Shown in pieces: positions 1 through 64,000 of a stretch of 64,000 nucleotides of DNA. This DNA comes from Aplysia californica (Eukaryota). The stretch's first letter is position 1, and each line of letters opens with the position of its first letter. The notes below the pieces were generated by a model. The model had not been told where the DNA came from and searched no databases. It saw only the letters and a program-made list of their open reading frames with translations. A program made the position numbers and the translations under genes. Location: positions 1,723,987-1,787,986 of the forward strand of contig NW_004797299.1 of NCBI RefSeq assembly GCF_000002075.1. Direction: 5' to 3'.

Positions 1-834
1 AATATAAATAAAATTGGTTCAAGTGGTACGTCGCTGGCTCAAATCCCCACAATAATATACTGGTACTTTGGTTTTTCGAAAATTTCCAAGCCTCTGCGCC
101 CTTTTCACTCCGTCTCACGGGATGTGAGCCTAAATGAGAAGATCCTGCCATATTTAACCTTCCTCCTACTTCATGGCCCAAAAAGGGACAGGGAGTTCTT
201 AAAACATTCGGCTCTTTCCAACCAGTAGACGAATATTCACCATATATATACCAAGAATGCTTAAAGCATCCATTTTGGCAGCCTCTGTTGTGCATGATTC
301 TGTGAATGGGATTTACAATTTTGCAAGAAAAGCATTTTCAAATATTTACCCCCTCCTGTACTTCGTATTCTATTTTGGGTCATACTTTTTATATATAAGA
401 AAATACATGTACTCCGAGTTCCCTCTTTGGGCCATACTAAATATATCAGGGAAATTTAAAATAATGAGATATCACCATCACATAAGTAAAAACATGTTCT
501 CCATTTTAGCTTCTCTTGCAATTGCATGAACTGACAGCTATAATGTTTGTACTCAATAACAGATCTGAATTTTGATGTCATAATTAATTATTATTACAGC
601 AATCTGTGCCACAAAGTAGAAACTGTTCTCAGAATTCAAAATTCAGTTTCAGTTTGGTAATAGCTTTTATGGCACTCTGAAAAATACACAAGAACATATT
701 GGGCATGCGGGACTCAATTTATTTGTTTGCACGTTAGTTCACAGCACAACTTGGTTTTAACTTTATCAGTAAAAAATTTCGTGGTCAAAATTCAGTATGA
801 AAAGCAGCAGTTTACATACATTTTAAGGTCCAGC

Positions 835-3800
835 ATGATGGCTGTGAGATGTATTCATCCTCTCCCGCTCACACTGACCCTCCTGGCCTTCCTGCATCTG
901 TCATCTGTAGACGCCATTGCCATTACCGGCGGTAGTCTACTCCACAAAGATGCCTGTATACGGTCCGGCCGTCTGCCCAGCTCTCTGACCTTTACCCCGG
1001 TGGCGACCAGCACGCAATGTGCAACACTATGTCGTGAGGACTGTGTCGCTGTGTTGCTCAACACACATGGCACGACCCCGCTCTGCGCTGTTCTCCAGCA
1101 CAAAGACCAACTTCCGGCGAATTCGACGGTGTCTTGCAATGAGTCACTTGCCTCTGAAGTCATTTACAAGACTGCAGGCCTACAGGTAGTCACTGTACCA
1201 GTTTTCCTAATCATAATCATATCGCTCTGCTGCATACGACACAGCTGCAAAAGGGGGGGGGGGGTGAGTTCATGCCCTGATACATCTTAGAGACTCCTCT
1301 TCTCTCCGTCCCTTCCTCCTTCTCCTTAACATTAGTCTAATGAAGCGGAGGAGGCGGTGTGTGTGTGTGCATGTGTAGGCCTATGTGGCGGGCGGGGGGA
1401 GTGTGGAAGGAACACCCTATTTGACGCGAACTACATCAATCGCAGGGGCAGAGAGGTTCTCCAGTAAGGGACCGTATTAAAACTGGCTCTTTTTTGGGCT
1501 CTGATATTACATTTGTGAACTCAGCATCTACCTGTTAATATGGCTGCTAGTGTTTACCATTGGGTCTCTTACTGCCTCCTGCTTTTTTCTTTAAGACCCC
1601 TTAAAGTGTTCCCCGCCATCCAACCAGTCTTAGAGTGTGTCAACACAGGCGGTGAAGAGGGCGCATTGTTTATTTTCTCAAACAAAGGAGTCGCTTTAGG
1701 AATAAGTGTACAGGGTGATTCAAATACATGTGTAGAATGAACTGATATTTTAATAAGTAAAAGCAATAGAAAATTCAAGCTAAGTATTGTACTCACAATC
1801 AACTTTTATTTCCTGTCTTACAAGTGTTCAAACTGACCAACACCAGCAGTACAGGCAATATGAATGACAATGACATGATAAGAGAAATTATCCCAGACAC
1901 GTTTCAGCACATCATGGTCCACTGGGTTTATCTGATTGTTATTCGATGTTTAAGGTTGTCGAGGACCGTAGGTAGTGGCGGGGGAACATAAACGCAGTGT
2001 CTTATGCATCCCCACAAGAAAAATCACACACGGTGAGGTCTGGGGATCTGGCAACCAATCACAGAGAGCAAGGTCTTGGCACCATTCCAACCAGTCTATC
2101 GCTAGGGCACTTTTTCATCCTGCTCAAACTATACTGAACACCAAAAGAAACGCAAGTAAGCAACAAAAGAAACGCAAATGGATTTCTGGTATGGAAAAGG
2201 TTATATTTATTGAAATTGTTAACAGATGTGTGATTTTTGTTAGATGTTTTACGTTCGAAAATGTGATTTTCATTGAGCATGGACGAACATCTTCGACTGG
2301 TATTTTTTAGCGACTCATTAATGTCACAGTATCTTTCTTAAACACAGGGATGCACAACTCGCATAGTCCATTTGGCACAGTTCAAGCGTTGTCGTGCTGG
2401 AACACCAAATGGTGGTGTTGCTGGACATAGGGGAGGACCGCCGGCCTTAGTACCATGTTGATGTAACGTTGGGCGTTGATTCCATCGCCACGCTTGCGTC
2501 CGAGGTTTTGGAAGACAACGGGGTCGACCTGGTGATTTAGTCCAATAGCATCCCAGATCATGTCACTAGGGCCATCCCAGACGTCGGCTTCCATCATGTT
2601 GAGGTCTGCGTTGCGTTCGCCGTTTCTCCTCCAAATTCTAACTCTTCTATCCGTGTTGCTGATGCAGAATCGACTCTCGTTAGAGAAAAGAATGTTTCTC
2701 CATTGCCTCCATGTCCAATGAAGCCGATGCTGGGCACAGGCTAACCTCTGTTGTCTGTGGCGGTTAGTGAGGGCTGGGCTAACCGCAGGACGACAGCACC
2801 GGAGTCCTCGGGTCTGAAGTCGTCGCCGCATGGTCTGGCCGGATATTGATCGTCCGTGGCTTCCAATTGTCCCCCTTGCAATTTCAGCTGTAGGCAGGAA
2901 GCTGTCTCGGTGATGACGGCGCGTAATCAGTCGATCTTGGCGTGCGGATGTGACCCATGGTCTTCAGCTTCTGGCCAAGTCTTTGGTGCTGCCAGTTGTT
3001 TGAAAACGTGTCCACAGCCTACAAACTGTTGAAAGGGCCACATGAAATGCGATAGCGACGTCAGTACGGCTGTTCCCAGCTTGTAAACGCCCAATGGCTC
3101 CCTCTCGACCTGCAGCGCTCAGTCGTGGCATCGTCTTGGCGGTCAACTGCTTCACTGGCCAAAGCGTAGCGGTGTGTCTTTTTATACCCTGATATGCCAT
3201 TAACACAAATCAAGAAAAAAAAATTCACCCATCTCTGTTTTCAATCACGCAGGGCTAAAAGCACAAACTTTTCATTGACCGACTTTCGTAAGCTTAAGGT
3301 GGTACTTTTTACTCAGCACTCACATACTACACTCAGGAGACCTAAACACCTCAGGAGCGTGAACTAGTATTTATCTGAAAAATATTTCTAAACACATTTT
3401 AGGGTGAAAATCGACCAAACTAATGACTTGCGTTTCTTTTGGCGTTCAGTATATTAGATGTCAATGGGGCAGTGCTTCATTTTGGTGAAAAATGAAGTTA
3501 TGCGAATCTGCTTGCAGTGATGTGAAGAGCCAGTTTTGGAGCATATCGAGATACATTTGTCCTGGAACGGCATTTCCTAGAATGGAAGACAACAGCATCC
3601 TCTGTGACATCTATTAAAAAGCTAGATAACTCCTCTTTTAAATGGTCGTTGACTCATTCCATTACAGTGATGTTTGAGAACTGAACAAATGCGTCATATG
3701 ATTGATCCATTCTTTTTTAATCAACCTGTATAACAAACATTGAGGTCATTCGCATTGAGTCTTTCAGCTCCAATGTTGCTCATCATAACAGGTGCTGAGG

Positions 3801-6800
3801 TAAGATGGCGTTATGGGCGGATTTCAGGGGGATCATGTCTAGCTTTAAATTAATTTTTTTAAGGCAATGGATCAGGTCCCGCTTATCCATTTAAAGTTAT
3901 AAGGTATCCTTATACATGTCCCGCAAGGCGCACCATGCTGCAGCGTGATTGGTACAACGCTGAACTACGATGTGAATGACTCAAGTTCGAATCCTTATGG
4001 GATGTTCTTAACCATGTATGGGCTGCCTTCAAGGTTGTCTATTCTGTTGGCTCTTTCCTATCTGATCTGATTGGTGTTAAATTCAGAGTTCCTGTCTCCT
4101 GAATAACCGGACATTGTAAAAGGAACAATACCATACATGATGAGTGCTTCCATTATTTTCTCTGTCAAGTCAGACAGAGATATCATTATATTATAATAAT
4201 GTATATTGCGTTTTTCACGCCAATGTTGTACAGTCCGTGCCGGCTTTAAGCACGCCGGCCTTAAGCACGTTTCGGACTCAAACACGCTAAACGGCTCTTA
4301 CCGAATTTTTGCTATATAAATTACACGCCTTTAAGCACGGTAACTTCGGCTCCAAGCACGCTTCATTTACAAGACAGTCAATATTTTCATGATGGCCCAT
4401 CGAAGTTCGAACACAGACTACACCGCATCAGTGGAGTGTGTCAAGAGAAACACAAAGAACGCAAGTGATGGACTTTCACACTCACACGAGCGGAGAGGAA
4501 GTCAGATGCACACAGCCGCGCGCGCGGACATAGGATCTAGCCTAGGCCTAGGAGAGAGCTACACACGACCCAAAAAAATACAAAGAGAGTCGGGGAGATG
4601 AGTAAGGGAGGCTGGCTGCGATTTCACCTTTGACCCTCGCTATCCATTAACCCTGATTGTGTATCACGCGCGAGGTGGGATGAAGGCGGTGGTATGAGTG
4701 GCACAGCGGGCAGTGGTACGCACAGGCAGTGTATAGGCCTAGTGTGCTGTATCGTGACTGGCCGTCTAAATTAAGTTTTCATATCCCATTCGACCACAAA
4801 ACAAAAATAAACAAGCGAACAAAAACTACCATGGCGGGTGTCTAAATAACAGTGCACACTTTTGCGGGACGGCTATAGGCCTACTTACAAACAAAAGGAA
4901 ATAGCACGGGAAATTTTCTACATGAAAATCTCTGGATTATGTCTACTTCGCACTCAAGCACGCTTCGGCTTTAAGCACGCTTAAGCTTTCTCCCGACGAC
5001 CGTGCTTATAGCCGGCATGGACTGTACCCCATTCATCTTCACAGCTCACTTATTTTGTTGTCTGCCGCTTATAAAGCTTGTAAAGCTCATAGAGCATACT
5101 GAAGAGCGTGGAAGTGCGCNNNNNNNNNNNNNNNNNNNNNNNNNNNNNNNNNNNNNNNNNNNNNNNNNNNNNNNNNNNNNNNNNNNNNNNNNNNNNNNNN
5201 NNNNNNNNNNNNNNNNNNNNNNNNNNNNNNNNNNNNNNNNNNNNNNNNNNNNNNNNNNNNNNNNNNNNNNNNNNNNNNNGCAGGAAGGCAGGGGAATCCA
5301 TGGTCTGACCTGATGGTGTGTCAAAATTAAGGTCTCCTTGATTCCAGACAGTGTCTTTCTCGGTCGTCTTCTAGCCTTGTTGTCTTTGAAGTGTGTACAT
5401 TACATGTATTATACCCACGCTGGACTGGGTGGTGTGCTGGTAAACGGGCGAGGTGCCCAAACCACTTTTTTTTTTCCTTTTGATGATAGGTGTGTTATCA
5501 TTCGCTCGAGTTTCTTTGCCTTCCACGTTTTCTATGTGAATGGTATTAGAATCGTGCCTTGTCGTGTCTTGTTGACAGCTGTTCTTCGGGATTGTGTTTC
5601 ACCAAAGATAGTACATAACAAGATGGGCCACTTCTCTCTTTGAGCCAATTAAAAAAGTGTCCTCAAAATTTGGTGGCGCCCTCTTCACAAAAGCGCACTC
5701 TTTGCGAACAGAGTTACCCTACTTGAGTTTTACAAAATCAAAGTGAAACTAGCATGTTTTGGGATAAATTTCGGAAGAACGCTTTTTTAAAATGGTTACG
5801 CTGACAAAAAACCTCTTCCGAAGGAAAGGGTGATGGTTTTCTTCGTTTAATTTGACTTTAGAATGAAAGGCGAGAGGTCATTAACATTTTTAAAAACCTA
5901 AAACTCCGCACTGAACGTACCCGAACTGCTGATGAACAGCAGTCGATCTGCGCACGCAAGGAGGTGCTATTCCTATTCTTCTTCTGGAAAAACAAAAGAG
6001 AGCTTCAAAACAGACTGCAGCGCCATCTGAAGCAAAGAGCATACTTCCTGCGGACACTTTTTTGGCTGAGTGGCCCATCTTCTTATTTACTATCTTTGGT
6101 TTCACGTGTTCTGTTTTGTTTCCCAATTGTAGGCAAGGTGCAAGTTCGGTATCGATACAACATGTTATATTGTTAATGCAAGAACAAAGATAAAGTTTCT
6201 AAATGTAGATATTGCTGACTAGACGTGTTAAGCCATCTGCTAGTGAAATTTCTCAAATCTATATCCCTTGACCAAATACAGCAATGATGATATTATATTT
6301 ATATTAGTCAGACATCAAAGAATAAAATCAATTAATTATTTATTATTCTGAGCGCATATGTTAACCTTGCTAAGCAAGCAAACATCCGCCATATTGGATA
6401 ATTTTTTTAAATTTCAAAAGCTCTCTCCTAGTTTTCGTCTGTTGGCTGTCGTTTTAGTAAGTACAACCTACAACACACATGTAATGAACAAATAACGCCA
6501 GATGTGTAATATTACGATAATATGAAAATAATTATGGACTCTGGAAATGTGTACTATGGACAAATAGCAAAAACCTTGAAATTCTCAACCAAAACACTGA
6601 TTGTACAAATGGAATTATATATTGTTCTTATTATTTTCGAAATGAGCTCTATTTCAGTAAAGTTTACGTATGGAAGTACATTGTGTTTTTAAAAAATGAA
6701 GCCAGTCAGATAAAAAAAAATAAAGGAAAAGATGTAATTTAAAGTCAGAAAAATAAATATTTGAAAAAAGATTGAGAAAATATTTTTTTCAACATGACCC

Positions 6801-9800
6801 AAAACTGCAAATTATTTTTTAAAGCCGTAAATGACTTCTAAACATAACTGATTGAAGCGGGTGCTTGAAACTTTGAGGGAAATTGATGTAGGTTTCAAAA
6901 ATGAAAAAAAAAAATGCATGGTCAGACAGGGGAAACATGGGAAAAATTGTACCCGCAGATGGCCTTAAGATGTTTCAGGAAAGGAGCAAGCTTGTTACTG
7001 ATATAGCTACGGGGGCTCTCGTGGCCTAGAGGTTAAGGTGTTGGCCTCTCATCTAAAAGGTCCCGGGTTCGAATCCGGGTAGCGACCGAAAAATTTCTTC
7101 TCTAAAATTGTCTCCTTTCACCTCCTTTCCTGCTCTCTAGCAATGTTCTGTTGTCTGCTTTCATTTCTACTTTCTGCCCCCACCCCCTCACCTCCTTTGC
7201 TCCCTCCTCTGGGCTCCTGACTCTTTCTGCAGCCTTTCTACTGCTACTCCTAGGCTCCTCCTTACTGCTGTCTTTCTGCCACACCCCTGATCTTCTGGTA
7301 AGAAAGATCTACACCTAGCCTTCTCGGACAAGGGCGAAAAATCTCGGAGGGCCCGTGTGCAAGTTGCGCACGTTAAAGATCCCTTGGTGGTCTAAAATCG
7401 TTAAGAGTAGGCTTCGGCCGCCACCCGGGCAAAATTCAAAATTTCCTACCAACTGAAAATATTAGGTGTGTCCCGCGCGCTCATGTGACCTTATGCAGTT
7501 GAGAGCGCCGTAAAACATTTTACAAAAACATAAAACAAAATGACATAGCTACTATTTTGTATTCTGGTTTCTACACATCTGTCCATTTTCCGCCTTTCGT
7601 GAGGATAGTTCCTTAGATAGAACCTAATTTTAAATTCCTGAACGTGTTCGAAATTTGTATTCTGGATGTTAATAATTAGTTTCACTAACAATGTTCTGCT
7701 AACAGTTATCGTCTTTGTTTTACTAGTGCTGATATATAAAATGTTTGCAAGCAGTATTTAAAGTAGTGATGTGATTTTATTGGAATGTGTCTTCGTTATT
7801 GCAAACAAGAGTCTGATCATCAGCAAACAGTCGTTGTATCCATACTTTTGGTGTAGATGTCACGGATTTTGTCTAACATTTTCATAAAAAGTAACTCTGT
7901 TAACTAAGTCGGAGGTCTCTTCTTGATCTACGAGGACAAAGGTCAGGTCCTTGTTTTATAATATTTGCAGTTGTCTTTTCATTTAAACACCTTTTAAAAC
8001 TAAAAGATTGAGTGAAGCACACCTTTTCTTTCCTTAATATCTCCTGTGTGTCTTTGATGGTTGCCTTCTAACTAAATCGAAATTCCAATATTTAGCATAC
8101 ATTTTGTCCATGTGACTCAATACGGCAACCTGCGTTCTACAATTTCCCCATCTGTCTCTCTTCTTTCAGATAAGCGCTTCAGTTATTTGCAGAACCCGTT
8201 AGAAATCATTCTTTCCAAGCCTTTTGGAAGATCCTTATAAATCTAAATCTAATGATCACTTTTCTTCATATACTGGTACTCAGATGGCTTCACATACAAT
8301 TCACCAGTTTACGCCTTTTTGTTCTCTAGGCTAGTTTTGGCTGCCCACTGTACTTCAGATCAGAAGATTGTTGACTTTCCTCTGCTCTGTGGCAAACTTA
8401 GAATTTATATCGTTCTTTTCTTTGGTTAGTATTGCGTCAAAGTTCACTAAAGCATACCTTGATTTTTGCCTTCATTTTATATTCCTGCTCCTGCCATATT
8501 CTATAACTGTCATTGGGTCAGATGGTTCATCTGACCGTCTCAAGACCCCGACATTCATCTTCAAGTTCTACTGCAACTTTTGACAGATTTCACTGAGTTG
8601 TTCTCCGTGTTTCTTCCAACACTTTTCACCACCCATTCGTGGTGTCGCCTTGTTAGTTGTTAGTCAATATTTTATGAAGTCGTCTTCAAGTTTTGCTACC
8701 GGTATATTCACATTTTGTAGTAATATGATTCATCCTGGAATGTTGCTTCTGGAGTTACATTCATATCAGTCGTGTAGATTTCGTCTTCTAGTCTACTTTT
8801 GCGTTTGTGTCCACTTGTGTGAAAATTTATGTGGTTGTTTGCTCTGGTGATTTATCTAATTCTCTGAATGTTACTTGTATACTGGTCAACGGTCGATGCT
8901 CAAATTGATTACGGTATAACTCTTGCATCAGTGGTTTTACGTTTGTGGGCGTTTCTTCCCAATTTGAAACCCACCTATTTTAACTACGTCTGTTTATGGT
9001 TTGGTTGATGCTTTTAGTATGTGATACATTTATTATATAATCAATCTCCCCACCTCCAGGCAGGTCCGGTGTGTCACGCAGAACTGACAGCATTTGGTCG
9101 TTTATACTGTCTTCACAACACTTACAAAAAAACAGAACTGATGACAGAGGCCCAGACTGTGTGCCAGAAAATGGGTGGACAACTGCCCGAGGCAGAGACG
9201 TTGAAGCATTTAGCGGTTTTAGGCCGCATCGCATACCCCGGTGAGTCACCACAAACCGTCCTACTTGAAAAGGGATTAGATTAAACTAGTGAGGAATCCT
9301 GAATTCGTCCCCCGCTCAAAAATAGGTTACTTGTCGAAGAATCTGATCACGAACTGTAAGACCACCCCCCCCCCCCCCCCCCCCCCCCCCGTCGGCATTG
9401 ATATGGCTAAATGAGGCAGTAGCAGTGAAGTCGAATGCTCCCTACTCATTATAGTTGCATCAACAAGAGAGCCGGGGGGGGGGGGTGTTTATAAGTCCAT
9501 GGCGAATTTTCAAAAGAGCCTGGGAGCAAAGGAAATGCCCAGATGACTGGCAGAAAGCCATAGTGGCCCCATTATGGAAAAAGAAAGGCTACAAACAGGA
9601 CTGCACAACATACAGAGTTATTAAGCCACGCAGGGAAAATGTACGCAAAGATACTAGAACAGCGGATAAGACCTATTGTAGAGAAAAATCTGAGCAAAGC
9701 TCAGTTTGGATTACAAAAGGGAAGAGGATGCACGGATGCCGTATTCGAATTAAGACAGATGCGAGAAAACAATCGAACACCACGAAAAATCCAACATTGT

Positions 9801-12800
9801 CTTTATAGACCAGGAGAAGGCTTTTGACAGAGTAAACCATGCAATACTCTGGAAGACACTCGCAACGTATGGCGTCAGAAGACAAATATTAAATAATGCC
9901 AGAGCTCTCTCTATATACCAACAGCAGAAGCTCAGTAAGAACGAAGAAAGGCAATACAGACTAGTTCAAAGTAAGATCTGGAGTACGACAGGGATTCGTT
10001 CTATCTCCCCTCCTGTTTATTAAAATGTAATAATATGGACACAATAGCACAAGACGCAAACCAAAGCCCAGAAAGCCTATTATGTCCCTGCCGGTCAATA
10101 TCAGCCATATGAAGGAAATTTCAAAACTGAGTTAACATTATTTTTTTAAACTATCACCTTTCCCTCACAATTCAAAACAAGAATGAAGTAAATATGACTA
10201 TATTTGACGAACATAGAGAATTTTTAATTGTGCGAGGTGAGAAAACACGAAAAGGAGAAAATGGCCTCCGAAGTGGGGCAACATGTTTCCATAGCAACAG
10301 GGGTCTTAGAATTGAGATAGAGACTTGAACTTTAGCAGTTATCTTGGCTATGCCACAACAAGGTAACGTACAGAAGTAGAAAACTATTCATTTACAGAGA
10401 AAAAACTTATGGACAAAACACAATTTTCACTTGAATGGAATCCACCTCAAATGCAACAAAATATTAGCATTATACTAGGTACCAGATACTAAATTTTCAA
10501 TGTAGCTGTATGTCAAATTCATCTGTTTCTTATAAAAGGCCTATGTCTCCTGAGAATTTTGGTACCATACTGTTACCTCTCAGTCAATGTTTAGAGAATG
10601 GCAGCTGTTTCAATTTAACGTAATAATCAAATATTGCTGAAATCGCTAACTGGCTGCAACCCCATAATTGACAGATTATAAAAGAGTACCAAGTGCACCA
10701 AACATCTCTACACAGAGTACAATCAGTATAACAAAGAAATGAAGAGTAATTTTTTTCAAGACTGTGAGATCATTACAAATCAGTTTTTTATTTCCTCAAA
10801 CACGATGATCTGTCGTTATTTCAATAAAAAACACCGAGCGTTGTCTCGGCCGGCGCCACGCCGGTCCCCGCGGCGAGCGAGTCGGCACTATACTGTAGTG
10901 TACTGAGTACTCCCCGGAGCTATAACACCAAGCACTTAGGAAGAGGAACGCACAAGGTTGATAGAGGGTGTCGAGGAAACCCTGAGAAAACATAATATCA
11001 CAACTGAAAGAGCCTCGGAGCAGGCCTACCATAGAAAACTGCATCTCCCCTCGACGCTTAATGGCAACAGAGGATGAAAAAGTAAAGTAAAGTAAGTATA
11101 AGTCCACATCTGGAACGGCGAAGGCGTGCACACTTTAATTAAAGTTAAAGGGCGGACAAAAATGCATGGCGCAACTTATTGTCGAACTAGTTGTATTCTA
11201 AAATGTGAAGAATACTACCCCGGGGGTACAAAATGACCCCAGGGCGTACGGATAGGGATAACTCTTGAACGTAGATTCTCCAACTTTTGCACAACGACTT
11301 ATATCAATTTGTCTTAACAGGTGAATATTTTTTCAAACCCCTGCACACTGTTTTCCAGAAAATTTCAAATTATACTAATAAAAAATCCCAGTATTTGATT
11401 TCTACAGGTTTAGGGCATTATCGCGTTTAAAAGTAAGTGTGTCATTTGTTTCTAATCGCAACATTATGCTTATTGAACGTATGCTAAGGGAACTTATAGT
11501 TTTAGTGCAAAATGTGTTCATTATAAAATTAATTTCTTATAAGAATTTTTGCCACTAAAAAGTGTCATTGGTGAGCTGTGACGTAACCCATATATGCGTA
11601 CACATGTCGTGTGTAAGAAGCGGGAAGTGCTGTGAACAATCCCATTTTCTGCGTGATGGAGATTTATAGTATTTTATATACATATGAAGAAACGTTTTTT
11701 ATCCTAGCCTCAGTTGTTGTGGAAAAAATGCGATTAAGTTAAGACAAATTGATACAAACTGATGAGCAAAGTATGGGTGACAGTGATTCATCCGTAAAAG
11801 AGATATTTGAGGATAAGTTGCGCCACGAATTTTTTTACCACACTATAGGAGTCAAACGATGCCCAGGCTTACGTCACAAAATGTGTGGATGATCGAAATT
11901 CTGCCAGGACCGTAACAACAGACAAAAAGAGACATTCTAAAACTACAAAACTGGAGCAGTGTGAAAGACAGTGGCGGTGGGTAGTGAAGGGCTTACGGGC
12001 TTGAGCCCCTCACCCTCAACCCTCCCCACCAGAACTCTATCCCTTAGTTAATGAAAGTTTCTTAAATAACGAAATAAGCAGTTGAAACCGTTATGATCGC
12101 ACACAATGAGCACACAGTTATCAGCTTGGTGGCTTGCCCGTTTATCCAATTATTGTTGTCACCGCTTACAACAATATATAAAATAGTAACCTAACAACCA
12201 ATCAAATGTCGTTAGGGCTCAGAAAGAATAAGCCGGTTCCCACGCCCGTCTTTAATGAAACTCTTCTTGTAAAAAGGTAGAAGATTTTTTTTAAAATAAC
12301 ACTGCACAGAGGGCTCACGCTCTCCCAGCTCTGACAATGGGGTGAAAGTTTACGACACACTTTCCCCCAGTGACACAGATACGAGTCTATGCACCCATAA
12401 GGCCTTTGTTAGGTGCGTTCTATTTTCCGCTACACGACCCAATCCACCTCATAGACGGTATGTGTTTGGAGTGCTGTGTGTTTGTGCCGCTGGGATTTAA
12501 CAGTTATTAATTACATCAAACCACTTTTGAGGCAACTATCTCTTCATATAAAAACTAAGTAGAGAAATTTGGAGGTGAAACGGCTTCGTCCCCCCAATCC
12601 AGAAGAGCTTAAATTTAACTAAGAACATAGAGATGGAAGACAAAGGTGACTCTTCTCGTTTGAATGGTTCTCAAAATGCCGTGGCTCGCCGTGAGTATAG
12701 AAAAATCATCACTATTTTGTTCATATTGCTTGCTTTTTGGTGGTAAAGAAGAGGCAGAAACCTAACCCCCTCACAAATCTTGGTCCACCCACCGCCACTG

Positions 12801-13833
12801 GTGAAAGAAGAATCTGCGAAGAAGGAAATTAGCTCTGAACGTTTGTCAAGAGAAATGAATGTAAAACTGTTCCATTAGAACTACGGATGCCTCGAACTAC
12901 CGAGGCCAGTTCCAATGAATTCGAGTTATCTGTGTTATACTGTGCTTTTACAAAAGGCATTACAGCCAAAGAAGCATATCACCATCACACAAGGGAAGGC
13001 TTTCTGCCCACCTCAAACCCCCTCATTTAAGAAGCCTGTGCATCACAGATGAGCTAATGGAGATCAAGTATGTGCCTGGCGTGACACAAAAACAGAATGG
13101 GAGTTTCCATATGTTCACACCTGGTTGAAGTGCCCTAAGACGGTCTTTGTGATCAAACCGAGAGTGGAAGCAGCTTTTGCTATCACTACTGCAGACTGGA
13201 ATTTGGGGGCCCTTGGCACCCAGACGTTTATGCCGTTTCTAAAATTGCATGTCTCAGCCCAAACCATGGACAGTGGCATCAGAAGGGACTGTGCCTAAAT
13301 ATTGAGGGCAGAGACTGCCATAGAGGGTGTAGCTTAGAAAAACAGGAAAGGAACCATTTTTTTAGACTGGCAGACGCCTCTACTGCCCAGGAAGAGGGAC
13401 TGATTTGGAATAAAGAAGTCCATCTGCAATTTATGGCTGTGTTTTCCTCTTTTAGCAACTTGGAGTTGCATATTTTTGACAAATTTCCCTATATTTCTTC
13501 TTTTCAGTTAATACTACCACTAAATTGACCTCTCTGTTGCATGCCTACCTACTGGGTTTTTTGGGGGTGACATTTTTCTTAAAATTAGATATAAAAGAAT
13601 TGGGTACATTGAGAAATTATTAATTGTCTTTATACAATTCAATTCATGCTCCTATCTGTTTCGGTTGGAAAATTATGACAAAATCTTTACGTTTTTTCAA
13701 GTTTTCTCAAAACGACAAAAATTAAGGGGTATGGGTTGCGGCCCGGACTCTTATTTAAAACTCAAGTGGAGGATTCTTTTATATTTGGCCTGACTATGTA
13801 AAAATGAATTTTCTGTAATCCTAAATGGGTTTT

Positions 13834-13874
<41 letters not shown>

Positions 13875-15054
13875 CCCATTTTGAAAAATGCTGTTTCGAG
13901 TGCTTCAGTTGATGTGAAAATGCGAAAATTAATAGAGTCAAGCAATAGCTATGACGTTATCCTCAATATTTCTTTAGAGGTTTCAAGTATCAAAACAAGC
14001 CCATTTAGGATCACAGATTTTATTGTTAACGTGCTTATGTAAAAATATAAGTACTTTAGTAAATAAACTGATTGAGCGAGAGAGCGGGCCGGATTGAGTC
14101 AAAATTGCTTCTGTACCCCCAAAACATGAAAATGAAATATTTTCAAATACCTAAAAGAAAGATTATATTTTGCGATTTGAATTTCATTTTTAACTCCTGG
14201 GGTGTTTTATGATCACTCTGAATTACGCTGGTATGTGTTAATAACAAAGTTAGAAATATTAACTGCCACCTACCATTAAAAATGCATGGATGGCTTTTGC
14301 GAAATTAAAAACCATGTATTAATTGGAAGTCAAAGATCGTTTCATTGAAGGCGAAATTTAAAATTATATAACAGCTATGGTTTGGCCGTATTGACGTATG
14401 GTTCAGAGATGTGGAAAACAAACAAAACAATTCAACGAAAATTAAAAAGCTTCTAAATAAAATGTTCGCGAATAATTTTTGCTAATAAAATGGAATTAAT
14501 GTATTACAAATAATGAAGTTTTGGAAAGCTGAACTTGAAGACATCAACACGACCATAAAAAGGAGACGGTGGTGATATTTAGGACATGTTCTAAAAATGC
14601 CGAAGACAAGATTGCCCTATTCAGACATGGTATTGGAGACCAACTGGGAAAAGAAAGTAAACAAGGAAAACCAATTTTAACTGGAAGTTATAGAGGCATA
14701 AAAAGGGATGAGGCAATCGCCCCGGGCCTGGATGTGCCGAGACTGGAAAAGGTGGCCAGGAACAGGCAAGCGTGGCGTCGATTGCTCTCCGCTTTATGTG
14801 CCTGACCGTATAGGGAGAGAGTAATTAAGTATTAGTAAGTAACATCAAGTATAATCAACTTTTTTCCCCAGTTGTATCCACTTATTTCGTTTCCGCGTTT
14901 CATTTCATGTTTATGACATGTGTTTGTTCTTACAGTTACATGTAGCCTACTATAGTTATATATATATATATATATAACTATATATATAGCGGGAGGGGGA
15001 GCTAAAAGAGTGATACAGAAGAAAAAGAACGACAGAGAGAGGGAGGGATGGAAG

Positions 15055-15133
<79 letters not shown>

Positions 15134-17116
15134 GGGGGGGGGGTGAGGCGAAGGAAGAAGACAGAAGAGAGAGGGAGAGAAGGGGGGGGGGATTGTGGTG
15201 AGTCTTGAGAATATTATTATAATGTTATGTGCAAATATTTTATAATTATAGCAGTAGTATGTGGTCGATTTCATCTTTGGGAGGACTAAGAGGGGGGTTC
15301 AATAAGTCTTTGGTCTGGGTATGAAGGAATCATGGTAGAGAAATGAAATTTTGCGACCCCTTAGGCAATTTCTTTGGAACGCACCATGCAAATTTTCGAG
15401 AAAATCTGACAATGATAAGACACTAGTCAGCGTGTTCAATGACATCATGCACCAAAAAATTGTTTTTCTTTGCTGAAGCTGTACCATGGAGCCTGTCGAA
15501 TTATATCGCTCAGTTATGAAGTTTTTACTCTTGCAAGGATCCCCTTTGGACATTTTTCAGGAAATGGTCCAGGTTTATGTTAACAAATGTCCTCGTTATA
15601 ATACTGAGACATACAAGGTGAGAAAATTCAAATCTGAATTCATGTCGGTGATGGATGAAGATCGTGAAGGGTGCCCATCCTTTGTGGTAACTGAAGATAA
15701 TGTATCCGTAGTGAAGAAACTGGTTCTACGAGGCTGACGTATAACTGATAAACAGTTCTCAAGTGAAAGGACAATCAGTGTAGGGTCAATTGAAACGATT
15801 CTCCCTGGCCATCTTAACATGAATATAAGGTGTCAGCGAGGAGGGTACCCCGCCTTTTGACAAGTGAGCAAAAGAAGCAGAGGGTTGAGTCCTGCAAAAC
15901 TCTCCTTCGAAATGAGTCCAAGGACACAAATTTCTTTAAAAAACATGATGACTATCTAAGGATGAAATTGGATTTTTCATTTTGATCCAGAACACAAAAT
16001 GCCCTCCATGAAATGGAAAACCCCTTCTTCTCCCTCACCAAAGAAGGCAAAGGTAACACCGTCATTAAGTGGAAAGGCCATGCTGTCTTGTTTCTGGAAT
16101 TGTGAAGGTATCATCGTGACTGACTACCTGGAAAATAGAAACACAGTCACGGGAGACTACTACTTGAGTTTGCTGATACAATTGCGGTCTGAATTGGTGA
16201 GAAAAGACATGGAAAACTCAGTAATGGGGTCCTCCTACTGCATGACAAAGTCCCTGCACACAGGGCAAAAACAAGCAGTTCAGACAGCAGAACAGTGCGG
16301 CTTTGAAATCTTGCCTCACCCAGCTTATTCACCAGACCTAGCCCCTCTGACTTTTTTCTGTTTCGTAATCTTAAAAAATCGCTCAAAGAATGTCGTTTCC
16401 ATGACAACGAGGGCGCCATTGAAGCTTTTAAAGACTGGTTAGGGACCCACTCTGGGTCATTTTTCTCTCAAGGACTGTTGAAGGTCAAAGGGAGGTGGCA
16501 GAAATGTGTTACTCTGCATGGTGGCTATGTAAAGAAATAAAAGTATGTGTGCCAAGTTTCAAAGCTCTACCTTAATTCCTTCATATTTAGACTAAAGACT
16601 TCTTGAACCCCCCCCCCCCCCCCCTCGTAATAAAGTATATCACACCTATCTCACATATTACGGTATTGCGATTTACCAACGGTCGTATACGTGTAGATCT
16701 CCTGTATAGTTGTAAGCTAGACAATCCATCCTCGGTTATACACTAAACAAGCCCTTGTCAGTTTTATAAATAAGTCTCAGCACAAATTATTCCGTGTTAT
16801 GTCTTTTATAAAAATCGATACTATGAAAATAATAGAATAATAGCGGTTTCTTTTTCTCTACTTCATTTCAGTTTTTCTCACTTCTGTTTCAGCCCAGGTC
16901 ATCTGGATGGGTGCCACGGATCATGTCAAAAGAAATCACTATGTGTGGCCAAGTGGAGAACCTGTGGACCGGTCGATGTTTGGTAAAAATGAACCTAATG
17001 GGGTTGATGAAAGATGTCTTGTATTGTTCTCAACTTCTCGGCAGTTGTCAGACTATCCTTGTGAAAGAAAAGTAGATGACGCATTTAATATAGTTTGTGC
17101 TATTGTGCTGATCTAG
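835..17116 (+). CDS. Secreted PAN/apple-domain + C-type lectin protein, 3 exons, 251 aa
   Basis: Exons are 835-1185, 9060-9240 and 16893-17116. Exon 1 encodes a signal peptide (PLPLTLTLLAFLHLSSVDA) and PAN-like Cys spacing (CATLCREDC...LC), with donor CAG|GTAGT in phase 0. Exon 2 has acceptor CCAG|, encodes AQTVCQKMGGQL, and has donor G|GTGAGT in phase 1. Exon 3 has acceptor TTTCAG| and encodes WMGATD, EPN, ERCL, LSDYPC, IVC, then TAG. Phases match and total length is 756 nt. AATAAA lies at 17188-17193. Confidence 0.85.
1711..3580 (-). mobile_element. Decayed DD41D/rosa-type Tc1-mariner element, interrupted by a Tc1 insertion
   Basis: Terminus TA|CAGGGTGATTCAAA at 1709-1724. Minus-strand remnants: YLDMLQNWLF...NFIFHQNEALPH (3460-3555), RSPDLTVCDF.LWG (2005-2052) and GQFEHL* (~1818-1838). 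The second terminus was not found. Confidence 0.7.
2132..3451 (-). mobile_element. Tc1-like DNA transposon with pseudogenised transposase
   Basis: TIRs TACTGAACACCAAAAGAAACGCAAGT (2132-) and its reverse complement (-3451), with TA TSDs at 2130-31 and 3452-53. ORF pieces are an HTH (MPRLSAAGREGAIGRLQAG, 2964-3206) and catalytic motifs (WRNILFSNESRF...FQHDNA, 2382-2831). It is frameshifted and C-terminally deleted. Confidence 0.9.
4231..5024. mobile_element. pogo/Tigger-type MITE
   Basis: TA|CAGTCCGTGCCGGCTTTAAGCACG ... CGTGCTTATAGCCGGCATGGACTG|TA, with the AAGCACG motif reiterated subterminally and no coding capacity. Confidence 0.8.
5120..5279. other. Assembly gap (N run)
   Basis: 160 N. 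Confidence 1.
5602..6099. mobile_element. MITE with ~31-bp TIRs and 5-bp TSD
   Basis: CCAAAGATAGTACATAACAAGATGGGCCACT versus reverse complement CCAAAGATAGTAAATAAGAAGATGGGCCACT, flanked by TTTCA at 5597-5601 and 6100-6104. Confidence 0.75.
6232..6964. mobile_element. Possible TTAA-flanked non-autonomous DNA element (Kolobok-like)
   Basis: TTAA-GCCATCTGC (6228-6240) and GCAGATGGCC-TTAA (6955-6968). The inverted termini are short. Confidence 0.4.
7011..7540 (+). mobile_element. Full-length tRNA-derived SINE (family A) with LINE-derived 3' tail
   Basis: A box TGGCCTAGAGG, B box GGTTCGAATCC, CT-rich body, 3' hairpin GCGCTC...GAGCGC and an A-rich tail. The 12-bp TSD is TGATATAGCTAC (6999-7010) / TGACATAGCTAC (7541-7552). 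Confidence 0.9.
9500..11100 (+). mobile_element. Degraded RTE-clade LINE: RT fragment 9500-10080 and 3' end 10915-11100, separated by unrelated DNA
   Basis: Encodes WQKAIVAPLWKKKG, MYAKILEQR and QFGLQKGRGCTDAVF. The 3' end CATCTCCCCTCGACGCTTAATGGCAACAGAGGATG plus (AAGTA)n tail matches the copy at 26641-27626. Confidence 0.85.
11148..11845. mobile_element. Tc1/mariner-type MITE with long imperfect TIRs
   Basis: TA-flanked. TGGCGCAACTTAT appears at 11166 and inverted at ~11813-11825. An inner inverted pair TATCAATTTGTCTTAAC / GTTAAGACAAATTGATA is also present. Confidence 0.6.
11969..12800. mobile_element. hAT-type MITE, copy 1
   Basis: TIR CAGTGGCGGTGGGT...ACCCACCGCCACTG, with a perfect 8-bp TSD GTGAAAGA (11961-68 and 12801-08). 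Confidence 0.9.
13722..14125. repeat. Fold-back (palindromic) MITE-like element containing (TA)n
   Basis: Ends GGGGTA...TACCCC. Internal inverted pair CTGTAATCCTAAATGGG / CCCATTTAGGATCACAG. Confidence 0.5.
14340..14842 (+). mobile_element. 3' fragment of an RTE-clade LINE (second family)
   Basis: Degenerate YGSEMW, RRW..LGHVL and VARNRQAWRRLLSALCA*, followed by a (TAAG)n-like tail. Confidence 0.7.
15060..15130. repeat. (GA)n microsatellite
   Basis: Read directly from the sequence. Confidence 0.95.
15289..16627 (+). mobile_element. Full-length mariner (irritans/Hsmar2-like) with pseudogenised transposase
   Basis: TIRs GAGGGGGGTTCAA(T/G)AAGTCTTT, with TA TSDs at 15287-88 and 16628-29. Transposase remnants span 15486-16540: ARRVPRLLT (WVPR-like), D..WIFHFDP, LLHDKVPAH and PHPAYSPDLAP. 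Multiple stops and frameshifts. Confidence 0.92.
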
Positions 17117-17428
17117 AGTCACGTTTCAAGATATTGAACTTTGAACCCTTTCTATCAAATTTCACAAAAAGAATACATGTACTTCTAAATAAATGCAATT
17201 TTGAAAGCAGGGCACTTAGTGAAAAAAAAGGAGGAAAGGGGGAGAACAATCCTGGAGAAATCTTTAAACGCTTCTAAATTCCTTCGTGTTAACAAGATCT
17301 GCTGGAATTTTAATTCTAGGCGTGTTGTTGAGTGAAGTGAAATGCATAGAATATAGAGGCAAAAAATCGGGATTTGAAATCCATTCGTGTAGGAATTTCG
17401 TACCGTATTAAACAACTTACTTTACTTA

Positions 17429-20400
17429 CTCTCGAAGTCCAACCCCTCGTCCACGCCGTGGGAGATGGAAACAGGACAAAGTAGGGGATAGCTGGGTCTG
17501 GGTGAAGTACGGTGTGACTTTATGTCACTGAGGCGTTACGCTAGCCGTGAAGGCCGACCCGGGTCACCCCGAAACGTTGCTGGCCAACGGGGCTCTGGTG
17601 AAACTGCGACTGGCTTAGCAGGCCGGCAGTGGATATAAACATTGCTCAAGAAAACATAAGGAGACACAAACGGACTGATCAAAATGGAAAACGACCTGGC
17701 GAGAAAAATGGACAACGATCAAGAAAAAATGAAAAAATAGGGACCTGGAACATTTGCAGCTTGACAAATAAAGAACCTGAGATAGTGGAGTTCATGACCC
17801 AGAACAAGATCTCCATCATGGGCATTACAGACATCAGGAAAAAAGGGACAGGCACAAAAGATATCCACTCTAACTTTGTCCTCATTTGGAGTGGGGTAAG
17901 AAAAGAACAAAGAGCTGAACACGGTGTGGGTTTCATCGTACACCCTGACAAAGCAAAGGAAATATTGAATACGGACTTCATTTCTGAAAGACTCATCAAA
18001 ATCAGCATTAGAGAGGGCAAAAAGACCACAAACTACATCCAGGTGTATGCACCGTGTAATGACTCCTACTCAGACGAAGAAAAGGACTCTTTCTTCGAAC
18101 AACTCTCGGACTTAATTAGCAACATCCCAGACGAGAAAGACCTTTATGTAATGGGAGACTTCAACGGAAGAGTCGGAGAGAGAAGAACACCGTGGACAAA
18201 ACACCTGGGTCCACACAGTGACCACAGAACACCATGCAATTATAACGGCAACCATGTACTGAAACTGTGTGCAGAGCACGACTTATTCATCACCAACACC
18301 CTCTTCCAGCACAGAGCCTCTCAGATCTACACCTGGTACAGATGGAACAACATCATGGTCTCATCACAGATCGACTTCATATTAACGATAACACGAATGC
18401 GGATCACAATCACAGACTCAAGAGCCATCCCCAATGCAGGCCTGGACACAGACCACACGCCAATCATCACAACGTTGACCACCAAGAAAGAAAGAAAACC
18501 AAAAAAACATAAAAGACAGCAAGAGAGACTAAATATGCATAAACTTGGAGATGATCAGGTGCAGGCTCAGATCAGAAGCACGTTAAATGAAAAACTAGGC
18601 TCTATCAACTCTACAATACTAACCGTAGAGGAAGCTTGGGATACCTTCAAAACAACTCTCCTGGACACAATGAAAGAAGTCTGTGGTTCCAAGAAAACAA
18701 GAGGAAAACACAGAAAAGCATCAGCCTGGTGGAACGAAGAGGTTAAAGATGCTATCAAGGAAAAAAAGAGACTGTATAATATATGGGTCAAGTCAAAAAA
18801 CGAAGAGGACTACATTAAATATAGACTTGCAAGAAGACACAGTAAGAAAGTCGTTATAACATCAAAAGAAAAGTCATGGACCCAGTATGGCGAAAAACTA
18901 AGTGAAACCTGCAAGACCTCACCAAGAGAGTTCTACGAGAAGGTCAAGACAATGAGAACGAGAGACGAACCCTATGTACCCACGACTGTCATCAACGATA
19001 CTAATGGAGAAGCTCTGCACGAAGAGAAAGAAATAATAAAAAGATGGGAAGAATATTTTCAAGAACTACTAAACCCATCAGGAGTACAGGCACAAAACAC
19101 ACAGTGCCCATTCACCGCCAACTACCCTGAGCACTCAGAACCTACCATCCTGGAGAGTGAAGTGAGAGAAGCACTGAAAACTAGTCCAAAGAACAAGGCA
19201 GCTGGAGACGATGGCATCACAACCGAAGCCATCCTTGCATGCGGCGAAACCGGAATACATTGGCTTACAATCATCTCCCAAAAAGCATGGAAAGAAAGAA
19301 AAGTGCCAGCAGACTGGCAAAATGCAATAGTGGTGCCAATATGCAAGAAAAAGGGCAGCAAGAAAGACTGCAACATCTATAGAGGCATATCTCTTCTCAG
19401 CCATGTGGGGAAAATGTATGCAAAAATCCTAGAGCGACGTACTCGCGCAAAAACCGAACATCTTCTCAGTGACGCCCAATTTGGCTTTAGAAAAGGAAGA
19501 GGGTGCACTGATGCAATCTTCGCACTCCGACAACTGTGTGAGAGGGCTTTGGAATACGACAAAGATCTCCACCTCGTATTTGTGGATCAAGAAAAAGCCT
19601 TTGATCGAGTAAATAGAAACAAGCTATGGAAGATCTTAGAGCAGTACGACATCAAGGGACAACTAGACTTTAACATCTAGGGCTATCTATGCCAACAGCA
19701 GAAGCGCTGTCCGAACTACCAGTGGAACATCGGACTGGTTTCCAGTAACATCCGGAGTGAGACAGGGCTGCAATCTCTCCCCTCTGCTCTTCGTGATCTA
19801 CATGGACCAGATAACAAAAGAGGCCAATCCAGACCCAGAGGCACTCAACGAACTCATGTTTGCAGATGACCTGGCAATGATTAACAACAAGACTCAGCTA
19901 CAGGAGCATATAAACCAACTAAATGCGAGCTGCGAAAAATATGACATGAAGATCAGTATAAGCAAGACCGAAGTCATGACAATTAGCAGGAGACCAGGTA
20001 AAGTGGATATCAACATCAATGGATCCCAACTAAAACAAAGCAGAGAATTCAAATACTTGGGCAGCATTTTCACAGAAAATGGAAAATTAGATCGAGAGAT
20101 AGAGACTAGATGCCAGAGAGCCAACGCAGTCAGCTACCAACTGGGCCCTCTCCTGAAACATCCCAATATCCCCATGAGCACCAAGGCGAAGTTCATCAAC
20201 GCCATTTTCCTTCCAACGCTCACATATCAGTGCCAGACATGGACTCTAACAAAAGCCCTAGACAGGAAACTGGTCACATGCGAGATGAAATGCTTAAGAA
20301 GAGCGGTCAACAAAACAAGAAGAGACAAAATTAAAAATGAAGTCATAAGGGACACCGTGGGAGCAACACCAGTCCTACCACACATTGAAAAACAACAGGT

Positions 20401-20652
20401 CAAGTGGTTCGGACACCTCACGCGGATGCCCTCAAATCATCCAGCTCTGAGAGCATACAACATTAAATATTCTGGATGAAGAGCCAGAGGAAGACCAAGG
20501 CGACGATGGAGTGAATCTGTGGCAGAAACCCTTAAAGATCATGAGATGTCCCTCCTACAGGCCACACGACTTGCTGCAGACAGACACCTGTGTCTCCCCG
20601 CGACACCCCAGGGTACAAGCGGAAGAAAAAAAAAAAGTAAAGTAAAGTAAGT
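17429..20652 (+). mobile_element. Near-intact full-length RTE-clade LINE (single APE+RT ORF)
   Basis: ORF 17629-19680 encodes APE (IGTWNI, VMGDFNG, SQIDFIL, TDH) and the RT N-terminus. A +1 frameshift at ~19678 leads into 19679-20479 (RQGCNLSPLLF, FADD). After a premature TGA at 20477-79 the frame continues RARGRPRRRW. The tail is A-rich then (AAGTA)n. Confidence 0.95.
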
Positions 20653-20777
20653 AATAGAAAAAGAACTATTGTAATGGATGGAGGGAATTAAAAGGCTAGT
20701 TTCCAGCCATGCTCACCTTTTGAGAAAGGTTCAAAATATATTATAATAATACTAGATTTTTTTTATTTTTAGGTACG

Positions 20778-20920
20778 GTAAGTGTTTTACGGCGCTCACA
20801 ACTGCATAAAGTCATATGAGCGCACGGAACACATTCATTAAACACGGCGGAAATTTTTAATTTTGCCCGGGTGGCGGCCGAAGCCTACTCTTGTCGATTT
20901 GGGACCAACAAGGGATCCCT
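20778..20920 (-). mobile_element. 3' fragment of SINE family A
   Basis: Reverse complement matches 7380-7520 (AAGAGTAGGCTTCGGCCGCCACCCGGGCAAAA...GCGCTCATATGAC...GAGCGCCGTAAAAC). Confidence 0.85.
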
Positions 20921-20970
20921 ACATTAAAAACACTCAGATGAAAAGACACACAAAATGGTTCAATAGATCA

Positions 20971-21015
<45 letters not shown>

Positions 21016-21412
21016 GATACACAGATCGATAGAGACAGATCACACAGATGATAGACAGAGACAAACAGATAGACAGGCAGATAGACAGACAGATGGATAG
21101 AATATTTCATAATTCATTTAATTGGATCATAGTAGCTTTATTAATCACTTTCAGTTTGTTTTTATACAACGGTCGCTCATCACACAGTTACGCAACATGG
21201 TTGTTCTAAAATCCCTTAAAAAGCAAGATAACCAGACTTAGATACACATAATTGTTTTCTTTGAGTGTATTGTACTATACAAAAATCGATTTGGGACCAA
21301 CAAGGGATCCCTACATAACATTAAAAACACTCAGAAGGAAAGACACACAAAATGGTTCAACAGATCAATAGATCAATAGATCGATAGATAGGTAGATGGG
21401 TAGATAGATAGT

Positions 21413-21467
<55 letters not shown>

Positions 21468-21637
21468 TATAGTATAGGGTTTTACACATAGATAGACAGA
21501 TCGATAGAGACAGAGATCACACAGATGATAGACAGTTACGCAACATGGTTATTCTAAGAACCTTTAAAAAGCAAGACAATCAGACTTAGATCTACACATT
21601 TATAATTGTTTTCTCTGAGTGTATTGTACTATACAAA
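20895..21637. repeat. Tandem duplication of a ~350-390 bp unit containing (GATA)n
   Basis: Units start TCGATTTGGGACCAACAAGGGATCCCTACAT at 20895 and 21287, and both end GAGTGTATTGTACTATACAAA. Confidence 0.9.
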
Positions 21638-21843
21638 TTGTGATTTATCATGATAAAGGGGTTTGCTTGGAGATTAGGGATGTCTTCAGTGAAGTGTTAG
21701 TGTGGTCAGCTCTGAACACTAAGGACACATGGTTCAGATTCGAGTCTAAATTTTAAAATATGCACACTTGCATTAATTCTATTTTTGGTTGAAAGTTCAC
21801 TGTTCTCAATAGGGCTACCAAAATAATCGGTGACCCAAACTGA

Positions 21844-24800
21844 TCAAGAAATTGCGGCATCGTCCCCATTTTGCTCTTCTTTGGGCTCCACGGGACGTAA
21901 CAAAGTTGAGTGCCAGCCTCGCATGCAAACAATTCCTTTGTCCTGAACTTCCTTTCTCCCTTTGCTTGAGATCACATTTCCATTTGGCTGAATCACCACA
22001 AGCTTTGGAATAACACTTATGGAATACTTTTCAGCAAGAAGTCTGAAACATAACAATGTTGAAACATAAATTACTTATTTTACGAGAACAAGTTGGACAA
22101 ACATTAATGTTTTATCAGTTATATCATTACATAGAAAATAATTAACGTTTTAAATTAATTAATGTGAAACACTGTATGAATTTTATTCATGTGATTAAAA
22201 CCTAGGGAAGTTTGAAAAGGCCAATTAAGTAACTGTCTGCGATGACAAGTAGTGATAGGAGTAGTCTCTAATCTTCCCAAAGAATATCAAAATTTTAATT
22301 GGAATCTTTTCTAGAATTGAATAGGTACTAGTACCTAGTTTTCCATTTTATCTCAACCGTCTTTAAGTGTCTTTAATTGATTTGATATCCATATATTCCA
22401 GTAACACATGTTGATGTCCATTGTTAACAACCATATTTATGATACTATAAAATAAACACAATGAATAGGGTACTGTCCAAAACCACTTTAATTATAATTT
22501 CGTCAGTTGTGGATTTTGAAATATTTTATATTTAGTAGTAAAATTTGGGGGGTTTTTGTCATTATGTAATTGAAAGAGTCTGATTTTAAACAAATTGTTC
22601 ATTTGTTTTGTTGTCAAAGTTGGAGCAAAAGAGACACTCTAGCCCTGCACATTTTGAAAAGGTTTTTAAAAAATCATGCAGACTAAAACATTTACAGTCA
22701 ATCAAAATTTGCTAAACACATTTCAACAAACTGAGCAAAAAATAAAACATTGGCATTGGTTCTTACTCCTTAAAATTGTCTCCAAACTGAAGGGCCAGCC
22801 ATTCTCCATGGCTATTCTTGTAGTATTCCAGCATGTCTTTCTCCGTCTTGTCAAAGCTAATGAACACAATTTCTATTGGCTCTTTGCGGCGGCGTAGTTC
22901 TGCGAAGACATCTCGAAGCATATGGATAAAATGCTGACAAGGTGCACACCACAAAGCAGAAAAGAACAAACAAACAACCTGTAAAAATACAGAATGAAAC
23001 ATAAATATTCCACCAGACCTAAATTTTATTCCTTTTGTTAATTGGCCCTTTACACAAGCCCTAATGATTTTATTACAAACATTTTGGCTCACTATATCAT
23101 CGGTCTGTGACGCTGCTCGCAATCACCTCTCAGACCCAAGGAGGTAAAAATAGAGTCAAAATGATCAAAAACGACCATCTAATGTGAAGGAGAAAAGTGA
23201 GTTTTGGGGTTGTTTGTGTATGTGTATAATATGTGTATAATATGTGTATAATATGTGTGTGTGTATGTGTGAGTGTGTCCGTGTGTGTCTACATAGCAGT
23301 GCCTGTCTCGGTCGNNNNNNNNNNNNNNNNNNNNNNNNNNNNNNNNNNNNNNNNNNNNNNNNNNNNNNNNNNNNNNNNNNNNNNNNNNNNNNNNNNNNNN
23401 NNNNNNNNNNNNNNNNNNNNNNNNNNNNNNNNNNNNNNNNNNNNNNNNNTATTTCCATCGCTGTGTGTCAAACCGTGTGTGTTTGTCTATGTTTGTCTCT
23501 TCATAAGTGTTTCAGCATTTGTCAGCTATGTAGGCTATATATCTCAATATGTTTCCATCGATGCAGGTCTGTTGGTGTTTGAGTGGTTGAAAAAAATGCC
23601 AGGGAAATGGGGTGGTGGAGGGGGTGAAGAAGTAAAATTTTAAAAGGCAAGGGATAAAACTAAAAAAAGGCCACCACCACTAGGGGAATAAGAACATTTC
23701 TGTCACAAGTTCAGTTGATGTCCATTGTTAACAACTAGAAAAACAGAATGGCCACTATAAATCTCCCCTCGATATTATGATTACTGTAAGGTCAGTGGGT
23801 GGTTCATTTGTGGGAGGGGCTAATGAATTATTATAGTTAACACGCCTCCCTCATCTGCAGCTGAAAATTGTGAGTCATCATGGTGAAATCAGGCACTTGT
23901 CAAAATAATAAAATTGAAGAAATCTGCATTTTTTAGCCTGTATGGCAATTTTTACAAAATGTTTGTTTTTTCGCTCATTTTTTAAATGTACCAATTAAAA
24001 CACATTTCTGTGTGGATTTTACCGCTAGAGCTAAACATTGCTTAGAGGCACAAAAATTGTAAATTAGAAATTTCCAGGGACTCTCAAGCTTTAGAAGTCA
24101 ATAAACTTTAGCAGCCATTTTCTCACTAATAATTTTACTGCTGAAACAAGGCAACCCCCACCTCCTTCAATTGCAAATATATCTCTTCTTGTATTCAACA
24201 TAGGTAGTTATTTTTTTCATGGAAAGCAAAGAGAAATATATAATTACTGCTTATTCTAAGATTAAGATTATACCAATATTTCCATATATGCCCAAAAGTG
24301 AACGAGCGTTTGATTCCACCGTGTCATGGCACAATTTGTAAAACAAACTTCAGCATAGGTAAACAGAGGGAAGAACCAGTAACCTCCCCCCCCCCCTCAT
24401 ACCACCCCCCTCCCCCCCCCCTCCTTTCCACAACATTCTGGCCTGTGGGAGGATCATTAGAAAGAGGGGGTAACAATAAAGACAGGTGAATGAATTATGA
24501 TGACTCGGCTCACAGTGGTAGTGCCGATATATAATTTATGGCAACGCGTCTGGCAATGAGAGATGGAGAACAAAATTTTGGGACTGTCCATTGATAAAAT
24601 TTAGCTGTTTCGACTGCTTTTGACAACGGTTGTCACCTTTGGCAGCACCATTATTTTAAAAAAGACGTGGGAGAAAGTGGGAAGTGGTTGTTCGTAAGAT
24701 GATTGTCTTGGACAGGTAGCTATCAAGTTTGTATACACACACTACTGGAGTGGGTGGTTGGCGGGTGCTCTGGTGTGGTTTAGCTCCTTCTTTCTTATCA

Positions 24801-27800
24801 AACATCCTTATCTCCCCTCCTTCTTTTTTGCGTTTGTTACTCTCTTGTAACACCGCTAATCTTTGGCACTTACATGACCTTATTGTGTCGCAAGTGCCGT
24901 AAAACACTTACTAAAACTAAAAAACTACTGGACAAACTGATCATAAAGTCCTTTCAAATACGGATTGTTCTCATTATCATTTAATTAAAAAGTAATCTGA
25001 CAGCACTTGATCAATCTATTCCAGGAACAGTACATCCTACTATTGTAGGTGCCTTTCATTATTTAACACCCTTTTCACAGCAAAAGTGCCCAGCTTTATG
25101 CAATACAAATCATCCATTGTAAGGGGCATCGACCATATTTCCTATCAAGGCTGGCATGGCTGCTGTTTAAAGTTTTGTGTTACAACTGAAGATCTGGCAA
25201 AGGCTGGCGAGTTGCAATGGCAAGGCTTCAATTTATGGAAAGGATTGTCGACATGTTCACAGACTTCATTCTATCACTCTGATTCTACTATGGTGAAGAA
25301 GCAGAACATACTGCTTTATGACTCTATGCATGCATACGAAGCTACAAATTTTAATAGAAATGTGTCAAACATTTAGATAGTCACAGACTCTCGATCATCA
25401 CAGAAATCATTGTCAAATAAGATATATAGACATGTTGTGAAATTTGTCTGGCTTATCATAACTTCAAATACTTCAATGGAAAAAGCTAGCCGTACTTAAT
25501 GACGGCTAGACAGCTAGGCCAGCCGTACTTAAGTACAGATAGACTGGTTGATTAAGTGCGGCTAGACAGCTGGGCTAGCCATACTTATTTTTAATATGAT
25601 GGAGAGACTGACCAAACAAACAAAAACACAAAAAAATAGGCCTACTGAATTGTTAATAAATTTTTAGTTAGCAGTACCTAAAGTACTTGTATTTGAGACG
25701 AAACCAGGTGCCTTAAAGTCAGTGCATGTATTTTAAACCTGAATAATTATCTAATGAGACCTGTTTTCTAATACTAATGTTAATAGGGCCTAAGATAAGT
25801 ACGGCTAGACTGGCAGGCTAGCCGTACTTAAGGACGGCTAGACAATCAGGCTAGCCGTACTTATTATTGATGGCTGAATTGTAAGTGAAATTTTTAGTTT
25901 GCAATGCCTAAAGTATTTGTATTTCAGACAAAACCAAAATGTGCATACATACTGTCTGTGGTTTGCCTGTATTTTAAACGAATAATTACTAGATCTAGAT
26001 CTAATGAGACCTGTGTACTAAACAGGTTTGAGTCGATAGGGTCAAACCTAGATCTAAGTATGGCTAGACTTTCAGGCTAGCCGTACTTAAGTACAAATGT
26101 ACGGCTAGCCACATCGTACTTCAATACAATTTGAATTAGCATTCGAATCAGACTCAAGATACAAGACATGATTAAATAAATTAAAGGAAGAGGCTAGCCG
26201 TACTTAATGACGACTAGACTAGCCGTACCTAAGTACGGCTAGACAGCTGGGCTAGCCATACTTATTCTTAATATGATGGCAAGACTGACCATTAAAAAAA
26301 AATAGGTCTACTGAATTGTAAACATAAATTTTTAGTTTGCAGCCCCTAAAGTATTTGTATTTGAGACGAAACCAGGTGCCTTAATGACAGTGCATGTATT
26401 TTAAACCTCCTGTTTTCTTATGTTAATAGGGCCTAAGATAAGTACGGCTAGACTTCTTGGCTATCCGTACTTAAGTATGGGTAGACAGCCAGGCTAGCCG
26501 TACTTAAGGACGGCTAGACTGTAAGGCTAGCCGTACTTAATATTGATGGCTGAATTGTAAATGAAATTTTTAGTTTGCAATGCCTAAAGTATTTGCATTT
26601 CAGACAAAACCAAAAGGTGCCTTACTGACTTGCATGCATTTACTTACTTTACTTTACTTTTACTTTTTCATCCTCTGTTGCCGTTAAGCGTCGAGGGGAG
26701 ATGCAGTTCTCTATGGTAGGCCAGCTCCGCAGCTCTTTCAGTTGTGATGTTATGTTTTCTTAGGGTTTTCCTGACACCCTCGATCCACCTTTTGCGTGGT
26801 TTTCCTCTTCCTTTATAGCCTGAGTGCTTGGTGTTGTAGGCTCTCAAGGCTGGCTGGTCAGGTGACATGCATAACAGGTGGCCAAACCATTTTATCCTCT
26901 GTCTTTCTATGTAACGCAGGCAGGACTCAGTGCCGATAACTGCTCTTACTTCTTCATTTCTCTGCCTGTCTCGTCTTGTGATGTTAAGGGTTTTGCGGAG
27001 ACATTTCATTTCGCATGCGGTGATTTTGCTTTCATGGGTTTTGCTTAAGGTCCAGGTCTGGCACTGATAACATAATGTTGGTATGAATATTGAGGTGATA
27101 AGCTGTCTCTTTGTGTCCATGGAGATGTTTGAATGAGATAGAAGGGGTGCGAGCTGGTAGGTGACAGCGTTGGCTTTTTGAGTTCGCATTTCTATTTCTC
27201 TGTCTATGGACCCGTTTTCAGAAAAAGTGCTGCCAAGATATTTAAACTCTTTCATCTGTTTCAGTTGTTTAGTATTGACATGGATGTTCAGGGGACTATG
27301 GTTTTGGCTCACTTTCATAAATTCTGTTTTTGATGTGCTTATTTTCATGTTGAATTTTTCGCAGGTGTTGTTGAGTTTGGTAGTGTGATTTTGGAGGCTT
27401 TGTTGGTCATGATGAATTAGACATTGGTCGTCTGCGAACAGAAATTCATTTAGGCTTTCTGGGCTTTGGTTTGCTTCTTGCGTTATTGTGTCCATAATAA
27501 ACATGAGGGGAGATAGAACGCATCCCTGTCGTACTCCAGATCTTACTTTGAACCAGTCTGTATTTCCTTCCTTCGTTCTTACTGAGCTTCTGACATTATC
27601 TAACAATTGTCCTCTGACGCCATCTATGCATGTATTTGAACCTGAATAATTTACTAGATTACTAGATCTAGATCTAATGAGACCTGTGTACTTAACAGGT
27701 TTGAGTCGATATAGGGCCAAACCTAGATGTAAGTATGGCTAGACTGGCAGTCTAGCTGTACTTAAGTACGGCTAGCCACTTCGTAAATTAAATATGCAGG

Positions 27801-27961
27801 GGCCTAATTGACATAATAACCTAGTAATGTGGGGTTACCTTGCCAGCTAGAGCTTCTTCTGCTGTCGTTGTACCAAAGTTGTCATCCTTTTTTTCTCCAT
27901 AAGGAACCTCGTCGAAGTATGCCTTGGTTAGAAGCTGTTTTGCTCCAAATAATTCAGACAT
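21844..27961 (-). CDS. NXNL2: Nucleoredoxin-like protein 2 homolog (single thioredoxin-like domain), 3 exons, 177 aa
   Basis: Exon 27839-27961 encodes MSELFGAKQLLTK...AEEALAGK (donor AAG|GTAAC, phase 0). Exon 22767-22978 encodes VVCLFFSALWCAPC...IEIVFISFD...HGEWLALQF (donor GA|GTAAGA, phase 2). Exon 21844-22042 encodes KYSISVIPKLVVIQPNGNVISSKGRKEVQDKG. Total 534 nt with consistent phases. The C-terminal half closely resembles vertebrate NXNL2. Confidence 0.88.
23315..23449. other. Assembly gap (N run)
   Basis: 135 N. Confidence 1.
24750..24926 (+). mobile_element. SINE family B 3' portion sharing the LINE-type tail
   Basis: GGTGGTTGGCGGGTGCTCTGGTGTGGTTTAGCTCCTTC...GGCACTT..AAGTGCCGTAAAAC(AAACT)n. 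Further copies lie on the minus strand at ~29590-29655, 29800-29972, 36325-36392 and 36815-36925. Confidence 0.7.
25484..27782. repeat. Complex tandem array built on the 24-bp palindrome CTAGCCGTACTTAAGTACGGCTAG, interrupted by an RTE
   Basis: More than 15 full or half copies of GCTAGCCGTACTTAA in ~300-bp units that also share GCCTAAAGTATTTGTATTT and CTAATGAGACCTGT. The array resumes at 27627 after the LINE. Confidence 0.85.
26641..27626 (-). mobile_element. 5'-truncated RTE LINE with RT C-terminal ORF
   Basis: ORF 26668-27720 contains GVRQGCVLSPLMF, FADD and KWFGHL. The (AAGTA)n tail is at 26641-26667. The TSD is TGCATG(C/T)ATTT (26631-41 and 27627-37). Confidence 0.92.
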
Positions 27962-29167
27962 TATTATTTAAACATAAGTCTACTTTCCCTTTCATCAGTT
28001 ATCAAATCAAAAATCAATCATTGATCGATCTAGATCTAGATAAGATCTTAGATCTAGAAATTCACTTCTCTTTAAGCTTGTTTGTGTGTTGTTGTTTTTT
28101 TTTCGCCCCTTCATGTAAGAGTGAATCCAAAGATGAAAAGACATATGAGATTGTCAGTCGGAGACTTTAACCTATGTAGTCAATGTAAACAGGTTGGTTT
28201 TTTTAAATTATGGATTTTCTGTAAAGAAATTTAATGATGCGTCGTTCTTATGTTGGTTCGGCATTTTTGTTGCCTAAATTAAATTATTACAATACTTTTT
28301 AGCATGTAAATTCCAGAATTGATATTAATTTGGTAACTTATCAAGCAAAAAGGCAACAATTTATTTGGTCTTTTGAACATAAATCAAATGTTTGCTTGTT
28401 ACAATTTTCTTGACTGAAAAAATTCTATTTTTTGTTCTCATGCTTGGCTTGTTGGATTGGGTAAATGAACGTATTATCTTAATTAATGATTTAGAACTCT
28501 GAATATCTAATTTCTTCTCCTAGTTAGCGTTTAACACTTTTTCTGTTGAATGTCATGGCTTTGGAATCTCGATGTCCCGTTCACTTAGGTGTTTTTTGCA
28601 ACATTTCACAGATCTTGTTTTTTTCTCTCTTCATGATGACACCATAGACGATGATAATATTTAAATATAGGTTAACCTGAGATGCTATTTTAAAAACACA
28701 TAATTACGACCTAAAGTAGACAACATAGAAAAAACTGTTACCTATATTGTTACCATGTTGATTCCCCTTACAATTACTCATACATTACAAATTGCATTCT
28801 TGCACTTCCTCTCACTATAATTTCATCAAACTGAAGTCCCAGTACTGTTCTACATAATTTAATCTGGTCTTTATAGCAAAATTATAGGCCTACATGTACA
28901 TGCATTTGCATAAACTAATCTGTTCTTGTAACTATGTATATTGTATACTCCTAGAAAAGAATTCCAGAAGGCGTGCGCGTGTTTGCCACAAAGTATGTGT
29001 TCGAGTGTGTTTGTGATTGTGATTGTGTGGGTGTATGTGTTTAAATCAAAGTAGTCCTGTTCTAAAAGAAAAAGTTAGCCCTTTTTGCATAAAATATATA
29101 TTCTTAATCAATTTTGTCTTTTTCAAAATAATTTTGGGTTTCTATGCAGTCAATAATGAACTCAATG

Positions 29168-29390
29168 TCATCATCATCATCAATGCCTTTCACCCCTGGC
29201 AGGGTACGTATAGGCCACATACAAGCTCCTTCCATTTATCTCTATCCTGGGCCATTATTCCTAGCTCGTTCCAAGTGAGCTTCATCTCTCTCATTTCCCT
29301 TTCCACACATCTCCTCCATGTCTCTCGTGGCCTACCCCTGCCACGTGTCCATGAGGGTTCCATTGCAGTGACTGTCTTGTGATGTTTCCG
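29168..29390 (-). mobile_element. 3' fragment of an RTE-clade LINE
   Basis: Encodes [42 protein letters not shown], with a (GAT)n tail. Confidence 0.8.
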
Positions 29391-32300
29391 CTGGACTTTC
29401 TGAAGGTGTGTTTCAACCAACGCCACTTTCTTAGTCCTATTTCTACTTCTATAGATATCCTTTTGTCCTGTCTCGCAACATAATATTAATAAGGTCATAT
29501 AAGTGTCAAAGATATGAAGTGTTAAAATTAAAAGAGAGAAACTAACACCAAAAAGAAAAGAATGAGGAAGGGTGTAAAAAAAATAAGGACAGGTAAGATA
29601 TATGTTTGAAAGGAAAGAAGGAGCAAATCACACCAGAGTACCCGACAACCACCAAGTTAAATACTTTTTCTCTTCAAATATTTCAAAGCAAGATTTCTCA
29701 TTTAAATTGTGCAGGCAAAAAAGGAGCCTAGGAAATTCGTTATACTATAAAAGTGCTTTTTGGAGAATCGAATCACAGGGTTGTCCCTAATCCTCGACGT
29801 TTAGTTTTAGTACGAGTTTTATAGCACTTGCAACACAATAACTTCATACAAAAGCCGAAGATGAGAGGTTTTTACAAGTGAGTAACAAACACATAAAAAG
29901 GAGAAATAAGGACGATAGATGTTTGATAGAAAGGAAGGAGCAAACCACACGAGAGCACCCGCCAACCACCCATATTGTCTTCACCATCTAGCACCACACT
30001 AACTGAGCCTACATTGAGCAATCCACTCTGATCGTACGTACACACAGTGCAATCCATAGTAGTACATGTTGTAGTAGTAGTAGTAGTTGTAGTCTAATGG
30101 AAGGCAATGTTCCATCACAGCATACAAAAATGTGTTGTTTTTATTTATTTCTCTATTTTCTGCATAATAATCATCGGGCATAACATATGTTTTTAAAAAA
30201 CAACGGTGTGCATACAACTGTGATTCTTTTTTTTTTTTATCATAAAAGAAAAATCATCTTTACTCCCCCACTGACACAATTTAAATTTATACACCTATGT
30301 TAAACTGTTTTGTGTTGCTACGTCAGTCTTACCCTTTTTGAAATTTGTACTGACCATACACCAAACACATCTATTCAAGGACAAGAAAACTGCAGAATCA
30401 TATGCGAGGAGAATGAGCTTTATTGATGCAACTGATATGGAGGGCACCACCATAAAATACACATAACATAGTAACATAAAATGCAGCACACTTTTTATCC
30501 TTCATTACATTAGAAAAAACTAAGGACAAAGTACATTATGTGGACACAGAAACATTTACAAGTCTCCATTACATTTTTTCAAGCCGCCTTTTCATAGACC
30601 AGATGGCATTGCCGACTCAGGGACACATTTCGCTACCCTAGAATTACAAAGTTCTATCAGTTCAGAACATGTACCTAGTTTTAAGAAATTTGACCTTAAA
30701 ATTTTGATTTTCACAACCTGTCAAGGTTTCGAGAATGCAATTTTTTGAATATATCTTGATAAAGACACAGAACAATCTTACGATTTTGAAGGGCAGATAG
30801 AACATTCGGTTTCTGAAATAATAGTCTTAGTAACTCAAAAGGGCCAAAAATGTCAGATAGAACTTTGTAATTCTAAGGTAGCGATTTGTCTGGCAAAAAA
30901 ATCCTCCAATATATTGCTGGTAAACATTATATAGTAAGTACAATAGTACAAAGGTAAAAGCAGTGCTCACTGAACACAGGTCAGCTCCATATTGAATCAA
31001 CACAATAAAAGCCACACTTGTTTTCGTGGGGAAAGCAGCAGGTTGGTTTGAGGCAGGTTTTATAGACATTTAGCACAATAATTATCAAATTTAAAGCAGT
31101 AGTCAGGTCTCGTGGTGACTCAGCATAGCAAAGGCCAAATTTCGCCATTGGTGGAATGAAAAGATTCTAGAAAATTACAATGCCATTGAAAAAAGCGAGA
31201 AAACATGTGCAAGACAGATAACATCACAAGAAAACGTCACATTTGGTAATTATATATGTATATCTGTTCATCATTACTGTGGGTAATGACAAGGGTTAAT
31301 TGTCGACTGCCATTTTATCAATACACTGAACACATGAATACACAGAGCACATAGATCTACTATTCAGAGAGTTTTTTATTTGCAATGTTTGAGACCAGCA
31401 GAAACTACTCATATCAACATCTTATTCTCCCAGTACATGACTCATGAGGACATGGGAATCAAACTTGCATCTTTTGGTGTTAAGTAAAGACACTGAACAC
31501 TGCACCACTAACACTAGGGTGGGTAGCTTACTCAGGAAAAAGGGGTGGGCTTTCACAGGTAAAAAAAAAATAGGGGGGGTACTTTAAGGTTTTAATGAAA
31601 ATCCCCCTTCCTATAACTGCAGCCACAGGTCCTATTTAAATAAAAAGAAGATAGGAATGTTCATGCACAAAAGTATCATTTGGTTCAAATTCAGGTTACA
31701 AAATCTAAGTAAAATGGTTTGTGATCCAAACAACACTACACTATGGCAAACAAAAAAGGGAGAACCAAAGAGTTCAAAACCAGGAGGGCTTTCAAAAAAA
31801 TGTGTTTGATCTATGAATTTTATACATGATGCGAAGACTAAAAGTTGTAACTAGGATTGATCAATAAGAGTCCAGGGAAGTAGATAAGACTGAAGACTAT
31901 TGCACTGAGCGAGGAAACTCTGCTTAATTTTGGAGAGGGGGCGGGAGGAGGGAGGAAGGACGCTGGTGAAGAGGAAAGGGGGGGGGGGAAGGCTTTTTTT
32001 TAATCAGACAAAATAATACACGTGAACGTGATGAAAAACATTATAGAAACTTAAAAAGGAGACTTTTCTGGGAACATCCACTACTGCAGACCCTTGATCC
32101 GATGAAAATGGAACACCGTACCAAAGAAAGAGTACAAGATTATAAATCACTCTTTAAAAAAAAACCTCCTCTGCTATTTAATGCCTTTATAATAGATTCA
32201 CAAACCAGCACTGATCTGAAAACAGCATGAACAAGAGTGGCATGGTTTGACTTTAACCCTTAAATTGCTTAACATTATTCTGTTGAGAATTCTAAATGTA

Positions 32301-34060
32301 ATTCTACTCTTGGATCATCTAAAGTCTCAACATACTTCAGCTTCAATTTCTTTAAGCACATTTGATGGGGACAAATATTATATATAAAAAAAAGAAAGGA
32401 AAATGGTGTTAGTTTCTCAATGAAAGTAGAGGGTGAGCAGTAAAACCACTCAACAGGAACAACAAAGAGAAAGAAATTATTAACATTTTGCAAAATTCAC
32501 CAAAACCAAGACAACTTAAGAAAAAGAAGCACATCTAGGGTACTCAAGAATTATATTAAAATTACAAAAACCTTCCTTCATAAATCTAATTAAGGACAAA
32601 AGTAAATTTAACAAATGTTCAAAGAGAAGCAGTGTGTCTTCACAAGGAGGAACAGATGGTAGTCTACAGGTTTATTGATAATATAAACACTGAAGATATG
32701 GAGTTGCCTGCATTTATTTTAAGACACATACACACACGAGTCCTGCTCAATATGTGCTGTAAAAATTGGCAGTCTTTTACGGAATCAATTTTTTTTAATG
32801 CTGCAGCATTCAAACCCGAAGTGACTTAAAAGTTTTCATGTTAGGATCTGAATGAGTCTTTCTTAGGATGTTACTGAATCTACAAGAAACAAAACGAAAT
32901 TCCTAAAGCAGAAAAAATGACATCTTAAATAACCAAAACAATACATCCGACTGAACCAAAAACTTTCATGAACAAAACAAGAAAATTTCAAAAAGTAATG
33001 TTTAAAAGAATGATGAAGAAAAAAACAGCTCCATCAAAATCTACATCACTGAATTTTGAACTGACAGCATAAAATAACACCAAAAATTCAGCAAACAATA
33101 GTACACTATTCACATGAGAGGGCAATAATAATATTTTGATCAGTAAAAAACTATTATCGTTTGGTTCACTTTCTCATTCACAGAGACTGGTTTACGATTT
33201 CCTTTTTTATATAGACCAGTTTTTCGCTTTGGTATTTCCCAACGAGCACTACAGCTTAGCTCCAGGATCATAGGTCAGTTTCGCATGTTCATCATCCTAC
33301 TAAAGCATAAACTGTTTGTCTTTGCTCTGACAAAACAAGGGAACTACACATTCAAATTACAATCACAAAAGAAGTATAGTGTTGGTGATGTTAGGAATCT
33401 AGTAGCCATGGGGTCTGTGCCCTTTGGCCCAACAGCCAAGGAGCATGTAAAAACCTGTACATTTAATGCCATGCTTGCAGGCTCGGCACAACAACCTTTT
33501 TCCTTACAGCGGATTAGAATATATGCTGAAAGTTGAGACATAGAGGGAAACACAAAGGAGATGCCCCCAGCACAGCTTCCATTGCGTCCCACCCAGCACT
33601 GACTGACAGTTAAGCATTTCTATGTATATATATATATTATATATCACAATTACACTTTACAATAACAGCTGTACGTCAAAAGACGCTGCACATTTTTCAC
33701 TTCCAAATACTATACACAATAATACATAGCACATCTTCCTCATGTGATGCAAACGGACACAAAATGAATCTGCTACTCAAAAATGTCCACAGACATAAAG
33801 AGGAGTCCGCTTACCATTTGTTTGGAGTGACCACTTTGAATATCCTTTTCATTGCTTTTCTATGACCTTAGCAAGGGAATGAATTCTTTCAAGATTTTTT
33901 TTTTTTTAAACAAAGATCACAGCTGACATTTTAAGAGTGTTTTCTTATCCAGACAAGTTTCTAATGAGAGTAGAACCCCTGTACAAAATTTGTACAATTT
34001 CTTGATAATACCATTCCAAAACACCTGAACACCCTGAGCCAGAAGGTCCATTAGACGAAT

Positions 34061-37000
34061 TCACAACGTATGCTGGTTCCTCTGGAGGTACTCCGAGAGA
34101 AGTAATGAAGGGGGACGAAACTGAGCATGTCTATTCTCAACCTGAGTTTTACGAGAGCCATTGTCATCATAACCTGTCAGCAGAAAAAAACCAACAGAAA
34201 TTCAATTAGTGATACAATTTAAACAAGTATCAGCCAGGGCTGTAAACACACAAAAAGTAATATGAGTAAGAAAGAAAAAGAGGCAAAATGAAAACAAAAC
34301 AAAAAATCAAACCCAAATTGTATTTTCAAACAAAACCTATTTCGGGACCATAATAGACTTGACATCCATTCCCTGAAGTTACTACATGATGTACGAAGAA
34401 GTATTTCGTTTGAAGAATATTGAAAACAACAAGTTCACTGACAAGCAAAATAATCTTTTGTGAAAAGTAATTTTTCAGAAGTCACACTTCAATAACAGAG
34501 CCCAAGTGCATAAGAAGCATCTGGTTCTTAACCTACAAATTTTGTTTTCTTTCCCCAACAACATAAAAAAACAAAAGTCTCATATTATTTATACCAAAGA
34601 GGCCAAAACATCCTCAGGACCTGGAATACTGCTTGAATACTACATGACTTCACCTATTGCAGACGAACAAATATGACAGTGAAAATTTCACGCTCTAAAT
34701 CTTTTCTCCCTGTTCAGCTCCTATGTCAGAAGGGTCAATTGACAGAAGAGAAAAAAGTATAGCATTAACTCTTTATCTCCAGCAAGCCGCTCCCAGCGGC
34801 TCGTCGGATATATGTTATCACCAGAGTGCAACCAGCTTTCCTTCCCCTGCACACATGGTATGACACATCATGGTCAACTTAGGCCTCTTGTGGGTCATGT
34901 AGGTACAATTCCCCACCAGTGTTATTTTGCTTTATTTTCTTTTTTCTTGCTTTTTTTTGTCCATTTGTTTTAAAAGTTTGGCAATGGATGAACCACTGTT
35001 ATAGCCGAACATGCCTATTCTGAATGCTTGCTATAAACATACTTTTTTTACTATACATTATAAGGGATCAGGCTCAGAGATTTATTATAAGCCTTCATTG
35101 GCCAAAATCCTGTTCTAACAGACTGCTATAAGTGGGCCCCACTGTACAATCATACATGTCTCTCAAAAAACACCAAGGAAAAAAAGAAACAAAAACAGAA
35201 GGCCAGCATTAAACGGACGACTCACTCTGTGAGTGGAGGTTGAGGTACTGGCACAGGGCGTGCAACAGGAGCCTCTCATAGCTACTTGCGATGTCACACA
35301 CGTACACAGACGAAGAGCAGTCATGGAAGAACGTAACCAGTTCCCTCTCCAGGTTCGCCAGCATGCCCTGTGAAATGTAAAAAGGGATTTGCATAGAATA
35401 TCCACTGTAGTGCATTCTGAGTCAACCAAGATTCAAAAATACTTTTTTTAAAATCTCCACCCATATATAGAGATATTTCAGTCTTATATAGATAGGTTAG
35501 CCATAGTCACAAAGTGTTTCACCCAGTGTGAGAACATTGTGGTCTTAACGCGTTCAAAGATGGAGCCGTCTCTATAAAAATTCCTAAATTGCTCTTTCTC
35601 AACCCTTATTCCGAGGGCTATCTGGGTTTTTTTTGTTTCTTAGTCTGTTCATCTACTTTCATTCTACACAGTCTGTGATGGTTTCATTCCCTAGGGTCAG
35701 TCAATCTACATACATATGTTACAGTCTCTTCCTTTTCATTAAATCCTCAAGACCTTCTGTCCCTTTTCATTTGTTCTGCCAAACGTTTCAAAGCATAACA
35801 ACATTCCCTTGCAGATTAAAATCAAGTACAAAGCAAAGAAGCAAATTAAGCTCTTAGCATAGCAAAAATAACACACAATGTGTTGAGAACCACTGGCTTA
35901 CCATTGGCAACTGTCTTCTTTTGAGCAGATTTTTCAGCTTCCTGTCCACACGGCCATAACATTCCTTGGGAGTGAAGGCTGGATGATCTAAAACAGAGAT
36001 ACACACAACATGCACAAAAAACCAATGTCCACTGAAACTGAAAAAATAGCTCTATACAATCTTCCACAGAAGTACATCTATATTTCAGACCACTGGAATT
36101 TTTAAACACAAAAGAGGATTGACATAAAAAGTTAAGCATCAAGAATCAAGGCCCCCCACTTTAAATCTTTGTCACTAGCCCACTGATACACAGCAGAAAC
36201 TCAAACATCCTGTTATAATTTTAGTAACAGTTTTACAGCATTTATAACACAATTAGGTCATATAACTGCTGTAAGTTACAAGGGTTACCAGAAAGTAACA
36301 TACAAAGAAACGAAGGCCGAGACAGTTTAGTTTCAGTTAGACTTTTACAGCAATTGCATCACAATAAGGTTATATCGGCGCCAAAGAATTTGGTTTTTTA
36401 AAGTTTTAGTAGAGGTTTTACTGTGCTCGCAACTGCATAAGGTCATATGAGCGCCAAGGGGTGGATGTCACCAGAGAAGTCCATACAGGGAATCAGACTT
36501 ACGCTGCTCACCTCTCTAGCTTCAACAGTACAAAGTCTGCTTCGACTATCAAGGCACCCTGGAAATAGCAGGTCACAAGAGTGTGACAAACATACAAAAG
36601 AAGTAGAGGAAAAAAGAAAATAGTAAGGATTAGGAAAGAAAAAGCAGCAGTTCCCTTGTTGCATTTCATGCACAGTTGTGAGTATGACATTGTTGAATCC
36701 CCCCATTTACATTTCTACTGTGCATAAGAACAAGTTAATGTCCCTTTTTTGGGAATGGCCTAAAGACACTTCAGTCAGTGGCACCGCTCCGGGTGGCGGG
36801 GGGGTGGAGAATAGATGTGTTACAAGCGAGTAACATACACAAAAAAAAGGAGGAGAGACAACCACGATACATATTTGATAGGAAAGAAGGAGCAAACCAC
36901 ACAAGAGCACCCGCCAACCACCCACCTGCGGAGACATAAAGTCAATAGATGTTTGGAAGGAAAAACAGGAGCAAGCCATAGTGCTTCTCATTTACAAGAC

Positions 37001-40000
37001 ATGTCAACAGAGGTTGGGAGGAAACTATCCCCAAATACCAAAGAAAAACCCAGAGTGTACATAACATGTCAAGGTCAGCATTGTGAAAAGGACACCTTAC
37101 AAATTGAAGTCATTCAAGCATGAGTGCGAGCTTTGAATAACGGCCACATTTTAAGAGGCCCTCGGCACAGTTTGCTATTACCAAGTCCACAATTCCAACC
37201 TCCATTAACTTCACTTTATCAACATCAAGTTGTTAGAAAAAATTCTTCATACTACCAAGCCACCTACTATTTACATGTAGTGCTCCCTATAAAACCTTAC
37301 TACTCACCACTTCTTTCATCCAGGATCATGACCCAGCTATCCTCGGCAGTTTGAGCTCCCCCACTGCTGTAAGCCGCATCTCCTTCTTCCTCCTCCTCTT
37401 GGATGTCATGAAGACCCCGGTAGTTCAGAACTCTCCTCTGGTCCTCCTCAGAGCTTTCCATGAAGGCATTCCAGAACTGGTTCGGAAAAGAAACATTTTC
37501 GGCAGAGTGAGAAGAGAGGTCGACACCAACAGAAGTTTGTTGTATCCCTTGTAACCGAGCTATACATTTTAAATGACTGACAAGAAGTAAGCCTTTCTAT
37601 TGTTAGGTATGATACTAGAATGGGGGAGGGGGGAAGATGTGAATTCTATTCCCAGCTCAGTCATACACATATTATAAAGAAATGTACTATAACTTGTGCT
37701 TCAGGTGGGAGGGGTTCTGTAATATGTCCTTGAGCACTAAATGACAACTGTAGCTCGAGAACAGGCCACTGTACAGCAGCAACAACCAAAAATAGCTTAT
37801 TGATTTTCTGTATTGTTGTGATTTTGTGTAATGTTTGATGTTGACATTTATTGTATGTTATGTAAGGTATGTCATTTCAAACAAAATTTTCCCATGAGGA
37901 TAGGATCCTGTGCATCAAGTTTGTCATATCTAGTTAGCAGGTTCCCACATATCAAGGAGAAAAAATTTCCAGTGTTTTTCCCAATTTTCTCTTGGATTTT
38001 GTAACTATTTTCAAAGAGATTATTTTTTTTAATTAAAAGATGTCAAAGCAAGGATGAATGAATGAATAGAAAAGCAAGATAAAAATCATAATAAGGTCAT
38101 GGGTAGTCCTTTTCTTTGAGTTGTCAAGGACAGGGGTTGAAGGATAATTGTAATGTAAATAAAGGCGTGATGACAGAGGAATCAGTGGTCTCACTGTTGT
38201 CGAGTTAGGAGGAAAAAAAAAGATGTGATGAAGGCTTCTTGGTTGTTGTTTCTTATTTTTACTATCATTATTTAAAGGACAAACATGTCTATGTAGTGCC
38301 TCTGCTGGCTTGCTTGACAATCCGTATGTTCTTGTTCTACTTTTTCTCTTGTTTGGGAAGATTCTTTTTTTTCTTTGCATTCCCTCGTTAGATCTCAAGG
38401 GTAGTCAACTGCTGGTTCTTCAACCTGCAGTGCAACTAATTTTTACGTATGAGACTTTTTTTCTTCTACTAGAATGATTAACAGTACCTTGCTTACATGA
38501 CTAATCAGGATGATGGTTTGATTGTTGCTGCATTCCTACCTGCTTCCTGCTTTATGAAACATCACAAATTCCTGTACTTTCTATTCATGTAGTCAAGAGG
38601 GTGGAAAGCTTTAACACCTTGCCCCCATGGGACACCGATCAGTGACAGTAAGAAGCCGTCCCTTTTCCCCACGGGACGCCAATCGGCTCCGGTGTGATAT
38701 AGCATGTACTGCACCTGTATCCAGGTCCGTGGGGGTTAGTGTTGCGCGCTGCGCGCTGCACGGGTGGAAAGTGTTAAAAGCATCTTATATGCAGTGGCAG
38801 TGGGTAGTGAAGGGCTCACGGACTTGAGACTTGAGCCCCTCCCCCCTCCTCACCCCCAACTCTATCCCAAAGTAAATGAGTTTCTACATATAATGAAATA
38901 GCAGTTGAAACCGTTATGACCGCACGCAATGAACACAGAGTGATCAACTTGGCAGCTTGTTCGTTTATTCAATCACTGTTGTCACCGATTACAACTATAG
39001 TAACCCAGCAGCCAATCAAATGTCTTTGGGGCTCAGCAAAGGATGAGCCCTTTCCTACAGACAGTCCTTAACTCTTAAGACCCTGAGTTATTTCCACCGT
39101 TTCCTGAGTTTTTTCCTACAGTCACCTAAACCTGGCCCAGTATGTCTCATTACAGCCCCAAAAACTTGCCTGTAACTTCTAAATGGCAGAAACAATGGCT
39201 TAATCATTACTAATAAACTTGGTTCGGGAATAGTACTGAAAAACAAGCAAGAAATTAAATGAAATAGTTGTCACTGGTACCCGAGCATCCGATGGGGATC
39301 AGGGTTATTACTGCCGGATGCTCCCAGTATCCGATGGGGTTTAAAGAGTTAACGAAACTCTTCTTGTAAAAAAGGTAAAAGCCTTGAAAAAAGAACACTG
39401 CATTTGGGCCTAATGCTCATCTAGCCCTGACAATGGGGAGAAAGTTTATGACACACTTTCCCCCAGTGACACAGTTACCTATGCGCTCATTGGTTCTTTG
39501 TTGGGTGCATTCAACTTTTGTGACTTCACGGCCTAATCCAGCTCATAGAAGTAATATCTTTGAAGTGCTGTGTGTGTATGTTTATGTTTGTGCCGCTGAG
39601 ATTTCACAGTTTATAAATCAGGTCGAACTACTTTTAAGGCACCTCTTTTATCACATGAAAATTAATTGGAATAAATTTGGAGGTGAATCGGCTTCGTCCC
39701 CACCATCAACAAAAATTTAACTAAGAACAAAGAGATGGAAAACAAAGGTAACTCTTCTCATTTGAATGGTTCTCAAAATGCCGTGGCTCACCATGAGTAT
39801 AAAAAATCATCACTGTTTAGTTCTTATTGCTAGCTATTTGGGGGTAAAGAACTGGACGCAACCGAAGCCCCACCCAAATTTTGGTCCACTCACCACCACT
39901 GCTTAAATGATCGTAATTCGAGAACATCCTGCAGACAATTCAAACCAGAGTAGTTCAGCTTGACACAAAATGAATTATTGATAACCATCCCTTTCCCAAA

Positions 40001-42675
40001 ACCAAAAACAGAAAAACTTGAATGCAAATAAATGTTTAAAAATTTTGAGTGATGATATAAGAGAACCCACATTCATTTTTTCAGAGTCCTCAAAGAGTTT
40101 CTCAAACAGCGTGGAACTTGGTTCAAAGTTGGCAGATGGACTGTTGTTGTTGTCCCCTAGATCCTCATCCTTTTCTTCCAGATTGATCAAGTATTTTACT
40201 GAAACAAAAGACACAGCAATGAGACTCCACACTTTCTTAAGTCACCGAACATACAACGTTCACATTATTATATACCTTCAACAACAAGCTTTCTGTCATT
40301 GATTTTTCTCATGATAGTTTAGAGACTTTCACCATAGAATAACAAATAGGGCAACATATTTTTCATAATGCAATCACATTTTAAATATGCGTACAGATTC
40401 CAGGTGAAAAGGGTTGCCCTTCAGAGTGCACATGATGAACACCAGAATTTTAACAAATGTAACACAACAGTGGGCATCATAAGTCCGACTAGACCTTGAC
40501 AGGTTCTTTCAGTACTTTATCTGAGCAAAACGCCAAATGCGAAAAGAAGACTATGGGAAGAGAACCTCTAGCGTGAACTGAAACAAACTCAAAAAATATG
40601 TGAAGGGGCAGATCAAATTTTGTAAATAGAAAGGATTTTACTCTTCCTTTCCAGATCATGTCATCTTCTCAAAACCCAGTGCCTCAGTACAGACACAGAT
40701 ATTGTGCTCTTAAACGAAACTCTTCACTTTTTGTCGAAGAATAATTCCATACTAAGCACAATGTAGATCAATTTGAAGGCAAATACAGGGTCCCTACCAG
40801 GACACTTGGTGAGGGGAACTATTCAAAGAAATTCTTTAAAATAATCCAGACCCCACTCACATTTGAACTTTGGAATAGAAAATTAGAATGCAAAGGAAGA
40901 GCACAACATACTGTGTTTGTCAAAACTACCAGTAAACTATTTTGGGTTGGGGAGGTCAATCTCAGGATCAAAAGACAAAAAGTAAGGAAGAGCACTCACG
41001 GTTATCCACTCTCCTTGTTCGGCGCACTCCTCTTTTGCGTCCATAATTTGACAGATTTTCTTGTGACACTGAAATGTGTGATCTGGCTGGTCGCTGGCGA
41101 CGTCTGGCCGGAGATTGAAGATTAGTGGCCGACTGGGAGTCTGACTCATCATCCGTTGAAGACAGAAGATGATTGTCCACATTACTGAAACAAGAATGCA
41201 AATAGGTGGACAAACTAAATAATACAGTAGTAAAAAATGACTCTAATAAAAGCCAAGAATTAGCCGAGCTGCAGTGCGAATGTGTTTCGGCGTGTGTGTG
41301 TGCACGTGTGTGTGTATGTGTGCATGTGTGTGTGTATGCACATACGTGTGTGTGTGTGTGTGTGCGAGTATGTGGTCGCCAGCAAAATTCAGGAACTTGT
41401 CACTGTCTGACCATTTTGAGTTTTTCTGCTTTCATGAAAGCCATGGATCTTGTCTGCTTATTATGCAGCTTAACCCTATTTCTAATACTGCTTTTCTCCA
41501 GAATAGTCAGGTTTTAATGACAAAATTGTAGCAGATTTCAAAATCTGAGCCCCATAAAGGCTCCCAAAGGTCCAATAACTGTATCTTTTCTGAAAAGTAA
41601 TTGGACAAAATGTACTTATTGTATTACGCAGATTTCAAGATCGGAGCCCATAGAGGCTTTCAAAGGCCCAATATCTTTTCTAAAAGGTAATTGGACAAAA
41701 TATGCATTACTATTTGATGAAGGTGATTATAAATGTAAATCTGCACATAACAGAGTTCATATTCAAATGAGAAAAATGTGTTTGTTGCTTTCTCTAACTA
41801 CAAGTAGATGAACTTCATGTGGCCTGTGACGAGACAGTGTGTGTCTTCACTTGAGAATACAGAATGCAGCTGTTCTTACTCTACCCACCGCAGTTGTCAA
41901 TATGAAGTTGATGAAGCAGAAGACGCTTCTTCTCTGAGCCCATCGTTTTCAAAAAAATGATGCACGAGGGACATTTCATAATTAGACCCCTTCCAACATC
42001 AACACCCTCATTAATGAAAAAGATTACATACAATTCACTTGAGCATATTCCTGTGTATTTACAGGACACGCCGTCGACCTGCTGGACTAATCCCATGTGT
42101 ATTTACTGGATGCCCTTTAGCAGTCGACATCTTCGGTGTTTTCCGTTACAAGCTCCCCTCTCTAATGGCGGGTAGTGCGCATGAATATCTAGAACATGTA
42201 GACAAAGCGAAGCTTTGCGAATCCACACCCTTTTTTGTCTTTTTGGAGAGCAAACTTGTGTTGCTTAATTCTGCTCGGCGCAAACCTAGATCTATTTCTT
42301 GAAAATTCTCGCTCAATGAGGTGGTGAATTTGTTTTGAAGACGTAATATAAATACTCTGCGGCTGTTCTTTTAACTTAGCAGCTTTGTAAAGTTGGTTTG
42401 TGAGTAGCAAAGCGTTGTCAGGTCGTCTCGAAGCATAGATCTATCTATTTGAAACAGAAACAAAGGGTAAACTTTGAAGCCTTTTTTCTCAAAACTTTGT
42501 TTCCGTACCCTGCCTTACAAAACCACCCATATCTAAAAAACTACTGATATATATCTTTAAAATTCAACAAGGAGATTGTTCAGAAATGATCTCTGTACAT
42601 GAAAATGCAAAAAAAATAGGATTTTTTAAAATGCGTCATCTTGAGTACTTTCACCAGGCACACACACATTTATTG

Positions 42676-42719
<44 letters not shown>

Positions 42720-43959
42720 GGGGGGGGCAAGTGAGTCTTAGGTCTAAATATAAAAGAATAAAGATAGAGCTTTGTAACTTGGCGCACATACTTTTATTTC
42801 TGTTCCTAGTCACCATGCAGAGTAACACACTTCTGCCACCTCTCTTTGACCTTCAAAAGTCCTTGAGAGAAAAATGACCCAGAATGGGCCCCTAACCTGT
42901 CTTTAACAGCTTCAACGGTGTCAACGTTGTCAGGTAAACGACATTATATAAATATTTGTTTAAGATAAAGAAATATAAAAAAGTCTGAGAGGGCTAGGTC
43001 TGGGAATAAGCTGGGTGAGGCAGGATTTCAAAGCCGCAAGCTTTGCTATCTGGGCTGCTTGTTGTGCCCTGAGCGCAGGGGCGTTGTCATGCAGTAAGAG
43101 GACCCCATTGTGGAGTTTTTCAAGCCTTTTTCTCACTAATTCATGAAATGCTGACCCTGACAAATGTTTGAATAAAGCCATAACGTGCCGACAGGGGAGA
43201 CGGAAAGCTGTGAAGAAGCGACATGAGCAACTATAACCATTGGGAGTGAAATATGAGTTGTTGCACTCTAAGACGCTGATGGATTTAATCTGAACGCTCT
43301 CTTTCTCAACCAGCTTGTACGCTTCAGGTGTTAAAACCCCTTGGTACGCCCTGTCATCATCGATGTCGAGAAGTTGGATTCGCATCTTCACAGAATCCAT
43401 AATCGTTGAGTGTGATTGACGCTGGCGAAGAGTTCGAACAAGAACAAAGATCCTCTCAATGAGGGCTTTGAGGTCGCTTCTTGATGTGACAACTGACTTC
43501 AGCTTTTGAAACACTGACTCGATCCGGTTATTCGTGCCAGTGTTGAAGTTGAAGGTCTGGCACTTAAAAGCCTCACACCATTCTTGACGGATGGGGTGCC
43601 AGTTCTGGTTGAAGTAGTTTTCAACTGAGCGCCCAAACTCATTTAGTTGACTATGCTTTGCACTGTATTCCTCCTCGGTTTTAGGCAATTTGCTGGAGGA
43701 GATCCAAGAGCCTGGTTTTCGGCTCTGATGTTATGTTGGCTTTCGCAGTAGTCATCTCTCGGGCAAATGTCCGTAAAACGTCCGAAAACAAGTCTTTCCG
43801 TGAAGGCCTTATCGGAAATGACTATTTTTGTCTCAGTCCACCTGGCCTCAGAATAACATTGAGAATGTATCTAGCTTGAGATTATTATTCTTTATATTGC
43901 TGTTCATTTATATTATGCATGTGCCTGTAAGCCTGTGTGTGTGTGTGCATACGTGTGTG

Positions 43960-44021
<62 letters not shown>

Positions 44022-47000
44022 TACGTGGTGAAACAACAAACCGATGTGCCAGGTACTGGGCAATAAAGATGTATGTCATCTTGTCTTATCTTATTTACAC
44101 AATTAATTGAACAAAATTATTGAAAATATATCAGCTTTGATGTTTTCAATGACTTTTCAAGATTTTTCAGTTAAATTACGGTTACACAGACTTTCAAAGT
44201 CTTTGAAATCAAAATGCTATTTTTAAAAAGATTTTCATAGGGTTTTCAAAGATGTTTTGTCGTCTACCACAGTACAAAGATTTTCATTCAATATCACAGC
44301 CCTCACCTTGAAACTTTGAATCATTTTACGCAATGTGACCTCATCTTCCTTTGCTACAAGAAAAAAAGCATAGGGTGGGTTTCCATGTTTCCATCAATAA
44401 TCACAATGGAATAGAGGGGCATGTCCCGGCGACTGACTTTATAGGTAGTGTCCACAAGTAGCACTTCAGGGAATTTTGCAAATACCTCTTTCATCTGTTT
44501 GTCTTGGAAAAAAATTCCTATAACTTCATCACCACTTCCATTGATACAAACGATAGGTATTCAGACACAAACTTCCTTAATTCCTCCAATTCAGAATTAT
44601 TTTGAGTGCTACAAGTTGCTCTGGAGATGTTGTGGATGTCCTTTAGCAGAATAGCCTTGTTTGTATCTTCTTCAACATGGGCCTGTATAAGTTTTTTTGT
44701 TCGCATCTAGCTTGACCATCTCCCGTACTTTATTTGTTTGCTTTGTGTCTAGACGTCTTTGTGAGAGATAGTGCCTGAATTCCTCTGGGGTACATTCAAG
44801 GTTGTGATTTGGGCCGTGATGAGTCACAGTTAGAAAATCTCCATCCAACGATCGTAATTTAATGGCGAATTCACAGCCGTTCTGAAATGTAGACTGATTT
44901 GGGCCTTCACCTGTAGTGGGATGATGCCTGTACTTGCCATTCTTCACACAGGCAAAGACAATACTAAGTTCCTCTCTGAAGACTCGATTTTTTACCTCCT
45001 TCTTTAATGAAATGCAGTGATTTTTTTACACTCTTTTTTATACAAAAATTAACAAAGTTTTCACTTTCATACAGTTTCGTGGCCTTCTCCTGATCTCCGT
45101 AGGAAGCAAACTTGCTACCCATAGACAGTAGGGCTGTACCCTGGTAGCAAACCCGCTCGTGCTCACAAACCCCTAGTTCAAGTCACAAGCCTCAAATCAC
45201 TAGGTCANNNNNNNNNNNNNNNNNNNNNNNNNNNNNNNNNNNNNNNNNNNNNNNNNNNNNNNNNNNNNNNNNNNNNNNNNNNNNNNNNNNNNNNNNNNNN
45301 NNNNNNNGCCCCCCCGGAAAAATTTTTGAAAATATGCTTAAAATAGTGCATTTCTGGGCCATTTTATAATGATCACAAACTTTGTGGAGGGGAAAAAAAG
45401 TTCACATTTTAACCCAATTATTGTTCTGTCAGTACCCACAGAAAAAAAATATAATGAAGTATTACTTTCAAACCATTGATAAAGATGTAGAAAAAGTGAA
45501 TAGTAATGAGATGAAAGACAGCAACTATTTAGCTACACATGTGTTCACCTACCTTTTAACAGCTTGATTTGAGCTTCAGGAGGGGTTGAGAATACATTTA
45601 ACTGCATGGGCTACTTCTTGAAGAAATCCCTTATGCAGGACTTCTTCTTGTGTGGCTGGGTGGGCCCATCATCTTGAGTCTTCCTCTTTAGACATTGTGA
45701 AGTGACGGTAGCTTGCTGGGTGGAACATGTGGCTGTCACTATCTCTTCTGGCTTGGAGGAGGTGCTTGCATTAACAGCACTAAGTGATGATGTAAGGCTA
45801 CCAGTATTGTTCTCAATGGCTGCTCTTGCCTCATTTGCCCTTTCATGGATAGATGTAGTAGTTTTCTTAAACTTTGGAATCCTTCTGACTTGTGACTTTT
45901 TCACAGACTTCATCCTTTTTGCTGCTGTTTGCATATGGTAGCATAGAGAAGGGTCTACTGGAGAACAGACAGGATCCTCTCTGTGGTAAAACTGGGTAGA
46001 CTTCTTTTGATGATTAAGTAGCTTGTATTTAACTTTTTGGATGGCCTCATATGTCTGCACTTGAGTTCTATTTGTGGTGTTTGTAATTACATTGTTCATA
46101 ATACTAAAAGAGGATTCAACCCTGGGCCCTGTGAAAATGGACAAGCAAGCCTTGATGACAGGACCAAGAATAGCATACTGCGGATTGTTGAGGACAACTG
46201 ACCACCACTTGTCCAGTTTTTTCTCCTTGATGGTAGAGGTGAATTTAGTGTCATTCTGAAGGGAAGAAGCAGCTGTTGTAAATGTGTCTTTCTGAACATT
46301 ATCTGTGACTTTAGGAAGGAGATCAAAAAGGTCCTGCAGTCCGGATGCTGCTCTACTGTGACCACAGAGCTCTGGGTCAAGAGTAGACAAAAGTTGAAGG
46401 TTTTTATTCTTGATAGGGAGTTTCTGGATAAGGTATGCACTGGTCTCCCGATATGAAAGTAAAACAGTCTTCATGTGGGCCTGGGCTTCAGATCTTCCCA
46501 TTTCTTCTAAAATTAATTTGGCAGCATCTCCAACATACACTCTATCCAAGGTGTGAACGTTTTCAGAGTAGGCATTGACTTTGAAAATGTGACAGCTGTT
46601 GACATACTCATGAGTCAGGAAACAGGTTAAAAAAGTTTTCAGGACCAGAGTAAGCTCATCATGGAGCCTGTGCACCATCGGCTCTTTCTGTTCGAACGTC
46701 AGAATGAAACTCTTGAAAAGAGGTAGGATGCTGACAAGGATGTTGGCAACTAAAAGGCTGCGCTGTCTTTTCTTGATAAGCCTGTCTGAGATCCTCTTCT
46801 TTCTTTCTTTCCCAGCAGGAGTTAACTTCTTTGACTTAAGCCTCTGAAGAATACTTAGAATGTTGAGCCTTGAGTCTTTCCTTATACCTTGTAGGATTCT
46901 TGTTAGCAGTGGTTGCTGTTGCTGCTTTTCCTCAACTGTCAACCATGACGAATAAAAAAGAGTCAGAGCATTGTGGATTTCAAAAAATCTAGCGGAAGCA

Positions 47001-50000
47001 TCATAAATTGACATCCATCTGTGACTGGCTCTTTGAATCGGCACTAGTTCAGCGAGTCCAAGATGCTTGCATATACACTTCAGATCATCACGCAGATCTG
47101 CACTGAAGTCCATGTCATTGTAAAGATCATCTAACAGTCTAGACAGCATCTCAGACGGGTCAAGATTGGACGAGAATTTCTTCACAGCATTGTGAATATG
47201 GTGACACACGTCCCCATCGATATCCATAACATGAGGTGCTACTGCCTTGAGTCTAGCATGAAATCCACTGACAGAACCTCTCATATACGCAGCAGAGTCG
47301 GACAGAGCACTAACAAGGTTTGTCAGAGGGATCTGGTCCTCCTTGAGTTTGTTACGTACAGCATCAAACACAGTCTCAGCATTGACAATCGTCATCTCCA
47401 CACTGGAATACAGATCACAAACACATTTCTTCAGCTCCTCAGAAAAGTAACTAACAAGGACATTAAGAACTCTCTTGTGTGCTGCTTTTGATGTTGATTC
47501 ATCAAGGTTAATGGAGAATGGTGTCTTCTTCATTATGTTGACCAGACGGACGTGTTCAAGATAGGAGAGGCCATAACGAAGTTTATAAGTGGCTGTTTGT
47601 CGTTCCATATGTAGCTGTGATAGGGCCTTGCTATCCTTAGACAACTCTTTTGCTAAATCAATAAGATGGGGGGCCATTGTCATGGATATCGTGTGCTCTG
47701 CCATAAATGAACAGAGAAGAGCTTCCTGGTGTGATACTCTGTCTTTCAAGGAAACAGGCTTACTTGGGTCAGTTGGTACTGTTAGAGTTGAACTTGAACT
47801 GCTGGGGATGCCTAAACATTCCAGATTTGGGGCCGCCCCATACGGCAATGTCTGACAGGTTGCACTGGAACTACCGTCTATCCTGTCCTTTGTTGCTTGC
47901 ATTGCTGCAGGGAGTCGCTGGTTCGATTTCTCGATAGATCGGTTTCTGGTGTGAACCCTTGTCTTGGCATGGTCCCTAAAACAACGTAAACCTCCACTAC
48001 GGTACTTGATTTCCGTTTTGCAATAACAGCACCAAGCTACACCATCTTTCCCTACCTTGCGAATGTAACCACTCAAAAAGTCATCATGATCGTCTTTGGT
48101 TGATAACCATTCCCATCTAAACTTGTTCTTACTTGAAACGTCGATCACATCGACAGGAGCATTGCTTTCAACAAACTTCATGGAAGCCGCCATGTTGAAT
48201 GAATAAAACAATGAACGCGAGATATTGCCAAATAGGGCTTAGAAAGTCAACGAACTCGGGCGCGCACGGCGATTTTTGTCCTCGCTAAAAGGTCTAAGCC
48301 TAGATCTACGTTGCTTGGACAACTTTCACTTCTCGTTCATAACGTGCAATTCACATGACTAGGCCTAGCTAGCAAAAATAAAGAATAGAAAACCCGTGAA
48401 AAGTCATTGCACATTTAGTTGACATCAGCTAACATTATGGCTGAATCGGCTGGACCCTACCGACCTGGCATATTTTGGTCAACACTGCCCCACAACGAGT
48501 CGTCAAATAGCTTCCGATTTTTTCCGCGGAATCCGAGGAAAATCTCGGACCAAAGTTTTAATAGTCCTTCCGATTTTTTAAATCGGAAATATGTTCGTGA
48601 ATATAGTCGATCAAAGCCTAAACCAAACAAAGTGCGTGAAAAGAGTGTGTGCGGAGTGAGACTCCGTGCTCAAAGAGTGTGCATTGCTTACATTAACTTA
48701 AAACAAGGAGTCACTCATAACCTGGCCTATTTAATTAAAATAGGCCTAGATCTAGATTCTACATTGTAATTTTCTGGAATTACATAGTTAACAGAGTTTC
48801 TAATTTTCTCATTTCCACACTCCCTTTTCAACCCTTATTGAAATTTCTGAAATCAGAGAAAATCTGAAGGATTTACATCCCTGTCAATCGGCATGACGTC
48901 GGAGAATAGCTTCCGATCTATTGACCGGCGTGGGCGCCAGAGAATAGCTTCCAAGATCGGAGAACAGCCACTGGCACTAATCGAAACTCAGCGTTTTACT
49001 TAGCACTGGCGCTAATGGCAACGCAGCGTTGTAAATAGGCACTTCCGAAAAACAAGAAAGCGGCTATCCTCACCGGGGGTGAGAATAAAAATTAAATACA
49101 ATCGACCTCTCACCCCAGGTGAGACTTGCCACTGTTGGCTATTCTCACCCGGTGTGAAACAAGGCCTGTTTTTCCTAATATCGAAATACTTTCTATCCGT
49201 GTGGATGATCAAAAGGATAAAAGCAAAGAAAAAATTACGTTATATATATAGCACAAAAATAAGCTAATTTGATCGTTTACAAAGATGCTATGGCTATTTC
49301 ACTTTTCGAATCAAGCCGAACTACGCGGGTCACCATTTTGTTTTGCTCGGAAGTTCTTGCAAGATCTACTTTTCCCCTCTTCTCTCTCTCTGTCTCTTTC
49401 TGAATACTGTCTATCGGTGTGGACGATCAAATTAACCAAAACAAAGTTTAAAAATGATGATAAAACACAAAAGTAAATTAATTTGGTCGTCTACAAAGAT
49501 GCTACGACGGCTATTTAACTTTTCGAATCGAGCCGAACTACGCGGGTCGCCATTTTGTTTTGCCCGGAAGTTCTCGCGCTACTTCTCTCTCTCTTTCTCT
49601 CCACTGCCCACAGACAAAAGGTAAATTTTTACTTTCACTCCCGCACACAGATGCAATGTTTCAGGGGTCAAACTGCAGTAATGCTTGCTGCAAATCACAC
49701 ATAAAGCCACTAAAACTGTCGCAAATCAATTATTTTCAAGACAATTTCAAATCTAACTGTAAAATATCAAATTATGGGTTAAAACAGGGGGGCATGCCCC
49801 CCTGTAACCCCCCAGATTTTCTTTTACCCCAGTGGGGCAGGCCCCCCTGGAACCCCCCGATTGGTCCAAAGCATGTCGATATCGGTTAAAAACAATCAAA
49901 TATTTCAAAAACTATTAATTTGCAACGGGAATGAAGTTGATATTCATGTTCAGCGCATCAATATTTAGTAGAAATTAGACAACTGGTAGCTGAGTGTGAG

Positions 50001-50663
50001 ACGGGAGGGAAATTAAAAAATACCAGACAAAATTGTACACTTTTAGACTAACAGTAGTAATGGAACGTTTGTTCACGGCACAGAATTCTACAATTTTTCT
50101 GTTATCACAGTGTAAAATTCTGGGGTTCAGGGTTAGCGCAAAATTGGTTGGCCTAGATCTAGGCTATAACGGTGAATGCACACCGGGTGAGAATAGCCAA
50201 AAGACTCGCCTGCCGGGGTGAGAATAGAGGTGGCCAAAAACAAACATTTTTGTGCATGATTATGACTATGATGGTTTCATTGAACACGCAGACTTGTGCC
50301 TTATTATTGTTGGATTCTCCCGAAAATTTGCATGGTGTGTTTCAAAGAAATTGTCTTCATGATCCCTTCATACCCAGACCAAAGACTATTTATAAATTGA
50401 ACCCCCCCCCCCCCTTTTCGCATATATAGTCTAGATCTAGATCTAGATATATAATCTAGATCTAGATCTAGATCTAGATCTAGATCTAGAAAATCTAGAT
50501 CTAGATTCTAGATCTCTATATATAAAGTTTGAGAGCAGACTAAACTTCTACTGCTGACACTGCGTCTGCTGTGATGCTGTGTGAAATCTCTCACTCACCC
50601 ATAGTGTTCAATGTACGGGCTGTAATAAAAACCATTGTTTCCATCGCCGTTAAGAAGACCCAT
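34061..50663 (-). CDS. R3HDM4: R3H domain-containing protein 4 homolog, 7 exons, 295 aa
   Basis: Exons: 50599-50663 (ACCATGG; MGLLNGDG...; GG|GTGAGT), 41000-41184 (RKRGVRRTRRVDN), 40071-40198 (LKYLINLEE), 37308-37476 (FWNAFMESSEEDQRRVL), 35902-35987 (PAFTPKECYGRV), 35226-35367 (SSYERLLLHALCQYLNL, the R3H motif) and 34061-34173 (FRPPSLLLSEYL*). All introns are GT-AG with consistent phases, 888 nt in total. Exon 1 is assigned by phase and lies across a 100-N gap, so it is less certain. Confidence 0.9.
38615..38773. mobile_element. Small piggyBac-type MITE
   Basis: TTAA|CACCTTGCCCCC...GGGTGGAAAGTG|TTAA. Confidence 0.7.
38792..39901. mobile_element. hAT-type MITE, copy 2 (same family as 11969-12800)
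   Basis: CAGTGGCAGTGGGT...CACCACCACTG with TSD CTTATATG/CTTAAATG. It is colinear with copy 1 apart from a nested insert. Confidence 0.9.
39072..39348. mobile_element. piggyBac-type MITE nested in the hAT MITE
   Basis: TTAA|CTCTTAAGACCC...GGGGTTTAAAGAG|TTAA. Copy 1 of the host MITE has a single TTAA at the same site (~12252). Confidence 0.85.
42719..43143 (-). mobile_element. 3' end of a mariner element (same family as 15289-16627)
   Basis: Reverse complement matches 16190-16627, including the TIR. It encodes ELVRKRLEKLHNGVLLLHDNAPA and sits next to (TA)n. Confidence 0.88.
43144..45130 (-). pseudogene. MULE/Mutator (ZSWIM3-like) transposase pseudogene with a (TG)n-containing intron
   Basis: Encodes a FAR1-like segment (GCEFAIKLR...HNLEC), FAKFPEVLLVDTTYKV, VISDKAFTER, YFNQNWH..RQEW, TNNRIESVFQKLK and a SWIM finger (CSCRFFTAFRLPCRH). 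Donor AAG|GTGAGG is at 44307/44306. Frameshifted. Confidence 0.85.
45208..45307. other. Assembly gap (100 N, true size likely unknown)
   Basis: 100 N. Confidence 1.
45308..48883 (-). mobile_element. Candidate autonomous hAT transposon in R3HDM4 intron 1
   Basis: The 5' terminus CAGGGATGTAAATCC (minus strand) ends at 48883. A hAT-like subterminal GCCCCCCCGGAAAAATTTTTGAAA abuts the gap, where the other TIR is presumably lost. Confidence 0.7.
45611..48193 (-). CDS. Uninterrupted hAT-like transposase, ~860 aa
   Basis: Single ORF with likely start AACATGG at 48193. It has a BED-like finger (AWCCYC...HAKTRVH) and the motifs FSINLDEST, SDSAAYMRG, DVCHHIHN, RWMS and LSIFTGPRVESSFS, plus a basic C-terminus. 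Confidence 0.85.
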   Translation of the reverse strand: MAASMKFVESNAPVDVIDVSSKNKFRWEWLSTKDDHDDFLSGYIRKVGKDGVAWCCYCKTEIKYRSGGLRCFRDHAKTRVHTRNRSIEKSNQRLPAAMQATKDRIDGSSSATCQTLPYGAAPNLECLGIPSSSSSTLTVPTDPSKPVSLKDRVSHQEALLCSFMAEHTISMTMAPHLIDLAKELSKDSKALSQLHMERQTATYKLRYGLSYLEHVRLVNIMKKTPFSINLDESTSKAAHKRVLNVLVSYFSEELKKCVCDLYSSVEMTIVNAETVFDAVRNKLKEDQIPLTNLVSALSDSAAYMRGSVSGFHARLKAVAPHVMDIDGDVCHHIHNAVKKFSSNLDPSEMLSRLLDDLYNDMDFSADLRDDLKCICKHLGLAELVPIQRASHRWMSIYDASARFFEIHNALTLFYSSWLTVEEKQQQQPLLTRILQGIRKDSRLNILSILQRLKSKKLTPAGKERKKRISDRLIKKRQRSLLVANILVSILPLFKSFILTFEQKEPMVHRLHDELTLVLKTFLTCFLTHEYVNSCHIFKVNAYSENVHTLDRVYVGDAAKLILEEMGRSEAQAHMKTVLLSYRETSAYLIQKLPIKNKNLQLLSTLDPELCGHSRAASGLQDLFDLLPKVTDNVQKDTFTTAASSLQNDTKFTSTIKEKKLDKWWSVVLNNPQYAILGPVIKACLSIFTGPRVESSFSIMNNVITNTTNRTQVQTYEAIQKVKYKLLNHQKKSTQFYHREDPVCSPVDPSLCYHMQTAAKRMKSVKKSQVRRIPKFKKTTTSIHERANEARAAIENNTGSLTSSLSAVNASTSSKPEEIVTATCSTQQATVTSQCLKRKTQDDGPTQPHKKKSCIRDFFKK
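49060..50232. repeat. Non-autonomous element with inverted subterminal motifs and an internal ~215-bp direct repeat
   Basis: GCTATTCTCACCCGGTG (49138) versus CACCGGGTGAGAATAGC (50181). Direct repeats start at ~49186 and ~49403 (AATACT.TCTATC.GTGTGGA.GATCAAA...GCCGAACTACGCGGGTC). Confidence 0.65.
50233..50420 (-). mobile_element. 5' end (TIR and leader) of the mariner whose 3' end is at 42719
   Basis: Reverse complement matches 15289-15475 (CCTTCATACCCAGACCAAAGAC...TTGAACCCCCC...CG). Confidence 0.85.
50430..50515. repeat. Palindromic (TCTAGA)n microsatellite
   Basis: About 12 copies of TCTAGA/AGATCT, ~85-170 bp into R3HDM4 intron 1. Confidence 0.9.
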
Positions 50664-51055
50664 GGTTAAAAATACTTTTTCTGAACTAGGAAACAACGCG
50701 TGGAAATTAAAATCAAGTCTAAAAATGTGTCCTGATGGTAAGTCGCCAGTCGACCGCAGCCCAGCAGGATTACAGTCACTGATGAAATTATTATTAGGAA
50801 GTATAAAAATTTCCAATCAAAATAGAAGATTCTCGAAACAAAATATCAGATATAAAATATTGCAGACGCTTTTATTATATATCAAAATATAATAACTCAT
50901 CAGTATGAAAAAAATATCATATCCATTTATTATCAGAATTCATGTACATTTTGAGAAAGAAAGTTTATACTTCAATGTCATAGGTTTGTACTGCAAACGG
51001 TGGCGAAATCAATGTTTTGTAACAGTCTTGACAACAACCAACACAAGACTCTCTT

Positions 51056-51113
51056 AGGTCAAAGGTCACATGCACGGGGCACGAGTGAACTGAAATCTAG
51101 AGGTCAAAGGTTA
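51056..51113 (+). promoter_or_regulatory. Two DR1-type nuclear receptor half-site repeats upstream of R3HDM4
   Basis: AGGTCAAAGGTCA (51056-68) and AGGTCAAAGGTTA (51101-13). These could also be repeat-derived. Confidence 0.3.
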
Positions 51114-51389
51114 AAACTTAAAAACATGCACAACGGTTGTTTTTCATAAGTCGTCAGCATTTTTTTTTTAAAGCGTATCCCTGCTAGATCAAGATCCACA
51201 CTGTTTCAACTCACCTATGCTCTGTTTACAGTTTTCGATGTGTGTTAAATGGAACGATGGATTTTGCTGAAGAGAGCAGAGCAACGGGTTTCATTAGCGA
51301 AGTGGCTAGCCGTGCTCTACTGGCCAGTCCGGAACGCTCGTTACTGCAGTCCTCCCGCTAGTCTAGCCGTCCTTATAAAGTATAAAGTA

Positions 51390-51489
51390 NNNNNNNNNNN
51401 NNNNNNNNNNNNNNNNNNNNNNNNNNNNNNNNNNNNNNNNNNNNNNNNNNNNNNNNNNNNNNNNNNNNNNNNNNNNNNNNNNNNNNNNN
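51390..51489. other. Assembly gap (100 N, true size likely unknown)
   Basis: 100 N. Confidence 1.
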
Positions 51490-51529
51490 AGCAGAAAAGC
51501 CCCGACAGGTCCATGCCAAAGCATCGCGG

Positions 51530-52943
51530 CAATCCCACCGCCTCCGGTTCCGAGTGCACTCCACAACGAATCAATCCTTTGTGGACCAACGAATGCAGCA
51601 AAGTCAAGTAGCCGTTTTATGTTAACTGCTGAAGCTGGTGACAGTTCAGACTGGTGGTGGTGAAGGTGCTGCTGCTGGTGGTGGTGCTGTTGCTGCTGCC
51701 CGGGGTGCTGTTACTGCCACTGGTGGTGGTGCTGTTGCTGCTGCCCGGGGTGCTGTAGAAAAAGTACGGCTTGGTGCCAGTTTGTCAGCGTGCACCACCC
51801 TTTCAGGGTTGTATGGGTAAATCCCACTCTTAGCAAAGCCGTTGAAGGCAACCTCAGGTCTTGTGGTGGCGTCCCAGACAGGCTTCAGTGCTGCTGTGAA
51901 GGTCCTGACACTTATGCTTTCTCCTGTTTGATTCATGACCTTTTGGCACTGTTCCCCCCAAGCCTGCTTCATGGCCCCAAACAGAGATTGGTCCAAGGGC
52001 TGGATGATGTGTGAGGCGTGGCTCTTTAGGCAGTAGAGCAGTATCTGCTCCTCGATGCAGAGATCGATCACCTCAATGTTGGAAGTGTGCGAGGTGTGGC
52101 CGTCGACGAATAGCACAACCGGTTTCCTCTTGTGGGCGACAGCTGGTACGAAGCAGTCCCTGAGCCAGGACATAAACACGTCGGTGTTTATCCATCCATT
52201 GGGAGAAATCTGGAATTTTGCCTCTGGGAAGCCAGCCATCAGATCGAAAGCAGTCTCCTCTTGTAGGGGAAGATTATAAATGGTACGACGTAGTGGCCGT
52301 TGGCAGAGCAACACGCAAGTACGGTGAGGCTCTGCTTGGTGTTGCTGGAAAGGTTGTAGACATGTTTACTCCCTTTTGCTGCTACCACTTTTTGGGGCTT
52401 GGGGCACAGATGGAAGCCTGTCTCATCGGCATTGTACAGCCGATCCGGTGATGTGAGGAGTGTTGGATCTACGCTGTCCAAATATTCCTTCATGTCTCGA
52501 AACCAGGCAGCCAGTCCGTCCGGCGTTACCAGGGCTCGCTCCTTCCCTAGAGCTGATGGCGTCCTGCTAGAAAGGTCTGGGTTCCTTTTAAAGAAGTCTT
52601 TTAGCCACTGTTTGCTCGGACGGTTGTCAGGGCTACTCGTGACTGCCTGGCGTGAATCAAGAATAGCCTTGACGGTGTCCTTGATTTCCTGCTTCGACTT
52701 TCCGAAACCTCTCCTGGCACACTCCTTGAGCCATTCGCTGAGCTTAAGTTCCTCTTCCCTAGTGAGTAGGGTACGCGGCTGGGGGTTAACAGGCCGTCTG
52801 CCTCGTACCTTGTCCCCGAGAGTAGCATATGGAATGCCGAAAGCCTTGCTTGCTCCATTGAGGGACATGGATCCATCTTTGACGGCTTGTATGGCCACCA
52901 GCAATGTCGCTTGTGTATAGGGATGTCGAGGTACTGGTGCCAT
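51530..52943 (-). pseudogene. pogo/Fot-like transposase (HTH-psq + CENP-B HTH + DDD) with a frameshift near 52280
   Basis: Encodes SLNGASKAFGIPYATLGDKV, LTREEELKLSEWL, LYNADETG, FVDGHTSH and IIQPLD (36 residues between the last two Asp), then an Ala/Pro-rich repeat tail. Confidence 0.9.
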
Positions 52944-53965
52944 GATGTTGAATAAACTGGAGAAAAAAAAATCGAAGGTATCCATTAGATACAGAGCAGA
53001 AAAAAAATTATTCCTGTAAATGAACGTGAAAGTAGAGTTATTTAGATAGCTTATAAAGTTGTCGGTTTGACTGTTGAGACGTCAGGGGCACGGTAAGGAT
53101 GTGTGTGTGTGCATGCGTGCGTGAATATTGTTTATTTATGTAAAGCGCATAGAGCTGTGTTCACACGGGAGTGGACGCTACAGAAAGGATCTTCATTATT
53201 ATTATTATGTATCCAGAAAGATAATAAACAAAGCAGGTCTTCTCTTAAAAAGGGGAAAGATGATAAACGAAGGGTAAATCTATAGATCTAGCTCAGAAAG
53301 GCTTAAAAGTCTAAATTACAGTTAAGAAAGTAAAAGAATAAGTTGTCAGATGCGTAGTCTAGTAATTTACTGGTCTTTTAAATGGTAAGAAGCAATCAAG
53401 ACTAGTTAGCGCATAAGAATCCTAATTTAAAACAGGTCATATCCATCCGCTAAGTCCTGGCGCATAACATCCAAATTCAGGTCACGGGAATATTCATGCG
53501 CTATCCTCGTGATCAACCAAAGGGAGGCTAACCTCGGCCTGAAATTATAATTAGACATGAGATCATCCCTATTTTTACCTATTTAGGCCATGCTATGTCT
53601 TGTGGGAGAATATTGTCGAATGCAAAAGCTTGCTATCATGACCCTGTTGCTTAGCAATTTTGTAAAAAAGTAGGATGAAACAATTCTTACCTCGATTTTC
53701 CGGGACAGTGTCAACAACGAAAGTGAAAGCGCCTGTGCAAAGGGCTGGAAACGACCGGATGTTGTGATGAACGAAAATTCGAAATTGAAACCGGCGATAT
53801 CAATTAGATTCCGCAAAATAGATTCAGTTTGATTACGTAATCAAGCCGGCCATTTTGAATATATTATCAGCCCAACAGATATCGAGTTCAAATTTTTATG
53901 ACGCTAAAATATTGAATTATCAATTAGATTCTGGTAAGAGTGTATTTGACCATCTGTGAATGATA

Positions 53966-54214
53966 TGAACCTGATAAGATGAAAGATATGGGCATTTCAA
54001 GAGTGCAAGAAGAAAATTGTGAAAGGCACTGGAGCAGCCAAAATCGGATGTATTTTCGGATCGCACAGGTGGGTCAGCGCAAGTCAAATATCTGAACCTG
54101 ATAAGAGGAAATATATGGGCATTTCAAGAGTGCAAGAAGAAAATTGTGAAAGGCACTGGAGCAGCCAAAATCGGAGGTATTTTCGGATCGCACAGGTGGG
54201 TCAGCACAAGTCAT
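53966..54214. repeat. Tandem duplication of a ~127-bp unit
   Basis: TGAACCTGATAAGA...GGGCATTTCAAGAGTGCAAGAAG...GGTGGGTCAGC starts at 53966 and 54093. The two copies are nearly identical. Confidence 0.9.
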
Positions 54215-54663
54215 ATTTTCTAAATAACCAATGTTACGAGTGTTTTGAAATGGAACAAACTTTGAAAATACTGTAAGCTGTGGTGGGAAAATTTACCATT
54301 GACTAGTGCTAGTTGTAAATGTGTGGTGTTTGCGTTTGATAATTATCTGAAAAATAACACGTATGTCCTGACTGTGACGGAACAAAATATCAAGGTTAGT
54401 AATACTCACAACATTGAACACAAATATTAGTATGAAGTTTGAAGTAAAAGATCAACTTACCCACTGAAGTCTTGAAGATTTTCAGGTAAGTATTCCGTCG
54501 TAAAGAATTTCACGTACACCCGCAGAGAATTTCACACAACACATTTGAAAAACATTTCAGAAGGCCTAATACAATTGGGCAGAGGAAAACCCCCCCACCA
54601 AAAACCCCCCCCAAAAAACCCCCACACACACAACTATGTACAGAACTCCCAATTCCAGAATCC

Positions 54664-54880
54664 TCACTGCATCAGCTGCTCTCTTGCAGCCTTGATGTCC
54701 TTTGCAGTGTGATATATGCGGAAACAGTCCTCGATACAAAGGGCAACATTGCACTCCGGGCAGTAGTGTCGGGTCTGGGCACGTTTTTTTACCGTGGCAC
54801 AGACCTTGCACACAGGGCGGTGCTTGGCATCTGCAAACTTTGAAGGGGAGTGCCCAAAAGCTGCTGCACAGAGGCTGCAC
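54664..54880 (-). mobile_element. piggyBac C-terminal cysteine-rich domain fragment
   Basis: CKVC...QTRHYCPECNVALCIEDCFRIYH. Confidence 0.85.
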
Positions 54881-56310
54881 ATCTTCATCAAAATGTTCAC
54901 AATTCTCTTAATAGCAGAGGCAGGCATACTGTATTCAAGTCCGAAAAAATTTTGGAAATGGGACAGCATCCAGGCTAGTCGTCTCCGGCAAAAAACGGTG
55001 TCTGAGTTCTTTAAAAAATATGACAAAAGCACAAAGTAAAGGCATTCCTCTGAAGGGCGTGTTAGATCGCCACGGTTGATGGCATCGAAGTATGTCTTCA
55101 TCTCGTCGTCACAATCGGTAAGTGTTCCAGACAGTTCCGGGTGGTGGTGGGCTACATAGCCAGCAATGTAGTAAATAGCCATTGTCTCATCTGGAGACAT
55201 TTTGCTGGTGGAAAAATCCTCAGCCATACCATCAATAAGTTCGAGGTCTTTCAGGGGAAATGGCTTTTCACACAAACTACAAGAGTGGATAGTATTGGTC
55301 TCTTCACTTAAGTCAATTAGGGACAAAAGTAACCTTGCTCTGTCCAGGGCATGGGTGCTAAAAACTTCCCTCACAGTTATGTAATAATTGCACCCAGCGG
55401 AGCGCCTGAAATGGCCGAAGTGGTGTTCCAGGTCATCCTGTTGCCAATCGCCAAAGCAGACATACTGGTGACGGTAGGCCTCTGTTGTTGTGATGAGGTG
55501 CTGAGCTAAAGCAGAAAAGCCCCGACAGGTCCATGCCAAAGCATCGGCAGTGTTGACAGTTAAAGATTTGACCCTGACTCTGCCGCTTGCTCGCATTGTC
55601 TGGGCAATATTTGCCCACTCTTCTAAAAGTACTCTGGCCCTCTCACCATTTACCCCAGTGTCATACGGGATTCTGTCAGGGTCATGGAGATGAATATGTT
55701 GTGCTGGCGACTTGCAGTTCCACAGCTTCCACAACTTCAGAACAAATGTAATGAAGCATGCAGTGTCCTTCCATCGATCCGTGCTTCCTGCCGATGTCAC
55801 TAAAGCACTTCTCGTTTCATCGCAAAAAACTTTCAGTGCAAGTTATACCTTCTGCTTTTCTTGGTTGGAAGGCTGCACACACACTTTGTTCAACCTGGAG
55901 AGCTTGACCGGAGCACCTTCTTCTTGCTGGTACAACTCTTCAAGCGACGCCCATGTCGCTTCTTTCCTTTCACCGCTCTGAGAACCATTTGAGGGGAAAC
56001 ACAGAGTTTTCGTTTTGTCTGATCCAATTATTTCGAATGTTCTTCAGTAAATTATGAACAGGATCAAAAAGAAGAAAAAGGGGCTTTGATGGATGGCTTA
56101 AAGAAGGAACCACCCAGGGTGTTGAAGCGGTAAATCCAGGAAACTATTTAAAATATATGACTGATTAACCTTACTGTTGTCATTTATAATACCAAGAACA
56201 GTCGCACCTGATTTCTCCAATGATTGAATAAGCTCTGACACAATATTATATTGGAAACGTGAAGAGAGCGCATGACAGGGAACCATCTTTCCTATAAATT
56301 TCTTGCCAGT
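54880..56310 (-). pseudogene. P-element/THAP9-like transposase fragment
   Basis: Encodes GATVLGIINDNSKVNQ, FLFDPVH..KNIRNNW, EKQKV*LALKVF, QQDDLEHHFGHFRRSAGCNY, YYIAGYVA and INRGDLTRPS. It has stops and frameshifts and lacks the THAP N-terminus. Confidence 0.85.
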
Positions 56311-56619
56311 ACATGGATCACATACTTCTTGATTCGAATCAACACCAGCACTTAATAATATCCTGAAAACAGAATTTATGCCATAAAGCACAATAATAGT
56401 CAACTATCACATTCAAATCGGGAGCAAGGCTAATGAAACACACTCTGAATGAATACTTAAGAGCACGCACACAACACAGCACGGCACGCCATTGTCTACG
56501 ACACCTTGTTAGCCTTGTAGGCCTACACTCGGTTCAAATTTGCCCCCGGCCTTCTCGATAAGCCCTCTCGACCCTTTGTTTACATTCGGCTGCTGTTCCT
56601 GCTTTAGTTCCGATATCCT

Positions 56620-57112
56620 CGGGTCAGGCCGAATGACATGGGCGAAGTTGAAAGTCGAGCTGCTCTCCACCACAGCAGCAACTTTAGTCCTTTGCAGCCG
56701 CTTCTTAATAAGACCAAAGCACCAGTCCGGGCTAAGCTTGGGTGTGGCCAGTAATCAAAAAACTCATTTTGATGCTACAGTGACGGCTAGTCGTGACACG
56801 CCACAGTAGGTAATTCATCATCACGCTGTTCTTATTCTGTCCCGAACAATTGTCAGCATGAATGTGGAGATCCTTTTCACCAAGTCCATAGTTGCTAAGG
56901 AAGTGGTGAAGCAGGGAAATCACACAGTCAGCACCTTTGCCGGGCGAACACGCTTCGTCTATCGAGTAGTTTATCTGTTTAGATAATGCTTCACAGTGGA
57001 TCCCGAAAAGCCCACACTTCCTGGGGGTCTTGAAGTAAGTGGGCCCTGACTGAAGTGGGTCGGACGAGTACTGCACTTGCTGTGCAAAATCAAAACTGTA
57101 ATGGACAACACT
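56620..57112 (-). pseudogene. Sola-like DDD transposase catalytic fragment
   Basis: HYSFDFAQQVQY...YFKTPRKCGLFG, GKGADCVIS, HADNCSGQNKN, ITGHT, then a frameshift to PDWCFGLIKK. Confidence 0.7.
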
Positions 57113-58138
57113 ATCTTATTATTGTAATAGAAACCCAAAATAATAGTGTAATCAAAACAAATGAGCGTGTAAGGCTACACCTGATACAACACATGTAAAA
57201 GAAGTATGTGTTTCGTGGTAGAAAAAATGTTGTTTAGGCTTGTTCTCACAATGAAAACTAGGCAGTAACCAAATAGTAGAGTAATTACAACAAACAACAA
57301 GAATTTGTTAGACTTTTTTACAACAGAATGTGTTCCTTTTGTTTTTTTTACCTTCCACAATATAAGGAAAGGGTTCTAATGAACAGAAGATGGGGGCTCT
57401 TGTCTGTCCGCCATCTTGAATTACTCTCTTTTGTACAAAAATCAAAGCAAGAACAAAAGAATTCACCTCTATAAGCTAAATAGAGGGCATATATAAATGT
57501 ATGCAGCTCGAATTGCGATGTCTGAGAGCCAAAGGGAGGCTCCTCCAGCAATATTAGCCCTGGAAACGCTCACCGTGTTACCGGAAGTGAACCACCAGAA
57601 ATGCCCGGTCGCCACGGCCGGTTGTTTACAAATATGGGGGTGTGGCAGACGGCAGAGCTATCAGCTGAGATTTTTCCTGCTCCTGAAAATTGACCATTTA
57701 CGGCTAAATGAATGATAAAAGACTAAAACCATATACTTTCTGAAAGCTGATATAATGAGACATTAAAAAATAATACTTATAATGATGGAAAATATTTTTA
57801 TGTGTTTTTTTTTCACAGGTTAGAAATTTGAATTTTCAAGTTTTACAGGTATTTGGACAAAAATTAAAGACAAAGATCTACTTATGTGACTTACCTTGGC
57901 AAATAAATCATTTTTTTAACCATCAGAAACACACCACAGTAATAGTAATCCACTTTGAATAGCACAAACCTGAAAAAGAAACAAAAAAATATTCTCCCCC
58001 TCTCAGTCCCTGGCACTGAATATCAGTTTTATAACCAGGTTGCTGGCTTGGGACTGTCTCACCCCATTAGGAGTAGTCCTAAAAAGGGCTGTTTGGGGGG
58101 GGGGGGGACTGTTCACTCCAGCTGCTGCTGCCTCCTCT

Positions 58139-59592
58139 TCAAACCACGCTTATATTATAGTCCCTGCAAGAGTGGTAAATTTTGAAGCAAGGGGTGATAT
58201 GCAGGCCTACTTTGCATGATGGGCACTCATAGCGTGAGTGTTTGCACTTCCCAGTTTCTGAGCATACGACGCAGTCACTCTGGGGGGTTCTGAACCTTGG
58301 CACCTGGCTTGGGTACGATGAGTTCAGCAAAGTGACGACCTGTCAGGCGGAGAAGTGCGGATTCCCGGAGCTCAGTGGGACTCGTGGTGTTGCTGAGAGG
58401 GGTGGGCATGAAGGAAATCAGAAGCTTGGCCAGCTCCTGGGGGAAATTGCGGTGGGTAAACTTCTTAGCAGAAGTAGCTTTGTGCACTTAGTGCACGATG
58501 AAAGCGTTGAGGACGCCCAGCATAAACTTATGGGGAAACGCCTTCTTCCACCACTTCCCCCGAGTCTGTCGCTTGAAAGCGTTGTAGCTGACCATCTGAT
58601 CGCTCCGATCAACCGCTCCCATGTATTTGTTGTACTCGGCAACAGCTAGGTAATTCCCTGGTGACGGGGTTTGTGCGGCCTGTGGTAACGATGTTGTCAT
58701 TATGCGCTGAGGTCAGCACATTCTCTTCCCTCTTGTCAAAGAACCTCAGCAAGTTGAAAGTGCCGTTAGTGAGGCTGACTGAGGGGTCGCCCTTCTTCGG
58801 TTTCGGGAGCATATACTTCGGAGGGGCCATGTCTTTTGTTCAGTCGAAGAGTTCCACAGGCCAGAGTGCGCTGGTTCTTCAGAGAAGTGAAGAGGTCGTG
58901 ACTTGTGTAGTAGTTATCCACGTACAAGACACGACCACAGCCGAGGAAAGGCGTTTTGAGTTGGTCAACGACGTCGTACGTGGCTCCGAACGTTGAACTG
59001 TCCTGCTTCCCGGTGGAAAACTCCAGGTTGGAGCAGTAGCCCGTTGCGCTGTCACACAGTTCAAAATCTTTGATGCAGGACTTGTCTGGCTTGTTTGGGT
59101 TGTAAACCCGGAAGGCAAGAGGACCCCTCCAAGCCACCGTGGCCCCATCTAAAGCGATGTTCCTTCCCGGCTTGAACACACGAAGAAAGTTGTCTTTCAG
59201 GCTGGTGACAAAGTTTCTGATCTTGAACAACGGGTCTTGGTCAGCTTGTCCTTGTGGCACCTGCTCCCTGTTGTTGCAAACATGAAGGAAGGACAGAATC
59301 AGGCAGAAACGGTCCCACTTCATTATCGATCGAAACAGTGGCAGGCTGAAGATCTCGTCCTCGCTCCAGTACTCGTCGAGATCGTCAATGACGACGAGGC
59401 CCATGGCTATCACTAGCTCGAAAAAGACCCACATCTCCTTGACGGTCACGTCCACCCGGCTTTTGAAACGGGAAGAAGGACTCGCCTCCTTGTCCTGCAA
59501 AGTGTCGGCAGCATATCTGAAAAATAAAGATAAAAACACTCCCATCTATACTACTCATCACCTCGCTCGCTCTCTCTCTGTCTCTCCCTCTT

Positions 59593-59634
<42 letters not shown>

Positions 59635-60042
59635 ACAGACACTCAAATCACCTGTCTGTCTCTGTGACGATGGACTCCATCATCGTCCTGTTGATCATGA
59701 GGCTCAGGTAGTCAATGGAGTTGCATCTGGCTCCATTTCCACTCGGAGACTGGGGTCTCCAGTGAACGAAAAGTTGATTGGGGTTGACGATCCCTCTCTC
59801 CACGCTCTGTTCTCTTCCTTCTCCCTGCCGTTATCCTCCTCATCGGGTCGTCTTCGATTGATGGGAGGGACGTTGCTCTGAGTCGAAGATGGCGACTCAG
59901 CAGGCTCCTCTATGTCAGAGTCGGCGTCGACAACTGACAAAAACTCGGTGATGAATGACCCACTGGGCCCATCAGTCAACAAACTTCTCAGCACAGAGGG
60001 ATTACTGAGATCCAATACCTCGAAACCAGAAGGCAATGCCAT
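58139..60042 (-). pseudogene. piggyBac (PGBD4-like) transposase pseudogene with one intron
   Basis: ATG at 60042. Intron 59517-59651 contains (GA)n and splits ETDR|YA. Motifs: DPLFKIR, IALDG, YNPNKPDK, YVDNYYTS, YNKYMGAVDRSDQ, and CRD CVVC...CPSCKVGLHITPCFKIYH. Several frameshifts. Confidence 0.9.
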
Positions 60043-60311
60043 TGTTATCAGACAAAAGGCGTACAACAAAAGGCTCCGAAAGCTGTTCAAGAGTTGAAGT
60101 GATGCAGATCAAAGGCAAACAGCAGTCAACAAAAGACGCGCAGTTTTTTTTTCATTCTTTGCCTATGTAAAGATGAGGGATAAAAGTTTTTTTTCTTCTA
60201 TTTTTAGATACCAAATAAGTAGGTCACATATGCAAATGAACAATCATACGCACATCCTTGTGTTTTTTTAACTGCTGTGCCGGCAAAGGTAATCTTTTCC
60301 ACCATGGCCAA

Positions 60312-61000
60312 TCTAGTGCAAGTTTAGCTCTCAAGCAGTGCTGATTGTATGCACCCTCTTCCACATTTCCCTCCTCAAAGCCTACACAAAGATCACACCT
60401 GTCTTTTCGAGGATGGAACAATGACAGGTTCATAGCATTGAACTCTTCCTTAAATTTGAAGGTAAAAAGTACCCTAACACCCCACCACCTTCCCCCCTCC
60501 CCCGACTCATACTTTTCTTATACAAACGGCGGTACACTGCCTATAAGCTCTGGAAAACAGGTTCCAAGTGTAACTTACTGGAGTCCTTCCGACAATAGTG
60601 AGATGGCAACTTGGACAGATCGCGAAGAAACTGTTTAAGTGCTTTTGATTCTGTAGTCTCCACCCTCGCCCTTTCTCTCTGAACTGGAACCACTCCGTCT
60701 GCTATACCAAACCCACATGTGATTACATTGTGAGCCCACCAGTTACAGAGTCCTGTTGTACTCAGAAAGAAAGCCTTTCACACTTTGACTCTGGCCCCAT
60801 TCACCCGCAGATGGTACTTCATGAAACTTGACCTTTTGCTTTCTCCCTCCTTTTTCTCCAAAGGCTCGACAGTCGACCAACCCTTTAATAAAAGCAGCCT
60901 TTTCAGGACAAAGTACAAACATAGTCAAACGCCTCCTTCGGAGCAATGCGTTATCGCTGTGATCCACTATGGCGGGCGACCTAAACGAAATAGACTGTTA
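60312..61000 (-). pseudogene. Sola1-like transposase N-terminal/central fragment
   Basis: Degenerate KVKV.K.F.., SKLPSHYCRKDSSKLHLEP and NLSLFHPRKDRCDLC...YNQH. Confidence 0.65.
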
Positions 61001-61439
61001 GAATTTTTCTGTCATGGAAGCCAGTCGAATTTTTTTTGGTCAAAATTTTTCGGGATTTTAATAGGACGTAGCCATTCGTCGTGTTGATGTATTTTAAGGA
61101 AAAACGCATTTTGAGAAAGTCTTGGAATTAGATGATTAGAATTCTTGGCCGACGATATCTAAGCTGTAAAGTTGCAATGGGAGGTAAAAACCTGTTATGT
61201 CTCGTAAATAACTGTAGACTAGGTTATTATTTATACCCACTCTATGCATTATCATTAAGCAATTTATAGGGACCAGAAGCTAGGCTAGATCTATTTAAAG
61301 AAAAAATTGGTTATACACATATTAAGATATTAGTACTTAAGATTTTAGATACCAAAAAAAAAAACCCAACGAACAAACAAAGCCTGACTTAGAAAAGTCT
61401 AGACTTATAAATATTTGAATTTTGTATTTAGCTATTTTT

Positions 61440-61770
61440 AAAAAAAGGTCCCTACCTTAAGAGTGGACATCCATTTATCAGCTGATAAAAATGAACTGCT
61501 TGCGCAAGCAAGTGTACGAACAAACTCCGCCTCTGCTCTGGTAGTATCGAGTTGGAGGTCGTCAGTGTTTTTTGCCCCCACAGTCCCAGCCTGCTTCAAC
61601 ATTTTAGAAGCATCCTGGTGTTTCTTGAACTGCTGTGCCGACAGAGGTAATCTTTTCCACCATGGCCAATATTGATCTCTGCATGACCTGTCGTGCAGAA
61701 AGCATACTGGGAACCTTTGACACAACTGGTCCTACCCGAAATTCGGGTCGGTATTTGTTCAGATGCCTGG
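61440..61770 (-). pseudogene. hAT transposase N-terminal (BED-finger) fragment, with a 60-bp second copy at 60253-60312
   Basis: NKYRPEF..., YAFCTT..AEINIGHGGKD.L.RH, KKHQ and TTRAEAEF. Shared DNA CTGCTGTGCCG.CA.AGGTAATCTTTTCCACCATGGCCAAT. Confidence 0.7.
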
Positions 61771-61774
61771 CTCT

Positions 61775-62140
61775 TAAAAAGAGCAACAAGGCTTTTACTC
61801 CTATTACTCCTGCGACAAGAGTGTATAACGCTACCCCATTGCTTTGATAACTCGTTTTGATCTAACTCTGATAAATGAGTTTCCTGTAAACCTATTACAT
61901 CTAACTTTTCAGACCCGAAATTTTTTACCACTGCTGTTTATTTCTTATGGTTTTATAATCCCCGTACATCTAGTGTTCCTATCTTGAGTAGTTCCTGTAA
62001 AATTAACTTCGTATTACCTGCCATGTCGCTGTTCGTTCTTGTAGTCCGAGTGTACATTCATTGTCGTCATCTTGGTCCATCCACCCTTAATGCTTCTCTC
62101 TCCTCGTACATCTAATGTAGCGATCTTCAGTGGTTCTTCT
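61775..62140 (-). mobile_element. L1/Tx1-type LINE endonuclease N-terminal fragments
   Basis: LKIGTLDVRG, KLDVIGLQETHL...W and SNRSK.LVALF, with a second LKIATLDVRG at ~62100-62135. Confidence 0.7.
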
Positions 62141-62375
62141 AATTTTATGAACTTACTCTATTCCTTGAGGTAATATCGCTGTTTTATCTCGTAATAGCCA
62201 GGTTGGGTGCTTTGTCGTCTTCCATTGTCTAGTGGCCATTGCATCCTCTTCCACAGAGGTCTCATTCTTATCGGAGATCTCATGCATGCACTGGTTGACC
62301 AGTGTGTATCCTCTTCTTTCCATCCCTTGTCGACAGACTCGTCCTTAGGATCCTCCACTTGCGAACCGAACCCAA

Positions 62376-62443
62376 CTTTTTTTCGCGCGCTCATATGACC
62401 TTTTGCAGTTGCGAGCGCCGCAATACTCTTACTAAAAAAAAAA
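62376..62443 (+). mobile_element. Isolated LINE/SINE 3' tail
   Basis: GCGCGCTCATATGACCTTTTGCAGTTGCGAGCGCC, nearly identical to 63901-63935. Confidence 0.8.
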
Positions 62444-63149
62444 CCCTGCTGGCTGTGTGTTGTAGCACGAGCTCCTTGACACTGGGAGCCTCCCCGCCGG
62501 TGACCTTCCCTACTAAAATAAAGCTTAGCTATATATATATATTAGAGCCAGCCTGTATCTTATTAGTAATATCAGGGAGGGGCTGAAAGTCTTATTTAGG
62601 GTGGCTTCAAATTACACTTTGTAAACACATTTCTAAGTTGATTTTAAGAATAAGATTAAAAAGAAATTGGCAGTGAAGAAACCAATCATGATAGTAACTC
62701 AGATGTGACCAAAATTATGAAATTTGACTTTAGAAGCTCCTGGCTCAAAACTAGAGCCAGCGACTTCCGGCAGATTATCCCAGACGGCCACACATATTAC
62801 ATATTTGTATTTACATTTAATCTTATCTTGTTTCATTTTGTTGTACATAATGTATATATGACAGAAAATTATAAGAAAAACTGAGAATTTTGGTTTGTAT
62901 GTCATAATGATTTTTGTTTGTTTCCCTTGTTCAGTAGCCGAGTTATTTATCTAGTGCACCAAAATAATTTGTCTTTTTTACTTGGATTCTGGAGAGGATT
63001 TTTTGCTTGTTCTGTGTTAGCAAAAATAAAATGAGGTACTAACTGTACCTGTTTTTTTCTAAGTAAAGTGTGTTTGTATGTATAATATGTTGACATGAGG
63101 CTGCTTCTAAGTGTAGGTATTATCTGTGTTTAACTGTACAAAGAGAATT

Positions 63150-63962
63150 GATTCCTTATCCTATCTGACTCTCTGTCTTGCATCCCCTCACTTACAAACT
63201 ACACTCTCTTATACCCAAAAATAGGCTAGGTTACAACAACAAAATACACGCTTTGGCTGAAACCGGCAAAAGTATCGTGTTCACATGGCTACCTAGCCAT
63301 GTGGGCACCCAAGGAAATGAGCAAGTGGACCTCCTGGCGAAAGAATCCTTGTCCGTTCTGTTGGGATCAACTACGAACACTCTCCCACAGACTAATTTAA
63401 AAAATAAGTAAAAAACTACATCTCCAGTCTGTGGGAGACTCATTGGAAAAAGCAAGTATACAACAATCTTCACTACAGTAAGCCCGAACTGGGACCCCAA
63501 AATCCTCGGGCTTCTCCAGAAGAGACGAAGTCATTTTTACTCGATTACACATCAGACACAGGTCCCTGACACATAGGAGACCTCCTTCAGGGAGATGAGA
63601 AACCGTTTACCATTAGACACATATTTTAAAAGAATGTCTAGATTTTGGAGAGGACTGAAGGAAATATTTTAGATGCAAAAAATTGCAAGATATGTTTTCC
63701 GTCGTTGATCCCAACAGAATCCTTCATTTTGTATAGGCCGCTGGCCTTTTTGGAAAATTTTGAATCAGATTGTGTAAAAATTTTTATGTTATTTAAAACG
63801 GTATTTTAAATTAAGAATTTATTTACATTAAATTTTTAGCATTTTAGTAGAGGTGTTGACCGGAATCAGTATACAGTTGCGAAAAGAATCAACTTTTTTT
63901 GCGCGCTCATATGACCTTTTGCGGTTGCGAGCGCTGTAAAACTTACTTAAACTAAACTAAAA
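63150..63962 (+). mobile_element. 3' end of an I/Nimb-type LINE (RNase H + C-terminal domain)
   Basis: Encodes FTWLPSHVGTQGNEQVDLLAKE, then degenerate RRDEVI.TRL.I.H..LTH and TIRHILKEC. It ends in a 3' hairpin and an (AAACT)n tail. Confidence 0.85.
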
Positions 63963-64000
63963 AGTAAGAATGAAAAATTAGTTAGAGAAATCTATCCAGG

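Follow-up and report, generated by a model that had tools for sequence, protein, structure and literature searches.

Read-through piRNA clusters are known from the core clusters of mosquitoes (Qu et al., bioRxiv 10.1101/2022.08.22.504762) and from mammalian piC-DoGs (PMC11615739), and the Drosophila flam loci, some of them 227-1085 kb long, are LTR/Gypsy-rich with a discrete promoter and a spliced transcript (PMC10643416), as described in the available sections of these sources. For molluscs, the available sections describe ovotestis clusters of Arion vulgaris as mostly uni-stranded with dense antisense transposon fragments (PMC11615739) and piRNA clusters of Lymnaea stagnalis as enriched for young DNA transposons (PMC6128900). 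How piRNA clusters originate and are transcribed is an open question outside flies and mice. The neuronal piRNAs of Aplysia californica were reportedly the subject of an earlier study.

A 64,000-nucleotide stretch of the A. californica genome (the window) was analyzed, in which the block at 51490..62160 is probably a uni-strand, piRNA-cluster-like trap for DNA transposons, with plus-strand RNA likely coming from a promoter common with the adjacent gene, which we take to be R3HDM4 from its motif likeness. The block is a real single-copy pile with all pieces in one orientation. Eleven transposon pieces, every one on the minus strand, make up 9804 of its 10671 nt (92%), represent at least five superfamilies and are joined at the DNA level, with short stretches of microhomology or small insertions where they meet; no LTR piece was found within the assigned 92%.

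51490..62160, minus (coding strand): whole transposon patchwork, 11 pieces, DNA depth near single copy
51490..51526, minus: P-element snippet, 37 nt, 100% identical to 55510-55546, abutting the gap
51527..53799, minus: pogo/Tc5-type element (Pfam DDE_1, HTH_psq, HTH_Tc5), 89-98% to locus L013; truncated at the 3' end, with a probably intact 5' end at a TA
53798..54875, minus: piggyBac family A, C-terminal zinc finger (zf-Tnp_2, E 2.5e-4) and 3' subterminal repeats, 79-87% to L016
54882..56311, minus: P/THAP9-type transposase, internal piece, 97% to L012, a longer THAP + transposase copy
56312..56620, no strand: filler, with no donor among the fetched loci
56621..57111, minus: Sola-type (DUF7869) transposase, internal piece (Pfam E 1.2e-9), 88-89% to L018
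57111..57391, minus: 3' subterminal part of a piggyBac (family C); matches L028 at 86%, downstream of the transposase match there
57554..60144, minus: piggyBac family B, near full length (DDE_Tnp_1_7, E 3.5e-48), 87% to L011; intact 3' terminus, truncated 5' end, intron 59520-59640 kept
60253..60312, minus: hAT-type snippet, 60 nt, 92% identical to 61611-61670
60316..61158, minus: Sola1-like element piece, high-copy, ~80% to many dispersed copies
61438..61775, minus: hAT-type (hAT-BED) N-terminal zinc-finger piece, the only DNA copy in the assembly (2 of 2 candidates lie within the block)
61776..62160, minus: non-LTR endonuclease start (Exo_endo_phos, weak at E 0.019; Atlas 0.78)

The intron retained in the family B piggyBac rules out a retro-copy origin. 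Candidate cognate elements elsewhere in the genome are 87-97% identical to block pieces, and the P/THAP9-type piece, which in Pfam matched TNP-like RNaseH_N (E 0.004, under cut-off), would by sequence identity be the youngest in the block. The labels 'Sola1-like' and 'hAT-BED' are presumptive and motif-based, and the endonuclease piece is presumably L1/Tx1-like; neither the Sola1-like nor the hAT-BED piece was named by Pfam, Atlas or homolog search. The minus frame of the Sola1-like piece has 106 protein matches in the genome. Long reading frames in C565 and C650 turned out to consist largely of N. An Ntox16 match (E 0.018, under cut-off) was taken as chance.

The sequence-only reading had listed ten fragments, all minus. 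Each is present and minus, but only eight are independent, since the P and hAT snippets duplicate sequence of the block itself, and the family C piggyBac piece is an eleventh that had been absent. The orientation probability of 1/512 attached to them is invalid for this single locus, because its limits were set post hoc: the first plus-strand piece, a LINE, begins at 63152, ~1 kb beyond the chosen edge, and three further minus-strand transposons lie left of the promoter, within an R3HDM4 intron. Fragment density is nevertheless far from chance, at 4 fragments per 10 kb, using a library without the block's own proteins, versus a total of 2 fragments over 40 randomly drawn 10-kb stretches, which hold 331 kb of non-N sequence and of which 38 have no fragment.

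The side of the block facing R3HDM4, and the RNA over it, are described by the following features.

50601..50688, minus: R3HDM4-like first coding exon, from sequence, ATG at 50663-50661
51216..51389, minus: possible 5' non-coding exon of R3HDM4, with minus-strand donor 51215 from a donor motif scan
51390..51489, no strand: unbridged 100-N gap, also N in G000; probable shared-promoter site
52068..63348, plus: likely transcript, long and unspliced, running antisense to the pieces, from the read strand in runs X21 and X22 and from X2 contigs

R3HDM4, the visible neighbor of the block, carries its R3H domain on exon 35227-35367 and lies head-to-head with the pieces. The block had been placed less than 1 kb from its ATG, which holds as 827 nominal bases, although this distance crosses the gap; among 135 assembly gaps, 51 have a length of exactly 100 and the rest are longer. 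An X1 contig adds 282 letters beyond 51389, and none of the contigs listed bridges the gap. The minus-strand donor at 51215 and single minus reads in 50740-51403 suggest that the R3HDM4 5' end reaches the gap, so a start site at or in the gap is more likely than the one near 50.8-51.3 kb that had been proposed. The strand of the RNA reads flips at the gap, beside R3HDM4. A hidden plus-strand gene, a separate promoter or a flipped contig at the gap is possible. Plus-strand donor and acceptor motifs at 50738 and 51236 overlap the region of the possible 5' exon; as a coding gene this candidate was rejected, as every splice tried by eye hits an early stop and Pfam is blank for 51267-51389. Within the R3HDM4 intron are three minus-strand transposons (hAT, MULE and mariner), sense to the gene, which counts against the trap reading, the hAT being an intact 875-aa frame. 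Rfam over 44000-64000 gave 10 sub-threshold microRNA-like matches, every one of them on a single palindromic repeat (50426-50519), and no snoRNA.

Plus-strand transcription antisense to the fragments had been predicted, and plus reads outnumber minus reads over the block by ~8:1 and ~11:1 in the two runs, which would be plus-strand RNA if the library is sense. One minus read, which speaks against this, lies in 51404-52067. Summed depth over 51404-62027 was +3.85/-0.51 (X21) and +4.32/-0.39 (X22), versus +0.27/-0.83 and 0/-0.63 in the R3HDM4 intron, one bin of which contains a high-copy repeat. This signal amounts to ~30 reads per run, estimated from depth, in two poly(A) runs of one study. Library polarity was itself inferred, and in the majority of stranded libraries the reads are opposite in strand to the RNA; here the library is very probably sense, given that plus reads at 62420 end in poly(A) and that reads in the intron of a minus-strand gene are minus. 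Were it antisense, the block RNA would be sense to the transposons. Oligo-dT priming does not account for the plus bias, because the block has 5 A runs versus 8 T runs as priming sites. X2 contigs cover 54794-55402, 57019-57980, 60982-62416 and 62394-63348, no splice joint inside the block is among the joints shown, and the likely plus-strand transcript may extend past 63.3 kb.

The genome-wide strand-bias test that had been called for shows that the bias recurs. With the window excluded, neighboring transposases of different superfamilies were on the same strand in 15 of 16 pairs less than 5 kb apart and in 31/37 less than 20 kb apart (p 4e-5), versus 14 of 29 different-family pairs at 20-100 kb. 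At 100-300 kb the count was again skewed (29/40, p 0.006), which the trap model leaves unexplained. Adjacent transposase pairs within 10 kb numbered 48, against 3.8 expected. In 13 clusters, DNA-transposon fragments outside the selection set, some of them tandem duplicates, were on the same strand in 33/38 cases (p 4e-6), compared to 9/20 for LINEs in the same clusters (Fisher p 0.0015). The orientation bias is thus confined to DNA transposons, LINEs being unbiased; DNA-transposon density in clusters was 2.8 versus 0.06 per 10 kb, and that of LINEs 0.57 versus 0.42. A replicate using Sola1-like matches gave 3 of 4 on the same strand and is too small. The block is one of many such piles beside host genes in the A. 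californica genome, not unique.

Twenty-three sister clusters were examined for host genes: 13 lie just 3' of one, as in piC-DoGs, one is likely intronic, one is head-to-head and eight yielded no host gene (C360, C118, C717, C358, C5, C52, C211 and C41). In the 13, the transposons are antisense to host read-through, at distances of 1-3 kb from the stop codon in several of them, and this layout holds for 13/14 flanked clusters (p 0.002). Hosts were named by Pfam (10), homolog search (1) or eye (2); 2 host exons put to a PDB sequence search stayed without a name. Where the flank had been predicted before sequence was fetched (9 clusters), four were as predicted, one was contrary and four yielded no host, the fine host search covering the predicted flank only. 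The usual driver of the class therefore appears to be read-through past a host 3' end, the likely driver at most sister loci, and not a bidirectional promoter; this block, which is not 3' of its visible neighbor, is the exception. If it is a trap, divergent transcription is reasonably likely to be what drives it.

One-strand fragment bias and a density far above that of the genome go together here with PIWI machinery, the genome holding four Piwi-domain genes (PIWI and AGO clades counted together), as in uni-strand piRNA clusters. In the mechanism we propose, DNA transposons would insert in a zone already covered by host-gene transcription. Antisense insertions would be retained for the anti-transposase sequence that they give the long RNA; sense insertions, being expressed or ending the transcript, would be lost. 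End-joining deletions would strip the termini and pack the pieces together. Cleavage of the RNA would yield PIWI-bound piRNAs able to silence related copies at other loci, for instance the P element of L012 (97% identity). By a slight balance of the evidence, the genome may hold a distributed set of such traps, small one-strand piRNA loci that number in the dozens, are directed specifically against cut-and-paste DNA transposons and borrow host transcription, mostly by read-through and sometimes from the back side of a promoter.

The block could also reflect an insertion hot spot with purifying selection and no piRNA output, which we consider unlikely. DNA transposons would collect in open chromatin by active genes; selection would remove sense copies, from which read-through would make transposase, and would tolerate antisense ones. 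Host adjacency, antisense bias and low-level RNA would all follow, and the R3HDM4 intron, with its intact hAT and its MULE and mariner pieces, indicates that the region draws DNA transposons anyway. Those intronic copies, however, are sense and yet survive, cluster LINEs are unbiased and at background density, and both the 46-fold density (of loci chosen for density) and the orphan hAT-type piece fit retention over tolerance. If piRNAs prove absent, the bias would still call for explanation by selection on read-through zones. An improbable variant is an antisense trap acting through another silencing route, for example 22-nt siRNAs made where antisense RNA pairs with transposon mRNA. Its architecture would be identical, and a 22-nt transposon-matching class is described for the pond snail in the sections available (PMC6128900), but the slug, in the portion available, has uni-strand, 1U piRNA clusters of such layout (PMC11615739). 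Moreover, siRNAs would be expected from both strands.

Helitron capture tends to co-orientation. This tendency, the butt joins, the kept introns, the internal duplications and the many assembly gaps would fit capture by a composite mobile element of Helitron or Pack type, or a misassembly gluing repeats together, but this alternative is very improbable here. The butt joins reported near 51526, 54880 and 60312 were confirmed against donor copies, and further ones were found at 53799, 56311, 56621, 57111, 57391 and 60144. Contigs from two other runs cross joins near 54880, 57111-57554 and 61158-61775 (51526 and 60312 fall outside the contig pieces shown), and DNA depth is near single copy. The joins at 53799 and 54880 recur nowhere else among the candidates (9 of 9 scored). 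Checking the multicopy alternative raised by the sequence-only reading gave no composite copy of the block among 39 scored of 1751 candidates, in which the pieces do not recur together. Chance co-orientation with edges picked post hoc, which the two internal copies among ten pieces and the plus-strand LINE would favor, is largely refuted by the 31/37 pairs and the independent 33/38 fragments and is scarcely credible.

The architecture is already known from flamenco, mosquito read-through clusters, mammalian piC-DoGs and slug clusters. We found no published case of a DNA-transposon-specific bias combined with read-through from host genes in a mollusc: the literature searched held no mollusc read-through piRNA cluster. 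Subscription papers, cluster databases such as piRNAclusterDB and supplements may already contain these loci. 'Read-through' does not occur in the available text of PMC6128900, nor 'divergent' or 'bidirectional' in that of the mosquito paper (10.1101/2022.08.22.504762), and the titles and abstract starts searched showed no cluster transcribed divergently from a host gene. If the genome does hold such a distributed set of traps, read-through piRNA clusters would extend from insects and mammals to molluscs, the mechanism would perhaps be old in bilaterians, and such loci would be predictable from sequence alone; if confirmed, ~20 named loci, each with its strand and driver gene predicted, would be available in a model animal of memory research.

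Of the view of this locus as a flamenco-like memory bank driven by a bidirectional promoter, the strand-biased trap architecture stands, while the class appears to be mostly read-through. As far as the available sections of the comparison papers go, the sister loci share with mosquito and mammalian clusters packed antisense fragments right after a host gene end, no promoter of their own and poly(A) RNA, matched at 13 of them. The cargo differs, being viral or retrotransposon there and cut-and-paste DNA transposons here, as do the evidence, piRNAs being demonstrated there and predicted here, and the position of this block, head-to-head and not downstream of a gene. The Arion vulgaris clusters are likewise uni-stranded with packed antisense fragments (PMC11615739) and those of Lymnaea stagnalis enriched for young DNA transposons (PMC6128900), the available sections giving no host-gene link for molluscs. 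Flamenco is also fragmented and antisense-biased, with the bias limited to one class and others unbiased (PMC10643416), but it is large and Gypsy/LTR-dominated, whereas this block is 10.7 kb of DNA transposons and the loci here are 10-40 kb, many, gene-linked and with no splicing seen. By analogy, the nearest model would be the mosquito/mammalian read-through cluster rather than flamenco, with a rare head-to-head driver at this block and a DNA-transposon-only bias that mirrors flamenco's Gypsy bias.

The block at 51490-62160 is a patchwork of eleven transposon pieces, which account for 9804 of its 10671 nt and all read on the minus strand; the co-orientation claimed in the sequence-only reading was borne out by reading all six frames, by Pfam and by comparing the pieces to dispersed copies. 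Each of the larger pieces has its own separate relatives elsewhere in the genome (80-98% identity), except the hAT-type piece, for which a genome search returned no relative elsewhere, both candidates lying inside the block. Termini are largely lacking, as had also been claimed, the 3′ end of piggyBac B being the sole clear survivor and the 5′ end of pogo probably another. End-joining deletions leave scars of short shared bases or small inserts, which the joins between the pieces appear to resemble, sharing 1-6 bases or carrying a short insert, in one case copied from a few bases upstream, and the retention of an intron indicates that they were made at the DNA level. Two of the ten pieces previously taken as independent are internal copies of block sequence, and the edges were chosen afterwards, so the earlier chance figure of 1/512 is too strong for this locus. 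Fragment density, unlike that figure, does not overstate the local case: with a protein library lacking the block's own proteins, there were four fragments in the first 10 kb versus two in 40 random 10-kb stretches. An 87% relative of piggyBac B (C201:891.5-893 kb) lies inside another candidate trap, directly abutting a co-oriented Sola-type element, which would put one family in two traps; the C213 and C188 clusters likewise begin with this Sola family.

The block is very probably neither an artefact nor a composite element. Joins 53799 and 54880 are spanned at no other genomic place among the nine candidates, all scored, and depth in a probable DNA run (X1) was 32-189 in 12 of 16 block bins compared with 66 in the unique bin on the promoter side; repeats occupy the remaining four. 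As for the misassembly raised earlier, joins near 54880, 57111-57554 and 61158-61775 are crossed by contigs of X1 and of X2, a run taken to be RNA; the contig pieces shown exclude 51526, 60312 and the gap.

The block is one member of many co-oriented clusters in the genome. Because flanks of donor copies also looked co-oriented, a genome-wide strand-bias check of the kind proposed earlier was run with six transposase families over 927 Mb, scoring the best candidates only (for piggyBac, 116 of 675), so that counts are lower bounds; 596 of 616 match rows were kept, the other 20 being second matches to an element already counted, and 114 of the 596 had a neighbour within 20 kb. For adjacent matches of different families, the number of same-strand pairs was 15 of 16 below 5 kb, 7 of 9 between 5 and 10 kb and 9 of 12 between 10 and 20 kb (pooled, 31 of 37; p = 4e-5); between 20 and 100 kb it was 14 of 29, between 100 and 300 kb 29 of 40, which our model does not explain, and beyond 300 kb 35 of 63. 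A replicate with 102 Sola1-like matches yielded just four pairs, three of them on one strand. Among fragments unused in selecting 13 fetched clusters, DNA transposons agreed in strand in 33 of 38 cases, with a p value made optimistic by tandem duplicates, and LINEs in 9 of 20. An insertion hot spot combined with purging of sense copies would account for much of this, but LINEs that are unbiased and at background density are not easily explained by it, and we consider it unlikely.

Several clusters showed further features. Mixed-strand neighbours (C102, C557, C657, C847, C360, C136) ran plus then minus in six cases and minus then plus in three, an excess expected of paired traps transcribed outward on either side of one central promoter, in numbers too small to weigh. 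The largest cluster (C360, ~40 kb, no host found) holds a co-oriented Helitron helicase fragment (L106:5666-6232), and a Gypsy-like LTR element (C5:2566-2574 kb) shares its strand with adjoining hAT and P matches. A sense-biased counter-example is an ABC-transporter exon (L020:9199-9513, C198), whose several neighbouring LINE and Sola1-like pieces all share the gene's strand.

At 23 clusters, the flank where an antisense transcript would be expected to originate was searched, the opposite flanks coarsely, and at 13 of them the 3′ end of a host gene lies in that flank, with the gene directed toward the cluster.

Host genes pointing into clusters (Pfam unless stated)
C201: Hep_59/C9orf78
C213: GPN GTPase
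C232: PDCD2
C154: RBR ligase
C55: kinase
C136: trypsin
C188: INTS5
C208: M24 aminopeptidase
C229: SLX9
C546: RhoGAP
C388: ABT1/Esf2 (homolog search)
C198, C254: recognised by eye only

Several clusters begin 1-3 kb past the host's last coding exon, those of C208 and C254 farther. The C162 cluster is likely, as judged by eye, intronic and antisense, that of C154 may also lie within an intron of a plus-strand gene, and at C699 a GPCR gene stands head-to-head, 12 kb off; no host was found at the searched flank of 8 of the 23. The read-through antisense layout holds for 13 of 14 host-flanked clusters (p = 0.002). Where the flank was predicted before fetching (9 of 23), four fitted, one did not and four were without a host.

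At the block itself the visible neighbour is a minus-strand R3H-domain gene, which we take from its motifs to be R3HDM4, placed head-to-head. One study supplied two poly(A) runs of raw reads; their summed depth was +3.85/-0.51 and +4.32/-0.39 over the block (an estimated ~30 reads per run) and +0.27/-0.83 and 0/-0.63 over the R3HDM4 intron. Stranded libraries mostly give reads of the strand opposite to the RNA. Here, however, ~400 plus reads per run carry a poly(A) end at 62420, where plus reads dominate the bin, and reads in the intron follow the gene strand; both point to a sense library, under which the RNA over the block would be plus-strand and antisense to the pieces. The plus-strand transcription predicted earlier agrees with these reads under that polarity, and its start site near 50.8-51.3 kb is putative. 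A-run asymmetry was rejected as the cause, as it does not explain the bias. X2 depth was 2-34 over the block outside one repeat bin, versus 1 at 50740-51403, and coverage goes on to 63348. The gap beside R3HDM4 has exactly the assembly's floor size of 100 (51 of 135 gaps, none shorter), which suggests that it is short, although an X1 contig runs on there for a further 282 letters. Were a hidden gene or a flipped contig present, the driver would be a different one but the antisense relation would stand. The R3HDM4 intron carries three DNA transposons in ~9 kb, minus like the block and sense to the host, which the model does not explain.

Other features of the window
664-1290 (+): unannotated 208-aa frame, secreted-looking
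22763-23122 (-): thioredoxin-like (nucleoredoxin-type) exon
42720-45025 (-): mariner and MULE/SWIM pieces, R3HDM4 intron
45611-48238 (-): intact 875-aa hAT-type frame, same intron; X1 depth of 230-266 suggests a few near-identical copies, hence possibly recent or active
50426-50519: palindromic (TCTAGA)n repeat, first coding intron; also flanks several transposon ends elsewhere
50689-51236 (both strands): strong splice donors (minus 51215, plus 50738), plausible acceptors; two overlapping first introns possible
62356-62443, 63874-63963: short A-tailed repeat of very high copy number, frequent among poly(A) reads
63152-63966: RNase H-bearing LINE with this repeat as its 3′ end

Taken together, we regard the block as probably a uni-strand piRNA trap belonging to a genome-wide, gene-linked class. 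The sequence-only reading is supported in part: its trap architecture is retained and widened to that class, in which 3′ read-through from a host gene appears to be the usual layout and the head-to-head arrangement is the one seen here. A host-gene exon on a different contig matched Aplysia californica best (98%) and other gastropods next, so that work on molluscs is the relevant comparison. piRNAs have reportedly been described in Aplysia californica. Our literature search, with most subscription papers beyond its reach, found no mollusc read-through piRNA cluster. The block would work like the read-through uni-strand piRNA clusters of mosquitoes (bioRxiv 10.1101/2022.08.22.504762) and mammals (PMC11615739); flamenco-like loci (PMC10643416) have class-specific bias in common with it, though their size, cargo and promoter are different; and slug (PMC11615739) and pond-snail (PMC6128900) clusters share its strand bias and DNA-transposon cargo.
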